Assembly: GCF_054482525.1 (NCBI RefSeq) | Contig: NZ_CM137006.1 | Direction: 5' to 3' (one strand) | Length of the DNA stretch: 64,000 nucleotides | Shown here: positions 1 to 64,000 of the stretch, piece after piece | How positions within the stretch are numbered: the first letter of the stretch is position 1 | Layout: every line of letters starts with the position of its first letter | Translations under genes and position numbers: made by a program | The notes under the pieces: model-generated | Told to the model about the DNA's origin: nothing | Seen by the model: only the letters and a program-made list of their open reading frames with translations | Databases searched by the model: none

Positions 1-1100
1 ACCGTCTCGAAACGTTACCGCTGAAAAAATCCGCAACCATTGCGGTGGTTGGCCCGCTGGCAGACAGCAAGCGTGACGTGATGGGCAGCTGGTCGGCGGC
101 AGGGGTTGCCGATCAATCCGTGACCGTGCTGACCGGGATTAAAAATGCCGTCGGTGAAAACGGTAAAGTGCTGTATGCCAAAGGGGCGAACGTTACCAGT
201 GACAAAGGCATTATCGACTTCCTGAATCAGTATGAAGAAGCGGTAAAAGTCGATCCGCGCTCGCCGCAAGAGATGATTGATGAAGCGGTGCAAACCGCGA
301 AACAATCTGATGTGGTGGTGGCTGTGGTCGGTGAAGCTCAGGGGATGGCGCACGAGGCTTCCAGCCGTACCGATATTACTATTCCGCAAAGCCAACGTGA
401 CTTGATTGCGGCGTTGAAAGCCACTGGTAAACCGCTGGTTCTGGTGCTGATGAACGGGCGTCCGCTGGCGATGGTGAAAGAAGATCAGCAGGCTGATGCG
501 ATTCTGGAAACCTGGTTTGCGGGTACGGAAGGGGGGAATGCAATTGCCGATGTATTGTTTGGCGATTACAACCCGTCCGGCAAGCTGCCGATGTCCTTCC
601 CGCGTTCTGTCGGGCAGATCCCGGTGTACTACAGCCATCTGAACACCGGGCGTCCGTATAACGCCGATAAGCCGAACAAATACACGTCGCGTTATTTTGA
701 TGAAGCTAACGGGGCGCTTTATCCGTTCGGCTATGGTCTGAGCTACACCACTTTCACCGTCTCTGATGTGAAACTTTCCGCGCCGACCATGAAGCGTGAC
801 GGCAAAGTGACCGCCAGTGTGCAGGTGACGAACACCGGTAAGCGCGAAGGGGCGACGGTAGTCCAGATGTACCTGCAGGATGTGACGGCTTCTATGAGTC
901 GCCCGGTGAAACAACTGAAAGGTTTTGAGAAAATCACCCTGAAACCGGGCGAAACTCAGACCGTCAGCTTCCCGATTGATATCGAGGCGCTGAAGTTCTG
1001 GAATCAACAGATGAAATATGACGCCGAGCCTGGCAAGTTCAATGTCTTTATCGGCACTGATTCCGCACGCGTTAAGAAAGGCGAGTTTGAGTTGCTGTAA
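1..1100 (+). CDS. bglX: periplasmic beta-glucosidase (GH3), C-terminal part; 5' end lies outside the window
   Basis: Frame 3 is open from the window edge to the stop at 1100. The translation (..PLKKSATIAVVGPLADSKRDVMGSW.. to ..KGEFELL) matches my recollection of E. coli BglX. Synteny with osmF supports it. Confidence 0.93.
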   Translation, partial: RLETLPLKKSATIAVVGPLADSKRDVMGSWSAAGVADQSVTVLTGIKNAVGENGKVLYAKGANVTSDKGIIDFLNQYEEAVKVDPRSPQEMIDEAVQTAKQSDVVVAVVGEAQGMAHEASSRTDITIPQSQRDLIAALKATGKPLVLVLMNGRPLAMVKEDQQADAILETWFAGTEGGNAIADVLFGDYNPSGKLPMSFPRSVGQIPVYYSHLNTGRPYNADKPNKYTSRYFDEANGALYPFGYGLSYTTFTVSDVKLSAPTMKRDGKVTASVQVTNTGKREGATVVQMYLQDVTASMSRPVKQLKGFEKITLKPGETQTVSFPIDIEALKFWNQQMKYDAEPGKFNVFIGTDSARVKKGEFELL

Positions 1101-1248
1101 TGCTTTAGTAAGGGCGCGACGTCTGCGCCATTTAAGTATTTATCTGATTCTGCAACTGAATCCGCCCAGACAGGCTAACCCTGTCATTATCAACTATGCT
1201 TTTCTCTTAATTCGCTGAAAACAACAGTAAAAGAATGAGGAAAGCATC

Positions 1249-2166
1249 ATGCCACTCTCAAAGCTCTGGGCAGGTTCACTGGTTATGTTGGCAGCCGTGA
1301 GCCTGCCGCTACAGGCGGCTTCCCCCGTTAAGGTCGGTTCAAAAATCGATACCGAAGGCGCGCTGCTCGGCAATATCATTTTGCAGGTGCTGGAAAGCCA
1401 CGGCGTTCCTACGGTAAATAAAGTGCAATTGGGAACGACTCCTGTGGTGCGCGGGGCGATTACTTCCGGTGAACTGGATATCTATCCGGAATATACCGGC
1501 AATGGCGCGTTTTTCTTTAAAGATGAAAACGATGCGGCGTGGAAAAATGCCGGGCAGGGCTACGAGAAAGTCAAAAAGCTCGATGCAGAGCAAAACAAGT
1601 TAATCTGGCTGACGCCCGCACCTGCGAATAACACTTGGACCATCGCCGTGCGTCAGGATGTGGCAGAGAAAAACAAACTCACTTCGCTTGCTGACCTGAG
1701 TCGTTATCTGAAAGACGGTGGCACCTTCAAACTGGCTGCCTCAGCAGAATTTATTGAACGCGCCGATGCGTTACCCGCGTTTGAAAAAGCCTATGGCTTT
1801 AAGCTCGGTCAGGATCAGTTGCTGTCACTGGCGGGCGGCGATACGGCAGTGACGATCAAAGCCGCTGCTCAGCAAACCTCTGGCGTTAATGCCGCAATGG
1901 CTTACGGTACCGACGGTCCGGTCGCGGCGCTGGGGCTGCAAACCTTAAGCGATCCGCAAGGCGTGCAACCTATCTACGCGCCTGCACCAGTGGTGCGTGA
2001 GTCGGTGTTGAAAGAGTATCCGCAAATGGCACAGTGGTTACAGCCAGTCTTCGCCAGCCTCGATGAAAAAACATTGCAGCAACTGAATGCCAGCATTGCT
2101 GTGGAAGGACTGGATGCCAAAAAAGTGGCTGCCGACTACCTGAAACAAAAAGGGTGGACGAAGTAA
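1249..2166 (+). CDS. osmF: periplasmic glycine-betaine/osmoprotectant-binding protein of the YehZYXW ABC transporter
   Basis: 305-aa ORF with a signal peptide (MPLSKLWAGSLVMLAAVSLPLQA). It is the first gene of a 4-gene ABC cluster and its length and sequence match K-12 YehZ/OsmF. Confidence 0.93.
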   Translation: MPLSKLWAGSLVMLAAVSLPLQAASPVKVGSKIDTEGALLGNIILQVLESHGVPTVNKVQLGTTPVVRGAITSGELDIYPEYTGNGAFFFKDENDAAWKNAGQGYEKVKKLDAEQNKLIWLTPAPANNTWTIAVRQDVAEKNKLTSLADLSRYLKDGGTFKLAASAEFIERADALPAFEKAYGFKLGQDQLLSLAGGDTAVTIKAAAQQTSGVNAAMAYGTDGPVAALGLQTLSDPQGVQPIYAPAPVVRESVLKEYPQMAQWLQPVFASLDEKTLQQLNASIAVEGLDAKKVAADYLKQKGWTK

Positions 2167-2172
2167 TTTCCC

Positions 2173-3330
2173 GTGACTTATTTCCGTATTAATCCTGTTC
2201 TGGCGCTGCTGCTGTTGCTGACGGCAATCGCAGCGGCGCTGCCGTTTATCAGTTACGCGCCTAATCGTTTAGTTTCGGGTGAGGGGCGTCATCTCTGGCA
2301 GCTGTGGCCGCAAACGATCTGGATGCTGGTGGGCGTTGGTTGCGCCTGGATGACAGCCTGTTTTATTCCCGCTAAAAAAGGCAGCATTTTTGCACTCATT
2401 CTGGCGCAATTCGTCTTCGTATTGCTGGTGTGGGGAGCAGGAAAGGCGGCGACACAACTGGCACAAAATGGCAGTGCGCTGGCGCGTACCAGCCTCGGCA
2501 GTGGTTTCTGGCTGGCTGCGGCGCTGGCATTGCTGGCCTGTAGCGATGCCATCCGCCGAATATCCACGCATCCGCTGTGGCGCTGGTTGTTGCATATGCA
2601 GATTGCCATTATTCCGCTGTGGTTGCTGTACGCCGGCACGCTTAACGATCTCTCGCTAATGAAAGAATACGCCAACCGTCAGGATGTGTTTGACGACGCG
2701 CTGGCACAACATCTGACGTTGCTGTTTGGTGCGGTGCTGCCTGCGTTAGTGATTGGTGTGCCGTTGGGCATCTGGTGCTACTTTTCCACTGCGCGGCAGG
2801 GGGCGATTTTTTCGCTACTCAATGTCATTCAGACCGTGCCTTCGGTAGCGCTCTTTGGCCTGTTGATTGCGCCGCTTGCCGCGCTGGTTACGGCCTTTCC
2901 GTGGCTGGGTAAGCTCGGCATAGCAGGAACAGGCATGACACCCGCACTGATTGCGCTGGTGCTCTATGCCTTGCTGCCGCTGGTGCGCGGCGTTGTAGTC
3001 GGCTTGAACCAGATCCCGCGCGATGTGCTGGAGAGCGCCAGAGCGATGGGCATGAGCGGGGCGCAGCGATTCCTGCATGTTCAGTTACCGCTGGCGTTAC
3101 CGGTATTTCTGCGTAGCCTGCGGGTGGTGATGGTGCAAACCGTCGGCATGGCGGTGATTGCGGCGTTAATCGGCGCAGGCGGTTTTGGTGCGCTGGTTTT
3201 CCAGGGGCTGCTAAGCAGTGCCATTGATTTAGTGTTGCTGGGGGTGATCCCGGTAATTGTTCTGGCGGTGCTGATCGATGCGCTGTTCGATTTGCTTATC
3301 GCACTGCTGAAGGTGAAACGTAATGATTGA
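2173..3330 (+). CDS. yehY: ABC transporter permease
   Basis: 385-aa polytopic hydrophobic ORF. Its stop overlaps the yehX start (3323-3330). Same length as K-12 YehY. Confidence 0.92.
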
Positions 3331-4249
3331 ATTTAGCCATGTCAGCAAACTGTTCGGCGCACAAAAAGCCGTTAACGATCTCAATCTCAATTTTCAGGAG
3401 GGGAGTTTTTCGGTGCTGATTGGTACATCAGGCTCCGGTAAATCCACCACTCTGAAAATGATTAACCGCCTGGTGGAGCATGACAGTGGCGTGATCCGCT
3501 TTGCCGGAGAAGAAATTCGCTCGCTGCCAGTGCTGGAGTTGCGCCGCCGGATGGGCTATGCCATTCAATCTATTGGCCTGTTTCCCCACTGGAGCGTGGC
3601 GCAAAACATCGCTACCGTGCCGCAATTACAAAAATGGTCACGGGCGCGGATCGACGATCGTATCGACGAATTAATGGCGCTACTGGGGCTGGAGCCAAAT
3701 TTGCGTGAGCGTTATCCGCATCAGCTTTCTGGCGGTCAGCAGCAACGTGTGGGAGTGGCGCGCGCACTGGCTGCCGATCCGCAAGTCTTACTGATGGATG
3801 AACCTTTTGGCGCACTGGACCCGGTAACGCGCGGCGCGTTGCAACAAGAGATGACGCGCATTCACCGTTTGCTGGGGCGCACTATTGTGCTGGTCACTCA
3901 TGATATTGATGAGGCGCTACGGCTGGCAGAACATCTGGTATTGATGGATCACGGTGAAGTGGTGCAGCAGGGCAATCCGCTGACGATGCTGACTCGTCCG
4001 GCGAATGATTTTGTCCGCCAGTTTTTTGGGCATAGTGAACTGGGTGTCCGCCTGCTTTCGTTACGTAGTGTGGCGGATTACGTGCGTCGCGAAGAACGGG
4101 CAGAAGGTGAGGCACTGGCAGAAGAGATGACGCTACGCGATGCGCTCTCCCTGTTTGTCGCGCGGGGATGCGAGGTGCTGCCGGTGGTGAACACGCAGGG
4201 CCAGCCTTGCGGCACGCTGCATTTTCAGGATCTGCTGGTGGAGGCGTAA
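3323..4249 (+). CDS. yehX: ABC transporter ATP-binding protein
   Basis: Walker [13 protein letters not shown] signature LSGGQQQRV and Walker B VLLMDEP. 308 aa, as in K-12 YehX. Confidence 0.94.
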
Positions 4250-4253
4250 GCGT

Positions 4254-4985
4254 ATGAAGATGTTGCGCGATCCGCTGTTCTGGCTCATTGCTTTGTTTGT
4301 GGCACTGCTTTTCTGGCTGCCTTACAGCCAGCCGCTGTTTGCTGCCTTGTTCCCACAACTGCCACGACCCGTTTATCAGCAGGAAAGCTTTGCAGCTCTG
4401 GCACTGGCTCATTTCTGGCTGGTGGGAATTTCGAGTTTGTTTGCGGTGATCATTGGTACTGGTGCCGGAATTATTGTTACTCGCCCGTGGGGCGCGGAAT
4501 TTCGCCCACTGGTGGAAACTATTGCCGCCGTTGGGCAGACTTTTCCGCCCGTTGCGGTGCTGGCGATTGCCGTTCCGGTGATCGGCTTTGGTCTGCAACC
4601 CGCGATTATCGCCTTGATCCTTTACGGCGTGCTGCCCGTCCTGCAGGCGACACTTGCCGGGCTGGGAGCGATTGATGTCAGCGTGACAGAAGTTGCGAAA
4701 GGTATGGGAATGAGCCGTGGTCAGCGACTGCGTAAGGTCGAGCTACCGCTGGCGGCTCCGGTGATTCTGGCGGGCGTGCGAACTTCGGTGATTATCAACA
4801 TTGGTACGGCGACGATCGCCTCAACGGTAGGGGCCAGCACGCTGGGTACGCCCATCATCATCGGGCTTAGCGGATTTAATACCGCGTATGTGATCCAGGG
4901 GGCGTTACTGGTGGCACTGGCGGCGATCATTGCAGACCGCCTGTTTGAAAGGCTGGTGCAGGCGCTTAGCCAGCACGCAAAATAA
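4254..4985 (+). CDS. yehW: ABC transporter permease
   Basis: 243-aa hydrophobic ORF directly after yehX, same length as K-12 YehW. Confidence 0.92.
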
Positions 4986-5073
4986 AGGTATAACCTGCGA
5001 GCATGACGCCACCAATTCCGCCTAACGCCATAAACAGGAACAGGGCGATGACCCCAATTTTAGCTATGCGCAT
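4966..5073 (-). CDS. yohO: 35-aa small membrane protein
   Basis: Hand translation of the minus strand gives [35 protein letters not shown], which I recognise as YohO. It is too short for the ORF track. Its 3' end overlaps the yehW 3' end convergently. Confidence 0.75.
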
Positions 5074-5132
5074 AATGCACTCCTTATGTTAACGAAAGGA
5101 TTGTACAGTAAAGCGCATTTGTTAACGAATGA

Positions 5133-5864
5133 TTAAATGCCGAGTGGGAAAATATCATGGCCTTGTTCCTGCCAACTGGTAAGTTGCTGCTGTTGGGCAG
5201 AGGTTCGATTTTCACCGCACCACACCAGCAATGTACGGCCTTCGAACAGTTCAGGGCGTAGTTGATTGAGCGAGTGGGCGAGGACATCAATGCGCCATCC
5301 TTGTTGACTGGCAATCCAGCCCTCCAGCCACAGACGGGTGGTATCGTGAATATTCCAGCCAACCACCAGCGCATCTTTACCCTGTTTTTTACGTGCCGAA
5401 GCCAGACAAATGGCGATGTAGTTGATCAGTACGCCGTCGAGGATCGCCAGCAGCGCCTGGAGAGTCGGTTGTTGGCACTGAAGTCGTCGGCGCAGAGGAA
5501 TAAACAGATGCGTGGTGAGTGTCTGGGCGGGGTAATCCTGACCGCGCTCTTTGATCCACGTTCGCAGGCTATGCAGATTGCCGCTTTGCAGGTAAGTCAG
5601 TAATGTTTCTTGCTGATCGCGCCAGCCGTTCTGCACATCAACATTTTCATTACTGAGCAGCATTTTAACTTTGCTGACCTGCACGCCGTTGTCGATCCAG
5701 CGTTTGATCTCGCGGATCCGGTCAATATCGGCATCGTTGAACAGCCGATGGCCGCCGTCTGTTCGTTGCGGTTTCAGCAATCCGTAACGCCTCTGCCACG
5801 CGCGTAACGTGACAGGGTTAATATCACAAAGCAACGCCACTTCACCAATTGTGTAAAGCGCCAT
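5133..5864 (-). CDS. mlrA: MerR-family transcriptional regulator (activator of csgD)
   Basis: 243 aa with an N-terminal MerR HTH (YTIGEVALLCDINPVTLRAWQRRYGLL). Sequence and position match K-12 MlrA/YehV. Confidence 0.93.
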   Translation of the reverse strand: MALYTIGEVALLCDINPVTLRAWQRRYGLLKPQRTDGGHRLFNDADIDRIREIKRWIDNGVQVSKVKMLLSNENVDVQNGWRDQQETLLTYLQSGNLHSLRTWIKERGQDYPAQTLTTHLFIPLRRRLQCQQPTLQALLAILDGVLINYIAICLASARKKQGKDALVVGWNIHDTTRLWLEGWIASQQGWRIDVLAHSLNQLRPELFEGRTLLVWCGENRTSAQQQQLTSWQEQGHDIFPLGI

Positions 5865-6085
5865 CGTCTCACCCTTGCTCGCGAGGTCCCGGTTTAACTT
5901 TAGACGCAGTTTTGCGAACCAGGTAGTTTTGCCCGTTTTTTGTGCATCTATAGGGTGATTTTATTTTTGCCAGGCGATTTTGAGTGATCGTACTCACGAA
6001 TTCTCATTTTTCTGCAAGAGTTCAAAGAAAGTTAAACGCAGGCAATGTATGTTACGCGTTTTAAAGGGAAGTGTGGTTTGCGGGT

Positions 6086-7771
6086 ATGTACGATTTTAAT
6101 CTGGTGTTGCTGCTGCTTCAGCAGATGTGCGTTTTTTTAGTCATTGCGTGGTTAATGAGTAAAACGCCATTATTCATACCGTTAATGCAGGTCACGGTTC
6201 GTCTGCCGCATAAATTTCTCTGCTACATCGTCTTTTCCATCTTCTGCATCATGGGCACCTGGTTTGGGTTGCACATTGACGATTCTATTGCCAATACCCG
6301 TGCGATAGGCGCGGTAATGGGCGGCTTGCTCGGCGGTCCGGTCGTCGGTGGGCTGGTTGGTCTGACCGGCGGGTTACATCGATATTCGATGGGGGGCATG
6401 ACCGCGCTAAGTTGCATGATCTCGACCATCGTTGAAGGATTGCTCGGCGGCCTGGTACACAGCATCCTGATCCGTCGCGGGCGCACTGATAAAGTCTTTA
6501 ACCCCATTACCGCCGGTGCCGTCACGTTCGTCGCTGAAATGGTGCAAATGTTGATCATCCTGGCGATCGCCCGACCTTATGAAGATGCGGTGCGTCTGGT
6601 GAGTAATATTGCTGCGCCAATGATGGTTACCAATACCGTCGGCGCGGCGCTGTTTATGCGTATATTGCTCGATAAACGCGCGATGTTTGAAAAATACACT
6701 TCGGCTTTTTCTGCCACTGCGCTAAAAGTGGCTGCCTCGACGGAAGGCATTTTGCGCCAGGGGTTTAACGAAGTTAACAGCATGAAAGTGGCACAGGTGC
6801 TGTATCAGGAGCTGGATATTGGTGCAGTCGCGATTACCGATCGAGAGAAATTGCTGGCCTTTACCGGAATTGGTGACGATCACCATTTACCCGGCAAACC
6901 GATTTCTTCGACTTACACCTTAAAAGCGATTGAAACCGGTGAAGTGGTCTACGCTGATGGCAACGAAGTACCTTATCGTTGCTCTTTGCATCCGCAATGC
7001 AAACTGGGGTCGACGCTGGTAATTCCGTTGCGTGGTGAAAATCAGCGGGTGATGGGCACCATCAAATTGTATGAAGCCAAAAACCGTTTATTCAGTTCAA
7101 TCAACCGCACGCTGGGCGAGGGGATTGCGCAACTGCTTTCGGCGCAGATCCTCGCCGGGCAATATGAGCGGCAAAAAGCGATGCTCACCCAGTCAGAGAT
7201 CAAACTGCTTCACGCCCAGGTGAACCCCCATTTTTTGTTTAATGCGCTTAACACCATTAAAGCGGTGATCCGCCGCGACAGCGAACAGGCCAGCCAGCTG
7301 GTCCAGTATCTTTCCACTTTTTTCCGCAAAAACTTAAAGCGGCCTTCGGAGTTTGTTACTCTCGCAGACGAAATTGAACATGTGAACGCTTATCTGCAAA
7401 TTGAAAAGGCGCGCTTCCAGTCGCGGTTGCAGGTCAACATTGCTATTCCGCAAGAATTATCCCAGCAGCAATTGCCCGCGTTTACCCTGCAACCGATAGT
7501 GGAAAACGCCATTAAACATGGGACATCACAACTGCTCGATACAGGGCGAGTGGCAATCAGCGCCCGACGTGAGGGGCAACATTTGATGCTGGAGATCGAA
7601 GACAATGCCGGTTTGTATCAACCGGTAACCAATGCCAGTGGGCTGGGGATGAATCTGGTGGATAAGCGTTTACGTGAACGGTTTGGCGATGACTATGGGA
7701 TAAGCGTCGCCTGTGAGCCTGATAGTTACACCCGAATAACGTTACGACTACCATGGAGGGACGAGGCATGA
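6086..7771 (+). CDS. btsS: LytS-type sensor histidine kinase (pyruvate sensing)
   Basis: I chose the start at [13 protein letters not shown] (561 aa, as in K-12 YehU) rather than the GTG at 6071. It has N-terminal multi-TM, GAF-like and His-kinase regions (..HFLFNALN..). The stop overlaps the btsR start. Confidence 0.92.
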
Positions 7772-8487
7772 TTAAAGTCTTAATTGTCGATGATGAACCG
7801 TTAGCACGGGAGAACCTGCGCGTATTTTTGCAGGAGCAGAGCGATATTGAAATTGTTGGAGAGTGTTCAAACGCCGTGGAAGGGATCGGCGCGGTGCATA
7901 AACTGCGCCCGGATGTGCTGTTTCTCGATATCCAGATGCCGCGCATCAGTGGTCTGGAAATGGTGGGGATGCTCGACCCGGAACATCGTCCGTATATTGT
8001 TTTTCTCACCGCGTTTGACGAATACGCTATTAAAGCCTTTGAAGAACATGCCTTTGATTATCTGCTGAAGCCAATTGATGAAGCGCGACTGGAGAAAACG
8101 CTGGCGCGATTGCGTCAGGAGCGCAGCAAGCAGGATGTTTCGCTGTTACCGGAAAATCAACAGGCGCTGAAATTTATCCCTTGTACGGGGCATAGTCGGA
8201 TTTATTTGCTGCAAATGAAAGATGTGGCATTTGTCAGCAGTCGGATGAGCGGTGTCTACGTTACGAGTCACGAAGGGAAAGAGGGCTTTACCGAACTGAC
8301 ATTACGTACCCTGGAGAGTCGTACACCACTACTACGCTGCCATCGTCAGTATCTGGTTAACCTCGCGCATTTACAGGAGATTCGTCTGGAAGATAACGGC
8401 CAGGCCGAGTTGATTTTGCGTAATGGCTTAACCGTGCCGGTCAGCCGTCGTTATCTGAAAAGCTTAAAAGAGGCGATTGGCCTGTAA
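7768..8487 (+). CDS. btsR: LytTR-family response regulator
   Basis: [17 protein letters not shown] receiver domain plus a C-terminal LytTR domain. 239 aa, as in K-12 YehT. ATGA overlap with btsS. Confidence 0.93.
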
Positions 8488-8533
8488 AAGACTGCTAAAA
8501 TGGCTTTTTGCCTCATCAACACCTGAAGGCCTC

Positions 8534-9004
8534 ATGCTAAGTAACGATATTCTGCGCAGCGTGCGCTACATTTTGAAAGCCAATAATAATGACCTGGTGC
8601 GTATTCTGGCGCTGGGTAATGTCGAAGCCACCGCGGAACAGATCGCCGTCTGGCTACGTAAAGAAGACGAAGAGGGTTTTCAGCGTTGTCCGGACATTGT
8701 TTTGTCTTCCTTCCTCAATGGCCTGATTTATGAAAAACGCGGCAAGGATGAGTCTGCTCCGGCACTGGAGCCGGAACGTCGCATTAATAACAACATCGTG
8801 CTGAAAAAATTACGCATCGCGTTTTCGCTGAAAACCGATGACATTCTGGCGATCCTCACCGAACAGCAGTTCCGCGTTTCGATGCCGGAAATTACGGCGA
8901 TGATGCGTGCACCGGATCATAAAAACTTCCGCGAATGCGGCGATCAATTTTTACGTTATTTTCTGCGTGGACTGGCAGCGCGCCAGCATGTGAAGAAAAG
9001 CTAA
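8534..9004 (+). CDS. yehS: DUF1456-family protein
   Basis: Start chosen at MLSNDILRSVRYILK (156 aa, as in K-12 YehS). The ORF-track start at 8477 would overlap btsR. Confidence 0.88.
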   Translation: MLSNDILRSVRYILKANNNDLVRILALGNVEATAEQIAVWLRKEDEEGFQRCPDIVLSSFLNGLIYEKRGKDESAPALEPERRINNNIVLKKLRIAFSLKTDDILAILTEQQFRVSMPEITAMMRAPDHKNFRECGDQFLRYFLRGLAARQHVKKS

Positions 9005-9013
9005 GACGGGTAT

Positions 9014-9038
9014 GGCGGCCATGCGAAACATGGCCGCC
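9014..9038. terminator. bidirectional hairpin between the convergent genes yehS and yehR
   Basis: GGCGGCCATG-cgaaa-CATGGCCGCC forms a perfect 10-bp stem between two convergent stop codons. Confidence 0.6.
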
Positions 9039-9044
9039 GACAGA

Positions 9045-9506
9045 TTATTTCACTTCTTTAAAACCAGCGGCTTTCATCACCAGTTCCATTTGCGCCATAG
9101 TGATACCTTTTTTGGCATCTTCAGCAGAAACGTTGATTCCTGAAATACCCTGCAGGGCTTTAAAATCCACTTTTTCCATATCGATAGTCACGTTTTCCTG
9201 CGCGTAGGTATCGGTATAGGTTAATTTTTCTTCAACACCCGCGATATTTTTGTATTTGGCGCTTAACGGCTCAAGTGTCTTGGCAGCGTCTTCTTTGGTG
9301 GTTGCACCAATGGAGGCAAATTGAATTTTGGTTTCAGAAGATTGCTTAAGCACCTTGTCACCTTTGTAGACATAGGTAATGGCAATTTCAGTACCGTTCA
9401 GATTGGCGCTGAATTTTTTCGATTCTTCTTTGTCACCGCAGCCAGCAAGAGAGAAAACCAGAACAGATGCAACAACGAGGGAAAACAGCTTATTGAAAGC
9501 CTTCAT
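9045..9506 (-). CDS. yehR: lipoprotein (DUF1307)
   Basis: MKAFNKLFSLVVASVLVFSLAGC contains a lipobox. 153 aa, as in K-12 YehR. Confidence 0.9.
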   Translation of the reverse strand: MKAFNKLFSLVVASVLVFSLAGCGDKEESKKFSANLNGTEIAITYVYKGDKVLKQSSETKIQFASIGATTKEDAAKTLEPLSAKYKNIAGVEEKLTYTDTYAQENVTIDMEKVDFKALQGISGINVSAEDAKKGITMAQMELVMKAAGFKEVK

Positions 9507-9630
9507 GTAAAACTCCATTTTATTTAATCAAGAAACTGGTGACTCTCACCAGGGGCTATATAGGATATGCCTAATACCGTGGCGTGAGCAGTCCGGAACT
9601 GGAGTAGAACTCTTAGTAAAAAGCACTATT

Positions 9631-11631
9631 TCATCCTTGTTGCTGAAGCATGTGGAATAATTGTTCGCAAAGCAAAACACCGTTATTCATTGCTTCTACC
9701 CGTGCCTCGCTTTCTGTATTACAAAATTGTGCCAACACATGTGCCAGCCGATAAAAACCGACCGCGGTGAGGTCATTCGCCAGCAACTCTGCCTGACCAA
9801 TAGCACTCTGTTCCTGATAGCGCCAGCCGTTATGGAGCAGTTGAATAAGTAACGCCTGGCAGCGCATCAGCAACTGATGAGCGGTAGACGGCACAGGCAG
9901 AACGCTGGCAGAAGGTAGCGGTGCCACAGGCGCAGTTTCTGCGTCCAGCGCCCAGGCGCGGGTTTTGGTCATCATTACCCGTGGTTCCAGTGTCAATTGC
10001 CCCTCAACAAAACTGACAAAGCCAGAAACCAGACTCACGGGGTCGTCTGTGTGTTGCAAAAGTGCCGCCATGCGTTCAACGGCAAAAGGCGCGCTGGCTG
10101 AGGCTGGCAGTGATAAAGTCAGCAGATTATCTTCACCTTCGCCGCTGATTACCTGCGCATCCAGCGTCTGGCGGCTGCTATCCCAACCGAGTGAAATACA
10201 CTCAGCGACTGGCAGAATAAATAAGTTATCCACCTGATTAAGAGGCCGTATGCAGGCGGGGGGACGCTGGCGTAAATATTCCCGCAAAGCCACAATGCCC
10301 GACTGGCGCAATGGCGCGCTCAACATTTGCCAGGCGTCTGGCGACAGCGGCACAACGCTGCTTAAGCGGTTGCGGGTAGCTAACAACAGCTCGCCATCGG
10401 CACTGCGTTTTGCTGCTTGTGAAACAATTTGCCCACCTGCCAGTGCGCCAGCCAGAAAACTAAACAGCCGACGCGTCGCTGCCGGTGAGTTTTCCTGTTC
10501 GCTTCTCGGCCAACTACGCGAAAGATGCAAAATACTGCCAGTGTCGGGATCGGTAAACCAGATGCGTAAACCATAATGCTCAATATCCTGCCAGCAACGC
10601 ATACCTAAAGACACCAGCCGCAGATGATCAAGCTTTGCTTCTCCGGCAATGCCAGAGCCAACGACCGTGCGCCACGGCACAGGAGGAACTTCACCAACAC
10701 TGTCGCGCCGGGCCATCTCTTGTGCGCAATTTAATCGACTGTTTAATGCCGCAAGCTGACGTAAGCATTCTCCGACATGATAGTGGCTGGCGCGGGCGTG
10801 GAAGGCATCAACGCTGGCGCGCAGTTGCCGTAGCGATTCACTCACCCAGCGCCAGTTGCAGCGTTCCGCCGCTTGCTGCGCGCGGCTGAAAGCAGCCTTG
10901 TAATGAATAAGCGGCTGGCTGATGCCGCCAAGCCATAACGCCTGGCTTAATTGCTGAACATATTGACGACACGCGTCGCCCTCATCGTTGGCAAACGGAT
11001 CGTCAGATGATGTGACGTGTTCGCTGCGCATCTGCCAGATTAAATGAGTAAATTCCGCTTGCTGCGCTTTGGCCTGGACAAAGGCCTGTACTGCCAGTAC
11101 GACATGTTCGCAAAGTGTGCCGTCAATACAATCACAGCGTGCGAAACGAATGCTGCTGCGGGAATAAAAACGTACATCGCTCATCGGTAAGCGGGCAGAG
11201 GGAATTTCGCCCGGCGTACAGAACAACTCAATGGTGATGCCTTTAGCGACCAGTGTCTGTGCGCGTTTGCGGGTGGCATCGGGCAGGGTAGCCAGTTCTT
11301 CCAGCCAGATTGCCGGATCCCACTCTTCTTCTTTTTCCGTAGGCTGGGTGGTGGCGCAAAGTCGCTGATAACTTAAAACCAGCATCACGCGATGGCGGCA
11401 CATGCCGCTGGCCCCGCAGCTGCATTGAGCCTCTTTCAGTGCCTGACCGTTCGCCAGCTGGGTGCGGACACCGTCACTGAAGGTGGCGATTAAAGCGCCG
11501 TTCTCATGGCTGATTTCCGGGACGTTGCCATTTTCCAGTTCTTTAAGGCTGCGCTTAACAAAACCGGCATTGCTTAACGCCGTCAAAGCTTGTGGTGTCA
11601 GTTCTAATAATTCCGGCCGTAGTGAATTCAT
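9631..11631 (-). CDS. yehQ: SWIM zinc-finger protein, last gene of yehLMPQ
   Basis: Two CxC..CxH SWIM motifs (CSCGASGMCRH and CDCIDGTLCEH). The ATG overlaps the yehP stop (ATGA at 11628-11631), which suggests translational coupling. K-12 may annotate a shorter start. Confidence 0.85.
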   Translation of the reverse strand: MNSLRPELLELTPQALTALSNAGFVKRSLKELENGNVPEISHENGALIATFSDGVRTQLANGQALKEAQCSCGASGMCRHRVMLVLSYQRLCATTQPTEKEEEWDPAIWLEELATLPDATRKRAQTLVAKGITIELFCTPGEIPSARLPMSDVRFYSRSSIRFARCDCIDGTLCEHVVLAVQAFVQAKAQQAEFTHLIWQMRSEHVTSSDDPFANDEGDACRQYVQQLSQALWLGGISQPLIHYKAAFSRAQQAAERCNWRWVSESLRQLRASVDAFHARASHYHVGECLRQLAALNSRLNCAQEMARRDSVGEVPPVPWRTVVGSGIAGEAKLDHLRLVSLGMRCWQDIEHYGLRIWFTDPDTGSILHLSRSWPRSEQENSPAATRRLFSFLAGALAGGQIVSQAAKRSADGELLLATRNRLSSVVPLSPDAWQMLSAPLRQSGIVALREYLRQRPPACIRPLNQVDNLFILPVAECISLGWDSSRQTLDAQVISGEGEDNLLTLSLPASASAPFAVERMAALLQHTDDPVSLVSGFVSFVEGQLTLEPRVMMTKTRAWALDAETAPVAPLPSASVLPVPSTAHQLLMRCQALLIQLLHNGWRYQEQSAIGQAELLANDLTAVGFYRLAHVLAQFCNTESEARVEAMNNGVLLCEQLFHMLQQQG

Positions 11632-12764
11632 GACTGAAGATTCTCCGCAAGCCAGGTCGCCAGTTCGCCCGGCGTCATGGCGGCTATTTGTGCGCCGACA
11701 TTAACCAGCGCCTGGGCCGTATCGTGGTCATAGCAAGGTGTTGCGGTGCTATCGAGCGCCGCCAGTCCCAGTACTTTGATGCCGCTCTGGACACACTTTT
11801 TCACCTGATGCGTCAGTAATGATGATGAACCCCCTTCGTAAAAATCGCTCACGAGGATAATGACGCTTTTCGCTGGTTGTTCAATAAGTTGCCGACCATA
11901 TTCCATGGCACTGGCGATATTGGTTCCGCCGCCTAATTGCACTTTCATTAATAACTCTACCGGATCGGCAACGTCTGCCGTGAGATCAACCACGCTGGTG
12001 TCAAACGCCACCAGATGGGTACGAATACCGGGTAACTGCCATAAACAGGTCGCCATCACCGCTGAGTGGATCACCGAGTCCACCATTGATCCGCTTTGAT
12101 CAACCAGTAAGACCAGTTGCCATTGTTCACTGTGGCGCTTAATGCGGCTGTTAAAGCGGGGGGATTCGATATACAACTTGCCGTGTTGCGGATGCCAGTG
12201 TTGCAGGTTGGCGCGCAGCGTACTTTTGAAATCAAAGTTTCGCGCCAGTGGAATAAATGAGCGGCGACGGCGATCGCGGACACCAGAAAAAGCCTGACGA
12301 ACTTCCTTTGCCAGTCGCGCCATAATCTCTTCAACAACCTGGTGCACTATCCGGCGGGCGGCAGCCAGCACTTCGGGATTCATCAGATGTTTAGTGTGCA
12401 AAACGGCGCGTAGCAGGCTTTCAGAAGGCTGCATACGTTCCAGCACGTCGAGATTCGTCACCACATCTTCAATGCCGTAGCGCAGTACGGCATCGCTTTC
12501 CAGCCGCTCGATCACCTGTTGCGGAAACAGCGTGTGAATACTGTTGATCCACTTAGGGGTGGTGAGATTTGAGTCACCTAATCCACCGGAGCGTTCACCA
12601 CGCTGGAGCCGTTCAGGATCGCGCCCATACAGCCACTCCAGCGCGTGGTCTATCTGCCGGGCATTGTCATCCAGCCCACAAAGGGTCGTTTCTGCCGCTT
12701 CGCCAAGAATTAATCGCCAGCGATGTAGCTCACGGGTGGTCAGAAGATCGTTCAGTTCAGACAT
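11628..12764 (-). CDS. yehP: von Willebrand factor A (vWA) domain protein
   Basis: Start at MSELNDLLTT (378 aa, as in K-12 YehP). MIDAS-like motif LLVDQSGSM. The start overlaps the yehM stop by 8 nt. The ORF-track N-terminal extension to 12992 is rejected. Confidence 0.9.
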   Translation of the reverse strand: MSELNDLLTTRELHRWRLILGEAAETTLCGLDDNARQIDHALEWLYGRDPERLQRGERSGGLGDSNLTTPKWINSIHTLFPQQVIERLESDAVLRYGIEDVVTNLDVLERMQPSESLLRAVLHTKHLMNPEVLAAARRIVHQVVEEIMARLAKEVRQAFSGVRDRRRRSFIPLARNFDFKSTLRANLQHWHPQHGKLYIESPRFNSRIKRHSEQWQLVLLVDQSGSMVDSVIHSAVMATCLWQLPGIRTHLVAFDTSVVDLTADVADPVELLMKVQLGGGTNIASAMEYGRQLIEQPAKSVIILVSDFYEGGSSSLLTHQVKKCVQSGIKVLGLAALDSTATPCYDHDTAQALVNVGAQIAAMTPGELATWLAENLQS

Positions 12765-15036
12765 GGAAAACTCCCCAGTGTTGCAGCGATGCCAGTGCCT
12801 GCTGTTCGAGTTGTTGATGATGTGCAATGGCTTGCGGTGGACAATGCAACGGCATTTGCAGCGCTGAAACGGGAAGCTGTGCGAGCTGGTAATGCTCAAG
12901 CACCTGATGCGCCAGCGTCCCGCGTTCTCGTGGTGGTAGCCAGGCCATCGCCGCACGCAAATCGGGCAGGGCGTTAATAAAATCGTCGTCACTCAGTTGA
13001 TTTAAATGACTACTGAAACCGGCGATAAATGCCGGCTGACAGGCCAGTTGATGGCGGGCCAGCGCCAGCAAACCGTGCAGTGCCTCGCCGGATTGTGCCG
13101 GGGATAATTGCGCCAGCATCGTCAGCGCCGCTTCGGCACTGGCGTTGGGATGTTCCAGACGCATCAGTGCGCCAAGAGCCGCGCCGCGATCCAGCGCCGA
13201 GGCATGAATCGCCTGACTGCGGCGCTCAAGTAAGGCTACCGCCGCAGAAAGCGAAACGCCGGGTAAATTAACGCCGCTATGTAGATCGCGCAGGATATGG
13301 CAAAGCGCCTGCCAGCTATGCAGGTGAGCGTGAAACTCCTTTTCCTCCGGTCTGCCGTTGGATTCACACAGCCAGAGTGTGCGATCGATAGCCGCGCATA
13401 ACGTCGTCTGTAATATCTGCGCGCCTTGCATACCGCTAATTTCATCCAGCCGCCATAAGGCGTATAGCACTTCCAGCGCCTGGCCCATTTCGGCAAACTG
13501 ATTTTCCTGGGCGATTAATAATGTAAGTTGCTCCAGTAATTGTTGACTGAAGGACGCCAGACCCGCTAACGCCGCCTGGCTAAGACATGTGGTGATACTG
13601 CCGATTCCACCCGCGTCCAGCATATCGGCTTCTAATTTATTGCGTGCGGCTTCCTGGAGTGTGGCACCAAAGCAGGCGGCCTCAATTAATGCCGCATGTT
13701 GGCTAAGCGGGCGGGTTAATTTCCAGCGTTCTTCACCGTTGCCTGCAAGTGTCAGTGTACTTCCCTGCTGGCGCACAACCCCTGGGATCTCCAGTATTGC
13801 CAGCCGATGTAACACCTGACTTTGCGCTAGTCCATTGGGGTTAAAGCGATTTAAGGTAAGCTCCGCCGGAAGAGAGATTGCGGTACGTTCCAGTTCGCAG
13901 GTGACATCTTTTGGCAGAGGCGGTTGTGGCGTAGAAGGGGCAAGTTTACCGAATCCGTCACCCGCTAATGTGTCTATCAACGTTAGCAGAATCGGATCGG
14001 TATCGGGATGAATAACGCCGCGATAGCTCCACGGCAACGGCGCATTCAGGGCTTCTTTAATCAGCGAGCCTGCTATGGCATCCAGCCAGTCAGTGCGTAA
14101 CGGTAGTGTATGACCGCGCAACTGTGCCAGTGCCATCGCATGCAGATGAGCGGCAGCCATATCCGCTGTTGAAGCAGGCAAGTGGTGCTGGCGCAAACGG
14201 GTAAGAACCGTTTTCAGCAGTTGTTCACCTGCCTGCTGCAAGCCCCACCGCCAGCACCAGTTTTGCCAGACCGGGGCAGGCATACCGGAAAGGTATCCTG
14301 CCAGCACATCAAGGCGCTTTTCACTGTAGGGTGTGAGATAACAACCTGTAACGGCATCATCCAGTAAGAGCAATTCTGGCGTGTTAATTACCTGCGGACA
14401 TTCGCGCCACATTTTTGCCAGTGCCGGAGCGTGCCAGCCACCGCAGACAACTAACACGTCGCCATTATTTTGCTGCATCGCCCATCCAATCCAGCGGGCC
14501 ATAAAGGCTTCGCGCTGACGATTGAGAGCATCTCCGGGGGAGTCGCCCCGCAGTTGGGCAAAATAGTGCGCAAGTGCAGAGGGTAATGCAGTTTGCTGCC
14601 TTTCATCTTCGAACAAGTGATCCCACAGGGTGTCGCTGTTATCCATGCGGGTGGCACGCAGCAGCAAGGTCTGGCTTTCCTCTTGCGTATCAGGCGAATC
14701 GTCCTCTTCTTCACTCTGCGCCCAGCAAGGCAAATCGATGAAGTAAGTTTGTGCCTGAATACGACGAGCGGCTTGTAGCGCCTGCCACTCCGGCGAAAAT
14801 TCAGCAAATGGCGTCCAGGCACCACGCCCGGGGGCCGCACCGTCCTGATACTGGCAATAACTGTAAATAGCTACCGGAAGCTGGTGGGCTAACAACAGTT
14901 CGTCTACCCGGTCATTAAAATCAGCCGGGCCTTCAATCAACACATATCGTGGCCGCTGGCTTTCGATTAACGATTTCACCAGCCGGGCGCAGGCCGGACT
15001 ATGATGCCGGATGCCGACAATTAACGGCTCGCTCAT
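12757..15036 (-). CDS. yehM: large uncharacterised protein of the yehLMPQ operon
   Basis: Start at MSEPLIVGIRHHSPACARL (759 aa, as in K-12 YehM), preceded by an AGGAAA Shine-Dalgarno that contains the yehL stop codon. Confidence 0.9.
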   Translation of the reverse strand: MSEPLIVGIRHHSPACARLVKSLIESQRPRYVLIEGPADFNDRVDELLLAHQLPVAIYSYCQYQDGAAPGRGAWTPFAEFSPEWQALQAARRIQAQTYFIDLPCWAQSEEEDDSPDTQEESQTLLLRATRMDNSDTLWDHLFEDERQQTALPSALAHYFAQLRGDSPGDALNRQREAFMARWIGWAMQQNNGDVLVVCGGWHAPALAKMWRECPQVINTPELLLLDDAVTGCYLTPYSEKRLDVLAGYLSGMPAPVWQNWCWRWGLQQAGEQLLKTVLTRLRQHHLPASTADMAAAHLHAMALAQLRGHTLPLRTDWLDAIAGSLIKEALNAPLPWSYRGVIHPDTDPILLTLIDTLAGDGFGKLAPSTPQPPLPKDVTCELERTAISLPAELTLNRFNPNGLAQSQVLHRLAILEIPGVVRQQGSTLTLAGNGEERWKLTRPLSQHAALIEAACFGATLQEAARNKLEADMLDAGGIGSITTCLSQAALAGLASFSQQLLEQLTLLIAQENQFAEMGQALEVLYALWRLDEISGMQGAQILQTTLCAAIDRTLWLCESNGRPEEKEFHAHLHSWQALCHILRDLHSGVNLPGVSLSAAVALLERRSQAIHASALDRGAALGALMRLEHPNASAEAALTMLAQLSPAQSGEALHGLLALARHQLACQPAFIAGFSSHLNQLSDDDFINALPDLRAAMAWLPPRERGTLAHQVLEHYQLAQLPVSALQMPLHCPPQAIAHHQQLEQQALASLQHWGVFHV

Positions 15037-15046
15037 GCATCTTTCC

Positions 15047-16135
15047 TCACGGCAGGCGGTGGCGAGCTTGATAATAAGCCTGCCAGTGAGCTTCTTTATG
15101 TGTGGCGACGCGCTGTTCGAAGTAACGGCGCAGACGCGCGCGATCTTCTTCGTTATCTTTGACGATGGTTCCGGCAATACAGTCCACCAGGTCGGCAGGC
15201 TCCCCCGCGCGATTCGCTAAAAACCAGGCGCGGACACCCACAGCATGGGCCACGTTAACGGCTTCAGCGGTGGACATAATCGCTGTCAGTGTATCCATTG
15301 ACGTTTTCTTTTCGCCGTTGGCACGCAGATCGCGGAACGTGCGCACCAGTAATTCCAGTACCGTGTCAGGCACTTTATGCGGAATACCGCTATGGGCCAG
15401 CAAACGCGCCGAAGCACTGGCGACCAGTTCCAGCTCCTGGGCGAAATCCATAATCGGAAAGACAGTTTCAAAATCGAAGCGACGCTTTAGCGCAGCACTC
15501 ATTTCATTGACGCCGCGATCGCGGGTATTGGCAGTGGCAATAATATTAAAGCCTTCTCGCGCATAGAGCTGACTGGCTTCACCAGTGAGTTCCGGCACCG
15601 TCATTACCCTGTCAGAAAGCATACCTAACAGACAGTCTTGTACTTCCAGCGGTGTACGCGTTATCTCTTCAAAACGGACAATTTTGCCGTCGCGCATTCC
15701 CTGGTAAAGCGGGGCTGGGACCAGCGCTTCCGTTGACGGACCATGGTTGATAAGCAGGGCGTAGTTCCAGCCGTACTTGATTTGATCTTCAGTGGTAGAT
15801 GCGCCGCCCTGGATGGTTAACCCGGCATCGCCGCTAATAGCGGTTGCCAGTAATTCAGACAGGAGAGATTTTGCGGTGCCAGGTTCCCCCACCAACATCA
15901 AACCGCGCCCGGTTGCGAGAGTGACTAACATGCGTTCGACAGCGGAGGGGCTAATCACGACTTTACGGCTAATATTTTGTGCTTCGTCGCCAAGGATAAA
16001 AGCGCGGGCCGCAGGCAAACTTAACTGCCAACCTGGCGGGCAAGGTGCGTTATCATTTTGTTTTAATTTTGCCAGTTCATCGGCGTATAACACAGCGGCA
16101 GGCGGACGCTGCAGATGATTATTCTGCGGTGACAT
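15047..16135 (-). CDS. yehL: MoxR-like AAA+ ATPase
   Basis: Start at MSPQNNHLQ (362 aa, as in K-12 YehL). Walker A GEPGTAKS and Walker B/sensor region IVRFEEITRTPLEVQDCLLGML, typical of MoxR. Confidence 0.9.
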   Translation of the reverse strand: MSPQNNHLQRPPAAVLYADELAKLKQNDNAPCPPGWQLSLPAARAFILGDEAQNISRKVVISPSAVERMLVTLATGRGLMLVGEPGTAKSLLSELLATAISGDAGLTIQGGASTTEDQIKYGWNYALLINHGPSTEALVPAPLYQGMRDGKIVRFEEITRTPLEVQDCLLGMLSDRVMTVPELTGEASQLYAREGFNIIATANTRDRGVNEMSAALKRRFDFETVFPIMDFAQELELVASASARLLAHSGIPHKVPDTVLELLVRTFRDLRANGEKKTSMDTLTAIMSTAEAVNVAHAVGVRAWFLANRAGEPADLVDCIAGTIVKDNEEDRARLRRYFEQRVATHKEAHWQAYYQARHRLP

Positions 16136-16244
16136 ATATTCATCCCTGAAATGTATTAATGAAATAAACGATATTTTACGCGCAATAAATGTTTGGCGCA
16201 TTAGTTGTTTGAGCGAAAAATATCTGGAAAGCAGATCACAGTAA

Positions 16245-16329
16245 ATAAAAAAACCTGCTGGTGAGGCAGGTTCTTTGATTTACTACTTTCAGGCCTAACA
16301 CCACGGCCTGTGCAACATCGTGTTCCAAC
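16245..16329 (-). ncRNA. orzO: Orz-type antitoxin sRNA (predicted), copy 1
   Basis: Minus-strand promoter TTGCAA-17-TATAAT (-10 at 16336-16341). Minus-strand intrinsic terminator: stem 16252-16258/16266-16272 followed by a U-run. The 5' 20 nt (16310-16329) are complementary to the zor 5' UTR (16476-16495) with 1 mismatch. Ends are predicted, and the O/P naming is arbitrary. Confidence 0.65.
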
Positions 16330-16335
16330 GAACGA

Positions 16336-16386
16336 ATTATAACCATCGGTGGACCCCGTTGCAATTAAGATAATGAGATTTATAAT
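16336..16386. promoter_or_regulatory. divergent back-to-back sigma70 promoters for orz (minus) and zor (plus) sharing one palindromic -35 hexamer
   Basis: TTGCAA at 16359-16364 is its own reverse complement. TATAAT sits 16 bp downstream on the plus strand (16381-16386) and 17 bp downstream on the minus strand (16336-16341). The same layout occurs in copy 2 (16945-16995). Confidence 0.6.
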
Positions 16387-16566
16387 CCTGACTGTTGGGA
16401 CGTTGCGCCGGATCGAACCCATTTCAAGTCCTGGCTACCGGACGGGTGGTGCCGCAGGTAGTGCCCTGATCCGGAGTGCAACATCGTGGTCCAACATACG
16501 TAAACCAGTATCGACAGGCAGTGTAAGGGTAAGGTGCTGGTGTTGCGCTCCTTAATAAGGAGAGCG

Positions 16567-16656
16567 AATGGACACGCTGACACAAAAGTTAACCGTGCTC
16601 ATTGCTGTACTGGAGCTATTAGTGGCTCTGTTACGGTTGATTGATTTGTTGAAGTA
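16567..16656 (+). CDS. zorO: 29-aa hydrophobic type I toxin peptide (Zor family), copy 1
   Basis: Hand translation gives MDTLTQKLTVLIAVLELLVALLRLIDLLK*, which I recognise as the ZorO toxin described in E. coli O157:H7. Shine-Dalgarno AAGGAG lies upstream, and a long structured 5' UTR is predicted from about 16393. Confidence 0.8.
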
Positions 16657-16680
16657 ATGGGCAAATTGAAACGCAACTAA

Positions 16681-16703
16681 GGGGGAAAACCGCTTCCCCC
16701 TTT
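16681..16703 (+). terminator. intrinsic terminator of zor copy 1
   Basis: GGGGGAA-aaccgc-TTCCCCC stem-loop followed by TTT. Confidence 0.7.
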
Positions 16704-16852
16704 AATAAAATGATTACATCTTCCATTAATTCACCCGATAACTTTTTTCATATTTATAAATTCATCGATTTTATAATCAACGTACTATTTGGCCGGGATG
16801 TGAATAATCATGGTGGGCTATTGGCGAAAAATATCTGGAAAGTAGATCGTAG

Positions 16853-16938
16853 AAAATAAAAGAACCTGCTGGTGAGGCAGGTTCTTTTATTTACTACTTT
16901 GATGTTAAGTTACTGATAGTGCAACATGGCATCTCAAC
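16853..16938 (-). ncRNA. orzP: Orz-type antitoxin sRNA (predicted), copy 2
   Basis: Same architecture as copy 1: minus-strand -10 at 16945-16950 and terminator stem 16861-16869/16877-16885. The 5' 20 nt (16919-16938) match the cognate UTR at 17085-17104 with 2 mismatches. Confidence 0.6.
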
Positions 16939-17176
16939 GAACGAATTATAACCACCGCTGGACCGTGTTGCAATTAAGATAATGAGATTTATAATCCTGA
17001 CTGTTGGGAAGTTGCGCCGGATCGAACCCATTTCAAGTCCTGGCTACCGGACGGGTGGTGCCGCAGGTAGTGCTCTGATCCGGAGTGCAACATGGCGACT
17101 CAACATACGTAAACCAGTATCGACAGGCAGTGTAAGGGTAAGGTGCTGGTGTTGCGCTCCTTAATAAGGAGAGCGG

Positions 17177-17266
17177 ATGGACACGCTGACACAAAAGTTA
17201 ACCGTGCTCATTGCCGTACTGGAGCTATTAGTGGCTCTGTTACGGTTGATTGATTTGTTGAAGTAA
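17177..17266 (+). CDS. zorP: 29-aa type I toxin peptide (Zor family), copy 2; peptide identical to copy 1 (one synonymous change)
   Basis: Hand translation is identical to copy 1 (GCT to GCC, both Ala). Assigning O or P to a given copy is arbitrary. Confidence 0.78.
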   Translation: MDTLTQKLTVLIAVLELLVALLRLIDLLK

Positions 17267-17289
17267 TGGGCAAATTGAAACGCAACTAA

Positions 17290-17312
17290 GGGGGAAAACC
17301 GCTTCCCCCTTT
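17290..17312 (+). terminator. intrinsic terminator of zor copy 2
   Basis: Same GGGGGAA-aaccgc-TTCCCCC-TTT hairpin as copy 1. Confidence 0.7.
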
Positions 17313-17387
17313 AATAAAGTAATATTCTATTAGTTGGTTGAATATATTCTGTAGTTTACGATTAAAAATTGCTATTACAGTTTCAGG

Positions 17388-17639
17388 TTATTCACCTCGT
17401 AATTTCCGCTCATCAATACACTCATCTCTTATATAAATCAACGCATCATTTATTAGCGGGTCAACATCCTCTCGATCACGTTGATGAAATGTTGGACGTA
17501 GCCGGAACCGTTCCAGTCGGTAAACGGAACCTGTAAATAATTCAGAGCATTTATGGATCTCAAGTCTGAAGGAAAACGGATCTTCAGGTACAGGGACCTC
17601 ATAATTGTAAATAGCGACCAGCTCTTTTTGCACGCTCAT
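17388..17639 (-). CDS. yehK: small uncharacterised protein between yehI and the zor/orz module
   Basis: 83-aa ORF co-oriented with yehI, at the position of yehK in K-12. K-12 YehK is longer as I recall, so the symbol rests on position only. Confidence 0.5.
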   Translation of the reverse strand: MSVQKELVAIYNYEVPVPEDPFSFRLEIHKCSELFTGSVYRLERFRLRPTFHQRDREDVDPLINDALIYIRDECIDERKLRGE

Positions 17640-17699
17640 CGCTTTTCCCGATGGTAAGTCGTGTTGATAACGGGCAGTCGCATCACTGCCCGTTGTGTT

Positions 17700-20600
17700 T
17701 TAATGGAAAATGACGTCGGGTGCGCTTAACGCCTCACTCAAATCAAACACATCAAGTTCGGCAAAAGTGACAGATTTATTGTCACGGTATACATGAAGAG
17801 AACGGAAGCTCATTAGCGCTTTGCTATCAACATTGTAGTGGTTAAAACCGGATGAAAACTTAAGGACCAGCCGGTACTCGCCCAGGTCATAGACAAATGC
17901 GTTCTCATAGCCTGACTCCCAGCCTTTGTATCGCATTCCCATAAGTTGCCCAACGGTAGCAGATTTACCTTCCCAGCGATTCAAACTATTACTGGCTGAC
18001 TCGTCAGGCGTGAGCAGTACTGTGCGCCGTGCCAATTGGCGAAAAGGCGGCATAATTTCGTAATCGGCAAAAAGCTGTGCAAACTCACTGCGCATTTCTG
18101 CTGCCATTTCTAACGGGTGGGCAATGCCAATCAGAGCATCGGCAGGCAGGTCAATTGGCTCATCTTGCTCATTGCAGAACTCCCCCTCAGCGGCCACACG
18201 AAAGGCGTTGAGTAAACGACGCGGTTCATTTGCCGGATAAACACCCCATATTAATCGCTGAGTAACCAGACGGGTAAAGGGATGATTAACAAACAGAGAA
18301 TGAAAATCTGCCAGCGACCAGCGTCGGGTGGTGCGCAGGGCAGTTTCAAGACGCGGGAGCAGGTTTTTGCTCACCTGAGTGGCATCTTTTTTTAGCCCTT
18401 TTAGTCGGGCCAGTGCCTCGGGTGCTTTCAGTTGATCGTCATCGGCGCGCAACCGGGGAACGCTTTTCTGGCGAACGTTTTGCTGATCAAAGATAACCGG
18501 GTTAAGGTTTTCATCGAAGCGAACGGTAAATTGCCGTGGACCAAAATCAAAAATCAACGCCTGCGGATCATCAAGACCCAGTGTTGGGACTAATCTGTCC
18601 GCTAACTGTTCCTGGCTTAGCCCTCGATTTTCTGCGACCACCTGAAGAAATTCCGCCGCGTTATCACGTAAGGGGCGGGATTTCGCCCGTTGCGATATAT
18701 GATGCAGCTGTATCAGTGCCATATCATTATTCATCTGAGTAAGGATGTTCAGGCCGCTGACGGCACGGGCAGATTTGCCTTCCTGTGGCCAGGCAAGGAT
18801 CTGTGTTGTTAGATCCCGTGCCGTGCTTTCGTCGCCAAAGAGACTTAACGCCAGAAATGCCCAGTTGTCTTTTGCGGGAGCACCAGCTTGTTGCCACGCG
18901 GTGAAAAGATCCCAGGCAAAGGCTGCCAGCGTTTGCGGCTGGCAAAACGTTTTCAGCTGTTCCAGTCCGCTATAAAAACGTCCGCCCTGGGTAAAGCGCA
19001 GCATTTCGCCGATAATTTCCAGAGCGTCATCAGTAACAGGTTGATTATTCGTGATAAGGCGCGGCCTGGACCACATTGCCGGCTGCCAGAAATCAGGGGC
19101 TTTTGGAATGCGTGTCGGGTAAATCTCTATTGGACTCTGTTTAAGTAATTGCTCCAGGGCAGGCCATACATCTTTACGCTGCCAGCGGTTTGCCACGGTT
19201 TGCAGTAACTCGCCATGTCCCTGTTCGTAAAGTAAACGCAGGGCAAGTAATGCAGCTTCGCTATTATCGCTGGATTTGGTGAAGACAAGAGGGATAAGTG
19301 CAGTAGCTGTATGTTCCGGCCATTGTAAAATCCACTGGCGGGCCAGATCTCGCTGCGCCGCGAAACGTCGCCAGACGCGGGCAACGGGCAGGGCCAGTTC
19401 GGTTGCGCCGAAATTTAAAATTAACGGAAATGTTTCTTTTGGACGATGTGAAAAAGCCAACAGCAGACCTGGTAGAGCATCCAATCCGAAGATACTGAGA
19501 AAATAGTCCTCACCCGCAGACAGATGCTTTTTCTCATTGATACGTAGCCAGAAAGTCAAAGCCATCTCACGCGGCAACTGCGCCAATAAATACAGGTTCC
19601 AGATACTCTTTTCCCGACGATAGCGTGAGTAGCTGTCATTTTCCCATATGTTAATTAACACTTCTACGTGACCGCTGTGAAGCGCCTGTTCTGCTAATTG
19701 AGCTTCCGGGGAGCTCCAGCCATTCATGATCTCTTCAACCCGCCCTGGGTAGTAATGCCACTGAACAATGAGTGAATTGCGTGCAGCATCCAGTTTTCCG
19801 GGGAGTATATAATTCAAAAACAGCCATACATCATCTCCAAAACCCAGCTCCTGTAGTACAACTCGTCCACTTTTTTGTTCCATGCGTTCCGCAAGAGATT
19901 CCGTGCTGAAATAACGGGCAGACGCAGTGGCGGCAAGCCTCTCTCGTTCGCCTGGTTGCCAGTAAACTTGCGGCGTTAATTCGAACGGTGCCAAATCAAG
20001 ACGTGGAACTGTCATTTTTTTCTTACTACGCCACGGTGGTGAAACGAGGATTTCAGGCATTTGGCTGTTATCGGTGCTATCAATAACCGTTTTGGACGGT
20101 GCCGATAAATAACTATTCAGCATTGCCCGGGCTTGAGTACTTAACCACGGCATCACCTCTTCTGCCAGTTGTGGCTGCGATGCCATCAGCGTTTGTAACA
20201 GCGTACGCCAGTATTCATCGCGTGCTTTTTGCTGTGCAGGCAGCTTTTTGTCTTCAATGATTGGATAACCAGGGCGCGCAGGTGGTTCTTTTAACGCCAG
20301 CAGTTCTGCTAATGCGGCGAGCGTCGCATGGGGGAAGTTTTTACTGTATTTAGCCACACGTTGCAGGCTGGGTTTGTTTTTATCAGCAACTAACAGCAAG
20401 GTGCGGATGACTTGCGGATGGTTAATTTGTACCAGCAGACTGCCGCAATCTTCTTTATGGGCATACATCGCGAGGCGCGGAACGGCTGCCAGTCCTTGTT
20501 CGCGCAAAAGGGCGGCGCAGGCCGCGTAGCCGAAGCGGTTTTCTTGTGACATGTAGCTGGCTTCGCGATCGCTAAATACGTCCAGGCCCCAGTATCGTTC

Positions 20601-21332
20601 GAGTTTTTTTACCGCCGTATTATCAGTAGCAACGACCTTTAACCACTCCTTTGAATGGAGACTTGACCGGGAGCTTTCAAAACTGGCGAGTTCATTGGCT
20701 ATTTCAGGTTTTTCCGGGAGGATCAGCGCAATAAAAGGACGGCGAATTTTGGGTATTCCTGGCAGTGCGGCAATGAGTTTATCGGCACAACGCTGCCAGC
20801 AACTTTCCTCTGCCAGCGACAGATGCTTACGCAAACGGAGATCGAAATCGTTATAGGTCGCGGAGCCATAACCGTAGCTATAGTCCTCGTCCTGATACTG
20901 CAAAGTGACGACCAGTGAGTCACTCTCATAACGCCGCGCAATGCACTGACGCGATATCACTACATCCGTCGCATATTCCAGCCCCTCTTGTTGCACGATT
21001 TCATCAAGTAACTGCTGGCTGTCATTTTGCGCGATACAGATCAGAGCCGCCATGGTAAGGGCTGGGATTGACGGTTTATGCTCGCCAGTCAAATTGATTG
21101 CCTGCTGGATGGCGGACTGCCACTCCAGTGAGCATTTATCATAATTCCAGGTGATATTTTCCTTCTGGCCTGCTTGTTGTAGTAATTCATCTCCCAATGT
21201 CTGGATGAGACTTCCAGTGATAACGGACACTGGTTCGCCCGGCCAGCGACGATGACTGAGCGGCGTTTTGCCTTTTTTATATTTCAGTTCCAGTTGGGCG
21301 TTATCCGCCAGCCACGGTAATTCCTTGTCCAT
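17700..21332 (-). CDS. yehI: 1210-aa DUF4132-type protein, paralog of MolR
   Basis: Same length as K-12 YehI. It shares long conserved blocks with the upstream 1249-aa ORF, for example FGPRQFTVRFDE and LFADYEIMPPFRQL. Confidence 0.9.
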   Translation of the reverse strand: MDKELPWLADNAQLELKYKKGKTPLSHRRWPGEPVSVITGSLIQTLGDELLQQAGQKENITWNYDKCSLEWQSAIQQAINLTGEHKPSIPALTMAALICIAQNDSQQLLDEIVQQEGLEYATDVVISRQCIARRYESDSLVVTLQYQDEDYSYGYGSATYNDFDLRLRKHLSLAEESCWQRCADKLIAALPGIPKIRRPFIALILPEKPEIANELASFESSRSSLHSKEWLKVVATDNTAVKKLERYWGLDVFSDREASYMSQENRFGYAACAALLREQGLAAVPRLAMYAHKEDCGSLLVQINHPQVIRTLLLVADKNKPSLQRVAKYSKNFPHATLAALAELLALKEPPARPGYPIIEDKKLPAQQKARDEYWRTLLQTLMASQPQLAEEVMPWLSTQARAMLNSYLSAPSKTVIDSTDNSQMPEILVSPPWRSKKKMTVPRLDLAPFELTPQVYWQPGERERLAATASARYFSTESLAERMEQKSGRVVLQELGFGDDVWLFLNYILPGKLDAARNSLIVQWHYYPGRVEEIMNGWSSPEAQLAEQALHSGHVEVLINIWENDSYSRYRREKSIWNLYLLAQLPREMALTFWLRINEKKHLSAGEDYFLSIFGLDALPGLLLAFSHRPKETFPLILNFGATELALPVARVWRRFAAQRDLARQWILQWPEHTATALIPLVFTKSSDNSEAALLALRLLYEQGHGELLQTVANRWQRKDVWPALEQLLKQSPIEIYPTRIPKAPDFWQPAMWSRPRLITNNQPVTDDALEIIGEMLRFTQGGRFYSGLEQLKTFCQPQTLAAFAWDLFTAWQQAGAPAKDNWAFLALSLFGDESTARDLTTQILAWPQEGKSARAVSGLNILTQMNNDMALIQLHHISQRAKSRPLRDNAAEFLQVVAENRGLSQEQLADRLVPTLGLDDPQALIFDFGPRQFTVRFDENLNPVIFDQQNVRQKSVPRLRADDDQLKAPEALARLKGLKKDATQVSKNLLPRLETALRTTRRWSLADFHSLFVNHPFTRLVTQRLIWGVYPANEPRRLLNAFRVAAEGEFCNEQDEPIDLPADALIGIAHPLEMAAEMRSEFAQLFADYEIMPPFRQLARRTVLLTPDESASNSLNRWEGKSATVGQLMGMRYKGWESGYENAFVYDLGEYRLVLKFSSGFNHYNVDSKALMSFRSLHVYRDNKSVTFAELDVFDLSEALSAPDVIFH

Positions 21333-21341
21333 GCTCTTTCC

Positions 21342-24300
21342 TTATTCAAACAGGGCTTCAATATCGTTAATTAGCTCGCTGGCGGTGATGGCATCGAGTA
21401 CGGAGAGCTGCGCTTCCTGTGTTGAATTACTCCTCCAGCCATAGCTTTCTGCTTTGCCTTCCCATAGCCACAGCTTGCTTAAGATTTGCTCGGCACTCAG
21501 TTCGGCTGGTGACATACCCACCGCAAAACCTTCATCGATTTCCATGATTAACGACCAGCGGCCCAGAGGTTTGATCATCCAGCCGATCCAGCCTGCATCC
21601 AGCGGGGTGCCCTTTATCCAACCTTTATTCGCCAGTCCCATGACCCGACCGCTCGGGCATTTTCTGCCTGCCCAGCGGATCAATTCGCTGGCATTGCGCT
21701 CGGTTTCTGTCAGGGCGTAACTGTTACGGTCGAGCTGGCGAAACGGCGGTAGCAGTTCGTAGTCGGCAAAAAGCTGACCAAAGGCGGCAGCATCCGTGGG
21801 TGATATTTCCAGAACGTGAGGAATACCAACAGAGATATCGCCTTCCGGCGGGGTGAAAAGATCATCGTCAGCGGTGCTGTAGCTGTTATCTTCCGCCACG
21901 CGAAAGCAAGCCAGTAGCTCGTTTTCGGCGCTATAAACGCCCCAAATCAGACGGCGGGTTAAGTGACGAACCAGCGGATGCTCAACCAGGAAGAGCTGAA
22001 AGTTTTCCGGCGACCAGCGGCGGCGCAGGCACATGGCGGATTCCAGCCTTGCTACCTGCTGGGCGGCGACGGTACGCGCATCTTTTTTCAGCAATTTGTA
22101 GCGGTTAACAGCATCGTTCGCCTGTGATTCATCATCGCTTTTATTGGGTTTAGGTAAGTCTTTCAGGCGGCTGCCGGAAACATCGCGCACAAACGGTTTT
22201 AAGGTTTCATCAAAGCTGACGGTGAACTGCCGTGGGCCAAAATCCAGCAGCAGCGAACCGTTATCATCCAGACCGAGATCCGGTGCTAACCGGTCTTCAA
22301 GTTCCGCCACCGTGAGTTCGCGGCTCTCGGCAATGTCGGCAATTTTTTCTTTCGCCCGCTCCTGTAAGGCTTTGAATTTCAGTTTCTGGGCGATGCCGTT
22401 AAGCTGCATCAGGGCGATATCGCTGCCGATAGCAGCGAGAATATCCAACCCAACGGTGGCACGTTTATGCTGAGATTCGCCAGGCCAGGCGCGGATTAAT
22501 GGCGTCAGTTTGCGGGCGGCGTCATCGTTACCGAGAACGCCTAACGCAGTGAACGCCCAACTCTCTTTCGACGGCGCGCCAGCGGTCTGCCAGGCGGTAA
22601 ACAGATCCCAGGCAAATTCAGCCAGTGAGTCGGCGGTACAGGCATCTTTCACCTGCAATAATCCCGGATACAGCGCCTCCTCCTGATGGAAGCGGAGCAT
22701 TTCACCGAGGTGCTGGAGTGCGCTATCGGGCAGTGATTGGGCGCTTGCTTTTAATACCGGGCGGTTCCAGAGCGATGGCTGATAAAAGGCCGGAAGAGTG
22801 GGGATTTTTGTCGGGTGATTATCTAAGGGATCGAGCGCAAGCAGAGCGTTCACCGCGTCTGTTACTTCCGGCTGGTTATAACGCCGGGCGATTTCTTGCA
22901 GTAATGGCTGATGACCGTTTTCGGTAAGCATACGCAAGGCAGCGCGGGCGTTATCCTGTGCTTCACCGGATTTGCCGAGCGCCGAAGGTAGCAGGCCGGT
23001 AATGGCGTGTTCCGGGTATTTCAGCAGCCAGGTGCGGGCGTCTTGTCGTAGGGTTTTGAGTTTGTTGAAGGCGCGGGCGATCAGTGGCGCTAATTCGATA
23101 GCCGCAAAATATTGTGCTACAGGCAGAGCTTCTTGTGGATAGCGTGAAAAGGAGTGAATAAAACCCTGTAACCCAGTGAGTTGCAGGTGCGTCATGACAA
23201 ACTCGACACCGACGTGTGGCTCTTTACTGAGGACATTCCACGCCTGCGCTGTCTTTTCGATAGGCAGGGTGGCTAACATGTAAAGCTGCCATTCCCGTTG
23301 ATAGGAGTGCCAGAAGGTTTTAAATTCGCTGATCAGCGCGGAATAATGTCCCCTTTGCCAGAGATCTATAGCAGCATCAGGCGCTTTCATATACTGGCCA
23401 TTATTCCAGCGATTGAAACCCAGACGTGCCAGGTAGTTCTGAATATCCTCTTTTTGGCCGATGTCTATTTGATGTGCGTGCCAGCGATGCCTTGCATGAA
23501 TCTCTTTTTCTGCCGTCTCGGTCAATGTGCAGCATGACTCCAACGATAATGGCGTTAAATCCAATACCGGTATAACAGATTTTTTCTTTTTCGAAAGCCA
23601 GGGCGGTGAGACTAATACGGCAGGCAGTAGATCGGCGCAGGCATGGTTTGAGGGCTGTGTCAGTTGTTGCAGGCATGCTTTCAGCACTGCAACTGCGGGT
23701 GTTGAGAGCCAGGGAGTGACCTGTTCTGCTAGTGCCGGTTGCGAGATAAGCATCGTCATTAGCATAATGCGCCAACTATTCTCTTCTTTTTGCGCAAGAA
23801 GTTCCGCCAGTGCCGCCAGTGCCGTGTGTGGGAACGCAGCGCAAGCCTTAGTCATTCGTTCATGGCAGCGTTTAGTTTTGCCAGACACACGTATAAGTAG
23901 CATTAATGCTTGTGGGTGATTGATCTCTGCGAGAATACTTCCGCAAAGATCAGCATAAGCATAGGGGGCGAAGCGAGCGATTCCGGCAATCCCTTGCTCC
24001 TGCAAAACGGTGACATTCCAGATGCAACCATGGTAATAGTCATTAAAAAGGTCGTACGCGCAATAAGATTCCAGTGCTTTGAGCAAGGAAGATTCTTGTA
24101 CAACAAGTTTCAGCCATTCAACAGTTTGGATATTTTTCTGCTCCAGTAACCGTCGTGCGATTTCTTCTGCAATCTCCGGGCGTTCCGGTAGCATTAGCGC
24201 TACCATCGGTTGTTGAACGGGAGGAATATCAGGCAAAGCTGTAATGAATTTATCTACACAGCGTTGCCACAAAGTTTCTTCTGCTAGAGCCAAATGTTTA

Positions 24301-25091
24301 CGCAGTCGAACGTCAAAGGGGGTAACACAATGTGCATGGTTTAATAATGGCTGAAAAGTAATGTGTATGCTTATTCTGTGATAAGTGCAATCGAACGAGA
24401 TATATTGCATGGCAATAAACATATCCACGGCAAATTCTAGTCCGTAGACATAGACAATTTCATCCATGAGTTCAGGGCATTCGTCCCAGAATTTACGTGA
24501 AACCAGAACAACCTGTACAGCCAACGCAGCAGGAGAAAGTGGACCATTAGCGAGAGCTTCATTGATATTCTGCTGCCAGTTAGCAGAACATGCACTGAAA
24601 TCGTATGTTGTTATTTTTCCTGATAGATTATGAATATCCTGACCTAAATTCATAAGGAGGCTGTCTTGTGGTTCGCTTACAGCATCCCCAGGAAAACGTC
24701 GGGAAGGTAAGGCCTCCTGAGACTTTTTCTCCGATAGATGGATAGTGGAATCATCTGTCAGCCACGGGCATGGTGTCTCAGCAGGTTCAGCAACCATACT
24801 TTGGTCAAATACGACTGTGGTTTCTGCCACGCCAGTTGTATCTACTTCGATCGTTTCTATTTTGATTGCGGGTTGGGATGGCGAAGATAATTCTTCCACA
24901 TACCCCTTCTTCACCTTCTCCGCAATCAGCTTCAGTCCCGCTTTTTCCGCCGCTGCTGCATCCGCAAAGCTTTTTACCTGGTTTTGCCCTTTGGTGCCAA
25001 CTTTTCCCCAACAGATATGCAACTCGTTTCCCTGTTGCTCCACCGCCCAGAATTTATGTGATTTTTCGTCCTGAAAGATAAAGTGCCTCAT
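21342..25091 (-). CDS. molR: 1249-aa WGR-domain plus DUF4132-type protein (intact here; split pseudogene in K-12 as I recall)
   Basis: N-terminal WGR-like motif (KFWAVEQQGNELHICWGKVGTKGQ). It is an uninterrupted ORF at the position of molR/yehH. Confidence 0.85.
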   Translation of the reverse strand: MRHFIFQDEKSHKFWAVEQQGNELHICWGKVGTKGQNQVKSFADAAAAEKAGLKLIAEKVKKGYVEELSSPSQPAIKIETIEVDTTGVAETTVVFDQSMVAEPAETPCPWLTDDSTIHLSEKKSQEALPSRRFPGDAVSEPQDSLLMNLGQDIHNLSGKITTYDFSACSANWQQNINEALANGPLSPAALAVQVVLVSRKFWDECPELMDEIVYVYGLEFAVDMFIAMQYISFDCTYHRISIHITFQPLLNHAHCVTPFDVRLRKHLALAEETLWQRCVDKFITALPDIPPVQQPMVALMLPERPEIAEEIARRLLEQKNIQTVEWLKLVVQESSLLKALESYCAYDLFNDYYHGCIWNVTVLQEQGIAGIARFAPYAYADLCGSILAEINHPQALMLLIRVSGKTKRCHERMTKACAAFPHTALAALAELLAQKEENSWRIMLMTMLISQPALAEQVTPWLSTPAVAVLKACLQQLTQPSNHACADLLPAVLVSPPWLSKKKKSVIPVLDLTPLSLESCCTLTETAEKEIHARHRWHAHQIDIGQKEDIQNYLARLGFNRWNNGQYMKAPDAAIDLWQRGHYSALISEFKTFWHSYQREWQLYMLATLPIEKTAQAWNVLSKEPHVGVEFVMTHLQLTGLQGFIHSFSRYPQEALPVAQYFAAIELAPLIARAFNKLKTLRQDARTWLLKYPEHAITGLLPSALGKSGEAQDNARAALRMLTENGHQPLLQEIARRYNQPEVTDAVNALLALDPLDNHPTKIPTLPAFYQPSLWNRPVLKASAQSLPDSALQHLGEMLRFHQEEALYPGLLQVKDACTADSLAEFAWDLFTAWQTAGAPSKESWAFTALGVLGNDDAARKLTPLIRAWPGESQHKRATVGLDILAAIGSDIALMQLNGIAQKLKFKALQERAKEKIADIAESRELTVAELEDRLAPDLGLDDNGSLLLDFGPRQFTVSFDETLKPFVRDVSGSRLKDLPKPNKSDDESQANDAVNRYKLLKKDARTVAAQQVARLESAMCLRRRWSPENFQLFLVEHPLVRHLTRRLIWGVYSAENELLACFRVAEDNSYSTADDDLFTPPEGDISVGIPHVLEISPTDAAAFGQLFADYELLPPFRQLDRNSYALTETERNASELIRWAGRKCPSGRVMGLANKGWIKGTPLDAGWIGWMIKPLGRWSLIMEIDEGFAVGMSPAELSAEQILSKLWLWEGKAESYGWRSNSTQEAQLSVLDAITASELINDIEALFE

Positions 25092-25196
25092 TCTGCATCC
25101 CTGTAATTTTATCCAGTTGAATGCTGATGCTACCAGTATTTATGCGGGTTAGAGAGAGACAAAATCGCAAGAAAACAACTTTAGGAATTTATAAAG

Positions 25197-25220
25197 AAAA
25201 GGCGCTGTCGATACAGCGCC
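25197..25220 (-). terminator. intrinsic terminator of metG
   Basis: GGCGCTGT-cgat-ACAGCGCC stem with a T-run on the minus strand (the A-run at 25197-25200 on plus). Confidence 0.7.
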
Positions 25221-25231
25221 TTGAAAGGAGA

Positions 25232-27265
25232 TTATTTCACCTGATGACCCGGTTTAGCACCGGCATCCGGGCTTAGCAGGAAAATATCTTTCCCGCCAGG
25301 ACCGGCAGCCATCACCATGCCTTCGGAGATACCGAAGCGCATTTTACGTGGTGCCAGGTTAGCCACCATAATGGTGTGACGACCAATCAGTGCCTGCGGA
25401 TCCGGGTAAGCAGAACGAATGCCGGAGAAGACATTGCGTTTTTCACCGCCGAGATCCAGCGTCAGGCGCAGCAGTTTGTCAGAACCTTCAACAAACTCTG
25501 CGTTTTCAATCAGTGCCACGCGCAGGTCAACTTTGGCGAAGTCATCAAAGGTGATAGTTTCCTGGATTGGATCGTCAGCCAGCGGGCCAGTTACCGGCGC
25601 GGCAGCGGCTTTTACTTCTTCTTTAGATGCTTCCACCAGTGCTTCAACCTGCTTCATATCGATGCGGTTATACAGCGCCTTGAACGGATTCACTTTATGG
25701 CCCAACAGCGGTTGCTGGATACCATGCCAGGTCAGTTCTGTATTGAGGAATGCTTCTGCACGCTCGGTCAGTTTCGGCAGTACCGGCTTCAGGTAAGTCA
25801 TCAGCACGCGGAACAGGTTGATGCCCATCGAGCAAATTGCCTGCAGGTCGGCATCGCGGTCTTCCTGTTTCGCCACCACCCACGGAGCCTGTTCATCGAC
25901 ATAGCGGTTAGCCAGATCAGCCAGCGCCATAATTTCGCGTACTGCTTTACCAAATTCGCGGCTTTCCCACGCTTCACCAATCACTTCAGCGGCATCAGTG
26001 AAGGTTTTGTACAGTTGCGGGTCAGCCAGTTCGCTTGCCAGCACACCGTCAAAACGCTTGTTGATAAAGCCAGCGTTACGGGAGGCCAGGTTAACCACTT
26101 TATTCACGATATCGGCATTCACGCGCTGAACGAAATCTTCCAGGTTGAGATCGATATCATCAATGCGCGAAGAGAGTTTCGCAGTGTAGTAGTAACGCAG
26201 GCTGTCAGCGTCAAAATGATTCAGCCAGGTGCTGGCTTTAATAAAGGTGCCGCGAGACTTGGACATCTTCGCGCCGTTCACCGTCACATAGCCATGAACA
26301 AACAGGTTAGTCGGCTTGCGGAAGTTGCTGCCTTCCAGCATGGCAGGCCAGAACAGGCTGTGGAAGTAAACGATATCTTTACCGATGAAGTGGTACAGCT
26401 CGGCGGTGGAATCTTTCTTCCAGTATTCATCGAAGCTGGTGGTGTCGCCGCGTTTGTCGCACAGATTCTTGAAGGAACCCATGTAGCCAATCGGCGCGTC
26501 CAGCCAGACGTAGAAATATTTGCCCGGTGCGTTCGGAATTTCAAAACCGAAGTACGGCGCATCGCGGGAGATATCCCACTGTTGCAGGCCAGATTCAAAC
26601 CACTCCTGCATTTTGTTTGCCACCTGCTCCTGCAACGCACCGCTGCGGGTCCATGCCTGCAACATTTCGCTGAAAGAGGGCAGATCAAAGAAGAAGTGTT
26701 CAGAATCACGCATTACCGGCGTAGCACCAGAAACCACCGATTTCGGCTCGATCAATTCAGTCGGGCTGTAGGTCGCGCCGCAGACTTCGCAGTTATCGCC
26801 GTATTGATCCGGGGATTTACATTTCGGGCAGGTGCCTTTCACAAAACGGTCCGGTAGGAACATGCCTTTTTCCGGATCGTACAGCTGAGAAATAGTGCGG
26901 TTTTTAATAAAACCGTTTTCTTTCAGGCGAGAGTAGATAAGTTCTGACAACTGGCGGTTCTCTTCGCTGTGCGTCGAGTGATAGTTGTCATAGCTGATGT
27001 TAAAGCCTGCGAAATCAGTCTGATGCTCCTGACTCATTTCGCCAATCATCTGCTCCGGGGTGATACCGAGCTGCTGAGCTTTCAGCATGATCGGTGTACC
27101 GTGGGCATCGTCGGCGCAGATGAAGTTGACCTCGTGGCCGCGCATTCGCTGGTAACGGACCCAGACATCAGCCTGGATGTGCTCCAGCATATGGCCGAGG
27201 TGGATTGAGCCGTTAGCGTACGGCAGTGCGCACGTCACCAGAATTTTCTTCGCGACTTGAGTCAT
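25232..27265 (-). CDS. metG: methionyl-tRNA synthetase
   Basis: Start at [25 protein letters not shown] (HIGH motif). KMSKS is present. 677 aa, as in K-12. Confidence 0.97.
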
Positions 27266-27396
27266 AGTAGGCATTACTTCTTAATAGTGAAAAGGGGTTA
27301 GATAGTACCAAATGGGAAAATGTTAAGTAAGTACTTCTCTATATTCTTCAGGTAAACTATCAGCTGATGGTTTATCTATACAAAAAAGGAGTCGGG

Positions 27397-28506
27397 ATGA
27401 ACGAACAATCCCAGGCCAAATCACCAGAAGCCTTGCGCGCAATGGTCGCCGGGACACTGGCCAATTTTCAGCACCCAACCCTGAAGCATAACCTCACCAC
27501 GCTGAAAGCGTTGCACCATGTCGCCTGGATGGACGACACGTTGCATGTGGAACTGGTTATGCCATTCGTCTGGCATAGCGCGTTCGAAGAGTTAAAAGAG
27601 CAATGTAGCGCCGAACTGCTGCGCATCACCGGGGCGAAAGCTATCGACTGGAAACTGTCGCACAATATCGCCACCTTAAAACGCGTGAAGAATCAGCCGG
27701 GAATTAACGGCGTGAAGAACATCATTGCGGTCAGCTCCGGTAAAGGCGGCGTGGGTAAATCCTCCACGGCGGTAAACCTGGCGCTGGCACTGGCGGCGGA
27801 AGGGGCGAAAGTCGGCATTCTGGACGCCGATATCTACGGCCCATCAATCCCCACCATGCTGGGCGCAGAAAATCAGCGTCCAACTTCGCCGGACGGTACC
27901 CATATGGCACCGATTATGTCTCATGGACTGGCAACCAATTCAATTGGTTATCTGGTCACTGACGACAATGCGATGGTGTGGCGTGGTCCGATGGCGAGCA
28001 AGGCGTTAATGCAGATGTTGCAGGAAACCTTGTGGCCGGATCTCGACTATCTGGTGCTTGATATGCCGCCAGGCACCGGTGACATTCAATTGACACTGGC
28101 ACAAAACATTCCAGTAACTGGCGCGGTAGTGGTCACCACCCCGCAGGACATTGCGTTGATCGATGCGAAAAAAGGCATTGTGATGTTCGAGAAAGTCGAG
28201 GTTCCGGTGCTCGGTATTGTCGAGAACATGAGTGTGCATATTTGCAGTAACTGTGGTCACCATGAACCGATTTTCGGTACCGGTGGTGCAGAGAAACTGG
28301 CCGAGAAATACCACACGCAGTTGCTGGGGCAGATGCCGTTACACATCTCCTTACGTGAAGATCTCGATAAAGGCACGCCAACGGTTATCAGCCGTCCGGA
28401 GAGCGAATTTACCGCTATCTACCGCCAGCTGGCTGACCGCGTTGCAGCCCAGCTTTATTGGCAGGGAGAAGTCATTCCTGGCGAGATTTCCTTCCGCGCG
28501 GTCTGA
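27397..28506 (+). CDS. mrp: Mrp/ApbC Fe-S cluster carrier ATPase
   Basis: Start at MNEQSQAKSPE (369 aa, as in K-12) after an AGGAG Shine-Dalgarno. Deviant Walker A SGKGGVGKSS. Confidence 0.94.
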   Translation: MNEQSQAKSPEALRAMVAGTLANFQHPTLKHNLTTLKALHHVAWMDDTLHVELVMPFVWHSAFEELKEQCSAELLRITGAKAIDWKLSHNIATLKRVKNQPGINGVKNIIAVSSGKGGVGKSSTAVNLALALAAEGAKVGILDADIYGPSIPTMLGAENQRPTSPDGTHMAPIMSHGLATNSIGYLVTDDNAMVWRGPMASKALMQMLQETLWPDLDYLVLDMPPGTGDIQLTLAQNIPVTGAVVVTTPQDIALIDAKKGIVMFEKVEVPVLGIVENMSVHICSNCGHHEPIFGTGGAEKLAEKYHTQLLGQMPLHISLREDLDKGTPTVISRPESEFTAIYRQLADRVAAQLYWQGEVIPGEISFRAV

Positions 28507-28768
28507 CGCGCATTAACCTTTTTGGTTGTTTTTCATACACCGCAGAGATGTTACATTGATGCGGTGTATTTGTTTTTGCCGCATTAATGAACACTTATTT
28601 AATGCTGTGAATATTCTGCGGACCTTCGTCCGAAACTCTATAAAGTCGATTGATCGTACAGGCAATGCTTCATTATCATCCTTCGTGGCTGTGTAGTGGA
28701 TGTACAGCTATAGTTTGTTATGCACTCATTCTATCCAGGCATAACCTTTACTACAGGGATAACGTTCA

Positions 28769-29050
28769 ATGAATAAGTACTGGCTGTCAGGAATTATTTT
28801 TCTTGCCTATGGAATGGCTTCTCCCGCGTTCTCTTCACAGACTGCCACATTAACGATTAATGGCAGGATCAGTCCCCCAACATGCAGTATGGTTATGGTT
28901 AATGGTCAACCTCAACAGCATTGTGGTCAGTTAACGTATGATGTTGATACCCGTCATCAGGTTTCTTCGCCAGTCAAAGGTGTAACGACAGAAGTGGTTG
29001 TTGCAGGTAGCGATAGCAAACGTCGAATCGTGTTAAATCGCTACGATTAA
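28769..29050 (+). CDS. yehE: small secreted protein (DUF2574) upstream of the yeh fimbrial genes
   Basis: 93 aa with a signal peptide. Length and position match K-12 YehE. Confidence 0.85.
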   Translation: MNKYWLSGIIFLAYGMASPAFSSQTATLTINGRISPPTCSMVMVNGQPQQHCGQLTYDVDTRHQVSSPVKGVTTEVVVAGSDSKRRIVLNRYD

Positions 29051-29345
29051 TTTGCCACCCTGGTTTTTTAATCGGATTTAGAAAGCTGAAATCATTCGTG
29101 TGAATGATTTCAGCTTTTTTATTGATATCAATAATACCATTTACAAAAATCTGCATTAATTAATAGATGTGATAAATATTTAATATGCTTAAGTATTTGT
29201 TGTATTTATATTGCAATAGTTAATTTGTTTTAAATCAATAAAACAATATGTTTACATTGCGGCAACTTTTTTGATGTGAGAAATTTGTTTCCAAGAGATA
29301 CAGACTCTTAACAACCAAAAAATAAATTTTATTAAGGAACATATT

Positions 29346-29888
29346 ATGAAACGTTCAATTATTGCTGCCGCTGTCTTTTCTTCTTTTTTTATGAGCGCTG
29401 GGGTATTTGCCGCAGACGTTGATACCGGAACATTAACCATTAAAGGGAATATTGCAGAATCTCCGTGTAAATTCGAAGCGGGTGGCGACTCAGTAAGTAT
29501 TAATATGCCAACTGTACCAACCACTGTCTTTGAAGGTAAAGCTAAATACTCGACCTATGATGATGCAGTCGGTGTAACCAGCAGCATGTTAAAAATTAGC
29601 TGTCCGAAAGAAGTTGCTGGTGTAAAACTCTCGTTGATTACCAACGATAAAATAACCGGAAACGATAAGGCGATAGCCAGTAGCAACGATACCGTGGGGT
29701 ACTATCTCTATTTAGGTGATAACAGCGATGTCCTGGATGTTTCTGCACCTTTTAACATTGAGAGTTATAAAACAGCGGAAGGTCAATATGCTATTCCGTT
29801 TAAAGCAAAATACCTGAAGCTGACAGATAATTCAGTGCAATCAGGTGATGTGTTATCTTCTCTGGTTATGCGTGTGGCGCAGGATTAA
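29346..29888 (+). CDS. yehD: fimbrial major subunit-like protein
   Basis: 180 aa with a signal peptide and a fimbrillin-like sequence. It is the first gene of a chaperone-usher cluster. Confidence 0.9.
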   Translation: MKRSIIAAAVFSSFFMSAGVFAADVDTGTLTIKGNIAESPCKFEAGGDSVSINMPTVPTTVFEGKAKYSTYDDAVGVTSSMLKISCPKEVAGVKLSLITNDKITGNDKAIASSNDTVGYYLYLGDNSDVLDVSAPFNIESYKTAEGQYAIPFKAKYLKLTDNSVQSGDVLSSLVMRVAQD

Positions 29889-29924
29889 TAAATAAAATTT
29901 CAAGTTTCTCCAGGTAATAAACAT

Positions 29925-29950
29925 GGCCGCTATCCCCATGGCGGCCTTTT
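29925..29950 (+). terminator. hairpin plus T-run after yehD (possible attenuating terminator within the operon)
   Basis: GGCCGC...GCGGCC stem followed by TTTT. Confidence 0.5.
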
Positions 29951-29968
29951 AATTTAAGAGGCATTAAG

Positions 29969-30643
29969 ATGAAAGGATTATTAGCTTTACTCATTTCTTC
30001 TATGGTCCTTCCTGCACATGCCGGTATTGTTATCTACGGGACGCGTATTATTTACCCGGCAGAAAATAAAGAAGTGATGGTGCAGTTGATGAATCAGGGA
30101 AACCGTTCTTCGCTGCTGCAGGCGTGGATTGATGATGGTGATACGTCGTTACCACCAGAAAAAATTCAGGTTCCTTTCATGTTAACGCCACCAGTGGCAA
30201 AAATAGGGGCAAATTCCGGGCAGCAAGTAAAAATCAAAATTATGCCGAATAAACTGCCCACTAATAAAGAGAGCATTTTTTATCTGAATGTTCTGGATAT
30301 TCCACCAAATAGTCCAGAGCAAGAGGGCAAGAATGCACTGAAATTTGCAATGCAAAACAGAATAAAATTGTTTTACCGGCCTGCGGGTATTGCACCGGTA
30401 AATAAAGCGACATTTAAAAAGTTACTGGTAAATCGCAGTGGCAATGGATTGGTGATAAAAAATGACGCAGCAAATTGGGTGACGATTTCGGATGTCAAAG
30501 CTAATAATGTCAAAGTCAATTATGAAACTATTATGATTGCCCCCTTAGAAAGTCAGAGTATTAATGTCAAAAGTAATAATGCGAATAACTGGTATCTGAC
30601 CATTATCGATGACCATGGCAACTATATTAGTGACAAAATTTAA
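29969..30643 (+). CDS. yehC: periplasmic fimbrial chaperone (PapD-like)
   Basis: Signal peptide followed by a GIVIYGTRIIYP motif typical of PapD-family chaperones. Confidence 0.9.
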   Translation: MKGLLALLISSMVLPAHAGIVIYGTRIIYPAENKEVMVQLMNQGNRSSLLQAWIDDGDTSLPPEKIQVPFMLTPPVAKIGANSGQQVKIKIMPNKLPTNKESIFYLNVLDIPPNSPEQEGKNALKFAMQNRIKLFYRPAGIAPVNKATFKKLLVNRSGNGLVIKNDAANWVTISDVKANNVKVNYETIMIAPLESQSINVKSNNANNWYLTIIDDHGNYISDKI

Positions 30644-30658
30644 TTGCAGGAGCTGCCT

Positions 30659-33139
30659 ATGTTGAGAATGACCCCACTTGCATCAGCAATCGTAGCGTTA
30701 TTGCTCGGCATTGAAGCTTATGCAGCTGAAGAAACCTTTGATACCCATTTTATGATAGGTGCAGTGAAAGATCAGCAGGTTGCAAATATTCGTCTTGATG
30801 ATAATCAACCCTTGCCGGGGCAGTATGACATCGATATTTATGTCAATAAGCAATGGCGCGGGAAATATGAGATTATTGTTAAAGACAACCCGCAAGAAAC
30901 ATGTTTATCAAGGGAAATTATCAAGCGGTTAGGCATTAATACCGATAACTTTGCCAGCGGTAAGCAATGTTTAACATTTGAGCAACTTGTTCAGGGTGGG
31001 AGCTATACCTGGGATATCGGAGTTTTTCGTCTCGATTTCAGTGTCCCGCAGGCGTGGGTGGAAGAACTGGAAAGTGGCTATGTTCCACCGGAAAACTGGG
31101 AGCGGGGTATTAATGCGTTTTATACCTCTTATTATGTGAGTCAGTATTACAGCGACTATAAAGCGTCGGGTAATAGTAAGAGTACATATGTACGTTTTAA
31201 CAGCGGGTTAAACTTACTGGGGTGGCAACTGCATTCTGATGCCAGTTTCAGTAAAACAAATAGCAATCCAGGGGTGTGGAAAAGCAATACCCTGTATCTG
31301 GAACGTGGATTTGCCCAACTTCTCGGCACGCTTCGCGTGGGTGATATGTACACATCAAGCGATATTTTTGATTCTGTTCGCTTCAGCGGTGTGCGGTTGT
31401 TTCGTGATATGCAGATGTTGCCTAACTCGAAACAAAATTTTACTCCACGGGTGCAGGGGATTGCTCAGAGTAACGCGCTGGTAACTATTGAACAGAATGG
31501 TTTTGTGGTTTATCAGAAAGAGGTTCCTCCTGGCCCGTTTGCGATTACAGATTTGCAGTTGGCCGGGGGTGGAGCGGATCTTGATGTCAGCGTGAAAGAG
31601 GCGGACGGTTCGGTAACCACCTATCTGGTGCCTTATGCAGCGGTGCCGAATATGCTGCAACCTGGCGTGTCGAAATATGATTTTGCGGCGGGTCGTAGCC
31701 ATATTGAAGGGGCGAGCAAACAAAGTGATTTTGTCCAGGCGGGTTATCAGTATGGTTTTAATAACTTATTGACGCTGTATGGTGGATCGATGGTCGCGAA
31801 TAATTATTACGCGTTCACTTTGGGGACTGGCTGGAATACACGCATTGGTGCCATTTCCGTCGATGCCACGAAGTCGCATAGTAAACAAGACAACGGCGAT
31901 GTGTTTGACGGGCAAAGTTATCAAATTGCCTACAACAAATTTGTGAGCCAAACGTCGACGCGTTTTGGTCTGGCGGCCTGGCGTTATTCGTCGCGTGATT
32001 ACCGGACATTTAACGATCACGTTTGGGCAAACAATAAAGATAATTATCGCCGTGATGAAAACGATATCTATGACATTGCCGATTATTACCAGAACGATTT
32101 TGGCCGTAAAAATAGCTTTTCTGCCAATATGAGCCAGTCATTGCCAGAAGGCTGGGGTTCTGTGTCCTTAAGTACGTTATGGCGAGATTACTGGGGGCGT
32201 AGCGGCAGCAGTAAGGATTATCAGTTGAGTTATTCCTACAACCTGCGACAGATAAGCTATACCCTCGCGGCAAGCCAGGCTTATGACGAGAATCATCATG
32301 AAGAGAAACGTTTTAATATTTTTATATCGATTCCCTTTGATTGGGGTGATGACGTTACGACGCCTCGTCGGCAAATATATATGTCTAACTCAACGACGTT
32401 TGATGATCAGGGTTTTGCCTCAAATAATACGGGATTATCAGGAACCGTTGGAAGCCGGTATCAATTTAACTATGGGGTCAACCTGAGTCATCAGCATCAG
32501 GGAAATGAAACGACAGCTGGAGCGAATTTAACCTGGAACGCGCCGGTGGCAACGGTGAATGGCAGTTATAGTCAGTCGAGTACTTATCGACAGGCTGGAG
32601 CCAGTGTTTCAGGGGGCATTGTCGCCTGGTCGGGTGGCGTTAATCTGGCGAACCGTCTTTCCGAAACGTTTGCTGTGATGAATGCGCCAGGAATTAAAGA
32701 TGCTTATGTCAATGGGCAAAAATATCGCACAACAAACCGTAATGGAGTGGTGGTATACGACGGAATGACACCTTATCGGGAAAATCACCTGATGCTGGAT
32801 GTGTCGCAAAGCGATAGCGAAGCAGAATTACGTGGCAACCGGAAAATTGCCGCCCCTTTTCGCGGCGCGGTTGTACTGGTTAATTTTGATACCGATCAGC
32901 GCAAGCCCTGGTTTATAAAAGCGTTAAGAACGGATGGGCAACCATTAACGTTTGGTTATGAAGTCAATGATATCCATGGTCATAATATTGGCGTTGTCGG
33001 CCAGGGAAGCCAGTTATTTATTCGCACCAATGAAGTACCGCCATCGGTTAATGTAGCAATTGATAAGCAACAAGGACTTTCATGCACAATCACCTTCGGT
33101 AAAGAGATTGATGAAAGTAGAAATTATATTTGCCAGTAA
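30659..33139 (+). CDS. yehB: outer-membrane fimbrial usher
   Basis: Start at MLRMTPLASAIVALLLG (826 aa, as in K-12 YehB). Usher-family sequence throughout. Confidence 0.92.
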   Translation: MLRMTPLASAIVALLLGIEAYAAEETFDTHFMIGAVKDQQVANIRLDDNQPLPGQYDIDIYVNKQWRGKYEIIVKDNPQETCLSREIIKRLGINTDNFASGKQCLTFEQLVQGGSYTWDIGVFRLDFSVPQAWVEELESGYVPPENWERGINAFYTSYYVSQYYSDYKASGNSKSTYVRFNSGLNLLGWQLHSDASFSKTNSNPGVWKSNTLYLERGFAQLLGTLRVGDMYTSSDIFDSVRFSGVRLFRDMQMLPNSKQNFTPRVQGIAQSNALVTIEQNGFVVYQKEVPPGPFAITDLQLAGGGADLDVSVKEADGSVTTYLVPYAAVPNMLQPGVSKYDFAAGRSHIEGASKQSDFVQAGYQYGFNNLLTLYGGSMVANNYYAFTLGTGWNTRIGAISVDATKSHSKQDNGDVFDGQSYQIAYNKFVSQTSTRFGLAAWRYSSRDYRTFNDHVWANNKDNYRRDENDIYDIADYYQNDFGRKNSFSANMSQSLPEGWGSVSLSTLWRDYWGRSGSSKDYQLSYSYNLRQISYTLAASQAYDENHHEEKRFNIFISIPFDWGDDVTTPRRQIYMSNSTTFDDQGFASNNTGLSGTVGSRYQFNYGVNLSHQHQGNETTAGANLTWNAPVATVNGSYSQSSTYRQAGASVSGGIVAWSGGVNLANRLSETFAVMNAPGIKDAYVNGQKYRTTNRNGVVVYDGMTPYRENHLMLDVSQSDSEAELRGNRKIAAPFRGAVVLVNFDTDQRKPWFIKALRTDGQPLTFGYEVNDIHGHNIGVVGQGSQLFIRTNEVPPSVNVAIDKQQGLSCTITFGKEIDESRNYICQ

Positions 33140-33154
33140 TAGTCAGGTGGTTCT

Positions 33155-34189
33155 ATGAAAATTCGCATAATGCTATTTATATTAATGATGATAGTTATGC
33201 CTGTGAGCTATGCGGCATGTTATAGTGAGTTATCTGTTCAGCACAATTTGGTTGTTCAGGGGGATTTTGCACTTAGTCAAACACAAATAGCGACATATGA
33301 GCATAATTTTAATGATTCGTCATGCGTGAGTACAAATACTATCACCCCTATGAGCCCATCGGATATTATTGTTGGACTTTATAACGATACCATTAAATTA
33401 AATTTACATTTTGAATGGACCAATAAAAACAACATCACGTTGTCAAATAATCAGACCAGTTTCACCAGTGGTTATTCGGTAACGGTGACACCTGCGGCCA
33501 GTAATGCAAAAGTGAATGTTTCTGCGGGGGGCGGCGGTTCAGTGATGATTAATGGTGTTGCGACATTATCCAGTGCTTCATCATCGACACGCGGGAGTGC
33601 TGCAGTACAATTTTTACTGTGTTTATTAGGTGGCAAGTCATGGGATGCATGTGTAAATAGCTACAGAAATGCATTGGCACAAAATGCAGGTGTCTATTCC
33701 TTTAATCTGGCATTGTCATATAACCCGATAACCACAACCTGCAAACCGGACGATTTATTAATTACTTTAGAGAGTATTCCCGTTTCACAATTACCAGTCA
33801 CAGGTAACAAAGCAACAATAAATAGTAACAAAGGGGATATTGTTCTGCGTTGTAAAAACTTATTAGGTCAACAAAATCAAACATCACGGAAAATGCAGGT
33901 GTATTTATCAAGTTCTGACTTGTTAAACAACAGCAACACGATACTTAAAGGTGCAAAAGATAATGGCGTAGAATTTGTTCTTGAAAGTAATGGTTCGCCA
34001 GTCACACTTTTAAATATCACTGACAGCAGTAAAGGATACACAAATTTAAAAGAAATTGCGGCGAAGTCAAAACTTACAGATACAACGGTTTCAATTCCGA
34101 TAACAGCCAGTTACTACGTCTACGATACAAACAAAGTTAAATCCGGCGCACTGGAGACAACCGCATTAATCAACGTGAAATACGACTAA
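33155..34189 (+). CDS. yehA: fimbrial adhesin-like minor subunit
   Basis: 344 aa with a signal peptide. It is the last gene of the cluster and has the same length as K-12 YehA. Confidence 0.88.
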   Translation: MKIRIMLFILMMIVMPVSYAACYSELSVQHNLVVQGDFALSQTQIATYEHNFNDSSCVSTNTITPMSPSDIIVGLYNDTIKLNLHFEWTNKNNITLSNNQTSFTSGYSVTVTPAASNAKVNVSAGGGGSVMINGVATLSSASSSTRGSAAVQFLLCLLGGKSWDACVNSYRNALAQNAGVYSFNLALSYNPITTTCKPDDLLITLESIPVSQLPVTGNKATINSNKGDIVLRCKNLLGQQNQTSRKMQVYLSSSDLLNNSNTILKGAKDNGVEFVLESNGSPVTLLNITDSSKGYTNLKEIAAKSKLTDTTVSIPITASYYVYDTNKVKSGALETTALINVKYD

Positions 34190-34245
34190 TAACAAGCAAG
34201 ACGAGCAAGTGGTTAATAATAAAAAATAATAAGGTGTCTGCATTT

Positions 34246-34272
34246 CCCCCTCATGATGAGGGGGCTTTTTTT
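34246..34272. terminator. bidirectional terminator between yehA and rcnB
   Basis: CCCCCTCAT/ATGAGGGGG palindrome followed by TTTTTTT. Confidence 0.7.
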
Positions 34273-34609
34273 AGCGATGATAAAAAATCTCACCGTCGTA
34301 GGCTTTAACGATTTTACCGTCGGTGTCGCTGATCAACACATATGCGCCACCCATATAGGTCCAGTGCGTCCCGGCATCAGGCGCGGGCAGGTTACGTAAC
34401 TGCCACTGCTTAATGTTGTACTCATCGGTGCGGTACATCTCTGGGACGGTATCGCCTGGTTTGAAATGCTTAAAGTCAGCAATGAAACTACTTAACTCAT
34501 ACTTAGAAATTCCCGAGGTATTGGTCGAACCCGCGGTGGCTGGTGCGGCCCAGGCGGCACTGGTAACCAGCAAAAGCGCACCCAGCAACATCTTATTTTT
34601 AATGGTCAT
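34271..34609 (-). CDS. rcnB: periplasmic Ni/Co homeostasis protein
   Basis: Start at MTIKNKMLLGALLLVTSAAWA (112 aa, as in K-12 RcnB/YohN). The ORF-track extension to 34789 is rejected. Confidence 0.9.
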   Translation of the reverse strand: MTIKNKMLLGALLLVTSAAWAAPATAGSTNTSGISKYELSSFIADFKHFKPGDTVPEMYRTDEYNIKQWQLRNLPAPDAGTHWTYMGGAYVLISDTDGKIVKAYDGEIFYHR

Positions 34610-34827
34610 AAACTCTCCACTTTGGGGATCTGTAATATCAGTCGCATATCTTTCCTGCCATACAATATAACTGACAAGCGATATTTTGTTAGTGATCCCA
34701 TGATTTCGTAAAAAGTGTAAATGAAAGGATGCCCTAAAAGCATCCTTAGCGAGCAGAGAGTCAGCGGAAATAGCTGATTTAAGAATCATCCTGGGCTGAA
34801 GATAACATGCAAGCCTAAAGGATAGAG

Positions 34828-35661
34828 TTATCGCATTATGCCCATAAAGCCATGCACACCCATATACACACCAACTAAGCCAATCAACAGACTGGAAAAA
34901 TAGGGGGCGCGTTTAGCGAGAGTGTTAAATCCGCTCCAGCGTTTTGCGACCTGCTGAACGCTGATTGCTGCGCCAACGCCTACGGTGACCAGCGTTAACG
35001 CCAGGCCGATGCTGAAACTGACGACCAGTGTTGCGCCCAGTGTCAGGGCTTTCAACTGAATGCAAATCAACAGCACGGTAATTGCTGCCGGGCAGGGGAT
35101 AAGGCCACCGGTTAAGCCAAATAACAAAATTTGCCAGTTGGTGACCTCTCTACCATCAAAGCGTCGTTTAATGTCATTGGCATGGGCTCGTGCATGAGCA
35201 TCCTGATACTCCCCATGTTCGTGATGGTGATGATGTCCATGGTCGTGGTGATCTTCGTGATCGTGATGATGATGGTGATGATGCTCATGATCATGCCCGT
35301 GCATATTCTCCAGCCAGTTGCGTTCGCCGCGCCAGGTACGCCAGAACATCCAGAACGCGGTGCCAATAATGATCACCGCGGAAATCAACTGGAGCCACGG
35401 TTCTGCTGATTGAGCAGTAAAGCGCTTACTGATCACCATCCCGCCAAAGGCAATCAACCAGACCACCGCGGTATGCGAAATGGTTGCTGCCAGTCCGAGC
35501 ATCACCGCCTGTTTAATGGTGCCTTTGATGGCGATGATAAACGCCGCCATCATCGTTTTTGAGTGCCCTGGTTCCAGGCCATGAAGCGCACCAAGTAAGA
35601 TGGCGCTGGGGATGAAGAACCAGGCGTTTCCTTGCTGAAGAAGAGTGGTAAATTCGGTCAT
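34828..35661 (-). CDS. rcnA: Ni/Co efflux membrane protein with a histidine-rich loop
   Basis: Polytopic membrane ORF with a central HGHDHEHHHHHHHDHEDHHDHGHHHHHEHG tract. It is divergent from rcnR. Confidence 0.93.
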   Translation of the reverse strand: MTEFTTLLQQGNAWFFIPSAILLGALHGLEPGHSKTMMAAFIIAIKGTIKQAVMLGLAATISHTAVVWLIAFGGMVISKRFTAQSAEPWLQLISAVIIIGTAFWMFWRTWRGERNWLENMHGHDHEHHHHHHHDHEDHHDHGHHHHHEHGEYQDAHARAHANDIKRRFDGREVTNWQILLFGLTGGLIPCPAAITVLLICIQLKALTLGATLVVSFSIGLALTLVTVGVGAAISVQQVAKRWSGFNTLAKRAPYFSSLLIGLVGVYMGVHGFMGIMR

Positions 35662-35698
35662 GATAATAATTCTTAGTATTAATTCGGCAATCCGATTC

Positions 35699-35733
35699 TA
35701 CTCCCCCCCAGTACCTGATACTACCCCCCAGTA
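35699..35733. promoter_or_regulatory. two RcnR operator sites of the TACT-G6-N-AGTA type in the rcnA-rcnR intergenic region
   Basis: TACTCCCCCCCAGTA (35699-35713) and TACTACCCCCCAGTA (35719-35733). They match the published RcnR operator consensus read on the complementary strand. Confidence 0.8.
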
Positions 35734-35781
35734 GATTAATAGTGCTATGATTTTTCATGTTCTTGTTAACCAGGTGTTGCC

Positions 35782-36054
35782 ATGTCTCATACCATCCGTG
35801 ATAAACAGAAACTGAAAGCGCGTGCCAGTAAGATTCAGGGCCAGGTCGTGGCGCTCAAGAAAATGCTCGACGAGCCGCACGAATGCGCTGCAGTTTTACA
35901 ACAGATTGCTGCTATCCGTGGCGCGGTAAACGGTCTGATGCGGGAAGTGATTAAAGGTCATCTGACGGAACACATCGTTCACCAGGGGGATGAGCTAAAA
36001 CGTGAAGAAGATCTGGATGTCGTTCTGAAGGTGCTGGATTCTTATATCAAATAA
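35782..36054 (+). CDS. rcnR: CsoR/RcnR-family Ni/Co-responsive repressor
   Basis: 90 aa ([22 protein letters not shown]..), matching K-12 RcnR. Confidence 0.94.
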
Positions 36055-36091
36055 TTTATTAACGCTATTGTAAAACTGCCGTTTTTCCTCG

Positions 36092-36120
36092 TTTACAACG
36101 GGTGCGCTGGACATTACCAT
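36092..36120 (+). promoter_or_regulatory. putative native thiM promoter, now separated from thiMD and pointing into the island integrase
   Basis: TTTACA-17 bp-TACCAT lies immediately upstream of the left copy of the riboswitch sequence. This is a prediction by eye. Confidence 0.45.
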
Positions 36121-36142
36121 CCTCCTCTGCGATTTATCATCG

Positions 36143-36224
36143 CAACCAAACGACTCGGGGTGCCCTTCTGCGTGAAGGCTGAGAAATACCCGTATCACCT
36201 GATCTGGATAATGCCAGCGTAGGG
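36143..36224 (+). repeat. attL: 82-bp direct repeat, a 5' portion of the TPP (thi-box) aptamer that lacks the 3' strand of the closing helix and the expression platform
   Basis: Identical base for base to 44033-44114. It contains CTGAGA and the other thi-box core sequences. It diverges from the thiM leader after ..GCGTAGGG. Confidence 0.9.
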
Positions 36225-36307
36225 GGCCAAAATAGTCTTGAAAATTATGTGGTTGTATCTCTTTTTGACCATAAATCATGCTGTTAAGGTACAAAAAGGG
36301 GTCGTTT

Positions 36308-37615
36308 ATGAGGTCAAGAACTCTCCCATACACATTTCAGCGAAACGGTAATTACTATCTACAAATCCGGCTTTCGGATGGTCGGATATACAAAAAATCA
36401 CTTTTTACTGACAGTTATCGCGAAGCATCGGCGTTGATGATTGGCCTTACTCCGCACATTCCTTTCGTTAAATCACTCGCTACTCCGTTGCCGCAATTTA
36501 ATAAGTTTGTTTCAAACTTGATCGCTTCGTCACGTAACGTAATGATTCCGTTGCCACTCCCTCAGCAATTGAACAATATTTCTAAAGAAGTTTTGCAGCT
36601 TCAACCACCAGCCAAACCGGAAAAGGTACTAACACTTGCTGATGCGTGGGCTATGTACAAGGAGGAAAGAGGTCGAAATTGGACAAAATCGATCTCAATA
36701 GCAAATGAGCGTTATATGGAGGTATTGCTTGTTGTCTTGGGAAAAGAAACAGACGTAACGGCAATCACCAAACAAGATATTAAGCGAGTAATGGAAACTG
36801 TCGAAAACTTACCAAAGCGTGTAGTGCAACCGTATAGGTCAATGACTATTCAGCAACTAATCGAATGTGATGATGTGCTGCCAGAGGATTTAGTTGGTGC
36901 TGAGGCTGTACATAAGCACCTTAAAATCTACAAATCGTTATTCAAAACATTTCTGACTGAAAACAAAGATATTCTATCTAAGTCTCCGACTGATGGAATA
37001 GTAGCGGCACCATCCAAAGCTAGGTTTGGTGCATACAGTGCAGCAGAAATGAAAAAATTTGTAGGATGGGCACTAAAGCAGCCTGATGGATGGCAGAAGT
37101 GGATCACTTTGTTGTTGGCGTACACAGGAGCCAGAAGAGGTGAGATTGCTAAACTGGAGAAGTCGCAGATCAAATTTGATGAAGATAGCCAGCGGCACTA
37201 TCTTCTGATCGCGGAAAGAAGGCTGGGTAAAACTGAGAATGCTACAAGACAGGTAGTGATTCATCCCAAACTGATTGAGTGGGGGTTTCTGGATTTTGTT
37301 AACCGCCAATGGAAAGAGAAAATCTTTTCGGAAGTCTCAGGTCGAAATATGTCAAAGATAGGTAAAGTTCTTTCAGATGTTCGTGATCAGCTTGATATTC
37401 CTTATCTTGATGATTATGGGCAGCGGCGCTTGGTGCATAGTTTCCGGCATACTATGATTTCTACTTGTTTAGCTGGTTGGGTGAGTAATTTGGCGCATCT
37501 GCAACAGGTGGTAGGTCATGAAAAGAGTGGAGTAGGGATTACCCAGCGTTATCTGCACACATTCCCACTTTCCACCGTTTGTTATGTGATCGATGGTCTT
37601 TGTTGGGAGACTTAG
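36308..37615 (+). CDS. tyrosine recombinase / integrase
   Basis: The ORF in the track starts at 36278. I prefer the ATG at 36308, after an AAAGGGG Shine-Dalgarno. N-terminal arm-binding-like RNGNYYLQIRL, then catalytic-domain motifs ARRGEI, HSFRHT and GHEKSGVGITQRYLH (Tyr). Confidence 0.88.
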   Translation: MRSRTLPYTFQRNGNYYLQIRLSDGRIYKKSLFTDSYREASALMIGLTPHIPFVKSLATPLPQFNKFVSNLIASSRNVMIPLPLPQQLNNISKEVLQLQPPAKPEKVLTLADAWAMYKEERGRNWTKSISIANERYMEVLLVVLGKETDVTAITKQDIKRVMETVENLPKRVVQPYRSMTIQQLIECDDVLPEDLVGAEAVHKHLKIYKSLFKTFLTENKDILSKSPTDGIVAAPSKARFGAYSAAEMKKFVGWALKQPDGWQKWITLLLAYTGARRGEIAKLEKSQIKFDEDSQRHYLLIAERRLGKTENATRQVVIHPKLIEWGFLDFVNRQWKEKIFSEVSGRNMSKIGKVLSDVRDQLDIPYLDDYGQRRLVHSFRHTMISTCLAGWVSNLAHLQQVVGHEKSGVGITQRYLHTFPLSTVCYVIDGLCWET

Positions 37616-37743
37616 TTATTCGTGTATCCTTCTTAGTGTATAACCAGCTAATAATTTGTAGATTTTTATTGTCTGAGATCAAAAATTTTCACAACTAATT
37701 TACAATAATAACTTAAGATGAATTTAGGCTTAGTGAGTCTTCT

Positions 37744-38469
37744 ATGGTTAAAAATTTAGGCAAAAAATACAAGTATGGCGATCAACCGATAAGAGCTATT
37801 ACCATACAGATAATTGCTAATCAGTTTGGTGGGGCTGCAACGGCTAAGCAGGTAGATGATTATCTTAGAAAGCTATTTCCATCTTATAAAGATAATACTT
37901 GGCTCAATTTAATTGCTAATACAGTTAATTGTAAGCGGAGCTACTGGAGTTTCAACAAAACTGCCCGACGAACTGATGATGTAACTCATCGGCATCATAA
38001 GTATGACCGATTGTTCAAGCGTGGAAATATTTTTGAAATCTATCAACCATCTGTGCACGGTATTTGGGAATTATACCAGGATTTAGAAGGGATGTGGCGT
38101 TATCGTCAAGTAAAATCGGTTTTCGAAGAAGCTGTTGAGACGGCTGCAAAATTATCTTCAGTGGAACGAAAGCAAATTTTAGCGACAGAAAGTAAAATCC
38201 CGGAACTAATCGAAGTAACAACACGAGTTTATAAACGAAGCCCATATGTAGTTGCTGAAGTTCTTTTGAGAGCAAATGGAAAATGTCAATATTGTAAGCG
38301 AGATGCTCCTTTTCTAAAGGAAGATGGTACTCCATTTCTAGAAGTTCATCATATTGAGTGGCTTTCAAAGGGGGGGGAGGACTCTGTGGAAAATGCTATT
38401 GCATTATGTCCTAATTGCCATAGACAAGCCCATTATGGCGATCTGACATTACTACCTGTTAATAAATAG
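37744..38469 (+). CDS. HNH nuclease-domain protein with an uncharacterised 170-aa N-terminal domain (McrA-like architecture)
   Basis: C-terminal CQYCKRDAPF..EVHHIEWLSKGGEDSVENAIALCPNCHRQAH is a canonical HNH/zinc-ribbon motif. No adjacent methyltransferase gene. Confidence 0.8.
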   Translation: MVKNLGKKYKYGDQPIRAITIQIIANQFGGAATAKQVDDYLRKLFPSYKDNTWLNLIANTVNCKRSYWSFNKTARRTDDVTHRHHKYDRLFKRGNIFEIYQPSVHGIWELYQDLEGMWRYRQVKSVFEEAVETAAKLSSVERKQILATESKIPELIEVTTRVYKRSPYVVAEVLLRANGKCQYCKRDAPFLKEDGTPFLEVHHIEWLSKGGEDSVENAIALCPNCHRQAHYGDLTLLPVNK

Positions 38470-38546
38470 GCTTGATGAAAGTTCTATTTCTATATTTTTC
38501 AATATACAAATTTCCCCAAAAACGGCGTGAATATCACGCCGATCAA

Positions 38547-38894
38547 TCATACTTCAGAACACATACTCAATGTGTAAACAGCCATCTCCCCATCGGGATT
38601 AGAAGGGCGTAATACAAATATCGGTATACTGCCATTGTCAATGTATGTGGCTGCAACCCCTCCGTCAGGTGTAGCATACATCTTTGCGATGCTTTTTTGA
38701 CCTACAAAATCAAGTCTCCAAGTTTTACCGCCAAGATTTATGGTCATTTTTTTATCTTGTATATCAAAAGTTGAATCTACAGAAACTTTCTGACTTCCCG
38801 AGTCAATATGACCTTCCTGTATTGCTTTACAGGAAAAGGTTGTGGCGTGGCCCATCACTGGAATTAACAAAGCGGCAAATACTAGTTTTTTCAT
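38547..38894 (-). CDS. small secreted protein of unknown function
   Basis: I prefer the start at MKKLVFAALLIPVMGHA (signal peptide), after an AAGGGAGA Shine-Dalgarno. 115 aa with two Cys. The ORF-track start at 38951 is rejected. Confidence 0.7.
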   Translation of the reverse strand: MKKLVFAALLIPVMGHATTFSCKAIQEGHIDSGSQKVSVDSTFDIQDKKMTINLGGKTWRLDFVGQKSIAKMYATPDGGVAATYIDNGSIPIFVLRPSNPDGEMAVYTLSMCSEV

Positions 38895-39004
38895 TTGTCT
38901 CCCTTGGTGTGTCAAATGGATGGTGATGCTAATAATACATGATTGATTCAAAATGTCACGATTAGTGCGTGGTTAATTGGTGCGTCAAATTGCATCTTTG
39001 TGCC

Positions 39005-39469
39005 ATGCGAAAGAATCTGAGATACCTTTTTGGACAACGAGTAAAAGAGTTCCGTATAGCTATTGGCTTAAGCCAAGAGGCCTTTGCAGATCGGTGTGGT
39101 TTTGCACGTAGTTATATGAGTCGAATTGAGCGTGGTTGCTCTAATGCATCTCTTGATGCAATTGAGGTTCTGGCTGACGCTTTGCGTATTGAGCCTTGGC
39201 AGTTACTGGCTTCTGATTCAAGGAAACCTGATGATCAGGAGGTACTTGTTCCTTATGCTGCAGATGGGTCGTGTTTTCATCCAGGATTGGCAAGTACTCG
39301 CGATGGTTCGTTTAGAGTAGGGGAAAAATCAGCCCAGAAACGTTTCAGTTCGTTCAATGAAGCTCTCGAATACCTTCGTGGAATGGAAACCGCGAAGTGG
39401 CGTAGGCCTAATGCTAGTGGTAATTGGGGAATTGTATCTGCGGTTAAATGGGATCGACTGAATCAATAA
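39005..39469 (+). CDS. XRE-family HTH protein fused to an uncharacterised C-terminal domain
   Basis: HTH region LSQEAFADRCGFARSYMSRIERGCSNASLDAIEVLADAL. The 90-aa C-terminal part (..ETAKWRRPNASGNWGIVSAVKWD..) is not recognisable to me. Start chosen at MRKNLRYLFG. Confidence 0.75.
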   Translation: MRKNLRYLFGQRVKEFRIAIGLSQEAFADRCGFARSYMSRIERGCSNASLDAIEVLADALRIEPWQLLASDSRKPDDQEVLVPYAADGSCFHPGLASTRDGSFRVGEKSAQKRFSSFNEALEYLRGMETAKWRRPNASGNWGIVSAVKWDRLNQ

Positions 39470-39635
39470 GATATCAGTAATTTTCGGGCCACTCCACAAG
39501 GCAATAAGTGGCTTAGTGGTGATTATCGAAGGGGAATACAAGCGAGCACCTAGGCACCATTGCAAGAACCGCTCAACGCTGAGATCAGCAAGCCCCGATT
39601 TTTGCCGACCGTCCCTGTCAAATATCAAGGAGGCA

Positions 39636-40187
39636 TTACGCCACCTGCTCTTTCTTGATACGTTGCACCGTCTGCGTGCTGACACTGAAATCTTTTGCTA
39701 CGCTCCGAATTGAGCCACCATTCGCGAGAGCGGCAGCAATTCCCGCTCGATCAATTGCTTTTCCATTACCACGTTTTGCTATACGTCCAGCGGCCTTGGC
39801 TGCGGCGATCCCTTCACGTTGACGCTCAAGCATCATTTCACGTTCCATTTGTGCCACTGCTGCAAGAACTGTGAGCATCATATTCCCTGCGGGAGAGTTC
39901 TTTCCTGTCTTAAAGTCTTCTTTATGGAAATGCACAGACACGCCGCGCTTTGTTAATTGCTCTACAGTTGCCAGAAGGTCGGCTGTATTACGACAAAGGC
40001 GATCAATACTATGGACGTGTAACACGTCACCCTCCCGCACATAGTTCATCATTGCCTCAAACTGTGGGCGCTGAGTGTTCTTGCCTGACGCTTTATCTTC
40101 AAAGACTTTATCAAGAGTTACTCCTGCTAATTGACGGTCTGTGTTTTGTTGCACAGTCGATACCCTAATGTATCCAATATTAGCCAT
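39636..40187 (-). CDS. serine recombinase (resolvase/invertase family)
   Basis: MANIGYIRVSTVQQNTDRQ contains the catalytic Ser. Also VHSIDRLCRN and a C-terminal HTH (SIRSVAKDFSVSTQTVQRI). 183 aa. Confidence 0.9.
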   Translation of the reverse strand: MANIGYIRVSTVQQNTDRQLAGVTLDKVFEDKASGKNTQRPQFEAMMNYVREGDVLHVHSIDRLCRNTADLLATVEQLTKRGVSVHFHKEDFKTGKNSPAGNMMLTVLAAVAQMEREMMLERQREGIAAAKAAGRIAKRGNGKAIDRAGIAAALANGGSIRSVAKDFSVSTQTVQRIKKEQVA

Positions 40188-40214
40188 CTTCTTTTTTCTT
40201 CTGTATTGATTTGT

Positions 40215-40318
40215 GTGTAGTGATTATTGAACGTGTTGATTAGGTGTGTAAAGTACTTTTTTCACTACGAAATTCGAAGTTTTTTAGTGTGGTGATTTAG
40301 CCTGCCTTATCACTACAC
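40215..40318. promoter_or_regulatory. res-like site upstream of the serine recombinase gene
   Basis: Perfect 10-bp inverted repeat GTGTAGTGAT (40215-40224) / ATCACTACAC (40309-40318), with inner related half-sites TCACTAC (40262-40268) and TAGTGTGGTGA (40285-40295). Confidence 0.5.
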
Positions 40319-40572
40319 TTCTTGCATGAGAATCATGTAGTTACATTTTGGTAAAATTAGCAAGCTATTAAATTGTGTGTTTATTTTGAAAAAATAATTT
40401 TTGTTGCATTAAAGAAAACTTGTTCGACAAATAATAGGTTGATTTTTGATCAATAATTTCTGATAGTGCTCTGTAAGCCGCATTACACAAGGCGCAGCGA
40501 AAGTGATGTAAAAGTGAAGAAAGCTAACATTGCACTTTTAAACTACTTTTCATTGAATTTTTTAGTATGGAA

Positions 40573-40643
40573 TTACACAGGAATAAGTTAGGGATATTCT
40601 ATGATTTACACAGGGAATATAGGGGGATTATGGTATTACACAG
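40573..40643 (+). repeat. three direct repeats of about 20 bp with core TTACACAG, spaced 33 and 30 bp
   Basis: TATGGAATTACACAGGAATA, TATGATTTACACAGGGAATA and TATGGTATTACACAGAGTGA. Cores are at 40573, 40606 and 40636. Confidence 0.7.
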
Positions 40644-40673
40644 AGTGAGTGCTATGTGATGATTGGTAGTAAC

Positions 40674-40782
40674 GGTAGGTCACTGTGAACTAGGGGGGTA
40701 GGTCACTGTGAACTAGGGGGGTAGGTCACTGTGAGCTAGGGGGTAGGTCACTGTGAACTAGGGGGTAGGTCACTGTGAACTA
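40674..40782 (+). repeat. five contiguous iterons (GGTAGGTCACTGTGAACTAGGGG, period 23/23/22/22 bp): putative vegetative origin
   Basis: Read directly from the sequence. Copy 3 carries one A-to-G change. The array is immediately followed by an AT-rich tract. Confidence 0.85.
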
Positions 40783-40877
40783 CAATAAGACTATAATAAG
40801 ACTATTAATAAAACTATATTAGATTATTAATTAGATCATAATAATAATATTCTTTATATCTATATATATATGATCTT
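40783..40877. other. AT-rich tract next to the iterons (candidate DNA-unwinding element)
   Basis: Almost pure A/T, with internal AATAAGACTAT x2 and a TATATATATAT run. Confidence 0.5.
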
Positions 40878-41883
40878 TTGCCTTCCGGCGTTAGCTTCAC
40901 TCTCTGGCAAGCAGCCTTACTCCGCTACCTTTCGGGCTACGTTGGCTGGCCCGTTCCGCTCACACCGAAAGCAAAGCGTTACTTTCTTCGTGTAACTTCG
41001 TTGGCGGTAACGCCCACGAAGGAATACTATTGCGCTGTGCGCAGTAAGAGTAATCACCTAACCAATCATCTGATTGCTTACGTGTTAACTCTCTCTAACT
41101 CTTAATTACCCTCCTACATTTAATAACTCTCGTTATTCTCTGTAGTTGTGTAATTACTCGAAGAGAGAGCGGCTAAAGCTCAATTACACTCTGCTTTCCT
41201 CGTGTAATTTCACTAAGCCTCAATACAATTTCACTTCCTACATTCTGTAGTCGTGTAATTGTTTTCGGTGGAAAAGCCAGAGGCGACACCGAAAGAGAAT
41301 TCTGATCTTATTAATCTTATCTATCTTAGTTATCTTACTTACTTTATCTACTTTATTATTAATAATAGCTTTATAAGCTCTCTGTGTAGCTCTCTGACGC
41401 AAGAAACAGAGTTCAGGAAGGGAATCACCTTAGAAAAGTGTTCTTTGCGTCATAATGTGTTTTATGAAGGATTCAGAGGTGTTTCATAACAGAGATGTAT
41501 AGAGGATACTTTAGGTAATTAAAAATAAGGGGTCTAAATGCTTCTCTAACAGCATTAAGCAGGGTAGAGAATGGAAACCGCTTTGCCTACATATATAAAC
41601 TCACTACAGGGCTTTACAGAGCGTTTTATAAAGTGACTCTCTGTTTTATATCTACCATCACCTTTTCATATACCTAACAAATACAAAATAAGCCCCTTAA
41701 ATAAGCCTCTGGCGAGCTAAACAGCCATTACATAAGAGAATGTATTGCTTTTATCAAAACCTCGTTAGAACGCGTTTTAGAGCGTTTTAGCGGATAATGA
41801 AGAATAGCACTACACAGGAGAGCACGAATTGCTAAGAAAAAATGTAACTACATGAAAAAGATCAGATTTTTTGTGAAAAGGTA

Positions 41884-41912
41884 TTGACAAACGTCTCTTT
41901 CTGTGCAATAAT
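41884..41912 (+). promoter_or_regulatory. predicted sigma70 promoter upstream of the rep-like operon
   Basis: TTGACA (41884-41889), 17 bp, then AATAAT (41907-41912). Confidence 0.5.
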
Positions 41913-41965
41913 AGGTATTAGAGGGACAGGAATAGATTCTTATCCTCTAAATAATTAAACCAATG

Positions 41966-42010
41966 CACCGCACTTTGAAGCCCAAGGCTTGTAAGGTGTG
42001 TTTTTTCTTT
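41966..42010 (+). terminator. intrinsic-terminator-like hairpin between the promoter and the first ORF (attenuator, or the 3' end of a roughly 90-nt sRNA)
   Basis: Long imperfect stem 41966-41982/41986-42000 around a CAA loop, followed by TTTTTTCTTTT. It lies 29 bp upstream of the ATG at 42039. Confidence 0.55.
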
Positions 42011-42038
42011 TAACCAAATAGAATAAGGAGGCTAATTA

Positions 42039-42227
42039 ATGAAATATTTTACTCCACAGGATGTAGTAGAAGCCTGGAAACGTGGTGAGATCAACCGCTT
42101 TAAAGTAAGGATGTATAGAAACACCGCTCGCCGTTGTGGTTATCCAGAGCGTGAAAAATGTTTTGACGATGCACTAAAAATTATTGATGAACTGCGTAAA
42201 GCTGAGAAAGAAGCAGAGAAAAAATAA
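42039..42227 (+). CDS. 62-aa basic/acidic small protein, unknown function
   Basis: Strong AAGGAGG Shine-Dalgarno 8 nt upstream. It is the first ORF of a tightly packed 4-gene cluster. Confidence 0.65.
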   Translation: MKYFTPQDVVEAWKRGEINRFKVRMYRNTARRCGYPEREKCFDDALKIIDELRKAEKEAEKK

Positions 42228-42249
42228 TAGACAAGAGAAGGAGAAAACT

Positions 42250-42417
42250 ATGAGCGAAACTAAGAAACCAATTCCGCGCACTTACCTACACGTTGACCCT
42301 GAAATCTTCAAGGTTTTATTTGCTGAAGCCAAGAAAAGGCAAATTATGGTCAGTGATTTGATGTTAGAAATCATTACTGAAGCAGCAGAGAACATCAAAC
42401 AAAAAAAGGGTAAGTGA
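42250..42417 (+). CDS. 55-aa ribbon-helix-helix (CopG/Arc-like) protein candidate
   Basis: Start at MSETKKPIPRTYLHV after AAGGAGAA. The beta-strand, helix, helix pattern (RTYLHVDPEIFKVLFAEAKKRQIMVSDLMLEII) fits an RHH fold. The ORF-track start at 42184 is rejected. Confidence 0.6.
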   Translation: MSETKKPIPRTYLHVDPEIFKVLFAEAKKRQIMVSDLMLEIITEAAENIKQKKGK

Positions 42418-42468
42418 TCCTCATTCACTTTAGTAGCGCATTAAGCGTGATTTATAAGGAGATTTTTA

Positions 42469-43158
42469 ATGATTAATCAACTAACTTTTACAAAACACTA
42501 TGACACGTTTGATAATGTATCAAAGATTTATTCTGATAAATTCCCTCAAGGAAAAGATTTAGATCTATTACATATTGTGCTTTATTTTCGATTCCTTAGT
42601 TATCAGGAAAACAACCTTAATTGTTATGAAAGTCACGAAACATTAGCTAAGATTTTTAAGTCTTCAGCGTCAACAATTAAACGTAAGATAAACGATCTTA
42701 AAGAGATGGGATTATTAGAAACATCCCCACATCCTGATCCGTATATTTCATCTTTGATTTACAATGCTCTCCCTCTCACAGATGCACATATTACTCCCCC
42801 AGGAGAATCATCACTCTCTGATCTTTCTGAGGCAGAAGAAGCACAGGAACAACCTAAAGGCCATAAACAGCCTTCTTTTGATGTTCTTGATGATTGGGAT
42901 ACGCCTTTACCCTGGGAGACGGAAGAAACACCTGTTTCATCAAGTGAAAAAGTAGCTAATGATAATGAGGAGGATGTGTTAGAGAATTTTGCCTCTCTTA
43001 TCATCCAGGAGAAACACACAAGAACAGGAGGAGCATCATTTATTGAGTTTGCAAATTCACTAGCTTGTAGATACGGGCTAAAACGACCAAATGGTATTGA
43101 GGCATATTTTTCTAAGAATTACCCAAATATATACGATGACTTTGATATTCCATTTTAA
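42469..43158 (+). CDS. putative replication initiator (winged-helix N-terminal domain, acidic C-terminal half)
   Basis: HETLAKIFKSSASTIKRKINDLKEMGLLE is an HTH/wHTH like those in DnaD/Rep-type initiators. AAGGAG Shine-Dalgarno. It is encoded near the iteron array. The function is inferred. Confidence 0.55.
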   Translation: MINQLTFTKHYDTFDNVSKIYSDKFPQGKDLDLLHIVLYFRFLSYQENNLNCYESHETLAKIFKSSASTIKRKINDLKEMGLLETSPHPDPYISSLIYNALPLTDAHITPPGESSLSDLSEAEEAQEQPKGHKQPSFDVLDDWDTPLPWETEETPVSSSEKVANDNEEDVLENFASLIIQEKHTRTGGASFIEFANSLACRYGLKRPNGIEAYFSKNYPNIYDDFDIPF

Positions 43159-43169
43159 TAAGGAGGGTT

Positions 43170-43415
43170 ATGATTCAATATTTAGTAAAAAATCAAGTAG
43201 ACAGAATTCAGTGTAATGACACAGGAAAACGCATCTACGAGACACTTGTTTACCTCTATAAAGGAAAGCCAACACCGCTAAAATATAGCGATGTGTTACA
43301 TCGAGCAGGTTGCTCTGAGTCAGGTTTAAAATTCTGGCTGAAACAGCTATCAAATTTCGGTGTTATTGAAATGAAAGAGCTGTCTTTTTCTACATTCAAC
43401 CTCAAGAAGTTATAG
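43170..43415 (+). CDS. 81-aa winged-helix-like small DNA-binding protein candidate
   Basis: AAGGAGGG Shine-Dalgarno. The YSDVLHRAGCSESGLKFWLKQLSNFGVIE segment looks like a wHTH. Confidence 0.55.
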   Translation: MIQYLVKNQVDRIQCNDTGKRIYETLVYLYKGKPTPLKYSDVLHRAGCSESGLKFWLKQLSNFGVIEMKELSFSTFNLKKL

Positions 43416-43483
43416 AAAATAGAATTCATCTATTCCACGCTCTAATTCTATTTCTCTGTTTAATATAAAAGGAAAACATTATT

Positions 43484-43561
43484 ATGGTAATAGCTATGTG
43501 GTGGTTGTTGTTTTTTATGCTCGTAGAAACATATGCAAGTAAGTCTGGAAAACAAAAATAA
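43484..43561 (+). CDS. candidate 25-aa hydrophobic peptide (MVIAMWWLLFFMLVETYASKSGKQK)
   Basis: Hand-translated. AAGGA lies 10 nt upstream. It has a hydrophobic N-terminal part and a basic tail, like type I toxins or small membrane peptides. There is no other support. Confidence 0.25.
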   Translation: MVIAMWWLLFFMLVETYASKSGKQK

Positions 43562-43580
43562 TATATTGATGATTTGTTTT

Positions 43581-43820
43581 TTATAACTTCGTGGTGTCAA
43601 GTCCAGCAGCTTTGAGTCGCTCGGTAAGATTTCTCATTTTGCTGAACTCTGTACCAAAGCTGGCTTTAAGTCCTACACCTTCACAAAACTCTTTTGCCGT
43701 AACCTTTTTCAGATGGTCAGCATATTTGATCATCTGGAGGTGCATTTCCATCGTTTGGCTATTTCGTGGTGCGCTGCTAATGGCTTGCTTAATGTTCTCG
43801 TAGATCTGGGTTTCTGTCAT
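43581..43820 (-). CDS. 79-aa protein of unknown function at the right end of the island
   Basis: Clean ORF, MTETQIYENIKQAISSAPRNSQ... It is the last gene before attR. Confidence 0.6.
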   Translation of the reverse strand: MTETQIYENIKQAISSAPRNSQTMEMHLQMIKYADHLKKVTAKEFCEGVGLKASFGTEFSKMRNLTERLKAAGLDTTKL

Positions 43821-44032
43821 TTTTTATCTCACCTATCAAATTTAGATAAATAATATAAATTAGCAAATTAAGATAATCAATAGTTTTTATCATCTGAATG
43901 ATAGATGTTAAATGTTTCTTTTTCATTTCTGATATGGGGTACAAAATGGGGTACACAGAGAAGAAGCAATTAATGGAGGCGAGCTTGCATCTGCAAGCCA
44001 CTTCCCCTAAGCTGGCACAAAATATAGAGATT

Positions 44033-44166
44033 CAACCAAACGACTCGGGGTGCCCTTCTGCGTGAAGGCTGAGAAATACCCGTATCACCTGATCTGGATA
44101 ATGCCAGCGTAGGGAAGTCACGGACCACCAGGTCATTGCTTCTTCACGTTATGGCAGGAGCAAACT
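44033..44166 (+). promoter_or_regulatory. complete TPP (thi-box) riboswitch of thiM; its first 82 nt form the attR repeat
   Basis: CGACTCGGGGTGCCCTTCTGCGTGAAGGCTGAGAAATACCCGTATCACCTGATCTGGATAATGCCAGCGTAGGGAAGTC matches the well-studied E. coli thiM aptamer. It is followed by the native expression platform and a GGAG Shine-Dalgarno. Confidence 0.92.
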
Positions 44167-44955
44167 ATGCAAGTCGACCTGCTGAGTTCCGCGCAATCTG
44201 CGCACGCGTTACACCTTTTTCACCAACATTCCCCTCTTGTGCACTGCATGACCAACGATGTGGTGCAAACCTTTACTGCCAATACCTTGCTGGCGCTCGG
44301 TGCATCGCCAGCGATGGTTATCGAAACCGAAGAGGCCAGTCAGTTTGCGGCTATCGCCAGTGCGTTGCTGATTAACGTTGGCACGCTGACGCAGCCACGC
44401 GCACAGGCGATGCGTGCCGCCGTTGAACAGGCAAAACGCTCTCAAACACCCTGGATGCTTGATCCAGTAGCGGTGGGTGCACTCGATTATCGCCGCCGTT
44501 TTTGTCTGGAACTTCTGTCTCATAAGCCAACCGCCATACGTGGTAATGCTTCGGAAATCATGGCATTAGCTGGCGTTGCTAATGGTGGACGGGGAGTGGA
44601 TACCACTGACGCCGCAGCTAACGCGATACCCGCTGCACAAACACTGGCACGGGAAACTGGCGCAATCGTCGTGGTCACTGGCGAGATGGATTATGTTACC
44701 GATGGACATCGTATCATTGGTATTCACGGTGGCGATCCGTTAATGACCAAAGTGGTAGGAACTGGCTGTGCATTATCGGCGGTTGTCGCTGCCTGTTGTG
44801 CGTTACCAGGCGATATGCTGGAAAATGTCGCATCTGCCTGTCACTGGATGAAACAAGCCGGAGAACGCGCAGTCGCCAGAAGCGAGGGGCCAGGCAGTTT
44901 TGTTCCACATTTCCTTGATGCGCTCTGGCAATTGACGCAGGAGGTGCAGGCATGA
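44167..44955 (+). CDS. thiM: hydroxyethylthiazole kinase
   Basis: 262 aa ([32 protein letters not shown]..), matching K-12 ThiM. The stop overlaps the thiD start. Confidence 0.95.
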
Positions 44956-45752
44956 AACGAATTAACGCTCTGACGATTGCCGGTACTGATCCGAGTGGTG
45001 GTGCGGGGATTCAGGCCGATCTTAAAACCTTCTCGGCACTTGGCGCTTATGGTTGCTCAGTGATTACTGCACTGGTGGCGCAAAATACCCGTGGCGTACA
45101 GTCGGTGTATCGCATTGAGCCTGATTTTGTCGCCGCCCAGCTCGATTCGGTGTTCAGCGATGTGCGAATCGACACCACTAAAATCGGTATGTTGGCGGAA
45201 ACCGATATTGTTGAAGCGGTGGCAGAACGGTTGCAACGTTATCAGATCCAAAACGTGGTACTCGACACCGTTATGCTGGCAAAAAGCGGCGACCCGCTGC
45301 TTTCACCTTCGGCGGTTGCTACGCTGCGCAGTCGATTATTGCCACAGGTTTCATTAATAACGCCAAACTTGCCCGAAGCTGCTGCCTTGCTCGACGCGCC
45401 ACACGCGCGCACCGAACAGGAAATGCTGGAACAAGGGCGATCGCTGTTGGCGATGGGCTGTGGCGCAGTGCTAATGAAAGGTGGTCATCTGGATGATGAA
45501 CAAAGCCCGGACTGGCTGTTTACCCGCGAGGGTGAACAACGGTTTACGGCACCGCGCATTATGACCAAAAACACCCACGGCACTGGTTGTACACTCTCTG
45601 CGGCGTTGGCTGCACTACGCCCGCGCCATACAAACTGGGCAGACACCGTCCAGGAGGCAAAAAGCTGGCTTTCATCGGCGTTAGCCCAGGCCGACACGCT
45701 GGAAGTTGGTCACGGTATTGGTCCGGTTCACCACTTCCACGCCTGGTGGTGA
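44952..45752 (+). CDS. thiD: hydroxymethylpyrimidine / phosphomethylpyrimidine kinase
   Basis: 266 aa ([27 protein letters not shown]..), matching K-12 ThiD. Confidence 0.95.
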
Positions 45753-45816
45753 GCACCTTACTATAGCTGCTTTGGTTATTGTCAGCCTTTGGCGCTGACA
45801 TTCAGGGATGAAACCA

Positions 45817-46635
45817 ATGCAGCTGAAAATCACCAGTCGAAAAAAATTCACCGCTTTATTATGCTCTCTTGGGCTAATTTCCATCGTTGCAATTTATCCG
45901 CGTCAGACGGTGAATTTTTTCTATTCGACAGCAGTTCAGATTAAAGACTACATCCACTTCTACGGTTATCGCCCGGTTAAATCTTTCGCTATTCGCATTC
46001 CTGCCAGTTACACCATTCATGGTATTGATGTTTCACGCTGGCAGGAGCGAATCGACTGGCAGCGGGTGGCAAAAATGCGCGATAACGGTATTCGCTTGCA
46101 GTTTGCCTTTATCAAGGCGACGGAAGGCGAAAAGCTGGTGGACCCCTATTTTTCGCGTAACTGGCAACTAAGCCGCGAAAATGGCCTGCTGCGCGGGGCG
46201 TATCATTATTTTTCCCCGTCGGTATCCGCTTCAGTTCAGGCGAGATTATTTCTGCAAACGGTGGATTTCTCACAAGGCGATTTCCCTGCCGTGCTGGACG
46301 TAGAAGAACGGGGAAAATTATCGGCAAAAGAATTACGCAAGCGGGTAAGTCAGTGGCTAAAAATGGTCGAAAAAAGTACGGGGAAAAAGCCGATTATTTA
46401 CTCAGGAGCCGTTTTTTATCACACGAATCTGGCGGGCTATTTCAATGAATATCCGTGGTGGGTGGCTCACTACTATCAACGTCGTCCGGACAATGACGGA
46501 ATGGCCTGGCGCTTCTGGCAGCATTCCGACCGTGGACAGGTAGATGGCATCAATGGTCCGGTGGATTTTAATGTATTTAATGGCACGGTGGAGGAGTTGC
46601 AGGCATTCGTTGATGGGATTAAAGAAACGCCTTAA
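45817..46635 (+). CDS. yegX: GH25 lysozyme-family protein
   Basis: Start at MQLKITSRKK (272 aa, as in K-12). GH25-like motifs (GIDVSRWQ, FAFIKATEG). Confidence 0.88.
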   Translation: MQLKITSRKKFTALLCSLGLISIVAIYPRQTVNFFYSTAVQIKDYIHFYGYRPVKSFAIRIPASYTIHGIDVSRWQERIDWQRVAKMRDNGIRLQFAFIKATEGEKLVDPYFSRNWQLSRENGLLRGAYHYFSPSVSASVQARLFLQTVDFSQGDFPAVLDVEERGKLSAKELRKRVSQWLKMVEKSTGKKPIIYSGAVFYHTNLAGYFNEYPWWVAHYYQRRPDNDGMAWRFWQHSDRGQVDGINGPVDFNVFNGTVEELQAFVDGIKETP

Positions 46636-46686
46636 ATAAGAAGCAGTGATATACTCCCACCAGACTCCCTGGCAGGAAAAAGACAA

Positions 46687-47433
46687 ATGGAACAAGCGCA
46701 TACCCAGCTGATTGCCCAACTGAACGAACGTATTTTAGCGGCGGATAACACGCCGCTTTATATTAAGTTTGCCGAAACGGTAAAAAATGCCGTGCGCAGC
46801 GGGGTGCTGGAGCATGGCAATATTTTGCCCGGTGAGCGTGATTTAAGTCAGTTAACCGGCGTTTCGCGCATTACGGTGCGCAAGGCGATGCAGGCGCTGG
46901 AAGAAGAGGGCGTGGTGACGCGTTCGCGTGGTTACGGTACGCAGATCAACAACATCTTCGAATACTCGTTGAAAGAAGCGCGAGGTTTTTCTCAGCAGGT
47001 GGTATTGCGCGGGAAAAAGCCCGATACACTATGGGTTAACAAGCGTGTCGTGAAATGTCCCGAAGAAGTCGCGCAGCAGCTAGCGGTCGAAGCAGGAAGT
47101 AATGTCTTTTTGCTTAAGCGTATTCGCTATGTCGATGAAGAAGCGGTATCAATTGAGGAATCGTGGGTTCCTGCGCATTTAATTCATGATGTTGATGCCA
47201 TCGGAATTTCTCTTTATGACTACTTCCGCAGCCAGCACATTTACCCACAACGTACGCGTTCCCGCGTTAGCGCCCGGATGCCGGATGCCGAGTTTCAGTC
47301 ACATATTCAGTTAGATAGCAAAATACCGGTGCTGGTGATCAAGCAAGTGGCGCTTGACCAACAGCAACGGCCTATTGAGTACAGCATCAGCCACTGTCGC
47401 AGCGATCTATACGTTTTTGTGTGCGAGGAGTAG
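46687..47433 (+). CDS. yegW: GntR/HutC-family transcriptional regulator
   Basis: 248 aa with an N-terminal GntR wHTH (LPGERDLSQLTGVSRITVRKAMQALEEEG) and a UTRA-like C-terminal domain. Confidence 0.92.
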   Translation: MEQAHTQLIAQLNERILAADNTPLYIKFAETVKNAVRSGVLEHGNILPGERDLSQLTGVSRITVRKAMQALEEEGVVTRSRGYGTQINNIFEYSLKEARGFSQQVVLRGKKPDTLWVNKRVVKCPEEVAQQLAVEAGSNVFLLKRIRYVDEEAVSIEESWVPAHLIHDVDAIGISLYDYFRSQHIYPQRTRSRVSARMPDAEFQSHIQLDSKIPVLVIKQVALDQQQRPIEYSISHCRSDLYVFVCEE

Positions 47434-48372
47434 TTCCTCGCGCGTTGGCGCACAATCACCGCCCCGATGCCCGACAACCCACGACGCCACTGCATTGCCC
47501 AGTAATACGGCATCCGCCAGTGGCAGACCAGAGGCTAGCCCGGCAAGTACGCCACCTGCATGACTGTCGCCCGCCCCAATGGTGTCTACAACTTGCGTTG
47601 GAAATGCCGGAATGCAGCCAGAAGCGTCGTTGCTGAAATACCATGCGCCCTCTTTATCGAGACGAATGATCAACGGCGCGGCAAATTTCTCCTGCCATTG
47701 CTTGCCAAGTGTTGTTATCTCTGCGGATAAAGCAAAACGTTCGGCGGCAATCTCAGCCTCCTGACGATTGAGTGACACTAAAGGTCGACAGGTCATGATC
47801 CGCGCCAGCAATGCATCCGGGATATCGCCAATACGTGGGCCAAAATCGATAAACGGCGTCACGTCTTGCAGCTTTTCCAGCCATTCCACTAATAATTCGC
47901 CGCAGGGCGAGGCCAGTTGATAACCGGAAAAATAGAGCAGGCTGCCAGGCGCAACGGTTAATCGCGCCAGCCACTGGCGATTCCACTGATTTTCCACACC
48001 GCTGAATGACATAAAAGTGCGTTCGCCATCCGGCTCAACCAGCGCCAGACACCAGCCGTTATCACCTTCGGCGTTATCGATCAGGCTGATTAAGTCCTCT
48101 TTTGCCATCCGGTTGCGAATAATCTCCGCCCACACCCCCTGACCGAGCGGCAAGGCATTACCCGCTTCGATGCCGAGGCGCTTTAATGCCACGGCAATAT
48201 TCAGTGCACAGCCGCCAACGTTAACGCTCTGCTGTTTCAGTTCGATATCGCACCCACGCCAGGGGAGGGCATAAGCGTCGGCGATCACATCAATGACCGC
48301 CGCGCCGACGACCATCACCGGCTGACGCGTGGCTAATTCAGGCAGCAGCGTGTGTAATCGAGCGCCGCTCAT
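47407..48372 (-). CDS. yegV: PfkB-family sugar/nucleoside kinase
   Basis: 321 aa with the C-terminal PfkB signature DTIGAGDSHAGG. Convergent overlap with yegW. Confidence 0.9.
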   Translation of the reverse strand: MSGARLHTLLPELATRQPVMVVGAAVIDVIADAYALPWRGCDIELKQQSVNVGGCALNIAVALKRLGIEAGNALPLGQGVWAEIIRNRMAKEDLISLIDNAEGDNGWCLALVEPDGERTFMSFSGVENQWNRQWLARLTVAPGSLLYFSGYQLASPCGELLVEWLEKLQDVTPFIDFGPRIGDIPDALLARIMTCRPLVSLNRQEAEIAAERFALSAEITTLGKQWQEKFAAPLIIRLDKEGAWYFSNDASGCIPAFPTQVVDTIGAGDSHAGGVLAGLASGLPLADAVLLGNAVASWVVGHRGGDCAPTREELLLAHKNV

Positions 48373-49373
48373 ATCGCCTCCCGTTGTTGGCGATACTTCG
48401 CCAGCGCCGTGGCATAGCGGTTGAAATCAAGCTGATTTACTGCATCCAGTTCCGCCTTTAACGCAGGATCGATAGCGTTAACGCCATGCAACGCGCCACA
48501 AATTGCCGTCGCCATAGCACCGATGGTGTCTGTGTCGCCGCCAAGGTTAGCGCACAGGACGGCGCAACGGTTCGGGTCGGTTTGTGCCAGTTCAACCAGC
48601 GCAATGGCGCACGGAACGGACTCAATAGTGCTGGTACCTGCGCCAACGACCTGGTAAAGCTGTTCGCTGGCGGATTCGGTGCCGTCGGCATTGCGCACAA
48701 TTTTCAGCGCAATCTCCAGACGTGCTGCCAGTGAGGCGCTGAAGGTAGTGATGCGTTTTTGTTGAGCATGTCGCGCAATTGAAGGCAGTGAATCAACAAT
48801 TGCTGACCAGCTTTCTCCGTCAATGGCACGAGAAATCGCCCATGCGATGACTACCGCCCCCGCAACCGCCAGATCGGATTTATGTGTCGGGCTGGAGGCC
48901 AGCGCCACATCATCAATAAAGGAATCAACATCACGCGCCGGAAGCAAACAACCTAATGGCGAGACGCGCATCGCTGCGCCGTTGGTCACGCCGTTATTTT
49001 CCAGTTCAGCAACGGGTTTACCGTCGCGAATGGCGTTAAGCGCAATCTTCGAGGTCGGACCTAGTACGTTTTTGTTAAAGGCGTCGAAACGCAGCGCCCA
49101 GTCGAGAATATTACGCCCAATCAGATCCGGATCGATCTTGCCTTCACGTTCCAGTAACGCATCCGCCAGACACAGCGCCATCGAGGTATCGTCGGTGAAT
49201 TCGGCGCGGTTAAAATAACAGGCTGCGTTATTCTCCTTTGGCCCAGGCAGAAAACGGTCAATCCAGCCAAAGTGCGCTTTGACGCGACTGCGCGGCCAAA
49301 GCTCGGAGGGCATCCCCATCGCATCCCCTAACGCCTGCCCATAAAGAGCACCGAGAATACGTTCTGTTTTCAT
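48369..49373 (-). CDS. yegU: ADP-ribosylglycohydrolase-family protein
   Basis: 334 aa (GALYGQALGDAMGMPSE...). Overlaps yegV and yegT by 4 nt each. Confidence 0.9.
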   Translation of the reverse strand: MKTERILGALYGQALGDAMGMPSELWPRSRVKAHFGWIDRFLPGPKENNAACYFNRAEFTDDTSMALCLADALLEREGKIDPDLIGRNILDWALRFDAFNKNVLGPTSKIALNAIRDGKPVAELENNGVTNGAAMRVSPLGCLLPARDVDSFIDDVALASSPTHKSDLAVAGAVVIAWAISRAIDGESWSAIVDSLPSIARHAQQKRITTFSASLAARLEIALKIVRNADGTESASEQLYQVVGAGTSTIESVPCAIALVELAQTDPNRCAVLCANLGGDTDTIGAMATAICGALHGVNAIDPALKAELDAVNQLDFNRYATALAKYRQQREAI

Positions 49374-50647
49374 TTAACTTCCCCTTGTGTCAACGCAATA
49401 TCGCGATCATCGACCTTGATAGCCGTAATTTCGTTGTCGGATTCGCGGAAAAAAATCATGAACAGCACGGCGATAATGGCAATCATCACCGCGCCAAAAG
49501 TCCACATCCCGGACCAGTTGAAAGTCAGTCCGTTTACCGGTTCCTGATAAGCGAACATCTTTTCCATCATCACACCGCCAAGACGATAGCCGAGCAAACT
49601 GCCGAAGCCCTGGCAGCAGAGCGTGATCAGCCCCTGCGCGGCGGTACGCATATGCACGGGGGCTTTTTTATCGACATAGATGTAAGCGGTAACGTAGTAA
49701 AAATCGTAACTTACGCCGTGAAGCAAAATGCCGAGGAACAGTAACGCGTAGGTGAAATATTCATCCGCACTACCGTAAATAAAGAAGCCATAGCGGATCG
49801 CAGCGGTGACCAGACCAAGTAATAATACCTTTTTGATACCAAAGCGTTTGGTAAAAAACGGCAATGCCAGCATAAAGAAGATTTCAGAGAACTGGCCGAG
49901 CGTCATCCAGCCAGTGGCGTTTTTCATGCCAACTTCGGTCAGATAACCGTTGGCAAAGATGTAATAGAACGCCAGTGGCATTGCAAACAGAAATGAACAG
50001 AAGAAAAAGACGAGGAAGTTTTTATCGCGCAGCAGGATCAGCGCATCCAGGCCGAGCATGACTTTAATGTCCATTTTGCCGGTGCTTTTTGGCGGCGTGT
50101 CGGGCAGGAAAAACGCAAACACACCGAGCAGAGCAGAACTTCCGGCGGTAATCAGCAGCGGGATGTTAGTCGGAGAGATATCGGCATAACCCAGCATTTG
50201 CGGCAAAAATCCACATGCCAGACCAGAGGCAATCCAGCCGATAGTGCCCATCACACGAATGCGTGGGAAATCACGCTCCACATCCGGCACGTTGGCAAAA
50301 GCGATACTGTTAGTCAGCGCAATGGTCGGCATATAGGTTAGCGAGTAGGCCAGCAGTAACGGGAAGAACCCGGCAAAAGTGGTCTGTTGCGCAGCGAAAT
50401 ACATCAGTACCGCGCCAGCGAACATCAATACCGCCAGCACTTTCTGCGCCGAGAAAAAGCGGTCAGTGATGGAGCCAACCAGAATTGGCGACAGGATCGC
50501 CGCAATGGCGGTACAGGCATACGACCAGCCAATTTCTCCGGCACTAAAACCACTTTTACTTAACCACAGCCACAATGGCACAAACCACGCGCCCCAGATA
50601 AACCATTCAACAAACATCATGAACGACAGCTTTGCTGTTGTTTTCAT
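49370..50647 (-). CDS. yegT: MFS nucleoside:H+ symporter-family transporter
   Basis: 425-aa polytopic membrane protein, NupG/XapB-like. Same length as K-12 YegT. Confidence 0.9.
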   Translation of the reverse strand: MKTTAKLSFMMFVEWFIWGAWFVPLWLWLSKSGFSAGEIGWSYACTAIAAILSPILVGSITDRFFSAQKVLAVLMFAGAVLMYFAAQQTTFAGFFPLLLAYSLTYMPTIALTNSIAFANVPDVERDFPRIRVMGTIGWIASGLACGFLPQMLGYADISPTNIPLLITAGSSALLGVFAFFLPDTPPKSTGKMDIKVMLGLDALILLRDKNFLVFFFCSFLFAMPLAFYYIFANGYLTEVGMKNATGWMTLGQFSEIFFMLALPFFTKRFGIKKVLLLGLVTAAIRYGFFIYGSADEYFTYALLFLGILLHGVSYDFYYVTAYIYVDKKAPVHMRTAAQGLITLCCQGFGSLLGYRLGGVMMEKMFAYQEPVNGLTFNWSGMWTFGAVMIAIIAVLFMIFFRESDNEITAIKVDDRDIALTQGEVK

Positions 50648-50903
50648 CTTTTAATTCCTTCATGACAGGTAATGTAAGGTACGCGATGACAATACCATTT
50701 AATAATACCTTTTAAATACCTTTGCGGTGAAAACTTGACCGCGCTAACATTTTTTCTGATGAATCGAGCCAACAGAAAACGCTGAAAAAACATCCAAAAG
50801 ATGGAAAAACTCGCCTGTAACGACCAGGATTATGATTGCCCGCAAAAGGTGGGCCAGGACAATCCATAGCCGATATCCAATCGGAATTTACGGGAGCATA
50901 GTA

Positions 50904-51956
50904 ATGACAGATATTGCGCAGTTGCTTGGCAAAGACGCCGACAACCTTTTACAGCACCGTTGTATGACTATTCCTTCTGACCAGCTTTATCTCCCCGGAC
51001 ATGACTACGTAGACCGCGTGATGATTGACAATAATCGCCCGCCAGCGGTGTTACGTAATATGCAGACGTTGTACAACACCGGGCGTCTGGCTGGCACAGG
51101 ATATCTTTCTATTCTGCCGGTTGACCAGGGCGTTGAGCACTCTGCCGGAGCTTCATTTGCCGCTAACCCGCTCTACTTTGACCCGAAAAACATTGTTGAA
51201 CTGGCGATCGAAGCGGGCTGTAACTGTGTGGCGTCAACTTACGGCGTGCTGGCATCGGTATCGCGGCGTTACGCGCATCGCATTCCATTCCTCGTCAAAC
51301 TTAATCACAACGAGACGCTAAGTTACCCGAATACCTACGATCAAACGCTGTATGCCAGCGTGGAGCAGGCGTTCAACATGGGCGCGGTGGCGGTTGGTGC
51401 GACTATCTATTTTGGCTCGGAAGAGTCACGTCGCCAGATTGAAGAAATTTCTGCGGCTTTTGAACGTGCGCACGAGCTGGGCATGGTGACAGTGCTGTGG
51501 GCCTATTTGCGTAACTCCGCCTTTAAGAAAGATGGCGTTGATTACCATGTTTCCGCCGACCTGACTGGTCAGGCGAACCATCTGGCGGCAACCATAGGTG
51601 CAGATATCGTCAAACAAAAAATGGCGGAAAATAACGGCGGCTATAAAGCGATTAATTACGGTTATACCGACGATCGCGTGTACAGCAAGTTGACCAGCGA
51701 AAACCCGATTGATCTGGTGCGTTATCAGTTAGCTAACTGCTATATGGGCCGCGCAGGGTTGATAAACTCCGGCGGTGCTGCAGGCGGTGAAACTGACCTC
51801 AGCGATGCAGTGCGTACTGCGGTTATCAACAAACGCGCTGGCGGAATGGGGCTGATTCTTGGACGTAAGGCGTTCAAGAAATCGATGGCTGACGGCGTGA
51901 AACTGATTAACGCCGTGCAGGACGTTTATCTCGATAGCAAAATTACTATCGCCTGA
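50904..51956 (+). CDS. fbaB: class I fructose-bisphosphate aldolase
   Basis: Start at [19 protein letters not shown] (350 aa, as in K-12 FbaB). The ORF-track extension to 50832 is rejected. Confidence 0.94.
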
Positions 51957-52041
51957 TACGCCTTATACGAACAGCACTACCCCGTATGACGGAAAAGGCG
52001 TTTACGTCGCATCCGGCATAAAAACACGCGCACTTTGCTAC

Positions 52042-52069
52042 GGCTTCCCTATCGGGAGGCCGTTTTTTT
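52042..52069 (+). terminator. intrinsic terminator downstream of fbaB
   Basis: GGCTTCCC-tatc-GGGAGGCC stem followed by TTTTTTT. A REP-like GCATCCGGCA sequence lies just upstream. Confidence 0.7.
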
Positions 52070-52129
52070 GCCTGTCATTCTGATTAATTTTCGAATTGTC
52101 GTTTTTGTGATCGTTATCTCGACATTTAA

Positions 52130-53065
<936 letters not shown>

Positions 53066-53066
53066 T

Positions 53067-54329
<1,263 letters not shown>

Positions 54330-54338
54330 GGACGGTAT

Positions 54339-54791
54339 ATGACTAACCTGTTTGTTCGTAGCGGAATTTCTTTTGTCGATCGTAGCGAAGTTTTAACCCA
54401 TATCGGTAATGAGATGCTCGCGAAAGGTGTGGTTCATGATACCTGGCCACAGGCATTAATTGCCAGAGAAGCAGAATTCCCTACCGGGATAATGCTTGAG
54501 CAGCACGCCATTGCAATACCGCATTGTGAGGCGATTCATGCTAAGTCGTCAGCCATTTATCTGTTAAGGCCAACAAATAAAGTTCATTTTCAGCAAGCGG
54601 ATGATGATAACGACGTGGCGGTATCGTTGGTTATTGCGTTAATTGTGGAAAATCCGCAGCAGCAATTGAAACTTTTACGCTGTTTATTTGGCAAGTTACA
54701 ACAGCCCGATATCGTCGAGACACTAATCACTCTTCCTGAAACCCAGTTAAAGGAATACTTCACAAAGTATGTTTTAGATTCAGACGAATAA
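54339..54791 (+). CDS. gatA: galactitol PTS EIIA
   Basis: 150 aa. Position and sequence match K-12. Confidence 0.94.
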   Translation: MTNLFVRSGISFVDRSEVLTHIGNEMLAKGVVHDTWPQALIAREAEFPTGIMLEQHAIAIPHCEAIHAKSSAIYLLRPTNKVHFQQADDDNDVAVSLVIALIVENPQQQLKLLRCLFGKLQQPDIVETLITLPETQLKEYFTKYVLDSDE

Positions 54792-54821
54792 ATCCCTCTG
54801 TAACAATAAAAAGGACTATTT

Positions 54822-55106
54822 ATGAAACGCAAGATTATTGTCGCTTGCGGAGGCGCGGTTGCGACCTCCACGATGGCGGCGGAAGAAATTAAAGAGTTGT
54901 GTCAGAGTCATAATATTCCTGTTGAATTAATCCAGTGTCGGGTTAATGAAATAGAGACCTATATGGATGGCGTGCATTTGATATGTACTACCGCCAAAGT
55001 TGACCGTAGTTTTGGCGATATTCCGTTAGTTCACGGCATGCCTTTTGTTTCTGGTGTCGGTATCGAAGCATTACAAAATAAAATTCTGACTATCTTACAG
55101 GGGTGA
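54822..55106 (+). CDS. gatB: galactitol PTS EIIB
   Basis: 94 aa ([16 protein letters not shown], with the active-site Cys). Confidence 0.94.
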
Positions 55107-55109
55107 CCT

Positions 55110-56465
55110 ATGTTTTCAGAAGTCATGCGTTATATTCTCGACCTCGGCCCTACGGTGATGCTGCCGATTGTCATCATTATTTTTTCTAAAATATTAGGCA
55201 TGAAGGCAGGCGATTGCTTTAAAGCGGGTCTGCATATCGGGATTGGCTTTGTTGGCATTGGCCTTGTGATTGGCTTAATGCTGGATTCCATTGGTCCGGC
55301 GGCGAAAGCGATGGCGGAAAATTTCGACCTGAATCTGCATGTGGTCGATGTCGGTTGGCCGGGCTCTTCACCAATGACCTGGGCGTCGCAAATTGCGCTG
55401 GTGGCGATTCCGATTGCGATTCTGGTTAACGTGGCGATGCTACTGACCCGTATGACGCGGGTGGTAAATGTTGATATCTGGAATATCTGGCATATGACCT
55501 TCACCGGCGCATTGCTGCATCTGGCAACCGGTTCATGGATGATAGGGATGGCGGGTGTGGTAATTCACGCGGCGTTTGTTTATAAGCTCGGCGACTGGTT
55601 TGCCCGCGATACCCGAAATTTCTTTGAGCTGGAAGGCATTGCTATCCCGCACGGTACGTCGGCGTATCTGGGGCCGATTGCGGTGCTGGTGGATGCTATC
55701 ATCGAAAAAATCCCAGGCGTTAACCGTATTAAATTTAGCGCCGACGATATTCAGCGCAAATTTGGCCCATTTGGCGAACCTGTCACCGTGGGCTTTGTGA
55801 TGGGGCTGATTATCGGCATCCTCGCGGGTTACGATGTCAAAGGTGTATTGCAGCTGGCGGTAAAAACGGCGGCAGTTATGCTGCTGATGCCACGGGTGAT
55901 TAAACCCATCATGGATGGTTTAACGCCTATCGCTAAGCAGGCCCGTAGTCGTTTACAGGCGAAGTTCGGCGGTCAGGAGTTCCTGATTGGCCTTGATCCG
56001 GCGTTGCTGCTGGGGCATACGGCGGTGGTATCGGCAAGCCTGATTTTTATCCCGCTCACCATTTTTATTGCTGTTTGTGTGCCGGGTAATCAGGTGCTGC
56101 CGTTTGGCGATCTTGCCACCATCGGCTTCTTTGTGGCGATGGCAGTTGCCGTGCATCGAGGAAATCTGTTCCGCACCTTAATCTCGGGTGTCATCATTAT
56201 GAGCATCACCCTGTGGATCGCGACGCAAACTATTGGTTTGCACACCCAACTGGCGGCTAATGCTGGGGCGTTAAAAGCCGGAGGTATGGTGGCTTCAATG
56301 GATCAGGGCGGTTCTCCCATTACCTGGTTACTGATTCAGCTTTTCTCCCCGCAAAATATTCCCGGTTTCATTATTATCGGCGCAATTTATCTTACCGGTA
56401 TTTTCATGACCTGGCGTAGAGCGCGTGGTTTTATTAAACAAGAGAAAGCCGTTCTCGCAGAATAA
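55110..56465 (+). CDS. gatC: galactitol PTS EIIC
   Basis: 451-aa polytopic membrane protein. Confidence 0.94.
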   Translation: MFSEVMRYILDLGPTVMLPIVIIIFSKILGMKAGDCFKAGLHIGIGFVGIGLVIGLMLDSIGPAAKAMAENFDLNLHVVDVGWPGSSPMTWASQIALVAIPIAILVNVAMLLTRMTRVVNVDIWNIWHMTFTGALLHLATGSWMIGMAGVVIHAAFVYKLGDWFARDTRNFFELEGIAIPHGTSAYLGPIAVLVDAIIEKIPGVNRIKFSADDIQRKFGPFGEPVTVGFVMGLIIGILAGYDVKGVLQLAVKTAAVMLLMPRVIKPIMDGLTPIAKQARSRLQAKFGGQEFLIGLDPALLLGHTAVVSASLIFIPLTIFIAVCVPGNQVLPFGDLATIGFFVAMAVAVHRGNLFRTLISGVIIMSITLWIATQTIGLHTQLAANAGALKAGGMVASMDQGGSPITWLLIQLFSPQNIPGFIIIGAIYLTGIFMTWRRARGFIKQEKAVLAE

Positions 56466-56512
56466 TTTTTACCTGAGGGGGAGTTTATCCCCCTTAACAA
56501 TCAGGAGTTTTT

Positions 56513-57553
56513 ATGAAATCAGTGGTGAATGATACTGATGGTATCGTGCGCATTGCAGAAAGCGTCATTCCTGAAATTAAACATCAGGATGAGGTACGGG
56601 TAAAAATTGCCAGCTCGGGCTTATGTGGTTCCGATTTACCCAGGATATTTAAAAATGGTGCACATTATTATCCAATAACGTTAGGCCATGAATTTAGCGG
56701 CTATATTGATGCGGTGGGATCCGGTGTTGATGATTTACACCCTGGCGATGCGGTTGCCTGTGTGCCGTTATTACCCTGTTTTACTTGTCCAGAGTGTTTG
56801 AAAGGGTTTTATTCCCAGTGCGCAAAATATGATTTTATTGGCTCGCGGCGTGATGGTGGATTTGCTGAATATATTGTCGTTAAGCGAAAAAATGTCTTTG
56901 CTCTACCCACGGATATGTCTATTGAGGATGGGGCTTTTATTGAGCCGATTACCGTTGGCCTGCATGCTTTTCATTTAGCGCAAGGTTGTGAGAATAAAAA
57001 CGTTATTATTATTGGTGCCGGAACCATTGGCCTGCTGGCTATTCAGTGCGCTGTCGCGCTGGGAGCAAAGAGTGTGACGGCTATCGACATTAGCTCAGAA
57101 AAACTGGCACTGGCAAAATCTTTCGGTGCGATGCAAACATTTAACAGCCTTGAAATGAGCGCGCCGCAAATGCAGGGCGTTTTACGCGAGCTGCGCTTTA
57201 ATCAGCTTATCCTCGAGACGGCTGGCGTCCCGCAAACCGTCGAACTGGCGGTAGAGATTGCCGGGCCTCATGCCCAGCTGGCGCTGGTGGGCACGTTGCA
57301 TCAGGATTTGCATTTAACATCGGCAACGTTTGGCAAAATATTACGTAAAGAGCTGACGGTTATCGGCAGTTGGATGAACTACTCCAGCCCTTGGCCGGGG
57401 CAGGAGTGGGAAACGGCGAGCCGGTTGCTGACAGAACGTAAGTTAAGCCTGGAGCCATTAATCGCTCACCGTGGAAGCTTTGAAAGCTTCGCCCAGGCGG
57501 TGCGTGACATCGCTCGTAATGCTATGCCGGGCAAAGTGTTGCTCATTCCCTGA
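56513..57553 (+). CDS. gatD: galactitol-1-phosphate 5-dehydrogenase (Zn-dependent MDR)
   Basis: 346 aa with zinc-ADH motifs (GHEFSG, CxxCxxC) and a Rossmann GAGTIGL. Confidence 0.94.
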   Translation: MKSVVNDTDGIVRIAESVIPEIKHQDEVRVKIASSGLCGSDLPRIFKNGAHYYPITLGHEFSGYIDAVGSGVDDLHPGDAVACVPLLPCFTCPECLKGFYSQCAKYDFIGSRRDGGFAEYIVVKRKNVFALPTDMSIEDGAFIEPITVGLHAFHLAQGCENKNVIIIGAGTIGLLAIQCAVALGAKSVTAIDISSEKLALAKSFGAMQTFNSLEMSAPQMQGVLRELRFNQLILETAGVPQTVELAVEIAGPHAQLALVGTLHQDLHLTSATFGKILRKELTVIGSWMNYSSPWPGQEWETASRLLTERKLSLEPLIAHRGSFESFAQAVRDIARNAMPGKVLLIP

Positions 57554-57652
57554 AACTGCGGGCCAGCGTGATGCTGGCCCGGTATTGTGCAAAACAGATC
57601 ATTCACCAATGGTCCCCCTTCGTTTACACTAGCCACAATTGAATATGGGTAA

Positions 57653-58432
57653 ATGACGATGAATTCATTCGAGCGAAGGAATAAGATCATCCAATTAGTG
57701 AATGAACAGGGAACCGTGCTTGTTCAGGATCTGGCGGGAGTATTTGCTGCCTCGGAAGCGACAATCCGTGCCGATTTGCGCTTTCTCGAACAAAAAGGCG
57801 TAGTTACGCGCTTTCATGGCGGTGCGGCGAAAATAATGTCCGGTAATAGTGAAACCGAGACCCAGGAAGTTGGGTTTAAAGAGCGATTTCAGCTCGCCAG
57901 TGCGCCAAAAAACAGAATAGCGCAGGCGGCAGTCAAAATGATCCACGAAGGGATGACCGTTATTCTCGACAGCGGAAGTACCACAATGCTTATCGCCGAA
58001 GGTTTAATGACCGCCAAAAATATCACGGTGATTACCAACAGTCTCCCGGCGGCGTTTGCCCTTTCCGAAAATAAAGACATTACTCTGGTCGTCTGTGGTG
58101 GCACCGTCCGCCATAAAACGCGCTCGATGCATGGTTCCATTGCCGAGCGTTCATTGCAGGATATTAATGCCGATTTAATGTTTGTCGGTGCTGATGGTAT
58201 TGATGCGGTTAATGGTATTACGACCTTTAATGAAGGTTATTCGATTAGCGGGGCGATGGTCACAGCCGCAAATAAAGTGATTGCCGTTCTCGATTCATCG
58301 AAATTTAATCGTCGCGGTTTTAATCAGGTACTGCCAATCGAAAAAATCGACATTATTATTACCGACGATGCTGTGTCAGAGGTGGATAAACTGGCATTGC
58401 AGAAGACACGGGTGAAATTAATTACGGTGTAG
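57653..58432 (+). CDS. gatR: DeoR-family repressor of the gat operon; uninterrupted here
   Basis: N-terminal DeoR HTH (RRNKIIQLVNEQGTVLVQDLAGVFAASEATIRADLRFLEQKG) and a sugar-binding C-terminal domain. The start could be 57653 or 57659. Confidence 0.88.
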   Translation: MTMNSFERRNKIIQLVNEQGTVLVQDLAGVFAASEATIRADLRFLEQKGVVTRFHGGAAKIMSGNSETETQEVGFKERFQLASAPKNRIAQAAVKMIHEGMTVILDSGSTTMLIAEGLMTAKNITVITNSLPAAFALSENKDITLVVCGGTVRHKTRSMHGSIAERSLQDINADLMFVGADGIDAVNGITTFNEGYSISGAMVTAANKVIAVLDSSKFNRRGFNQVLPIEKIDIIITDDAVSEVDKLALQKTRVKLITV

Positions 58433-58443
58433 TATTGCTCTGT

Positions 58444-58477
58444 ATGCCGGATAAAGTTTTTACACCGCATCCGGCAT
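58444..58477. repeat. REP-type palindromic element
   Basis: ATGCCGGAT (58444-58452) and ATCCGGCAT (58469-58477) form an inverted repeat with the GCCGGATG-type core typical of E. coli REP sequences. Confidence 0.65.
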
Positions 58478-58513
58478 TACGGATTCTCCCTGGTTCAAGA
58501 GAGAATAGTGTGA

Positions 58514-59413
58514 TTAACGCAACAATGGGCAATCTGGTGGTAATCGACAACGCAACGCCGCCGGAAGTATTTCAATATGAAAGTTTTGCCCACTCAACGG
58601 TTCGCCATCAAGATTAAAAGTGATTTCGTGTGGGGCTTGTATATCAAACCACGACGAAGCACCTTCGATAATATTCGGGTTATCTTCGTCAGATTTTAAG
58701 GTTGATACGAGAGCTGGAAGAATTTCATCGCCGGTAAAAATGCGCAGTTGCAGCAGGCCATCGTTAATTAACGCGTTCGGGCACAATTGCTGACCGCCAC
58801 CGGCCTGACGCCCGTTACCAATACCAATGACCAGGGCGTCACCTTGCCAGTGAAAGTTTTCACCGCGGATCTCACAACGGTCCGGTTGCAGAGTATCCAT
58901 GCGCATTAAGCCATGAATGATGTAAGAGACGCCACCCAGCGCGGCTTTTAATTTTTCCGGCGTTTCTGTGGTAATACGCGTCCCAAATCCGCCTGTCGCC
59001 ATATTAATAAAACAGGTTTGTTTATTGACCTGCGCCATATCTATCGCAATGGCGTTACCGGCAATTGCCAGTTTCAGCGCCTTATCCAGTGCCTCAGGAA
59101 TCCCTACACTGGTGGCAAAATCATTGGCGGTTCCTAATGGTAAAATTCCCAGCGCGGGTATGTCATCCCCCTCACACTGAATCAACGCCGTAGAAACTTC
59201 ATTAATGGTGCCATCGCCACCACCGGCAATCACCGTTGCGACGCCCAACTTCCGTGCCTCCTCTACATATCGTGCGGCATCGCCTTTCTCCCAGGTGACC
59301 CGCACATGGATCGTCATTCCTTCCTCACGCAACAGCATAATTGCTTCGCGCAAGGGTAGATTGTCAGTACTTTTGCCATTAAGAATCAGTAAGCTGGCGG
59401 GAAATTCTGCCAT
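58514..59413 (-). CDS. yegS: lipid kinase (diacylglycerol-kinase catalytic-domain family)
   Basis: 299 aa with a GGDGT motif ([13 protein letters not shown]), matching K-12 YegS. Confidence 0.93.
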
Positions 59414-59828
59414 GATCGTATGTGCCTTTATGATTGGTCTGTAGACAGTGTAGAGCAGAAAACAAAAGGTGGAGTCAGAACAGGATGAAAATCGGAGGAT
59501 AAAAAGTCAGTTCAAGTATGGAGGATTCAGTGGTTACCACCAGGAGCTTGCAATGGGAACATCGAATATTAACGGTAGCCACCAGTAAATTTCAAAAAAG
59601 AGCAAATACCTAATATTCAACTAAACAGTGGCATCTTCAATATCTTATTCTAAATATATTAAAGCCCTCATGGGGATACCTGGGCAGGGCTTCATGTTTG
59701 TAATTCCTACTTATGTAGGAAATGTTGTACAGAACATTTATTATAATCCTATTCAATTATAATAATCATGCCATTATTATATTTTAACACCAGAGCGTGT
59801 CGTTGGTATTTAATGGGGGAAGGTGAGA

Positions 59829-60145
59829 TGAAAAAGATAGCTGCTATATCATTAATTAGTGTTTTTCTTATGTCTGGGTGTGCTGTACATAATGATGAGA
59901 CAAGTATCGGTAAATTTGGTCTTGCATATAAAAGTAATATTCAGCGTAAACTCGATAACCAATACTACACCGAAGCCGAAGCTTCTTTAGCCAGGGGCAG
60001 AATTTCTGGTGCAGAAAATATAGTAAAAAATGATGCAGCTCATTTCTGTGTTACTCAGGGCAAAAAAATGCAGATAGTTGACCTGAAGACAGAAGGTGCA
60101 GGATTACATGGCGTCGCTCGTCTGACATTCAAATGTGGAGAGTGA
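59829..60145 (+). CDS. yegR: small lipoprotein-like protein
   Basis: Start at MKKIAAISLISVFLMSGC (lipobox). 105 aa, as in K-12 YegR. The ORF-track start at 59768 is rejected. Confidence 0.85.
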
Positions 60146-60315
60146 GAATATTTTTTGGTAAGCGTCAAACATCCGCGTTCTGGTTGTGCTTAGCCGGAAC
60201 CTGTGCGAGCACGATGCCGTTACGTGAAAGGCATCGTGCTATGAAGGGAGATTCTATCGATGTGGTCAATGGAAGACGGTCACCTGGGATCAATCCGTCT
60301 CTATGGTTTATGCAC

Positions 60316-60342
60316 AAAAAATAAGCCCGTGTAAGGGAGATT
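60316..60342. other. P2 attachment-site 27-bp core at the host/prophage junction (attL, int-proximal)
   Basis: AAAAAATAAGCCCGTGTAAGGGAGATT equals the P2 att core sequence as I remember it. It sits 80 bp beyond the 3' end of the P2-type int gene. Confidence 0.75.
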
Positions 60343-60421
60343 TAGGGTGTCACCAGTAGGGGCTTTCAACGGTACAATGCGGGTTTGAGCGGCATAAATT
60401 ACCACTGAAAGCCCTTAAACG

Positions 60422-61435
60422 TTACTCTACTGTGGACACTGTGTGGACACTCTCGGCCTCAGTACCACCTCTTAGCGGATTAAGAGAAATGGCGTCCTGA
60501 AGGTACTCTGGCGCAAAATGAGCGTAAACCATAGTTTGTTCAATCCGCGTGTGACCTAGTATCCGTTGTAGCGTGATAATACTTCCTCCATTAATCATGA
60601 AATGAGTGGCAAAGCTGTGCCTTAGTGCATGTGTGGCTTGCCCCATTGGCAAATCCGGTTTTATTGCTTTCATTGTTCGTCTGAAGCGAGGGTAATCAGC
60701 ATCAGGGAATAAAAAACCTCGTTTGTTATCCGCGATCATTTTGGCAACAGCCTCTGAGATCGGGACGGTGCGTGGTTTGTTTGTTTTCGTTTTAACAAAC
60801 GTGACGCGGTTATGGATGATATTTTCTGCTTTCAAACGAGCTGCTTCTCCCCAACGTGCGCCTGTACTCAGGCAAAGAATCGCAATCTTTTTGTTGTCGC
60901 CGTCAAGTGCTGCAAGCAGTAAGGCAATTTCTTCCTGTGTGAGATAGCCTGTTTCTGGTTTTTCCTCCTTAAGCCTCTTTGTCCCTCTGATAGGGTGCTC
61001 ACCAAAGAATAACTCCGCTTCAATCAGGGCTGTAAACATGCCGCTAATACATGTTAAATCACGATTGATACTCGAAGGTTTAATACCCTGACTTCTTCGG
61101 GTGGCGCAGTACTGGCTGATAAGGGATTTCGTGATTTGAAATGCGCATGGGTCATTCGTTATTTTTGTGAAGATTTCAATTTTTCCAAGATTAGATTTCC
61201 CATGCTCTTCGTGTTTACCCTTTAAATCCCACCAGATCTGTGTCAGTTCCGACAGACGTCGTTTGTCTGTTGGTTTTGATAGCCATTCTTTATTGTGGTG
61301 GTTGTACAACGTGTATTTTTCGAAAGCGACAGCTTCGCTTTTCTTATCAAACTTCCTACGGATGCGTTTTCCGTTACGTCCAGTAGGGCGGATGTCCACT
61401 TCATATCGACCATCATCGAGTTTTTTGATTGCCAT
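60422..61435 (-). CDS. int: P2-type tyrosine integrase
   Basis: 337 aa (MAIKKLDDGRYEVDIRPTGRNGKRIRRKF..). Catalytic motifs ARWGEA, HALRHSFAT and GHTRIEQTMVYAH. Confidence 0.93.
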   Translation of the reverse strand: MAIKKLDDGRYEVDIRPTGRNGKRIRRKFDKKSEAVAFEKYTLYNHHNKEWLSKPTDKRRLSELTQIWWDLKGKHEEHGKSNLGKIEIFTKITNDPCAFQITKSLISQYCATRRSQGIKPSSINRDLTCISGMFTALIEAELFFGEHPIRGTKRLKEEKPETGYLTQEEIALLLAALDGDNKKIAILCLSTGARWGEAARLKAENIIHNRVTFVKTKTNKPRTVPISEAVAKMIADNKRGFLFPDADYPRFRRTMKAIKPDLPMGQATHALRHSFATHFMINGGSIITLQRILGHTRIEQTMVYAHFAPEYLQDAISLNPLRGGTEAESVHTVSTVE

Positions 61436-61550
61436 CAGAAAACCCTCCGAGTGGTACTTTTTTTTGCTACTACTAATCGCTTTTTTCGTGGTGGCTGAAA
61501 TTTAGCCACCAATAGTAGGCACTTGTGATGAATATATTCACGATAAATTG

Positions 61551-61850
61551 TTAACCAGTCTTTTGACCGGAGTGGGGCGACGTTGTTTCGTTTTGCCCAA
61601 AGTGTGCGAGAGCGGGCGCAATTTGCCCGGCTTCTGGAGCTACCTGATCAGTCATGAACCACAAAGTATATTTAGTAAATCTGGGATGTTGTAAGACCTT
61701 CATTATGGCTTCAACTCCAGCGTTTTTTGACCGGCTCTCATAGCTCGAAAGTGAGCTGTAGGCTACACCAGTTAATTCACTGAATTCTTTACGGTTTAAC
61801 CTTTCAGATTCACGGATTAGCTTCAACTTCTCCGAAACGTCTATTGACAT
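61551..61850 (-). CDS. C: P2 C-type immunity repressor
   Basis: Start at MSIDVSEKLKLIRE (99 aa, the same length as P2 C). It has an HTH and the conserved C-terminal QIAPALAHFGQNETTSPHSGQKTG. The ORF-track extension is rejected. Confidence 0.85.
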   Translation of the reverse strand: MSIDVSEKLKLIRESERLNRKEFSELTGVAYSSLSSYESRSKNAGVEAIMKVLQHPRFTKYTLWFMTDQVAPEAGQIAPALAHFGQNETTSPHSGQKTG

Positions 61851-61971
61851 AATTACTCCGATTGCGTAATTTCTTGCTGATAGTGTGAAATATTGTGCTT
61901 CTGGAGTTATCCTTTTAGGCAATAATTAGCCATTAGGAGCCATTAGAAGCACTAAGGGAGAATCGTAGCAG

Positions 61972-62247
61972 ATGAATAGACAGCTTGTAAGCGTGACTGA
62001 TGCCGTGCCTTATCAGGAGTTTGCAAAACTCATTGGTAAAACTCCAAGAGCTGTAAGAGGCATGATTGAGAAAGGGAAATTACCAGTTATTGAGATTACT
62101 GACCCTCAGTCAGTATCGGGGCGTGCTGGTGAATATTGGGTATACCTTCCGGCATGGAATAACGGACTAAAACTGGCTTATGAAAGCCGTCCTAAAGAAA
62201 TTCGTGACGGCTGGTTGATGTGGTTAGGTCTCGGTGAACCACGTTAA
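61972..62247 (+). CDS. cox: Cox (excisionase / Pc repressor)
   Basis: 91 aa with AGEYWVYLPAWNNGLKLAYESRPKEIRDGWLMWLGLGEPR, as in P2 Cox. Divergent from C. Confidence 0.88.
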   Translation: MNRQLVSVTDAVPYQEFAKLIGKTPRAVRGMIEKGKLPVIEITDPQSVSGRAGEYWVYLPAWNNGLKLAYESRPKEIRDGWLMWLGLGEPR

Positions 62248-62257
62248 GGAGAACCGT

Positions 62258-62428
62258 ATGAATGAGCCTCGTTGTATTGCTCAGTTATTGCGTAACGAAA
62301 GCCCTAGGGCGATTGACTTCACCATCACCCACGGTAAGGGGCGTAAGGGAATCATTATCCGCACCAAAAAACAGAGTCCGTTAAAAAAGGCTCTGACCTT
62401 TCTGAAAAGCCGGAGGGTCTGGAAATGA
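62258..62428 (+). CDS. P2 orf78-like small protein
   Basis: 56 aa, starting after an AAGGAGAA Shine-Dalgarno. Positional equivalent of P2 orf78. Confidence 0.6.
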   Translation: MNEPRCIAQLLRNESPRAIDFTITHGKGRKGIIIRTKKQSPLKKALTFLKSRRVWK

Positions 62429-62925
62429 CAGTGATGACGCTCAATCTCGTTGAAAAACAGCCAGCAGCTATGCGCCGGATAATTGGTAAGCATCTGGCCG
62501 TCCCTCGCTGGCAGGAGACATGCGATTATTATAATCAGATGATGGAACGCGAACGGCTAACGGTTTGCTTCCATGCGCAGTTAAAACAGCGTCACGCAAC
62601 GATGCGTTTTGAAGAAATGAACGACGTCGAACGTGAACGGCTGGTTTGTGCAATTGATGAACTGCGTGGGGCATTCTCAAAACGCCGTCAGGTCGGTGCA
62701 AGTGAGTATGCATATATTAGCTTTTTAACTGTCAGTCAGCGCCGTACTTTATTTATGCATGCCGGATTGACTGAAAAAGAATTCAACCAGCCATACTGGC
62801 GAATTAATGAAGAATCATGTTACTGGCGTGATGCCTTATTCCGTGCATTACGTGAATTATTCAGCCTGTTTGAGTATGCACCGACAATTCTGACGTCGGT
62901 AAAACCAGAGCAATATCTGCATTAA
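62425..62925 (+). CDS. B: P2 gpB-like replication protein (helicase-loader-like)
   Basis: 166 aa, the same length and position as P2 B. ATGA overlap with the previous ORF. Confidence 0.8.
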   Translation: MTVMTLNLVEKQPAAMRRIIGKHLAVPRWQETCDYYNQMMERERLTVCFHAQLKQRHATMRFEEMNDVERERLVCAIDELRGAFSKRRQVGASEYAYISFLTVSQRRTLFMHAGLTEKEFNQPYWRINEESCYWRDALFRALRELFSLFEYAPTILTSVKPEQYLH

Positions 62926-62988
62926 GTAATTAACCAGAGTTTTTAACGCACTTAATTGTGCGGGGCTTCTTTTTGCCTGGAGAAAGTC

Positions 62989-63213
62989 ATGCATACAGTT
63001 TCTGAAAATCAGTGCGGTAAATACGCATTACTGCTGCAACAGGCCAGAACCGAAGCACAGGCCGACGCAGCGACGCGCTTTTCTTCTCATCTTGACGCCA
63101 TGATTCGCCACATCACAAAGGCGGAGTTATCCCGCGTAGAGATAGTCGAGCTGCTCAGTCAGGAGTCGGAAAAATTTCACAATATCGGATTGTCTCGCGG
63201 GGAGGTGCTTTGA
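62989..63213 (+). CDS. P2 orf80-like protein
   Basis: Start at MHTVSENQ after a GGAGAAAG Shine-Dalgarno. The assignment is positional. Confidence 0.6.
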
Positions 63214-63512
63214 TGTCCTGTTCTCATTCAGTTGTATTACTGAATAACGCCTTAAAAATCGCCGTTATGAAAAATGGCGATTTGTCTCTTATTCAACTTT
63301 GTCTTGATAAAGAAAAACGCGACATCACTGAATCTGTTATCGCGATTTATCAGAATGAATTAAACCTCCTGTCTGATGTGGTCAATTTACTTGTTAAACG
63401 CGCTGTATTCCACAAGCAAATTTCCTCAGTGGATGAACTGACAAAATTAACGACAGAACTTGCCAGTTATTGCGCTGATGTATCCAGGAAACTTAACGAT
63501 AAAAGGAGCTGA
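63210..63512 (+). CDS. P2 orf81-like protein
   Basis: 100-aa ORF overlapping the previous stop (ATGA). The assignment is positional. Confidence 0.6.
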
Positions 63513-63514
63513 TA

Positions 63515-63739
63515 ATGCCGGATAACGTAGATTTTATTCAGGAACAACAGGCTGAATTACTGGAGCGCCAGATTAACGCGGCAAGGGTAAAACATTGCGG
63601 TGCTTCTGCGCTGGTTTGCGAAGAGTGTGACGCGCCAATACCTGCTGCCCGTCGTGCGGCTTATCCGTCAGCCACGCGTTGTGTTTCCTGTCAGTCAGTC
63701 TTTGAAGCAAAAAACAAACATTACCGGAGAACGGCATGA
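63515..63739 (+). CDS. TraR/DksA-type C4 zinc-finger protein (P2 orf82-like)
   Basis: CEECDAPIP...CVSCQ forms a four-Cys zinc finger. 74 aa. Confidence 0.75.
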   Translation: MPDNVDFIQEQQAELLERQINAARVKHCGASALVCEECDAPIPAARRAAYPSATRCVSCQSVFEAKNKHYRRTA

Positions 63740-64000
63740 GTATTCGTATTGAAATTGGCGAACGTTATGTCGTTACCAGTGACAGCTTTCAGTTTATTCT
63801 CCACGAGAAAAAGAGAGCGGAAAGCGGTAAAAACGCCGGTCAGGAATGGCTGTCGGTGGTTGGTTATTACCCGAAATTAAGCCAGCTCGTTTCCGGCCTG
63901 ATGCATCACGATATTCTGACCGGAAGCGCAAAGTCTTTTGCTGATTTAAACGTGCAGGTTGAGCAACTCAGCAAGCGTTGTTCAGAGGCTTTTGGCTCAT
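63736..64000 (+). CDS. P2 orf83-like protein, 3' end outside the window
   Basis: The ATG at 63736 overlaps the preceding stop. The frame stays open to the window edge (MSIRIEIGERYVVTSDSFQFILHEKK..). Confidence 0.55.
   Translation, partial: MSIRIEIGERYVVTSDSFQFILHEKKRAESGKNAGQEWLSVVGYYPKLSQLVSGLMHHDILTGSAKSFADLNVQVEQLSKRCSEAFGS

Follow-up and report, generated by a model that had tools for sequence, protein, structure and literature searches.

What kind of machine do the genes yehL, yehM, yehP and yehQ encode, and do these four genes make up the whole of it? They lie on the minus strand of the window (i.e., the whole stretch of 64,000 nucleotides that was analysed) as yehL (15047-16135, MoxR-class AAA+ ATPase, 362 aa), yehM (12757-15036, DUF5682, 759 aa), yehP (11628-12764, CoxE-type vWA protein, 378 aa) and yehQ (9631-11631, double-SWIM protein, 666 aa). 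The yehL stop TGA (15049-15047) constitutes the first letters of TGAGGAAAG, as read from the sequence, and the ATG of yehM at 15036 is preceded, 7 nt away, by the GAGGA of TGAGGAAAG; the intergenic gap is 10 nt. The overlap between yehM and yehP is 8 nt long, within ATGTCTGA, and that between yehP and yehQ is 4 nt long (ATGA). Direct reading thus bears out the open reading frames, their limits and their tight coupling as given in the initial annotation. All its motifs (GEPGTAKS, FEEITR, DQSGS and two CxC..CxH fingers) were located as well, and the Pfam matches agree with them well above chance. About 80 nt past the yehQ stop, a consensus scan gives a candidate terminator-like hairpin (9536-9552, minus strand), likely to be the end of the operon.

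YehL matches AAA_5 (1.6e-34). Its Walker A motif GEPGTAKS corresponds to residues 83-90 (15889-15866) and its Walker B-like motif is RFEEITR, where FEEITR corresponds to residues 155-160 (15673-15656). Neither these motifs nor TANTRDRGVNEMSAALKRRF change across 69 YehL homologues. Identity to beta-proteobacterial homologues is ~75%, and dN/dS of yehL is 0.01-0.04. The MoxR AAA+ assignment is thus upheld by the AAA_5 match and by intact AAA+ motifs. YehP matches VWA_CoxE (3.3e-70) and has a complete MIDAS, i.e., DQSGS (residues 222-226, 12101-12087), GGGT and SDF, unchanged in 52 YehP homologues. YehQ matches SWIM in two stretches (4.1e-08): finger 1, CSCx5CRH, spans C70-H80 (11424-11392) and finger 2, CDCx5CEH, spans C166-H176 (11136-11104), the Cys and His of both being unchanged in 38 homologues. 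The vWA and SWIM assignments are supported in the same manner by Pfam and invariant motifs. The AlphaFold2 model of YehQ (pLDDT 87, pTM 0.82) shows also a four-helix bundle, a beta-rich domain and a C-terminal helical bundle. With ~35% identity to its beta-proteobacterial homologues, YehQ has the lowest conservation among the four.

YehM, described at first as an unknown of 759 aa, is not featureless, since a TIKI-superfamily N-domain is recognisable by AlphaFold and HMM; as regards an established function, none was found. YehM matches DUF5682 (6e-97), and its AlphaFold model comprises a confident N-terminal alpha/beta domain (residues ~1-245, coordinates ~14302-15036) and an alpha-solenoid formed by the C-terminal ~500 residues. 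The invariant residues of the N-domain are R10, H11, E35, H51, E83, D101, R175, E176 and H202; among them H11, E35, R175 and H202 are unchanged in 86 YehM sequences, with identity down to 28%. The matches of YehM to the models PF04187, PF01963 and PF05139, weak and all under gathering score, coincide in register along the R-E-x-x-M...GGxH segment. These weak but consistent HMM matches, together with the confident AlphaFold model, place the N-domain and its invariant His/Glu/His/Arg as a predicted member of the TIKI/ChaN/TraB/erythromycin-esterase superfamily (TIKI1/2, TraB/PrgY, GumN, ChaN, erythromycin esterases, RRSP and HopBA1). The likeness concerns: (i) the parallel-sheet alpha/beta fold; (ii) the His after strand 1 and the Glu after strand 2; (iii) the R-E-x-x-M helix and the GGxH strand end, which complete the His/Glu/His plus Arg pattern. 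Unlike RRSP, YehM has no second catalytic Glu two residues ahead of the first His, R10 being adjacent to H11. Unlike the superfamily, its domain is fused to the long alpha-solenoid and partnered with an ATPase, and its activity is a predicted one. In some lineages, YehM and the vWA protein form one polypeptide: YehM-YehP fusions fall into three separate 50%-identity clusters, and for one of the three the fusion was confirmed in its genome.

Of the four-gene unit initially proposed, the genes and their coupling stand, and the completeness does not: the upstream DUF4132 genes, yehI and a molR-like gene, belong to it too. The molR-like gene (21342-25091, minus strand, 1249 aa) is intact in the present strain and encodes an N-terminal WGR (5.4e-18), a long variable middle and a C-terminal DUF4132 (4.4e-50). 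The old gene name molR means «molybdate metabolism regulator». Its DUF4132 paralogue yehI (17700-21332, minus strand, 1210 aa; DUF4132, 4.9e-47) has no WGR and starts 9 nt past the molR-like stop; the two proteins are 37% identical. One to three DUF4132 proteins are encoded in line with yehLMPQ in ~80 genomes and in Bacillus and Streptomyces plasmids. The set DUF4132 + AAA_5 + DUF5682 + VWA_CoxE + SWIM is found on one strand in Variovorax, in distant metagenomic or genomic relatives with a YehM identity of 31-35%, in the great majority of 84 loci (the window copy included), in a Bacillus mycoides plasmid and in a Streptomyces plasmid. In nearly every complete locus, the yehL homologue is accompanied by a collinear DUF4132 gene. 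Five collinear, tightly coupled genes are common to Proteobacteria, Actinobacteria and Firmicutes. Besides the molR-like protein, most partner proteins from other phyla have a WGR; yehI and some partners have none. Since the genes around the cassette change with every genus (127 Pfam families for 103 neighbours, the commonest in 4), the client is probably inside the cassette.

In E. coli, the yehLMPQ region occupies one fixed locus in 5186 of 5426 complete genomes (~96%), presence meaning that at least 80% of positions 9000-17000 of the window are kept (from the yehS 3' end to zor-orz, yehLMPQ inside). yehI is found in 5222 of these 5426 genomes, mostly at 90-95% DNA identity, and the molR-like allele of the present strain, with at least 80% query coverage, in only 154. 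For one strain pair, identities are 99.2% (YehL), 97.2% (YehM), 89.5% (YehI) and 74.1% (MolR). MolR alleles within E. coli have 26-52% identity in residues ~100-250 and ~500-650, and 90-100% identity to other E. coli alleles in residues 700-1249. The two hypervariable blocks of MolR, HVR1 and HVR2, assort independently (three alleles), and the variable patches of YehI are localized in the N-terminal half. In E. coli, the DUF4132 proteins are thus mosaic and hypervariable in their N-terminal halves, and the ATPase is almost invariant (YehL ~99%). It must be noted that molR hypervariability may come from a relaxed constraint or from an exchange between paralogues, and not from selection.

The dN/dS values are 0.01-0.15 for yehL, yehM, yehP and yehQ, within Escherichia and against Klebsiella, and 0.01-0.19 when yehI is included; the cassette genes are under purifying selection. 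It is highly improbable that the locus is what is left of a horizontally acquired cassette, silent, decaying and functionless in E. coli today. H-NS occupies the intergenic region ahead of yehL, and an hns stpA mutant has raised levels of yehL and yehM (PMC3686432). Such silencing would suit a remnant, as would the disruption of molR in K-12, the pseudogene state of yehI in E24377A and of the yehK-like ORF in the present strain, the many truncated YehM and YehQ clusters of the protein database, the loss of the operon in Shigella sonnei lineages 2 and 3, and a G+C content of 54-56% for LMPQ vs. 48% for the window. However, the low dN/dS, the catalytic motifs (all intact), the preserved translational coupling and the ~96% retention are opposed to decay. 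Control by H-NS and by BglJ-RcsB, which activates the molR promoter (PMC3950696), is typical of accessory genes.

As in NorQ-NorD, CbbQ-CbbO, CoxD-CoxE and RavA-ViaA, a MoxR-class AAA_5 gene adjoins a complete-MIDAS vWA gene; the genes are translationally coupled like those of MoxR/vWA remodelling pairs, and YehP falls in a CoxE-type vWA family, as in CoxD-CoxE. Moreover, an AAA_5 ATPase, a vWA protein and a protein of ~1200 aa recall CobS/CobT/CobN. The latter likeness counts for the main rival explanation, which we regard as rather unlikely: a chaperone dedicated to cofactor insertion or to assembly, like CoxD-CoxE, NorQ-NorD or CobS-CobT (chelatase). In this case, the client remodelled by YehL and YehP might be the large DUF4132 protein, acting as a CobN/BchH-like subunit, and YehM, through its ChaN-like domain, would be a binder of haem or of a metal and not a hydrolase. 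The best family of YehP is indeed VWA_CoxE, and haem-binding ChaN is the family closest in sequence to the YehM N-domain; YehP also matches the putative cobaltochelatase model TIGR02442 weakly (5.5e-4), with a score of 18.5, far under the cut-off of 779. The characterised MoxR-vWA pairs in PMC9976466, PMC7159879 and PMC3893208 are all maturation factors. The old name of molR goes in the same direction, as do, as a weak hint, the yehM mutations listed for copper-evolved E. coli lines (PMC12409786). On the contrary, unlike NorQ-NorD-type pairs, yehLMPQ has no adjacent client enzyme genes: a candidate target enzyme never adjoins, and the neighbours change with the genus. The cassette differs from these pairs also by three more conserved partners (DUF5682/TIKI-like, double SWIM, DUF4132) and by the Walker B of YehL, which is Glu-Glu (RFEE) and not the canonical Asp-Glu, YehL being the name-giver of its own MoxR subfamily (PMC3893208). 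Besides, the DUF4132 proteins have no CobN/BchH-type Pfam match, blocks of 26-52% identity in one species are unexpected for a housekeeping client, and patchy distribution, plasmid carriage and H-NS silencing are a poor fit.

WGR recognises DNA ends in PARPs, and SWIM is a DNA- or protein-binding zinc finger. A further explanation is a stress or repair machine associated with nucleic acid or with the chromosome: WGR and SWIM would direct the complex to DNA or RNA that is damaged or unusual, where the MoxR-vWA engine would remodel a bound protein or strip it off. The wide occurrence of WGR, the two SWIM fingers with invariant Cys/His, the highly conserved engine and the near-universal presence in E. 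coli are consistent with this explanation, which is nonetheless improbable: yehI and some partners have no WGR, repair genes are not linked to the cassette loci in the neighbourhood survey, H-NS silences the operon in laboratory conditions, S. sonnei lineages 2 and 3 carry a deletion of the operon, the reduced-genome strain DGF-298 has had it removed, and a generic DNA lesion would not call for a hypervariable recognition region.

The reading that we prefer is a self-contained machine which uses ATP for remodelling and licensing, with one variable subunit in charge of recognition and another subunit that is a hydrolase. yehLMPQ would be its conserved «engine», and the whole a self-contained cassette of five components, horizontally mobile, i.e., YehL, YehM, YehP, YehQ and one or more large DUF4132 proteins (molR-like, yehI). 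By analogy with NorQ-NorD, RavA-ViaA and Rea1, the hexameric ring of YehL would hold YehP, the MIDAS of YehP would grip an acidic residue of the client, and ATP hydrolysis would remodel the latter. In Rea1/Midasin, an AAA_5 ring and a MIDAS domain pull assembly factors off pre-ribosomes; the AAA_5 family, the MIDAS grip on a partner, the pulling by ATP hydrolysis and the large alpha-solenoid proteins alongside are the common points. Midasin, a eukaryotic protein, carries its six AAA modules on a single giant polypeptide, whereas the cassette parts are separate bacterial proteins, for which a ribosome link is not indicated. The mechanics expected here are those of MoxR/vWA pairs, and in NorQ-NorD the MIDAS is required for target activation and dispensable for ATPase binding (PMC9976466). 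The co-encoded WGR-DUF4132 protein would be the client or sensor; the ligand recognised by its hypervariable region and by the WGR and SWIM modules would be variable, and probably foreign or related to nucleic acid. YehM, a putative TIKI-type peptidase or esterase, would be the output, licensed by the MoxR-vWA step. That ChaN is a haem-binding protein, not a proven enzyme, argues against YehM as a hydrolase. With such a client or sensor and such a licensed output, the most likely role would therefore be surveillance or conflict (mobile elements, phage or stress signal), not housekeeping-enzyme maturation. The whole explanation (five-component cassette, yehLMPQ engine, DUF4132 client/sensor, YehM output and surveillance role) is given slightly less than an even chance; the conflict or surveillance role taken by itself is plausible but unproven, and is proposed tentatively.

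Four MoxR-vWA ternary conflict systems, of VMAP, iSTAND, FtsH and beta-propeller types, were described by Kaur et al. 2020 (PMC7159879). The cassette resembles them by a MoxR-vWA couple with extra dedicated components, a patchy distribution, a CoxE-like vWA with an N-terminal helical domain, a possible peptidase output and a variable component beside a constant engine. It differs from them in that the vWA has no fused variable effector domains, the variation being inside the DUF4132 partner. yehLMPQ as one of these four systems was rejected, their defining third components being all missing (PMC7159879). The bpMoxR model gives 18.4 bits vs. a cut-off of 27, and SWIM, DUF4132, YehL and TraB have no mention in Kaur et al. 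2020 (PMC7159879).

The conflict role is favoured by the patchy, cross-phylum, partly plasmid-borne distribution, by H-NS binding upstream of yehL and by a hypervariable partner beside an almost invariant engine. Against the role, the neighbours of the cassette loci are ordinary housekeeping genes, with no defence island found there, PADLOC models have no match in the six proteins (matches among the neighbours are scattered and paralogue-like in look), and the cassette is near-universal and position-fixed in E. coli and essentially absent from phage records, which is unusual for defence systems. No classic toxic effector (nuclease, TIR, pore-former) and no variable effector domain is present in the cassette. 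Literature searches found no published function of yehLMPQ, in agreement with the initial annotation.

The type I toxin-antitoxin module initially noticed at the upstream edge is real: Rfam, repeat and ORFs identify it as the known zor-orz, in two tandem copies (16213-17311) between yehK and yehL. The copies sit in a 609-nt tandem direct repeat. The zor toxin ORFs (16568-16657 and 17177-17266, plus strand) are identical, hydrophobic and 29 aa long, and the OrzO-P antitoxin RNAs (16247-16322 and 16858-16931, minus strand; Rfam RF02083) reach 91.9 and 90.2 bits vs. a gathering threshold of 60. Most E. coli are known to carry zor-orz between yehI and yehL, MG1655 being without it (PMC2887945); zor-orz is a separate module outside the MoxR-vWA machine. 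The yehK-like ORF (17286-17639, minus strand) is also outside the conserved cassette. It is annotated as a pseudogene with an internal stop and contains an 83-aa ORF (17388-17639); YehK (105 aa) occurs in Escherichia loci only.

The limits of yehL (15047-16135), yehM (12757-15036), yehP (11628-12764) and yehQ (9631-11631), all on the minus strand, are exactly those of the RefSeq annotation, and the tight coupling claimed for these genes in the initial annotation is present. The yehL stop lies inside the yehM Shine-Dalgarno (TGA followed by GGAAAG, the GAGGA so formed being placed 7 nt before the yehM ATG); the yehM/yehP overlap, i.e., the common sequence ATGTCTGA, and the yehP/yehQ overlap at ATGA can both be read directly in the sequence. 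All the motifs that had been quoted are found, and the assignments as MoxR, vWA and SWIM proteins correspond to Pfam matches of YehL with AAA_5 (PF07728; 119 bits vs. a cut-off of 22; 1.6e-34), of YehP with VWA_CoxE (236 bits vs. 26.4; 3.3e-70) and of YehQ with SWIM (33 bits vs. 19.6; 4.1e-08; two stretches). YehM matches DUF5682 at 6e-97. The stretch 9000-17000 is 100% identical to that of E. coli strain 19KM1776. On the whole the observation is confirmed and its interpretation partly supported. The description as a four-gene unit holds for the coupling but not for the extent, since the conserved cassette also takes in the DUF4132 genes located upstream.

In the window these are yehI (17700-21332, minus strand) and a molR-like gene (21342-25091, minus strand, hereafter molR), which is intact, encodes a WGR-DUF4132 protein of 1249 aa and ends 9 nt before yehI; both lie upstream of yehL on the same strand. 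The gene order in Variovorax is WGR-DUF4132, AAA_5, DUF5682, VWA_CoxE and SWIM, and it is the same in relatives having just 31-35% YehM identity. A set of 84 loci was compared, i.e., the copy of the window, 80 genome loci from a YehM scan and three further loci (L002, L083 and L084). In nearly all those uncut by a contig end, one to three DUF4132 genes are collinear with the homologues of yehL, yehM, yehP and yehQ; every locus has yehP in the operon of yehL, two genes further downstream. The DUF4132 gene of Burkholderia comes after the SWIM gene. All five genes, in unchanged order, are carried by a Bacillus mycoides plasmid and by Streptomyces plasmids. With two peptide patterns, a scan of 185,579 species genomes gave 362 matching stretches, a number that is a lower bound. 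The neighbours of the cassette are unrelated between genera: among 103 flanking proteins (30 genera, two neighbours per side) 127 Pfam families were counted, the commonest of which (LysR) occurs four times. This conservation across taxa, together with the unrelated neighbours, indicates that the cassette is self-contained, ancient and horizontally mobile. A phage origin was considered and rejected, with one weak partial match in 50,697 phage records. One genome (GCA_022841245.1, locus L083, 3227-23468) contains a tandem pair of cassettes. DUF5682 and vWA are fused in the first, which has two DUF4132 genes; in the second, DUF4132 is replaced by a HEAT_2 (HEAT-repeat) protein and the SWIM-like protein is short. 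The solenoid partner appears exchangeable.

YehL is known in the literature as the namesake of one of the seven MoxR subfamilies, the sole form in which it is cited (PMC3893208). Its Walker A (GEPGTAKS), the RFEEITR segment and the sensor/arginine-finger stretch are invariant across 69 homologues. So is its Walker B (15656-15673, residues 155-160), which reads IVRFEE, with Glu-Glu and not Asp-Glu; this Glu-Glu form of the whole YehL subfamily is probably functional. The MIDAS of YehP is complete (DQSGS, GGGT, SDF) and invariant across 52 homologues. YehQ has two CxCxnCxH copies, whose residues C70, C72, C78, H80, C166, C168, C174 and H176 are invariant across 38 homologues. Its length varies markedly within Escherichia/Shigella (clusters of 623/624, 666, 671/672 and 709 aa). 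Truncated forms of YehQ are many (e.g., 501 aa with 547 members) and truncated YehM clusters are abundant too; some of them may be contig-end artefacts and others the result of lineage-specific decay. A +1 frameshift site was shown in yehP by reporters and mass spectrometry (PMC2790909). In the window this site (11891-11906, minus strand) reads ATG GAA TAT GGT CGG C; the Shine-Dalgarno-like GGAG, reported as stimulator of the shift, is gone and a Val is changed into Met, so that the conservation or function of the frameshift is open to doubt.

YehM had been taken as a 759-aa protein of unknown nature. No function is assigned to it in the literature, so that this part stands, but its N-terminal domain has a probable TIKI-type fold. 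At 50% identity the family falls into about 2,266 clusters, and in an alignment of 86 sequences R10, H11, E35, H51, E83, D101, R175, H202 and others are invariant. The AlphaFold2 model (pLDDT 93.7, pTM 0.90) has an N-terminal alpha/beta domain (about 1-245) followed by a helical rest, whose last 500 residues or so are HEAT/ARM solenoid-like. The N-terminal domain is an alpha/beta fold with a parallel sheet, as is characteristic of the TIKI superfamily. The proteins listed for YehM are ChaN and a TraB-family protein (9.6 each), HopBA1 (8.8), erythromycin-esterase-like proteins (8.4 and 7.8), RRSP (7.3), PMT (7.2) and EreC (7.1), all members of the TIKI superfamily according to the RRSP structure paper, in which the active site is made of two His, two Glu and a basic residue (PMC6254334). 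Among 34 YehM N-terminal domains, 11 match PF04187 («Tiki superfamily, ChaN»; best 6.2e-4), 1-2 match TraB_PrgY_gumN and one Erythro_esteras, all of them below threshold. Of 10 distant members, 8 have the PF04187 match over the R-E-x-x-M...GGxH segment, with an unchanged profile register. None of the Pfam curated thresholds is passed by the N-terminal domain (the best being PF04187, 20.3 bits vs. a cut-off of 27.7), PDB searches by sequence with full-length and N-domain profiles gave nothing meaningful, and whole-chain Foldseek gave no significant match; for these reasons the TIKI/ChaN/TraB/erythromycin-esterase fold is considered as probable, not proven. H11, E35, H202 and R175 are located at the strand ends and helix expected for this superfamily, and the invariance and placement of these four residues make YehM a putative TIKI-type hydrolase. 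YehM-vWA fusions occur in three separate clusters, one of which was verified in its genome, where there is no separate vWA gene. These natural fusions argue for a direct contact between YehM and YehP.

The DUF4132 domains of the window (17853-18542 and 21552-22241) share 50-79% identity with those of beta-proteobacteria. The invariant residues are R64, E66, R73, W75, H87, H142, Q156, D160 and R172 (alignment numbering), and the polar ones among them look like a candidate catalytic or specific binding site. PDB searches by sequence with YehI and the DUF4132 profile gave no meaningful relative. In the plasmid collection, close DUF4132 relatives accompany the cassette; those of Acetobacter and Fulvitalea, which are distant (about 27% identity), occur alone, without it.

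Within E. coli the genes are not equally conserved. Of 5426 complete genomes, 5186 keep at least 80% of the stretch 9000-17000, which contains yehLMPQ, most often with 95-99% identity, and yehI is found in 5222 of the 5426, mostly at 90-95%. The molR allele of the window reaches a query coverage of at least 80% in just 154 of these 5426 genomes; in the remaining ones about 61-64% is alignable, in three pieces. Between the window and strain E02, protein identity is 99.2% for YehL, 97.2% for YehM, 89.5% for YehI and 74.1% for MolR. Comparison with the E. coli loci L169, L170 and L171 places two hypervariable blocks of MolR at residues ~50-400 and ~500-650, the identity between alleles being 26-34% at ~100-250, 42-52% at ~500-650 and 90-100% at 700-1249. 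The MolR of E02 and that of E24377A are 92-98% alike in the first block and 34-62% in the second, thus the blocks assort independently. The dN/dS ratio is 0.01-0.04 for yehL, 0.06-0.11 for yehP, 0.10-0.15 for yehM, about 0.11 for yehQ, 0.14-0.19 for yehI and 0.2-0.34 for molR, values which indicate that the genes of the cassette are under maintaining selection. Synonymous divergence climbs towards molR (0.67-0.85 vs. 0.13-0.25 in most yehLMPQ comparisons, yehQ reaching 0.49), and the partner proteins hold old, shuffled allelic blocks. Strains also differ in how many DUF4132 genes they have and in whether these are intact: yehI is a pseudogene with an internal stop in E24377A (L169, 1-291), and strain 2015C-4136CT1 (L170, 784-6235) has a WGR fragment and two further DUF4132 genes at the locus. 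In Shigella sonnei lineages 2 and 3, yehM, yehL and zorO are deleted (PMC12795559). The G+C content is 54-56% for yehLMPQ (9631-16135), 50-51% for yehI and molR, 43.7% for the zor-orz region and 48.4% for the whole window, a contrast consistent with a foreign origin, of higher G+C, of the four yehLMPQ genes.

The cassette is of the MoxR-vWA type and has five components; one is a subunit for which a TIKI fold is predicted, another a DUF4132 partner that is hypervariable. It can be considered as secure that three dedicated partners, encoded in the same cassette, act together with a MoxR ATPase and a CoxE-type MIDAS vWA protein. In the NorQ-NorD system the client is bound by the MIDAS and remodelled by ATP hydrolysis (PMC9976466). 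CoxD-CoxE and NorQ-NorD are encoded beside the enzyme that they mature, whereas no recurrent enzyme gene adjoins the yehLMPQ cassette. By analogy with NorQ-NorD, and since nothing else is ever co-located, the client would most simply be a protein of the cassette itself. The main rival explanation is a cofactor-insertion or chelatase-like role: the CoxE affinity of YehP, the ChaN affinity of YehM and the old name molR speak for it, but any linked target enzyme is missing and the hypervariability would be left unexplained.

A near-invariant engine joined to a mosaic, hypervariable WGR partner follows the logic of the recognition systems of genetic conflicts, and the patchy, partly plasmid-borne distribution and the silencing by H-NS favour this reading further. 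It is weakened by several results. The six proteins match no family of PADLOC-DB v2 (E <= 0.01), and a classic toxic effector is lacking. An association with defence islands, which the initial annotation had raised, did not emerge: PADLOC gave 13 scattered matches, none recurrent, among the 103 flanking proteins of 30 genera, where Pfam found mainly housekeeping genes. Moreover, nearly every E. coli genome has the cassette, at one unchanging position. Finally, the MoxR-vWA ternary conflict systems of Kaur et al. 2020 are defined by a third component (VMAP, inactive STAND, FtsH or vWA-fused beta-propeller), and no such domain is present in any of the six cassette proteins (bpMoxR, 18.4 bits vs. 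27); the yehLMPQ cassette is not described in that work and falls outside its four ternary systems. With NCBIfam the six proteins gave just far-sub-threshold matches to GvpN, MadB, McrB and a cobaltochelatase model. The boldest reading, of low probability, sees in the cassette a new kind of immune system for surveillance inside the cell, gated by ATP and made of a sensor, a MoxR-vWA switch and YehM as TIKI-type protease. The hypervariable, modularly shuffled WGR-DUF4132 sensor would recognise a foreign or aberrant macromolecule, and the switch, aided by the SWIM protein, would turn this recognition into the activation of YehM.

YehL, one of the two E. coli MoxR ATPases, has given its name to a subfamily since 2006, yet is without a function; literature searches gave no functional study of the operon genes, as had been claimed, and no paper mentioning DUF5682. 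The present analysis (i) defines the true five-gene unit; (ii) predicts an active site in YehM (H11, E35, R175, H202); (iii) singles out the MolR-like protein as the part that varies and probably recognises the ligand. A surveillance role, if true, would be the first function for the YehL subfamily and would bring an enzyme of the TIKI fold into bacterial immunity; a role in conflict would mean a widespread immune architecture at a core position in the genome of E. coli, and a role in maturation a new class of clients for MoxR-vWA chaperones.

Upstream of yehL, H-NS binds between the genes, and expression of yehL and yehM is raised when hns and stpA are mutated (PMC3686432). BglJ-RcsB activates the promoter of molR, which is free of H-NS repression, and molR is disrupted in K-12 (PMC3950696). 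A phenotype has possibly been missed in K-12 because of this disruption and of the silencing of the operon; E. coli strains that have kept molR intact, in contrast to K-12, now allow a direct test of the function of the cassette.

A type I toxin-antitoxin module had also been placed at the upstream edge of the operon, and indeed OrzO-P RNAs and 29-aa ORFs lie between yehL and a yehK-like pseudogene. This zor-orz region (16213-17311) is a 609-nt tandem repeat whose two copies are 92-94% identical, each with an OrzO-P RNA (RF02083) above the Rfam gathering score and a hydrophobic 29-aa ORF on the opposite strand; the two toxins are identical. The position between yehI and yehL and the tandem layout agree with the published locus (PMC2887945). 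YehK was rejected as a sixth component, as it occurs in Escherichia only. The yehK-like ORF (17286-17639), interrupted by an internal stop, carries a pseudogene annotation, and the second zor-orz copy directly adjoins it at the 3' end; the insertion of zor-orz may have truncated yehK. Both repeat copies are closed by the hairpin AAGGGGGAAGCGGTTTTCCCCCTT.

Follow-up and report, generated by a model that had tools for sequence, protein, structure and literature searches.

An Escherichia coli zor-orz locus between yehL and yehK very probably comprises two intact type I toxin-antitoxin pairs in tandem, one of P type and one most likely of zorQ/orzQ type

The zor-orz locus of Escherichia coli is a published type I toxin-antitoxin system (Fozo 2010; Wen 2014, 2017; Shore 2024). 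In a survey of 2,212 complete genomes, 42% carried two full copies, 25% one copy and approximately 30% orz only, and 72.5% of all zor ORFs encoded the ZorO protein (PMC11264685). The promoter hexamers, -35 TTGCAA and -10 TATAAT, are more than 99% conserved in zor-orz loci (PMC11264685 Table 3). The two antitoxins of O157:H7 are distinguished by the V1 positions, +9..+11, which read GAA in OrzO and ACG in OrzP (Wen 2014, PMC3919570). A further locus type, zorQ/orzQ, has been defined by a BLASTn bit score of >650 to its reference, with A20S as a common variant (Shore 2024), and variation in the pairing region has been proposed to prevent cross-talk (Shore 2024, PMC11264685).

Overproduction of ZorO of strain EDL933 leads to growth stasis, from which OrzO rescues the cells by means of its first 18 nt in an RNase III-dependent and Hfq-independent manner; toxicity on overexpression and its relief by the cognate Orz via RNase III have been published for the EDL933 zorO-orzO pair only (PMC3919570). 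The full-length 174-nt leader of EDL933 zorO sequesters the ribosome binding site (RBS) and the EAP region at +73..+102. In the processed leader, delta-28, the EAP is exposed and translation is better, and binding of OrzO at this site blocks translation (PMC5397157). ZorO is located in the inner membrane, where it harms membrane integrity and potential (PMC6669753), and its overexpression results in ATP depletion (PMC9860968). In this family, the Orz 5' end is complementary to a stretch of the zor 5' UTR that lies about 60 nt or more before the RBS. Repression needs at least 15 continuous nt of pairing or 17 nt with one mismatch, the latter being given as sufficient in PMC11264685, which cites Wen 2014.

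The window analyzed here is a stretch of 64,000 nt. A repeat search showed that positions 16213-17324 consist of two direct-repeat units of approximately 490 bp each with an offset of 609-611 bp, in agreement with the initial annotation, which had described two units of about 500 bp lying 610 bp apart. The repeats fall into a 300-nt family (16310-16609 and 16919-17218, 94% identity, spacing 609) and a 77-nt family (16213-16289 and 16824-16900, 92% identity, spacing 611). Strain PCN033 is a porcine extraintestinal pathogenic E. coli (PMC4578781), and comparison of the DNA with its chromosome showed 100% identity for window positions 16100-17450, over 1,351 bp. Taking together the evidence described below, we consider it very probable that this is a chromosomal E. 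coli zor-orz locus with two intact tandem type I toxin-antitoxin pairs, one of P type and one of a third type, most likely zorQ/orzQ. The feature is real and had been assigned to the right family; both the system and the strain's sequence were known before.

Table 1. Positions of the elements of both zor-orz units and of the flanking genes in the window.
Feature	Coordinates	Strand	Basis and remarks
yehL	15047..16135	-	Flank; ATP-binding protein; RefSeq annotation of PCN033
Unit 1 orz sRNA	16247..16329	-	OrzP-type, ~83 nt, 5' end GUUGGAACACGAUGUUGCAC; Rfam RF02083
Unit 1 back-to-back promoters	16336..16386	both	-35 TTGCAA at 16359-16364; promoter scan
Unit 1 zor 5' UTR	16394..16567	+	174 nt; ATG minus 174 nt (PMC5397157)
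Unit 1 toxin ORF	16568..16657	+	29 aa, MDTLTQKLTVLIAVLELLVALLRLIDLLK; translation; published ZorO sequence (PMC6669753)
Unit 1 GC-rich hairpin	16679..16702		AAGGGGGAAAACCGCTTCCCCCTT, presumed zor terminator, 3' of the zor ORF; conserved in O157 units
Unit 2 orz sRNA	16856..16938	-	Third recognition allele (probable OrzQ type), 5' end GUUGAGAUGCCAUGUUGCAC; Rfam RF02083
Unit 2 back-to-back promoters	16945..16995	both	-35 TTGCAA at 16968-16973; promoter scan
Unit 2 zor 5' UTR	17003..17176	+	174 nt; ATG minus 174 nt (PMC5397157)
Unit 2 toxin ORF	17177..17266	+	29 aa, MDTLTQKLTVLIAVLELLVALLRLIDLLK; translation; same protein as unit 1 and ZorO
Unit 2 GC-rich hairpin	17288..17311		3' of the zor ORF; overlaps the 3' end of the annotated yehK pseudogene
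yehK-like pseudogene	17286..17639	-	Flank; RefSeq annotation of PCN033, translation
yehI	17700..21332	-	RefSeq annotation of PCN033, which also lists yehM

Comparison with PCN033, O157:H7 and other genomes showed that the locus occupies the site typical of zor-orz in E. coli and Shigella, with yehL on one side and yehK on the other. The initial annotation had placed the locus between these two genes, both on the opposite strand; the placement proved right, but yehK is not intact. Translation and comparison with K-12 identified the pseudogene of the PCN033 RefSeq annotation as yehK, with a nonsense codon at position 84, after residue 83 (...RGE*). The proposal that the locus interrupts a long co-oriented block was also confirmed: every large ORF listed from approximately 9631 to 27274 is on the minus strand, and the zor genes are therefore the sole plus-strand genes there. 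The RefSeq annotation of PCN033 has no entry for either toxin or either sRNA at the locus, and in none of the sampled genomes was a zor or orz feature annotated in the yehL-yehK interval.

Both toxin ORFs start with ATG, and the only difference between them is a synonymous GCT/GCC change at Ala13; the claim of two identical proteins separated by one silent change thus holds. In addition, one base differs in the spacer between the Shine-Dalgarno (SD) sequence and the start codon (gcgaATG and gcggATG). The initial annotation had recognized the peptide as ZorO and had named a mismatch to published ZorO/ZorP as evidence against this; the comparison gave a letter-for-letter match to the published full-length ZorO (PMC6669753, section 4.3). 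The peptide is hydrophobic, as expected of a Zor toxin, with a GRAVY value of 1.40 and 62% L/I/V/A. Unit 1 has T3, as in the ZorO protein and unlike the T3S variant of ZorP, and unit 2 has A20, unlike the A20S variant of ZorQ. Scans against NCBIfam and Pfam assigned the 29-aa peptide to no family, a result that is uninformative at such a short length.

As the initial annotation had noted, the ORF track omits both toxins: with the default 60-aa cut-off it lists 16349..16555 (68 aa) and 16982..17164 (60 aa) in the leaders instead. The start codons of these ORFs (GTG at 16349, ATG at 16373 and ATG at 16982) are all upstream of the inferred zor transcription starts, with the two ATGs just a few bases ahead of the -10 box, and a Pfam scan of both leader ORFs returned no match.

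A divergently transcribed small RNA had been predicted for each unit, and minus-strand matches to the Rfam model RF02083 (OrzO-P) bear this out. They were found at 16247-16322 (91.9 bits) and 16858-16931 (90.2 bits), each over the full model length and well above the gathering score of 60, and unit 1 orz has an intrinsic terminator at 16276-16248. Matches to ohsC, STnc370, Trp leader and ncr1015 were dismissed, as all were below their gathering scores and overlapped the Orz terminator. The promoter scan gave exactly four sites, two per unit, with 10/12 matches for each of those in unit 1, and no further promoter-like site in the region. Within each unit the palindromic -35 TTGCAA is common to both directions, and the -10 TATAAT boxes lie at 16341-16336 (orz, minus strand) and 16381-16386 (zor, plus strand) in unit 1 and at 16950-16945 and 16990-16995, respectively, in unit 2; the hexamers of both units are those of PMC11264685 Table 3. 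The orz +1 at 16329 was placed by means of the -10 box at 16336-16341 and the numbering of Wen 2014 (V1 = +9..+11). The starts so obtained (16329 and 16938) are 6 nt past the -10 boxes and reproduce the published V1 position, while the inferred zor starts (16394 and 17003) are 7 nt after theirs. Both units also have the 174-nt leader and the RBS AAGGAG that characterize the family. At the level of the sequence, then, all family elements are intact in both units.

To name the two pairs, we compared their antitoxin recognition alleles. In an O157:H7 genome (L002), V1 reads ACG in the yehL-proximal unit, whose peptide begins MDSLTQ... (T3S, ZorP), and GAA in the yehK-proximal unit, whose peptide begins MDTLTQ... 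(ZorO); zorP-orzP is therefore on the yehL side and zorO-orzO on the yehK side. The opposite assignment, with the yehL-proximal unit as zorO, was rejected, since the V1 definition of Wen 2014 gives the reverse. In the window, V1 is ACG in unit 1 and GCC in unit 2. The EDL933 OrzO 5' end GUUGGUACGAAAUGUUGC with its GAA was found in neither unit, that is, the EDL933-type orzO allele is absent from the locus. ACG together with a matching leader target was found in unit 1 only, and the first 24 nt of its Orz are identical to OrzP of O157:H7 and of K-12, although its peptide has T3 and not the T3S of ZorP. Judged by its antitoxin recognition sequence, unit 1 (yehL side) is thus of the zorP/orzP type.

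The 5' end GUUGAGAUGCCAUGUUGCAC of unit 2 Orz and the target GUGCAACAUGGCGACUCAAC at 17085-17104 differ from both the O and the P types. This is a third allele, and its own zor leader is altered to match. Among the sampled loci, the units with A20S, the ZorQ substitution, were all of the third type (L004 and L022). Since the allele is a third one, its leader co-varies and A20S is confined to units of this type, we infer that unit 2 (yehK side) is most likely of the published zorQ/orzQ type (Shore 2024). Naming by the peptide only is misleading in this system because it is the antitoxin recognition allele that distinguishes O, P and Q. The BLASTN comparison with Z3289/Z3290 suggested by the initial annotation would match both ORFs and yet hide the difference between the antitoxin alleles.

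The distribution of the alleles was examined with 61-nt probes spanning the Orz 5' region. Of 5,426 complete E. coli genomes, 4,683 had the P allele and 1,262 the O allele, while the third allele (GUUGAGAUGCC...) was present in 855. In 24 sampled loci, wherever both parts of a unit were detected, the Orz type was the same as the zor target type; in one locus (L021), a Q-type orz had been missed by the search pattern. The combinations seen among these loci were P+O, P+Q, O+Q, single P and single O, and T3S was confined to P units of P+O genomes. A DNA search with the locus as query gave 3,391 genomes covering at least 80% of it, which is not a count of two-copy genomes because single-copy loci match both copies of the query.

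We then computed the pairing between each Orz and each zor leader. The unit 1 target, GUGCAACAUCGUGGUCCAAC, at +83..+102 (16476-16495), is within the published EAP/standby region of +73..+102. The results showed that both cognate duplexes pair at 19/20 positions of +83..+102 with a dG of -34.4 kcal/mol; both have an internal mismatch at Orz +7, and that of unit 2 also has one G-U pair. This pairing is sufficient by the published rule, which asks for 17 nt and allows a single internal mismatch. Cross pairings between the units contained 3-4 mismatches and no run longer than 9, with dG values of -21.3 (unit 1 Orz on the unit 2 target) and -22.6, and the EDL933-type OrzO 5' end paired poorly with both leaders, again with a longest run of 9. 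Since each Orz pairs at 19/20 positions with its cognate leader and poorly with the non-cognate one, the two pairs look insulated from each other on computed pairing.

In-silico folding predicted that the SD sequence AAGGAG is paired and sequestered, with a P(unpaired) of 0.07-0.11. In the minimum free energy (MFE) structure of unit 1, the first ~22 nt of the zor mRNA pair with the EAP region. The predicted effect of removing the first 28 nt on opening of the EAP was small or inconsistent, as P(unpaired) went from 0.31 to 0.37 in unit 1 and from 0.38 to 0.26 in unit 2; the processing step in the scheme below is therefore taken from the published probing of EDL933 zorO only.

By analogy with EDL933 zorO-orzO, the mechanism would transfer to the P and Q pairs, and both pairs are presumably expressed in PCN033. 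In each unit, paired sigma-70 promoters would drive a zor mRNA of ~310 nt from the plus strand and an Orz sRNA of ~83 nt from the minus strand. The zor mRNA, with its 174-nt leader, would encode the 29-aa hydrophobic inner-membrane toxin, and the full-length leader would hide both the ribosome binding site and its own EAP region at +73..+102. Loss of the first 28 nt would expose the EAP, which is probably a ribosome standby site, and permit translation. The first ~20 nt of Orz would pair with +83..+102, so that translation is blocked and the mRNA undergoes RNase III-dependent decay. Toxin that escapes this control may depolarize the membrane and lower ATP.

The divergence between the two units is concentrated in the recognition parts: the Orz 5' halves are identical at 21/39 positions and the targets at 15/20. 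Elsewhere, the units agree at 80/82 positions of leader +1..+82, 71/72 of leader +103..+174, 89/90 of the toxin ORF, 48/48 of the 3' UTR and hairpin and 60/64 of the promoter region; the promoter regions of the two O157 units are more diverged from each other (48/64). This pattern fits specificity modules that are kept apart while the remainder is homogenized or recently copied. We regard it as rather probable that the pairs are near-identical through recent duplication or gene conversion except for the co-varying Orz 5' half and 20-nt target, which are held apart so that the P-type and third (Q-type) specificities coexist without cross-talk, and that E. coli has at least three orthogonal recognition codes shuffled between two slots.

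The initial annotation had named the locus zorO-orzO plus zorP-orzP, as in EDL933. This naming draws on the identity of both peptides with the ZorO protein (PMC6669753), on the OrzP allele of unit 1 and on a yehL-yehK placement like that of O157:H7. However, V1 is ACG in unit 1 and GCC in unit 2, so that the OrzO-defining GAA occurs in neither, and the 5' end of EDL933-type OrzO pairs poorly with both leaders. Unit 2 matches the zorO-orzO of O157 at only 27/37 positions of the Orz 5' half, 13/20 of the target and 46/64 of the promoter region, and the unit 1 peptide has T3 where EDL933 ZorP has S3. V1, pairing and segment identities refute the O+P assignment at the allele level, and it is very unlikely that the locus holds the EDL933 pairs.

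We regard it as highly improbable that decay has left both units as non-functional remnants of the kind seen in K-12, which retains orz only. Both promoters, the 174-nt leader, the SD sequence AAGGAG, the terminator hairpins and the cognate Orz pairing are kept in both units, and the 29-aa ORFs are intact, identical to the peptide shown to be toxic, and differ from each other by a synonymous change only. In favor of decay, orz-only remnants occur in approximately 30% of E. coli (PMC11264685), the neighbouring yehK is pseudogenized in this strain, and the RefSeq annotation is blank at the locus. The chance that the leader ORFs are the real genes and the 29-aa ORFs incidental is negligible. They are open in both units and are reported at the 60-aa cut-off, but their start codons are upstream of the zor transcription start and Pfam gave no match, whereas the 29-aa product has published toxicity, membrane localization and in-vitro translation (PMC3919570, PMC5397157, PMC6669753). 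The reading as two intact pairs of P type and probable Q type is thus the one that we retain.

The toxin had also been described as absent from K-12. The yehL-yehK spacer of K-12-type genomes is 306 bp and both toxin genes are missing from it. What it keeps is an orzP with the same sequence as in O157, both divergent promoters and ~30 nt of the zor leader, beyond which a deletion extends to yehK. This orphan antitoxin has been published as OrzPmg and is expressed (PMC11264685). Because of this orphan orzP, absence from K-12 is valid for the toxins only.

Elsewhere in the window, two TPP riboswitch matches (36146-36241 and 44036-44132, plus strand) have an exact direct repeat of ~82 bp in common. 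The repeats flank a segment of ~7.9 kb that opens with a tyrosine integrase (36278..37615) and an HNH endonuclease (37744..38469), and the second copy precedes a 262-aa ORF (44167..44955), which we take to be thiM from its position in K-12-type genomes. The integrase-HNH segment was present in 67 of the 5,426 complete genomes; it looks like an integrative island with the TPP riboswitch aptamer as its attachment site.

The significance of the zor-orz result is mostly one of annotation, as the locus, its mechanism, its copy-number variation, the three locus types and the K-12 orphan antitoxin have all been published. The corrections made by the analysis concern the names of the alleles (P+Q in place of O+P), yehK as a pseudogene and the description of the K-12 remnant. 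RefSeq/PGAP leaves both toxins and both sRNAs of PCN033 unannotated, and ORF callers give spurious leader ORFs in their place. The P+Q combination, with only a handful of differences between the units beyond the 39- and 20-nt modules, would be a convenient natural test of antitoxin specificity.

Of the described systems, zorP-orzP of O157:H7 EDL933 is the counterpart of unit 1: it likewise adjoins yehL and has the same promoters and leader, with 20/20 identical positions in the target and 38/39 in the Orz 5' half. ZorP has S3, whereas unit 1 has T3 and a few scattered base changes. Unit 2 resembles EDL933 zorO-orzO in adjoining yehK, in its identical 29-aa protein and architecture, and in leader +103..+174, where all 72 of 72 positions agree. 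It differs in recognition and target sequences, which are GUUGAGAUGCC.../...GGCGACUCAAC in unit 2 and GUUGGUACGAA.../...UUUCGUACCAAC in EDL933, in line with the identities of Orz 5' half, target and promoter region given above. Its recognition allele, distinct from O and P, is probably that of zorQ/orzQ (Shore 2024, PMC11264685), in which A20S is a common protein variant; unit 2 has A20 and its protein is ZorO. The likeness of unit 2 orz to ohsC is a weak, sub-threshold Rfam match (35.4 bits against a gathering score of 50). Systems of the tisB and dinQ kind also have a divergent sRNA, whose pairing site is at a long distance upstream of the RBS within an extended 5' UTR that undergoes processing, and they likewise follow a standby-site logic (PMC5397157), but their toxin and sRNA sequences are unrelated, they are single-copy, and they are regulated differently, by LexA in the case of tisB and dinQ.

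In both units, i.e. the P-type unit 1 on the yehL side and unit 2, probably Q-type, on the yehK side, the zor mRNA begins with ~20 nt (GUUGGGACGUUGCGCC...) that are similar to the Orz sRNA at its 5' end (GUUGGAACACGAUGUUGC...). In the minimum free energy (MFE) fold of unit 1, the zor mRNA 5' end was paired with +75..+102, a region that is also targeted by Orz. The fold suggests that the 5' end of the toxin mRNA may act as an in-cis mimic of the Orz antitoxin, and such predicted pairing with the Orz target region agrees with the published EAP model (PMC5397157). Each unit contains one palindromic -35 hexamer, TTGCAA, common to the zor and orz promoters. Since this single hexamer is used in both directions, the divergent promoters overlap completely at their -35 elements.

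Coordinates of the features. Positions refer to the window unless a sampled E. coli locus (L003, L015, L016) is named.
Feature	Position	Strand	Remark
zor mRNA 5' end / Orz 5' end, unit 1	16394-16415 / 16310-16329		
zor mRNA 5' end / Orz 5' end, unit 2	17003-17024 / 16919-16938		
TTGCAA, units 1 and 2	16359-16364; 16968-16973		
yehK	17286-17639	-	pseudogene
TPP riboswitch match 1	36143-36241	+	61.3 bits
Tyrosine integrase	36278..37615		first gene of segment
HNH endonuclease	37744..38469		near start of segment
Segment between TPP repeats	36278..~44030		~7.9 kb
TPP riboswitch match 2	44033-44132	+	71.2 bits
262-aa ORF	starts 44167		
K-12-type remnant	L003 1600-1840		counterpart of 16213-16425
ET791 variant	L015 549-1245		
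AST215 variant	L016 1301-1361		

In the window strain, yehK carries a nonsense codon (TCA->TAA) after residue 83. In genomes with a neighbouring Q-type (third-type) unit, annotation of the yehK-like ORF often gives a longer 'hypothetical protein' of 117 aa, its 3' end reaching into the zor terminator hairpin.

Elsewhere in the window, two TPP riboswitch matches share an exact direct repeat of ~82 bp and bracket a segment that begins with a tyrosine integrase gene, followed by that of an HNH endonuclease. The segment looks like an integrative island with the riboswitch aptamer as its attachment site; only 67 of the 5,426 complete E. coli genomes carried this integrase-HNH segment. The 262-aa ORF downstream of the second riboswitch copy is, by its position, probably thiM.

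The zor-orz locus also varied between genomes. E. coli AST215 has a P-type pair and an additional O-like orz without zor ('1.5 copies'), and in ET791 an IS1 insertion separates yehL from an orz-only remnant. K-12-type genomes retain an intact orzP, both promoters, and ~30 nt of the zor leader, while the toxin gene is absent; this remnant matches the published orphan antitoxin OrzPmg (PMC11264685).

What the first reader, a model, noticed from the sequence alone, without database searches (positions are those of the whole stretch)
16310..17104. Co-varying sRNA/target recognition sequences distinguish the two zor/orz copies
In copy 1, the 5' 20 nt of the predicted antitoxin locus (GTGCAACATCGTGTTCCAAC, 16310-16329) reappear in the toxin leader as GTGCAACATCGTGGTCCAAC (16476-16495). 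In copy 2, the equivalent pair is GTGCAACATGGCATCTCAAC (16919-16938) and GTGCAACATGGCGACTCAAC (17085-17104). The central bases differ between copies (TCGTGNTC versus TGGCNNCT) but change together within a copy. Each sRNA should therefore discriminate its own toxin mRNA, which would insulate two otherwise identical toxins from each other. In both copies the pairing block abuts the predicted sRNA 5' end.
Basis: seen in the sequence. Interest (0 to 1): 0.5.

Follow-up and report, generated by a model that had tools for sequence, protein, structure and literature searches.

The report
Known zor/orz antitoxin recognition blocks

Summary
All four 20-mers sit at the stated coordinates. Cognate pairs differ at 1-2 positions, cross pairs at 5-6, and no shuffle of the window reproduces such repeats.

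The window is E. coli PCN033, in the yehL-yehK/yehI intergenic region. It holds two tandem zor/orz type I toxin-antitoxin units. Both Orz sRNAs are on the minus strand (Rfam RF02083). Their +1..+20 is the reverse complement of +83..+102 of the divergent zor 5' UTR.

Wen, Won and Fozo (2013) showed in EDL933 that the OrzO 5' end is the pairing domain. A variable triplet (V1, +9..+11) stops OrzP from repressing zorO, and they confirmed this with compensatory mutants. Shore et al. (2024) reported that this region varies across 2,439 loci and may prevent crosstalk.

- **Allele types:** copy 1 is the OrzP/zorP recognition type. Copy 2 is a third type, probably their orzQ/zorQ.
- **Covariation:** five pairs covary across natural alleles.
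- **Predicted binding:** -16 to -24 kcal/mol for cognate pairs against -6 to -9 for cross pairs.
- **Divergence:** differences between the copies concentrate in the blocks (10/40 against 8/308).
- **Still untested:** P/Q cross-repression has not been assayed.

The parts
16247..16329 (-). orz copy 1 sRNA gene (OrzP recognition type), about 83 nt, +1 at 16329
   Evidence: Rfam RF02083 OrzO-P scores 91.9 bits (gathering 60) at 16247-16322 on the minus strand. A terminator lies at 16248-16276 on the minus strand. The +1 is inferred from the -10 box position and from the published V1 numbering.
16310..16329 (-). Orz copy 1 recognition block, sRNA +1..+20 (5'-GUUGGAACACGAUGUUGCAC)
   Evidence: It forms 19 Watson-Crick pairs and 1 mismatch with zor1 +83..+102. 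It is identical to the P type of the O157-like strain 132.
16336..16364 (-). orz copy 1 promoter (-35 TTGCAA 16364-16359, 17-nt spacer, -10 TATAAT 16341-16336)
   Evidence: The same -35 and -10 hexamers are reported as more than 99% conserved (PMC11264685).
16359..16386 (+). zor copy 1 promoter (-35 TTGCAA 16359-16364, shared palindromic hexamer; -10 TATAAT 16381-16386)
16394..16567 (+). zor copy 1 5' UTR (174 nt), +1 at 16394
   Evidence: Inferred from the published 174-nt UTR and the RBS at +164..+169 (PMC5397157). That places AAGGAG at 16557-16562 and the ATG at 16568.
16476..16495 (+). [quoted passage not shown]
   Evidence: The predicted opening energy falls from 10.5 to 5.2 kcal/mol in the delta-28 processed form.
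16568..16657 (+). zor copy 1 ORF, 29 aa MDTLTQKLTVLIAVLELLVALLRLIDLLK (ZorO protein sequence)
   Evidence: This was the commonest protein among the 91 units sampled.
16679..16702 (+). GC-rich hairpin after zor copy 1, probable terminator
   Evidence: (inverted repeat I4).
16858..16938 (-). orz copy 2 sRNA gene (third, Q-like recognition type), about 81 nt, +1 at 16938
   Evidence: Rfam RF02083 scores 90.2 bits at 16858-16931 on the minus strand. The fold has z = -4.6.
16919..16938 (-). Orz copy 2 recognition block, sRNA +1..+20 (5'-GUUGAGAUGCCAUGUUGCAC)
   Evidence: It forms 18 Watson-Crick pairs, 1 G.U and 1 mismatch with zor2 +83..+102.
16945..16973 (-). orz copy 2 promoter
16968..16995 (+). 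zor copy 2 promoter (shares the -35 hexamer 16968-16973)
17003..17176 (+). zor copy 2 5' UTR
   Evidence: Placed by the 609-nt register with copy 1.
17085..17104 (+). zor copy 2 target block, mRNA +83..+102
17177..17266 (+). zor copy 2 ORF, with a 29-aa product identical to copy 1
   Evidence: It has 1 synonymous difference in 90 nt.
17288..17311 (+). GC-rich hairpin after zor copy 2

Best explanation
These are the two tandem zor/orz type I toxin-antitoxin units of E. coli, here in strain PCN033, between yehL and yehK/yehI.

Each unit has a 29-aa membrane toxin gene (zor) with a 174-nt 5' UTR. It also has a divergently transcribed sRNA (Orz) of about 80 nt on the minus strand. The first 20 nt of each Orz pair with +83..+102 of its own zor leader. 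That is the 3' end of the region exposed after 5' processing. In the characterised EDL933 system, this pairing blocks translation and triggers RNase III-dependent decay.

The central nucleotides of the duplex (sRNA +5, +6, +8 to +11) differ between the copies and are matched within each copy. Each sRNA should therefore bind only its own toxin mRNA.

Copy 1 is the published OrzP/zorP recognition type. Copy 2 is a third natural type, probably the orzQ/zorQ of Shore et al. 2024.

- **Shown here:** the sequences, strand and family membership; covariation across natural alleles; predicted energy discrimination.
- **Shown in the literature for the O/P alleles only:** 5'-end pairing, target specificity through V1, and the mode of repression.
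- **Inferred:** that the P and Q alleles of this strain are orthogonal in vivo.
For: - **Identity of the locus.** The window is 100% identical to PCN033, in the yehL-yehI interval. Rfam OrzO-P hits on the minus strand score 91.9 and 90.2 bits against a gathering score of 60.
- **Transcription signals.** Divergent sigma-70 promoters and a minus-strand terminator are placed to give sRNA +1 at 16329 and 16938. This agrees with the published V1 numbering.
- **Toxins.** The two ORFs encode identical 29-aa peptides.
- **Pairing in register.** Cognate duplexes are 6(1)13. Cross duplexes have 3-4 mismatches and a longest run of 9.
- **Energies.**
  - Block duplex: -30.8 and -30.0 kcal/mol cognate, -18.1 and -18.2 cross.
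  - Ensemble dimer binding: -16.2 to -24.0 kcal/mol cognate, -5.9 to -9.3 cross.
- **Natural alleles.** 91 units from 85 loci fall into three matched types: P 51, O 20, Q-like 13. All 19 two-copy loci are heterotypic, 11 P+Q and 8 P+O.
- **Covariation.** 94% of cells are paired, against 27-41% when the partner is slid. Five pairs change on both sides. No shuffle out of 500 reaches the observed covariation score.
- **Literature.** PMC3919570, PMC5397157, PMC2887945 and PMC11264685.
Against: - No experiment exists for the P/Q allele pair of this strain. Discrimination rests on thermodynamic prediction and on thresholds measured for OrzO/zorO.
- Both cognate duplexes carry an internal mismatch at sRNA +7, and copy 2 also has a G.U. 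They are less perfect than the 18-bp O-type duplex.
- Cross pairs keep 9 contiguous bp plus 4 terminal bp, so weak crosstalk at high sRNA levels cannot be excluded.
- E. coli SL112 keeps an orzQ-type sRNA next to a zor with a P-type target. Strict one-to-one insulation is therefore dispensable.
- The sRNA 5' ends were mapped in EDL933 (primer extension), not in PCN033.
Confidence: 0.9

Rival explanations
1. The covariation reflects only the need to keep each toxin repressed, through compensatory evolution. Concerted evolution (gene conversion) homogenises the rest of the repeat. Insulation between the copies is a by-product and is not selected.
For: - Outside the blocks and the orz internal stem-loop, the two copies are nearly identical (8/308). 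The stem-loop is very different (14/20).
- Copy 2 is a mosaic. Its stem-loop is O-like (5/18 differences) and its promoter and leader are P-like (4/64 and 2/82). That pattern is expected from gene conversion with breakpoints near the blocks.
- SL112 has both toxins under a P-type target and an orphan OrzQ, so loss of insulation is viable.
Against: - All 19 two-copy loci sampled are heterotypic.
- Only 3 of 5,426 complete genomes match the orzQ + P-target chimera at 99% or more, and no full-length orzP + Q-target chimera was found.
- Three or more discrete specificity types persist in the species. That is more than drift with compensation would easily give in a 20-bp duplex.
- This rival concerns why the pattern exists, not how it works. 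It is compatible with the mechanism in the best explanation.
Confidence: 0.35
2. The two sRNAs substantially cross-repress both toxins, because the conserved flanks of the duplex (4 bp plus 9 bp) are enough in vivo. The central differences would then be functionally silent.
For: Cross duplexes still have -18 kcal/mol in the block and -6 to -9 kcal/mol ensemble binding. Orz sRNAs are abundant in exponential phase (PMC2887945).
Against: - In the published system, 12 continuous bp did not repress. A 3-nt V1 mismatch (8(3)7, 15 bp in total) abolished repression, and OrzP did not rescue zorO despite equal expression.
- The cross pairs here are worse than those, with a longest run of 9 and 3-4 mismatches.
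- Covariation at five pairs would not be maintained if the centre were silent.
Confidence: 0.08
3. The 20-nt direct repeats within each copy are inert remnants of an old internal duplication and have no RNA-RNA pairing role.
For: They are direct repeats on one DNA strand, which is what a duplication would leave.
Against: - The sRNA is transcribed from the opposite strand, so the repeat yields complementarity.
- Lead probing shows OrzO protecting this site, and the first 18 nt alone confer repression when grafted on OhsC or IstR.
- There are compensatory changes across three allele types.
Confidence: 0.01

Closest known systems
zorO-orzO / zorP-orzP of E. coli O157:H7 EDL933 (Fozo et al. 2010; Wen, Won, Fozo 2013; Wen, Harp, Fozo 2017)
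   Same: - The same locus (yehL-yehI interval), the same tandem two-unit architecture and the same divergent promoters.
- The same 29-aa toxin and the same sRNA family (RF02083).
- The same pairing site: sRNA +1..+18/20 with the UTR about 73-92 nt upstream of the ATG.
- Copy 1 here has the same 20-nt sRNA block and target block as the P-type unit of the O157-like strain 132.
- Copy-specific recognition through central nucleotides is the published 'V1' concept.
   Different: - Copy 2 here is not the O type. Its sRNA block (GUUGAGAUGCCAUGUUGCAC) differs from OrzO (GUUGGUACGAAAUGUUGCAC) at 5 positions, and its target differs at 7.
- The difference between the two copies here spans +5, +6 and +8 to +11, not only +6 and +9..+11.
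- Both toxins here have the ZorO protein sequence. In the O157-like strain 132 (L001), whose recognition blocks match the published O and P types, the P-unit toxin carries T3S, the substitution Shore et al. report for EDL933 ZorP.
zorQ/orzQ, the third locus type named by Shore et al. 2024 (mSystems, PMC11264685)
   Same: It is a third recognition type that sits in the second position of two-copy loci. In my sample, 5 of 12 units with this block encode the A20S protein, which that paper calls ZorQ.
   Different: The window's copy 2 encodes A20, the ZorO sequence. I could not read the paper's orzQ query sequence because its supplementary tables S9-S11 are truncated in the held copy. The identification is therefore probable, not verified.
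[quoted passage not shown] 46 in Wen 2013)
   Same: These are multiple paralogous toxin/sRNA pairs in one genome, each sRNA discriminating its own toxin mRNA through a few variable nucleotides in the recognition domains.
   Different: Sib RNAs are true cis-antisense RNAs, fully complementary to ibs, with two recognition domains. Orz is encoded divergently, shares only about 20 nt with its target, and has one recognition domain.
tisB-istR-1 and shoB-ohsC
   Same: The sRNA is encoded divergently, its 5' end pairs far upstream of the RBS in a long processed 5' UTR, and the logic resembles a ribosome standby site. Orz copy 2 gives a sub-threshold Rfam match to ohsC_RNA (35.4 bits against 50).
   Different: These are single-copy loci, so paralogue discrimination does not arise. 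The toxins are unrelated.

Membership tests
OrzO-P antitoxin sRNA family (Rfam RF02083) | The covariance model scores above the curated gathering threshold | tested here: met
   Scores are 91.9 and 90.2 bits against a gathering score of 60, both full-length model matches on the minus strand. The model starts at sRNA +8, so it omits the first 7 nt of the recognition block.
zor/orz type I toxin-antitoxin locus | A divergently encoded 29-aa hydrophobic Zor ORF with a long 5' UTR, located between yehL and yehI | tested here: met
   The ORFs at 16568-16657 and 17177-17266 both give MDTLTQKLTVLIAVLELLVALLRLIDLLK. The flanking annotation is yehL and yehK(pseudo)/yehI in PCN033. The promoters are placed as published.
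zor/orz type I toxin-antitoxin locus | [quoted passage not shown] | tested here: met
   The blocks end 73 nt and start 92 nt upstream of the ATG. Copy 1 pairs as 6(1)13 with 19 Watson-Crick bp. Copy 2 pairs as 6(1)13 with 18 Watson-Crick bp and 1 G.U.
zor/orz type I toxin-antitoxin locus | Zor overproduction is toxic, and cognate Orz represses it in an RNase III-dependent and translational manner | not testable with these tools
   Known only from experiments on the EDL933 zorO/orzO pair (PMC3919570, PMC5397157).
V1-type paralogue discrimination (Wen et al. 2013) | The two sRNAs of one locus differ at +9..+11, and each target carries the matching change | tested here: met
   +9..+11 is ACG in copy 1 and GCC in copy 2, with complementary changes in the targets at +10 and +11. 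At +9 the target stays C and copy 2 pairs G-C. The matched changes extend to +5 and +6.
V1-type paralogue discrimination (Wen et al. 2013) | The non-cognate sRNA fails to repress | not testable with these tools
   Prediction only. Cross pairs fall below the published pairing thresholds. Ensemble binding is 10-18 kcal/mol weaker than for cognate pairs.
zorQ/orzQ locus type (Shore et al. 2024) | Highest BLASTn score to the zorQ/orzQ reference, with ZorQ = A20S as the common protein variant | tested here: inconclusive
The window's copy 2 has A20, not S20. Its recognition block is the one found with A20S in 5 of 12 sampled units.

The most novel reading that the evidence does not exclude
The most novel reading not excluded is that the Orz/zor recognition duplex is under diversifying selection. 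It would behave as a small natural 'address code' with at least three orthogonal types (P, O, Q) in E. coli. Short gene-conversion tracts would occasionally re-address a toxin from one sRNA to another, as in strain SL112, where the second toxin carries the P address next to an orphan OrzQ. The P/Q pair of this window would then be an untested orthogonal pair. The locus would be a tractable natural model for how sRNA-target specificity evolves after duplication.
Probability: 0.3. Interest if true: 0.35.

Novelty: already known. Interest (0 to 1): 0.13.

Why it matters
The finding matters little as a discovery. The mechanism, the role of the sRNA 5' end, the specificity-determining nucleotides and the 'prevents crosstalk' idea are all in print (2010, 2013, 2017, 2024).

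The residual value is modest.
- This strain carries the P type plus a third recognition type, and their mutual orthogonality has not been assayed.
- The comparative data here support real constraint on keeping every toxin matched to an sRNA. These are five compensatory pairs, exclusively heterotypic two-copy loci, divergence concentrated in the blocks, and a rare natural re-addressed toxin.

One practical point for anyone who tests this. E. coli K-12 hosts carry an expressed orphan OrzP identical to EDL933 OrzP (PMC11264685). It would be expected to repress the copy 1 toxin of this window.

Tried and rejected
1. Unconstrained RNAduplex on the full-length sRNA and mRNA gave implausible 60-80-nt duplexes that unfold the terminator. 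I replaced it with block-restricted duplexes plus opening energies and with ensemble dimer energies.
2. My first ORF coordinates were off by one and were corrected.
3. I tried to read the orzQ reference and the per-locus pairing table of Shore et al. from the supplement. The held file is truncated before Tables S9-S11.
4. Two metagenome contigs look like mismatched pairs: L029 (orzQ + P target) and L034 (orzP + Q target). I considered them as natural chimeras. I treat them as possible assembly artefacts, because the copies share about 146 nt of near-identical sequence between the blocks. L029 is a 1.4-kb contig, and L034 is a co-assembly contig that ends inside the second repeat.
5. I searched complete genomes for chimeras. 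No full-length orzP + Q-target chimera exists; the best full-length hits are ordinary P units at 97.8%. The orzQ + P-target chimera does exist, in SL112.
6. The GTDB species scan gave only three loci: Shigella flexneri, Escherichia sp. and E. whittamii. Cross-species depth is therefore small.

Full report
**1. What is in the sequence**

- Copy 1: 16310-16329 GTGCAACATCGTGTTCCAAC and 16476-16495 GTGCAACATCGTGGTCCAAC, 1 difference.
- Copy 2: 16919-16938 GTGCAACATGGCATCTCAAC and 17085-17104 GTGCAACATGGCGACTCAAC, 2 differences.
- Cross-copy comparisons differ at 5 and 6 positions.

Each 20-mer, searched with up to 3 mismatches, finds only itself and its cognate partner in the 64-kb window. None of 100 shuffles gives two matches.

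The copies are a 609-nt tandem repeat. Differences between them are concentrated in three places:

| Region | Differences between copies |
|---|---|
| Two recognition blocks | 10/40 |
| Internal stem-loop of the sRNA | 14/20 |
| Rest of the unit, orz +1 to the zor stop | 8/308 |

The contrast between the blocks and the rest gives Fisher p = 3e-6.

**2. What it is**

The window is 100% identical to the E. coli PCN033 chromosome, in the interval between yehL and a yehK pseudogene/yehI.

*The sRNAs.* Rfam's OrzO-P antitoxin model (RF02083) matches twice on the minus strand, at 16247-16322 (91.9 bits) and 16858-16931 (90.2 bits), against a gathering score of 60. The consensus scan finds, per copy, a minus-strand promoter (TTGCAA, 17-nt spacer, TATAAT). 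Its -10 box ends 7 nt before 16329 or 16938. It also finds a minus-strand intrinsic terminator at 16248-16276.

*The toxin genes.* A plus-strand promoter uses the same palindromic TTGCAA hexamer as its -35. The plus-strand ORFs at 16568-16657 and 17177-17266 encode the identical 29-aa peptide MDTLTQKLTVLIAVLELLVALLRLIDLLK.

*Why direct repeats can pair.* The sRNA is on the minus strand, so the direct repeats on the plus strand are complementary at the RNA level. sRNA +1..+20 pairs with zor mRNA +83..+102.

**3. Agreement with the literature**

- Fozo et al. 2010 (PMC2887945) discovered the tandem z3289/z3290 loci between yehI and yehL. [quoted passage not shown]
- Wen, Won and Fozo 2013 (PMC3919570):
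  - The first 18 nt of OrzO suffice for repression, even when grafted on OhsC or IstR.
  - OrzP does not repress zorO.
  - The variable triplet V1 at +9..+11 (GAA in OrzO, ACG in OrzP) sets specificity. V1 swaps and compensatory zorO mutations reverse it.
  - Repression needs 15 continuous bp, or 17 bp with one internal mismatch.
[quoted passage not shown] OrzO also inhibits translation as well as triggering RNase III decay.
- Shore et al. 2024 (PMC11264685) surveyed 2,439 loci.
  - They found the pairing region 'quite variable' and proposed that the variation 'may prevent crosstalk'.
  - They found 99.8% of Orz able to pair with their cognate zor.

The published numbering fits this window exactly.
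- V1 at +9..+11 requires +1 to be the G of GUUGG, which is 16329 and 16938.
- A 174-nt UTR with the RBS at +164..+169 puts zor +1 at 16394 and 17003.
- The target block then lies at +83..+102.

**4. Which alleles are here**

I compared the window with an O157-like strain (strain 132, L001). Its two sRNAs carry exactly the published V1 triplets.

| Unit | sRNA +1..+20 | Comparison |
|---|---|---|
| Window copy 1 | GUUGGAACACGAUGUUGCAC | Same sRNA block and target block as the P-type unit |
| EDL933-type OrzO | GUUGGUACGAAAUGUUGCAC | Reference O type |
| Window copy 2 | GUUGAGAUGCCAUGUUGCAC | 5/20 differences from OrzO; target 7/20 from zorO |

I then sampled 91 units from 85 loci (80 metagenome contigs, 3 GTDB genomes, strain 132 and the window).
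- Three matched types dominate: P 51, O 20, and the copy 2 type 13.
- All 19 two-copy loci are heterotypic, 11 P+Q-like and 8 P+O. The P unit is always next to yehL.
- Five of 12 units of the third type encode the A20S protein that Shore et al. call ZorQ. Copy 2 is therefore probably their Q type, although the window's protein has A20. I could not verify this against their reference.
- A 221-nt query spanning the copy 2 blocks finds about 860 of 5,426 complete E. coli genomes at 95% identity or more. The allele is common.

**5. Covariation and predicted discrimination**

I aligned five distinct natural sRNA/target pairs as a 20-bp helix.
- 94% of cells are standard pairs, against 27-41% when the partner is slid by 1-3 columns.
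- Five pairs (sRNA +5, +6, +9, +10, +11) change on both sides.
- No shuffle out of 500 reaches the observed covariation score.
- sRNA +7 (A) is mismatched in both the P and Q types.

Predicted pairing and energies for the window's four sRNA/leader combinations:

| Measure | Cognate pairs | Cross pairs |
|---|---|---|
| Pairing in register | 6(1)13 | 3-4 mismatches, longest run 9 bp |
| Block duplex energy (kcal/mol) | -30.8 / -30.0 | -18.1 / -18.2 |
| Net after opening both partners, delta-28 mRNA | -19.0 / -16.3 | -4.8 / -6.0 |
| Ensemble heterodimer binding | -16.2 to -24.0 | -5.9 to -9.3 |

The cross pairs fall below the published functional thresholds. The predicted opening cost of the target roughly halves in the delta-28 form, from 10.5 to 5.2 and from 11.1 to 6.8 kcal/mol. 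This matches the published 'exposed after processing' behaviour.

They support orthogonality, but they are predictions.

**6. How it most likely works**

*Shown in the literature for the O type, inferred for this strain.*
- The zor mRNA is made with a structured 174-nt leader that hides the RBS.
- Removal of the first 28 nt exposes +73..+102, which promotes translation, probably as a ribosome standby site.
- The Orz 5' end pairs with +83..+102, blocks that function, and creates an RNase III substrate.

*Shown here by sequence and comparison.* The centre of that duplex is a copy-specific address.

*Inferred.* In PCN033 the P-type sRNA controls only the copy 1 toxin and the Q-like sRNA controls only the copy 2 toxin, although the toxins are identical.

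**7. Why the pattern exists: rivals**

Divergence is concentrated in the blocks, and all sampled two-copy loci are heterotypic. Both points are compatible with selection for insulation.

They are also compatible with gene conversion homogenising everything except the two blocks. The blocks must stay matched to avoid an unrepressed toxin.
- Copy 2 is visibly mosaic. Its sRNA stem-loop is O-like and its promoter and leader are P-like.
- A complete genome, E. coli SL112, has an orzQ-type sRNA next to a zor whose target block alone is P type. There both toxins would be covered by OrzP, and OrzQ is an orphan.
- Only 3 of 5,426 genomes match that chimera at 99% or more. No full-length orzP + Q-target chimera was found.

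The firm constraint appears to be that every toxin keeps a matching sRNA somewhere in the cell. Whether insulation is selected for its own sake remains open.

**8. Verdict**

It is a rediscovery of a published and experimentally tested mechanism in a well-studied E. coli locus. The only unpublished element I can identify is that orthogonality of the P and Q-like addresses in this particular strain has not been assayed. That is an incremental question, so interest is low.

Noticed in passing
window 16359-16364 and 16968-16973: A single palindromic TTGCAA hexamer serves as the -35 element of both divergent promoters, orz on the minus strand and zor on the plus strand. RNA polymerase binding to one promoter may therefore exclude the other.
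   Followed up: partly
L086 (E. coli SL112, NZ_CP043486.1) 1440-1900: The second unit of this complete genome has an orzQ-type sRNA block (GTGCAACATGGCATCTCAAC) but a P-type target block (GTGCAACATCGTGGTCCAAC) inside an otherwise Q-like leader. It looks like a very short conversion tract. It re-addresses the second toxin to OrzP and leaves OrzQ without a local target. Three of 5,426 genomes match this chimera at 99% or more.
   Followed up: partly
window 16858-17176 compared with L001: Copy 2 is a mosaic. Its sRNA internal stem-loop resembles the O type (5/18 differences, against 14/20 to P). Its promoter region and leader resemble the P type (4/64 and 2/82, against 18/64 and 9/82 to O). This suggests recombination or gene conversion between units, with breakpoints next to the recognition block.
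   Followed up: partly
window 16323 and 16932 (sRNA +7) opposite 16489 and 17098: sRNA position +7 is A in the three main types (P, O, Q; G in one minor O-like variant, L075/L081). It faces G in the P target and A in the Q target, and pairs only in the O type. A conserved internal mismatch therefore sits in the middle of the variable segment in two of the three types.
   Followed up: partly
window 16247-16322 and 16858-16931: The Rfam RF02083 model begins at sRNA +8. It omits the first 7 nt of the experimentally defined pairing domain, including variable positions +5 and +6. Annotation taken from Rfam alone would truncate the recognition block.
   Followed up: yes
L003 (Shigella flexneri SFBU0723, CP182557.1) around 5300-5600: This unit has indels in both blocks: an 18-nt sRNA block GTGCAACATGGTACCAAC against a 19-nt target GAGCAACATGGCGACCAAC. 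That leaves only about 5 + 9 bp around an asymmetric internal loop, yet the 29-aa ORF is intact. It may be a decaying or differently regulated unit.
   Followed up: no
L075 and L081 (metagenome contigs): This is an O-like variant sRNA block (ATGCAATATTTCGCACCAAC) paired with a standard O target. It gives one mismatch and two G.U pairs within the 18-nt O-type duplex. The toxin carries A20V.
   Followed up: no
L034 and L029 (metagenome contigs): These are apparent non-cognate units: orzP + Q target followed by an orzQ unit in L034, and orzQ + P target in L029. They may be real conversions like SL112, or mis-resolved repeat bubbles in short-read assemblies.
   Followed up: partly
window 16854-16938, minus strand: Orz copy 2 gives a sub-threshold Rfam match to ohsC_RNA (RF02495, 35.4 bits against a gathering score of 50, E = 0.008). 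This hints at common ancestry, or at least a shared terminator architecture, among divergently encoded type I antitoxins.
   Followed up: no
window about 17286-17639, minus strand: yehK is annotated as a pseudogene with an internal stop in PCN033. Its 3' end abuts or overlaps the hairpin after zor copy 2.
   Followed up: no
window 36146-36241 and 44036-44132, plus strand: There are two TPP riboswitches (RF00059, 61.3 and 71.2 bits). They are ordinary thiamine-operon leaders.
   Followed up: no
window 16438-16459 (zor +45..+66) against the orz terminator 16250-16272: Unconstrained duplex prediction pairs the Orz terminator arm with zor leader +45..+66 (GGGUGGUGCCGCAGG resembles the terminator arm CUGGUGAGGCAGG). 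It is probably irrelevant, because the terminator hairpin is stable. It could be a trace of common origin of the orz gene and the zor leader.
   Followed up: no

Follow-up and report, generated by a model that had tools for sequence, protein, structure and literature searches.

MolR and YehI as candidate variable subunits of a conserved five-component AAA+/MIDAS machine in bacteria

Introduction

YehL is the type member of the YehL subfamily, one of seven subfamilies of MoxR ATPases (PMC3893208). In the pairs RavA-ViaA, CbbQ-CbbO, NorQ-NorD and CoxD-CoxE, the gene of an AAA_5/MoxR ATPase adjoins that of a VWA protein with an intact MIDAS, and where such MoxR-VWA pairs have been characterised, their usual task is the maturation of one specific enzyme complex (PMC3893208; PMC7159879). 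Midasin/Rea1, a eukaryotic AAA+ motor of ribosome assembly, carries six AAA modules and a MIDAS domain in a single chain of 4700-4900 residues (PDB entries 4717-4910); its MIDAS grips the client via an acidic residue, and its clients are UBL-domain assembly factors. MoxR-VWA pairs are also the core of other predicted conflict systems, among them the vWA-MoxR-VMAP ternary systems, in which the core is combined with diversifying HEAT/TPR repeats (Kaur, Burroughs, Iyer, Aravind 2020, PMC7159879). Yeh, SWIM and WGR are not mentioned in PMC7159879.

Here we consider a YehL locus in the window, the whole 64,000-nucleotide stretch of contig NZ_CM137006.1 (assembly GCF_054482525.1) that was analysed. 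Upstream of the ATPase gene lie two giant paralogs, molR and yehI, and the main question is what they contribute to the MoxR-VWA core.

Two Adjacent Giant Paralogs

The two genes and their recognised domains are as follows.

21342-25091, minus strand: molR-type gene, intact, 1249 aa, ATG start; WGR, linker, helical solenoid and DUF4132 (ORF and Pfam)
17700-21332, minus strand: yehI, intact, 1210 aa, ATG start; MolR paralog without WGR (ORF and Pfam)
24891-25079, minus strand: WGR domain, MolR aa 5-67, motif WGKVG (Pfam PF05406, 65.3 bits; Pfam cut-off 22 bits)
21618-22175, minus strand: DUF4132 match, MolR aa 973-1158 (Pfam, 170.5 bits)
17919-18473, minus strand: DUF4132 match, YehI aa 954-1138 (Pfam PF13569, 160.6 bits)

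The genes meet at TAA-ggaaagagc-ATG, a 9-nt spacer with a Shine-Dalgarno-like GGAAAGAG inside, and neither ORF holds an internal stop. MolR is 100% identical to WP_001215558.1 (E. coli SCU-102). By BLASTP it shares 444/1180 identities with YehI (38%, 708 bits, E = 0), far beyond chance, in a colinear alignment that starts at MolR residue 109 and YehI residue 6, ends near the C-termini and includes all three peptide pairs quoted in the sequence-only reading. The Pfam search gave no WGR match in YehI, whose N-terminus is a conserved 'PWL' motif; in MolR, 'PWL' comes after the WGR domain and the linker. The sequence-only reading, which had described two full-length paralogs 9 bp apart with WGR confined to the upstream protein and had suggested a search for WGR and DUF4132, was therefore right on the exact coordinates, the paralogy and the domains. 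Its statements that molR is broken in K-12 and intact here also hold, as there is no overlooked frameshift here and the K-12 annotation divides the upstream gene into yehF (b2115, 'PF05406 family protein') and the pseudogene yehH (b4499). As it had also stated, these proteins lack an assigned biochemical activity, whether in papers, in curated families or among solved structures.

MolR residues 2-79 align with PDB 2ra8, a Bacteroides fragilis WGR + LRR protein (E = 8e-18), in which, as in MolR, an N-terminal WGR heads a repeat scaffold. With the family profile, the WGR of PARP3 is reached at E = 1.3e-4. Differently to PARP-type WGR proteins, MolR has no PARP catalytic domain, and the E. coli motif is WGK rather than WGR. 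Related bacterial WGR-repeat proteins are PDB 2ra8 and the Leptospira LIC_11051 family, whose NCBIfam model matches only the WGR domain in MolR. WGR fusions were seen with DUF4132 solenoids, with the LRR protein of PDB 2ra8 and with Upf1-like helicase/REase proteins.

In AlphaFold models (pLDDT 87-92) a predicted HEAT-like solenoid leads into a terminal alpha/beta DUF4132 domain, and an AF2 model of MolR aa 760-1249 reaches pLDDT 91.7 and pTM 0.84. Structure prediction had been proposed as a way to find enzymatic folds; it yielded this architecture, but no solved analogue of the alpha/beta fold was found. Only the C-terminal ~600 aa are conserved family-wide, and within the DUF4132 region ~13 positions with Arg, Asp, His, Tyr or Glu are the same in all phyla compared, and many more are nearly so. 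Given so many invariant positions with Arg, Asp, His or Glu, the alpha/beta domain could have an enzymatic role instead of serving for docking.

Downstream Genes and the Conserved Module

Downstream of yehI the window contains the following features.

17388-17639, minus strand: yehK remnant, 83 aa, stop at codon 84 (105 aa in K-12)
16213-17311, unstranded: tandem zorO-orzO / zorP-orzP type I toxin-antitoxin insertion, between yehK and yehL
16247-16322 and 16858-16931, minus strand: OrzO-P sRNA genes (Rfam, 91.9 and 90.2 bits)
16568-16657 and 17177-17266, plus strand: 29-aa toxin ORFs
15047-16135, minus strand: yehL, MoxR-type AAA+ ATPase (AAA_5), Walker A GEPGTAKS (Pfam, 119 bits)
12757-15036, minus strand: yehM, DUF5682 protein (Pfam, 326 bits)
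11628-12764, minus strand: yehP, VWA (CoxE-like), intact MIDAS motif DQSGS at residue 222 (Pfam, 235.8 bits)
9631-11631, minus strand: yehQ, 666 aa, two SWIM-type CxCxnCxH motifs at residues 70 and 166 (Pfam SWIM)

The yehK gene, which starts 60 nt after yehI, lies outside the conserved module because it is found only in Escherichia. The zor-orz insertion, a locus of known type (Fozo 2010, PMC2887945), contains a 609-nt tandem repeat and is absent from K-12; it interrupts the module and is no part of the system. The two giant genes had been placed directly upstream of, and co-oriented with, yehK and yehLMPQ: order, strand and adjacency to yehK stand, but 'directly' is too strong for yehL, which lies ~1.25 kb beyond yehK. 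The best PDB sequence matches of YehL are AAA domains of Midasin/Rea1 (E 6.6e-10 to 6.2e-9), and no PDB relative of YehM was found. K-12 yehQ is truncated to 614 aa (stop at codon 615).

The conserved module consists of one or more DUF4132 proteins with YehL, YehM, YehP and YehQ. At 53 of 76 loci in other species, spread over Pseudomonadota, Actinomycetota, Acidobacteriota and Myxococcota, with a fifth phylum added by a Bacillus mycoides plasmid, all four adjoin the DUF4132 gene(s) in the same orientation; at least one does so at 58/76. The idea of a single system, for which co-occurrence with yehLMPQ had been set beforehand as the deciding observation, survives this count. The same five-component set, with 4-bp gene overlaps, recurs in 6/6 further contexts with independent Pfam or RefSeq annotation, and in Methylobacterium and Acetobacteraceae (Alphaproteobacteria) the order L-M-[WGR-DUF4132]-P-Q places the DUF4132 gene inside the operon. 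About 12 of the 76 loci are orphans with no LMPQ gene within 6-10 kb, and a Planctomycete-type 1832-aa relative stands alone; members of the family can thus function, or are at any rate retained, where no core lies beside them.

These neighbours bear on the labels 'molybdate metabolism regulator' and 'MolR family transcriptional regulator', which persist in some sources and would make MolR a transcriptional regulator of molybdate metabolism and YehI a duplicate with a related role. The name, which is all that speaks for this assignment, goes back to Lee et al. 1990, as cited in PMC4245954. However, neither protein has a DNA-binding HTH or other regulator domain, the architecture is a 1200-aa solenoid, and in every phylum examined the conserved neighbours encode an AAA+/VWA machine and not molybdate functions. 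Molybdate metabolism has been studied extensively in K-12, where the gene is a pseudogene. The annotation is hardly credible on these grounds.

Promoter and SOS Link

Two features precede molR.

25099-25118, minus strand: LexA (SOS) box AACTGGATAAAATTACAGGG, ending 7 nt ahead of the ATG of molR (matched exactly, with no match expected in shuffles)
25199-25222, minus strand: metG terminator-like hairpin (10-pair stem, then T-run), separating metG from the molR promoter region

The box, which we take to be the known molR site of Fernandez De Henestrosa 2000, departs at one position (CTGG) from the CTGT-N8-ACAG core of SOS regulon boxes. In Klebsiella and in other Escherichia species the first WGR-DUF4132 gene is preceded by a box at the same position, which Erwinia, Serratia and Betaproteobacteria lack (background rate 9/2328 windows), so that the SOS link is no property of the family. 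In PMC6590174, molR appears as a LexA-regulated gene whose SOS box is known. The transcript of the K-12 fragment yehF rises ~2-fold after DNA damage, an induction that is modest and, next to LexA regulon genes, weak.

The E. coli locus from molR to yehQ is probably not one transcript. A separate promoter under LexA and BglJ-RcsB control serves molR; an intergenic site makes yehL/yehM responsive to H-NS and, in contrast to the LexA regulon, yehLMPQ appears separately controlled and H-NS-sensitive. Two OrzO sRNA genes with terminators sit between yehK and yehL in this strain, where a single transcript is unlikely because zor-orz separates the two genes.

Diversification Within Escherichia

MolR divides into regions of very different variability.

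24342-24890, minus strand: hypervariable cassette A, MolR aa 68-250, an unalignable linker and the first folded alpha/beta-helical core module
23892-24341, minus strand: moderately variable region, MolR aa 251-400, three types, 47-61% identical
23142-23591, minus strand: hypervariable cassette B, MolR aa 501-650, three types, 38-47% identical
21345-23141, minus strand: conserved C-terminal module, MolR aa 651-1249, HEAT-like repeats and then the alpha/beta DUF4132 region, 91-97% identity among E. coli alleles

Among 118 Escherichia representatives cassette A occurs in five types that are 14-41% identical (one pair 75%), yet homologous (BLASTP 1e-58 to 1e-129 over aa 68-400), and the region is folded in the predicted model. 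Types of A and B are reassorted into at least seven combinations in E. coli, and divergent cassettes match different paralogs of sister species. Relative to K-12, dN is 0-0.0045 in the flanking housekeeping genes, 0.004 in YehL, 0.012 in YehP, 0.016 in YehM, 0.021 in YehQ and 0.042 in YehI, and the protein divergence of MolR lies far above the YehI value. Loci differ in their number of DUF4132 paralogs, with a minimum of 1 and a maximum of at least 8 (Massilia, Klebsiella), and such variation is seen within E. coli as well.

Do these genes merely decay? For yehI, dN/dS is 0.19 overall with a peak of 0.6, which relaxed constraint fits as well as diversifying selection does, and the cassettes could have arisen as old tandem paralogs recombined and were sorted neutrally, leaving genes that serve no function today. 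In keeping with such relics, dN/dS stays below 1, yehK is truncated here and yehQ in K-12, sublineages of ST131 tolerate a transposon in the locus (PMC9334617), and pseudogenes recur in K-12, a K-12-like laboratory strain, O157:H7 and Shigella, which shows that laboratory cultures and some lineages can do without the genes. Against this, a pair of ORFs as long as 3.6-3.75 kb would not outlast neutral decay uninterrupted, full-length proteins prevail in the E. coli clusters, among them one with 931 and one with 1361 member sequences, the C-terminal half is clearly constrained (the 91-97% identity above; dN/dS 0.03-0.16 in YehI codons 801-1200) and the five-gene set is kept across phyla. Decay is thus very unlikely as an explanation.

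Alternatively, MolR and YehI could be the clients of the core, YehLMPQ being a maturation chaperone of the MoxR/VWA kind (cf. CoxD/E, NorQ/D, CbbQ/O) that activates the DUF4132 proteins or loads a cofactor into them. This would suit the role of characterised MoxR-VWA pairs and the place of YehP in the CoxE-type VWA family, and the invariant charged DUF4132 residues would form an active site, for which a fold without solved analogue leaves room. It is nevertheless unlikely: a hypervariable solenoid of ~650 aa is not expected of enzyme clients, nor are 1-8 interchangeable paralogs per locus with repeated loss while the chaperone is kept; there is not even weak Pfam similarity to catalytic families, and the WGR domain is left unexplained.

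A Proposed Variable-Subunit Machine

The explanation that we favor, with a probability of roughly 0.55, is that MolR and YehI are interchangeable adaptor/sensor subunits of a midasin-like AAA+/MIDAS remodeller. The two ~1200-aa paralogous scaffolds, each a predicted long HEAT-like alpha-solenoid with a conserved alpha/beta DUF4132 end, would be the variable subunits of a self-contained five-component machine, whose invariant core would be YehL (MoxR AAA+), YehP (VWA/MIDAS), YehM (DUF5682) and YehQ (double SWIM zinc finger). The conserved C-terminal half would dock on this core, most simply by an invariant acidic DUF4132 residue reaching the MIDAS site of YehP, as for clients of Rea1, CbbQO and RavA-ViaA. 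The fast-diversifying N-terminal solenoid would pick the bound target, a choice in which the MolR WGR, a nucleic-acid-binding module in PARPs, may help. ATP hydrolysis by the YehL ring could then remodel or extract the target, or switch the solenoid itself. For Escherichia and Klebsiella, expression of the WGR paralog from the LexA-controlled promoter would couple the input side to DNA damage or to foreign DNA, whether incoming or induced. If this is true, K-12, the standard laboratory strain, carries a broken copy of a phylum-spanning five-gene ATPase machine.

A more specific biological version of the same architecture is a defence against phages and mobile elements, in which WGR-solenoid paralogs would sense foreign proteins or DNA and the AAA+/VWA core would respond by halting growth or destroying the invader. 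Birth-and-death evolution (up to 8 paralogs in tandem, copy-number and pseudogene polymorphism in E. coli, and deeply divergent, reassorted cassettes with their matches to different sister-species paralogs), the patchy occurrence of the complete set over five phyla, SOS control of molR and the use of MoxR-VWA pairs in predicted conflict systems all point this way, as does a 77-kb mobilizable Iodobacter plasmid carrying the module beside a type I R-M system and IS elements. However, 0/7 locus proteins match any PADLOC model, and no effector domain (nuclease, protease, TIR, pore) is recognisable. The locus holds a fixed chromosomal site between housekeeping genes in >98% of 5426 E. coli genomes (5330-5406) and also in Klebsiella, and in four distant genomes it is flanked by genes of metabolism or regulation. 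None of 50,697 phage genomes contains the module, and only 27 of 72,556 plasmid records do; several of these 27 are mislabelled chromosomes or megaplasmids. Defence is thus a possible but doubtful function.

Comparison With Known Systems

With the characterised MoxR-VWA pairs, the proposed adaptor machine shares the adjoining ATPase and VWA genes and the intact MIDAS. It differs from them in three obligatory additional partners (the DUF4132 solenoid(s), DUF5682 and double-SWIM proteins), in having no client enzyme complex encoded nearby, and in a DUF4132 component that is multiplied and hypervariable. Like the vWA-MoxR-VMAP systems, the module joins a MoxR-VWA core to diversifying repeats and is patchily distributed. 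Membership in that group is rejected, as the module lacks a VMAP component and an effector domain on the VWA protein, and its bpMoxR score is 18.3 bits, under the 27-bit cut-off.

The logic proposed here is that of Midasin, in which an AAA_5 ring works together with a MIDAS domain and an acidic residue gives the latter its grip on the client. In the yeh machine, unlike Midasin, the AAA and MIDAS parts are separate small proteins, and DUF4132 solenoids would take the place of UBL-domain factors. As far as ATPase sequence, the one basis of the comparison, indicates, the resemblance between the two is one of working principle.

Gene order and paralogy at the molR-yehI locus

The two giant genes molR and yehI stand side by side on the minus strand of this Escherichia coli stretch, in the order metG, terminator, molR, yehI, yehK, a gap of ~1.25 kb, yehL, yehM, yehP and yehQ; the window is oriented opposite to the K-12 map.

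Features from metG towards yehL, in minus-strand order
25232-27274, minus strand: metG, upstream of molR
25222-25199, minus strand: metG terminator, between metG and molR
21342-25091, minus strand: molR ORF, 1249 aa, without internal stop
9 nt (TAA-ggaaagagc-ATG), minus strand: spacer between molR and yehI
17700-21332, minus strand: yehI ORF, 1210 aa, without internal stop
17388-17639, minus strand: yehK, stop at codon 84 (105 aa in K-12)
16213-17311: tandem zorO-orzO / zorP-orzP type I toxin-antitoxin locus, between yehK and yehL

BLASTP aligns MolR with YehI over 1180 colinear residues at 38% identity (E = 0). Both proteins carry a DUF4132 domain (Pfam PF13569, gathering score 27 bits), scoring 170.5 bits at aa 973-1158 of MolR and 160.6 bits at aa 954-1138 of YehI. 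MolR opens with a WGR domain (Pfam PF05406, gathering score 22 bits; 65.3 bits at aa 5-67), for which YehI has no match, and YehI starts exactly where the core that it has in common with MolR begins, past the WGR position. In the K-12 annotation the upstream gene is split into yehF and a pseudogene, yehH. The sequence-only reading had described two intact adjacent paralogs, a WGR domain in the upstream protein only and a molR that is fragmented in K-12 and a single ORF here; the coordinates and reading frames, the alignment, the domain content and the K-12 annotation confirm this description. The molR region is 100% identical to that of E. coli strain SCU-102.

The zor-orz locus is a tandem repeat with a 609-nt unit and is absent from K-12. 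On the minus strand, shared with the yeh genes, it encodes two antitoxin sRNAs of the OrzO-P family (Rfam, 90-92 bits); the plus strand carries two identical 29-aa ZorO/ZorP toxin ORFs (MDTLTQKLTVLIAVLELLVALLRLIDLLK). Such a locus is found in most E. coli and is missing from MG1655 (Fozo et al., PMC2887945). The adjacent yehK is a pseudogene according to RefSeq in the identical strain, and YehK homologs occur in Escherichia and Shigella loci only.

Besides the broken molR, K-12 has a yehQ with a premature stop (17101-18945 of the K-12 locus, L001), encoding 614 aa as against 666 aa in the window (9631-11631); YehQ proteins of other phyla measure 650-720 aa. Two components of the module described below are therefore damaged, and K-12 is a partial natural null for it. 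This may, speculatively, account for the lack of an assigned function for these genes in K-12. Deletion of the K-12 ‘molR1’ (b2115, that is, yehF) together with lepA causes synthetic slow growth, with the doubling time going from 22 to 33 min, and lepA complements the defect (PMC4245954). This phenotype could be a polar effect adjoining metG.

A five-component module across phyla

YehL is an AAA_5 (MoxR) ATPase (Pfam, 119.2 bits; Walker A GEPGTAKS) whose best PDB matches are midasin AAA domains, and YehM is a DUF5682 protein. YehP is a CoxE-type VWA protein (VWA_CoxE, Pfam, 235.8 bits) with an intact MIDAS (DxSxS), DQSGS, at residue 222, while YehQ contains two SWIM-type CxCxnCxH motifs. The YehL subfamily was defined in 2006. 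It is a named MoxR subfamily, and RavA and YehL are the only two MoxR ATPases of E. coli K-12 (PMC3893208).

For a cross-species scan, homologs of the window proteins were mapped onto 76 loci, with one genome per species. YehL, YehM, YehP and YehQ all adjoin one or more co-oriented DUF4132 genes in 53 of the 76, and the adjacency of the ATPase and VWA genes (YehL-YehP) is kept in 53/76. Contig ends interrupt 5 further loci, and 18 are without any partner, 6 of these being not assessable and ~12 true orphans; two orphan DUF4132 loci belong to genomes that have the full system elsewhere. With L-M-P-Q standing for YehL, YehM, YehP and YehQ, the order [WGR-DUF4132]n-[DUF4132]-L-M-P-Q is found in Enterobacterales, Burkholderiales, Holophagales and Myxococcota. 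The DUF4132 gene lies within the operon in Methylobacterium and Acetobacteraceae (L-M-[WGR-DUF4132]-P-Q), and in a Thermoanaerobaculia genome two DUF4132 genes bracket L-M-P-Q. Independent annotation recovers this set of five genes, frequently with overlaps of 4 bp, from a Streptomyces genome, from three other distant genomes or metagenome bins and from plasmids of Iodobacter and Bacillus mycoides. The comparison shows that the actual unit is a five-component module whose parts move together through at least five phyla, and we put the probability that the DUF4132 and YehLMPQ genes form one system at about 0.85. The literature searched yielded no interaction data for the ATPase, VWA and DUF4132 proteins and no functional study of DUF4132, DUF5682 or yeh genes.

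On the mobilizable 77-kb plasmid pl1 of Iodobacter fluviatilis (locus L085), the complete module (two DUF4132 genes, AAA, DUF5682, VWA and SWIM) has IS elements on its flanks, and directly after it comes a type I R-M system that includes a PDDEXK nuclease.

Fold and possible mechanism of the DUF4132 proteins

What do MolR and YehI contribute to such a module? Two AlphaFold2 models of MolR were obtained from an alignment of only 38 sequences, one covering aa 760-1249 (pLDDT 91.7, pTM 0.84) and the other aa 100-1249 (pLDDT 86.9, pTM 0.67). The modelled core opens with a small alpha/beta-helical cap, continues as a helical solenoid to ~aa 935, with HEAT-like repeats clear at aa 789-934, and ends C-terminally in an alpha/beta region that holds the Pfam DUF4132 match. 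Antiparallel helix pairs are thereby predicted to stack over hundreds of residues, a HEAT/ARM-type feature. Some 13 residues, chiefly Arg, Asp, His, Tyr and Glu, are the same in all phyla compared; all lie within the C-terminal module, and D933, D1076 and E1239 are examples. The DUF4132 family comprises 5882 clusters (50% identity, E <= 1e-3), most of which align to the C-terminal ~600 aa only. Weak Pfam similarities, with E up to 5, in the N-terminal, middle and C-terminal thirds and in YehM, YehQ and YehK gave nothing meaningful. The fusions in unusually long relatives are restricted to WGR and DUF4132, plus one GntR and one histidine kinase, the latter possibly a gene-call artefact. The historical label of MolR as a ‘molybdate regulator’ is another rival account of its role, and no feature supports it.

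The WGR domain of MolR matches 2ra8_A with E = 8e-18 as a single sequence and 1.2e-22 as a profile; for the WGR of PARP3 (2eoc) the corresponding values are 0.2 and 1.3e-4. Its motif reads WGKVG, with Lys where the motif has Arg. The same WGR type heads proteins of ~1830 aa in Cupriavidus and others (P0133, P0134, P0156-P0164), which combine Upf1-like superfamily-1 helicase domains (DUF4011, AAA_11/12/30) with an MTES_1575 REase-like domain and are another WGR-headed nucleic-acid machine. A relative of 1832 aa consists of WGR, DUF5724, DUF4132 and DUF7737 (metagenomic loci L080 and L081, with Planctomycete-like flanks); it stands alone, and no YehLMPQ gene lies closer than 10 kb.

On the evidence, MolR and YehI are best read as subunits of a MoxR/VWA remodelling machine that serve, interchangeably, as its adaptors or sensors. 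How they would dock and sense is a more tentative matter, and the following scheme falls slightly short of an even bet. The constant C-terminal HEAT and DUF4132 module would act as the dock and the variable solenoid, in MolR-type proteins together with the WGR domain, as the head that confers specificity; midasin-like mechanical work would come from the YehL ring and the YehP MIDAS. Should the WGR-solenoid proteins turn out to be sensors that feed an AAA+/MIDAS motor, bacterial surveillance systems would gain a new architectural class and the WGR domain a new role outside PARPs. Alternatively, the DUF4132 proteins could be enzymes that the chaperone matures as its clients, a less probable rival to the adaptor or sensor reading.

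Diversification of MolR and YehI

The MolR proteins of E. coli are mosaics, with two hypervariable regions, cassettes A and B.

Identity among E. coli MolR alleles by region
aa 1-50, WGR: 80-96%
aa 68-250, cassette A: 14-41% between types, one pair 75%; 5 types
aa 251-400: 47-61%; 3 types
aa 501-650, cassette B: 38-47%; 3 types
aa 651-1249: 91-97%

At least seven combinations of the cassette types are found. Non-homologous replacement was rejected as their origin, since the types are homologous (BLASTP 1e-58 to 1e-129), and so was gene conversion from yehI, given an identity to YehI of 14-28% over aa 51-250 and 18-23% over aa 501-650 (cassette B) in every allele class. Cassette A of the window is 56-58% identical to the Klebsiella ortholog, closer than to other E. 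coli types, and the other E. coli cassette types match different tandem paralogs of E. whittamii or Klebsiella. In a small sample of complete genomes, molR is present as one intact copy, as two intact copies or as pseudogenes. Because the cassettes match different paralogs and because copy number and pseudogenes vary among genomes, the MolR ‘alleles’ look like what is left of an old array of tandem paralogs after sorting and recombination, the C-terminal halves staying alike. Tandem DUF4132 arrays reach five copies in Klebsiella sp. MISC125 (L004) and seven to eight in Massilia frigida and M. rubra (L025, L026), in each case occupying the whole stretch analysed.

Two molR-like genes lie upstream of yehI in E. 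coli AR_0372 (L089) and Ecol_AZ162 (L092), where they are intact, and in E. coli O157:H7 9234 (L091), where both are pseudogenes. The yehI gene of AR_0372 is truncated, which may reflect the TnMB1860 insertion reported in ST131 (PMC9334617).

Compared with K-12, dN rises from the core of the module to its periphery (yehL 0.004, yehP 0.012, yehM 0.016, yehQ 0.021, yehI 0.042), and it is 0-0.0045 in the flanking housekeeping genes. For yehI, dN/dS is 0.19 overall with a peak of ~0.6 at codons 401-600; purifying selection on the C-terminal half is clear, and the N-terminal half fits either diversifying selection or relaxed constraint. Neutral decay of molR and yehI is a further rival explanation, but is contradicted by the intact 3.6-3.75-kb ORFs and by the constrained C-terminal half. 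Synonymous divergence from K-12 (window 12000-28500 against L001) is uneven, with a dS of 0.04-0.08 in yehR, btsRS and mlrA, 0.11-0.18 in metG and apbC, 0.13-0.19 in yehLMPQ and 0.23 in yehI, where it climbs to 0.5 in the first 300 codons. This unevenness suggests haplotypes, either old or imported, with the DUF4132 genes at their centre. The 7.4 kb of ‘DUF’ coding capacity is the diversifying part of the module, and probably the one that determines specificity.

SOS box and transcription

A LexA box, AACTGGATAAAATTACAGGG, occupies 25099-25118, 7 nt ahead of the molR ATG. It departs once from the CTGT-N8-ACAG core, reading CTGG, and was for this reason missed by an exact search for that core; the published sequence, which we take to be that of Fernandez De Henestrosa 2000, recovered it. 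At the same position before the first WGR-DUF4132 gene, a box is present in other Escherichia species and in Klebsiella (background 9/2328 windows), and none is found in Erwinia, Serratia, Zymobacter and Betaproteobacteria. Moreover, molR is listed among the LexA-regulated genes with a known SOS box (PMC6590174), and its K-12 fragment yehF goes up ~2-fold after DNA damage, with a log2 fold change to about 1.1 (PMC11002266). The SOS link of molR is real, and it is lineage-specific. In the whole window, CTGT-N8-ACAG has a single exact match, at 38817-38832; it falls in a small integrase-bearing insertion beyond rcnR (~36100-40200, from the annotation of locus L002), which adjoins an annotated TPP riboswitch and encodes a tyrosine recombinase, an HNH endonuclease, an HTH protein and a recombinase-family protein.

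Transcription of the locus appears to be divided. The molR gene has its own promoter, activated by BglJ-RcsB and not repressed by H-NS (PMC3950696), and yehL and yehM are derepressed in hns/stpA mutants via an intergenic H-NS site (PMC3686432). In view of these separate controls, a single transcript from molR to yehQ is unlikely in E. coli.

Comparison with known systems

The gene and domain annotations, YehL as a MoxR subfamily and molR as an SOS gene are already known. The available literature yielded no description of the cross-phylum five-component module as a unit, of the fold of DUF4132 proteins, of cassette and paralog diversification, or of K-12 as a partial natural null (molR, yehQ). 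With a strain carrying the intact locus, such as SCU-102 or H15, a question of function in the best-studied bacterium becomes testable.

Is the module a dedicated anti-phage or anti-MGE system? This rival to the adaptor or sensor reading remains, and birth-and-death evolution, a patchy distribution and the one plasmid context adjoining an R-M system all speak for it. However, no PADLOC-DB v2 model matched any of the 7 locus proteins at E <= 0.01, an effector is absent, the locus keeps a fixed housekeeping position between metG and yehR in E. coli and Klebsiella, and in 4 distant genomes the module is flanked by non-defence genes. It is also rare on plasmids (27 records) and absent from phages (0 among 50,697 genomes).

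Membership of the vWA-MoxR-VMAP ternary systems was rejected. Their hallmarks are an ATPase of the bpMoxR type, a VMAP protein and a VWA protein that bears effector or adaptor domains, whereas the Yeh module is built without them: the bpMoxR model scores 18.3 bits against a cut-off of 27 bits, and the locus has neither a VMAP-like gene nor an extra domain on YehP. The paper defining those systems does not mention the Yeh module.

A bolder and rather improbable view makes the Yeh module an unrecognised, horizontally mobile surveillance machine. Expandable WGR-headed solenoid receptors would recognise damaged or foreign nucleic acid-protein complexes and feed a split midasin-like extractor, YehL/YehP with YehM and YehQ, while paralog birth-and-death and cassette reassortment would maintain receptor diversity. 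On this view the module would do in bacteria what PARP-style sensing of breaks does, here coupled to extraction by an AAA+ motor.
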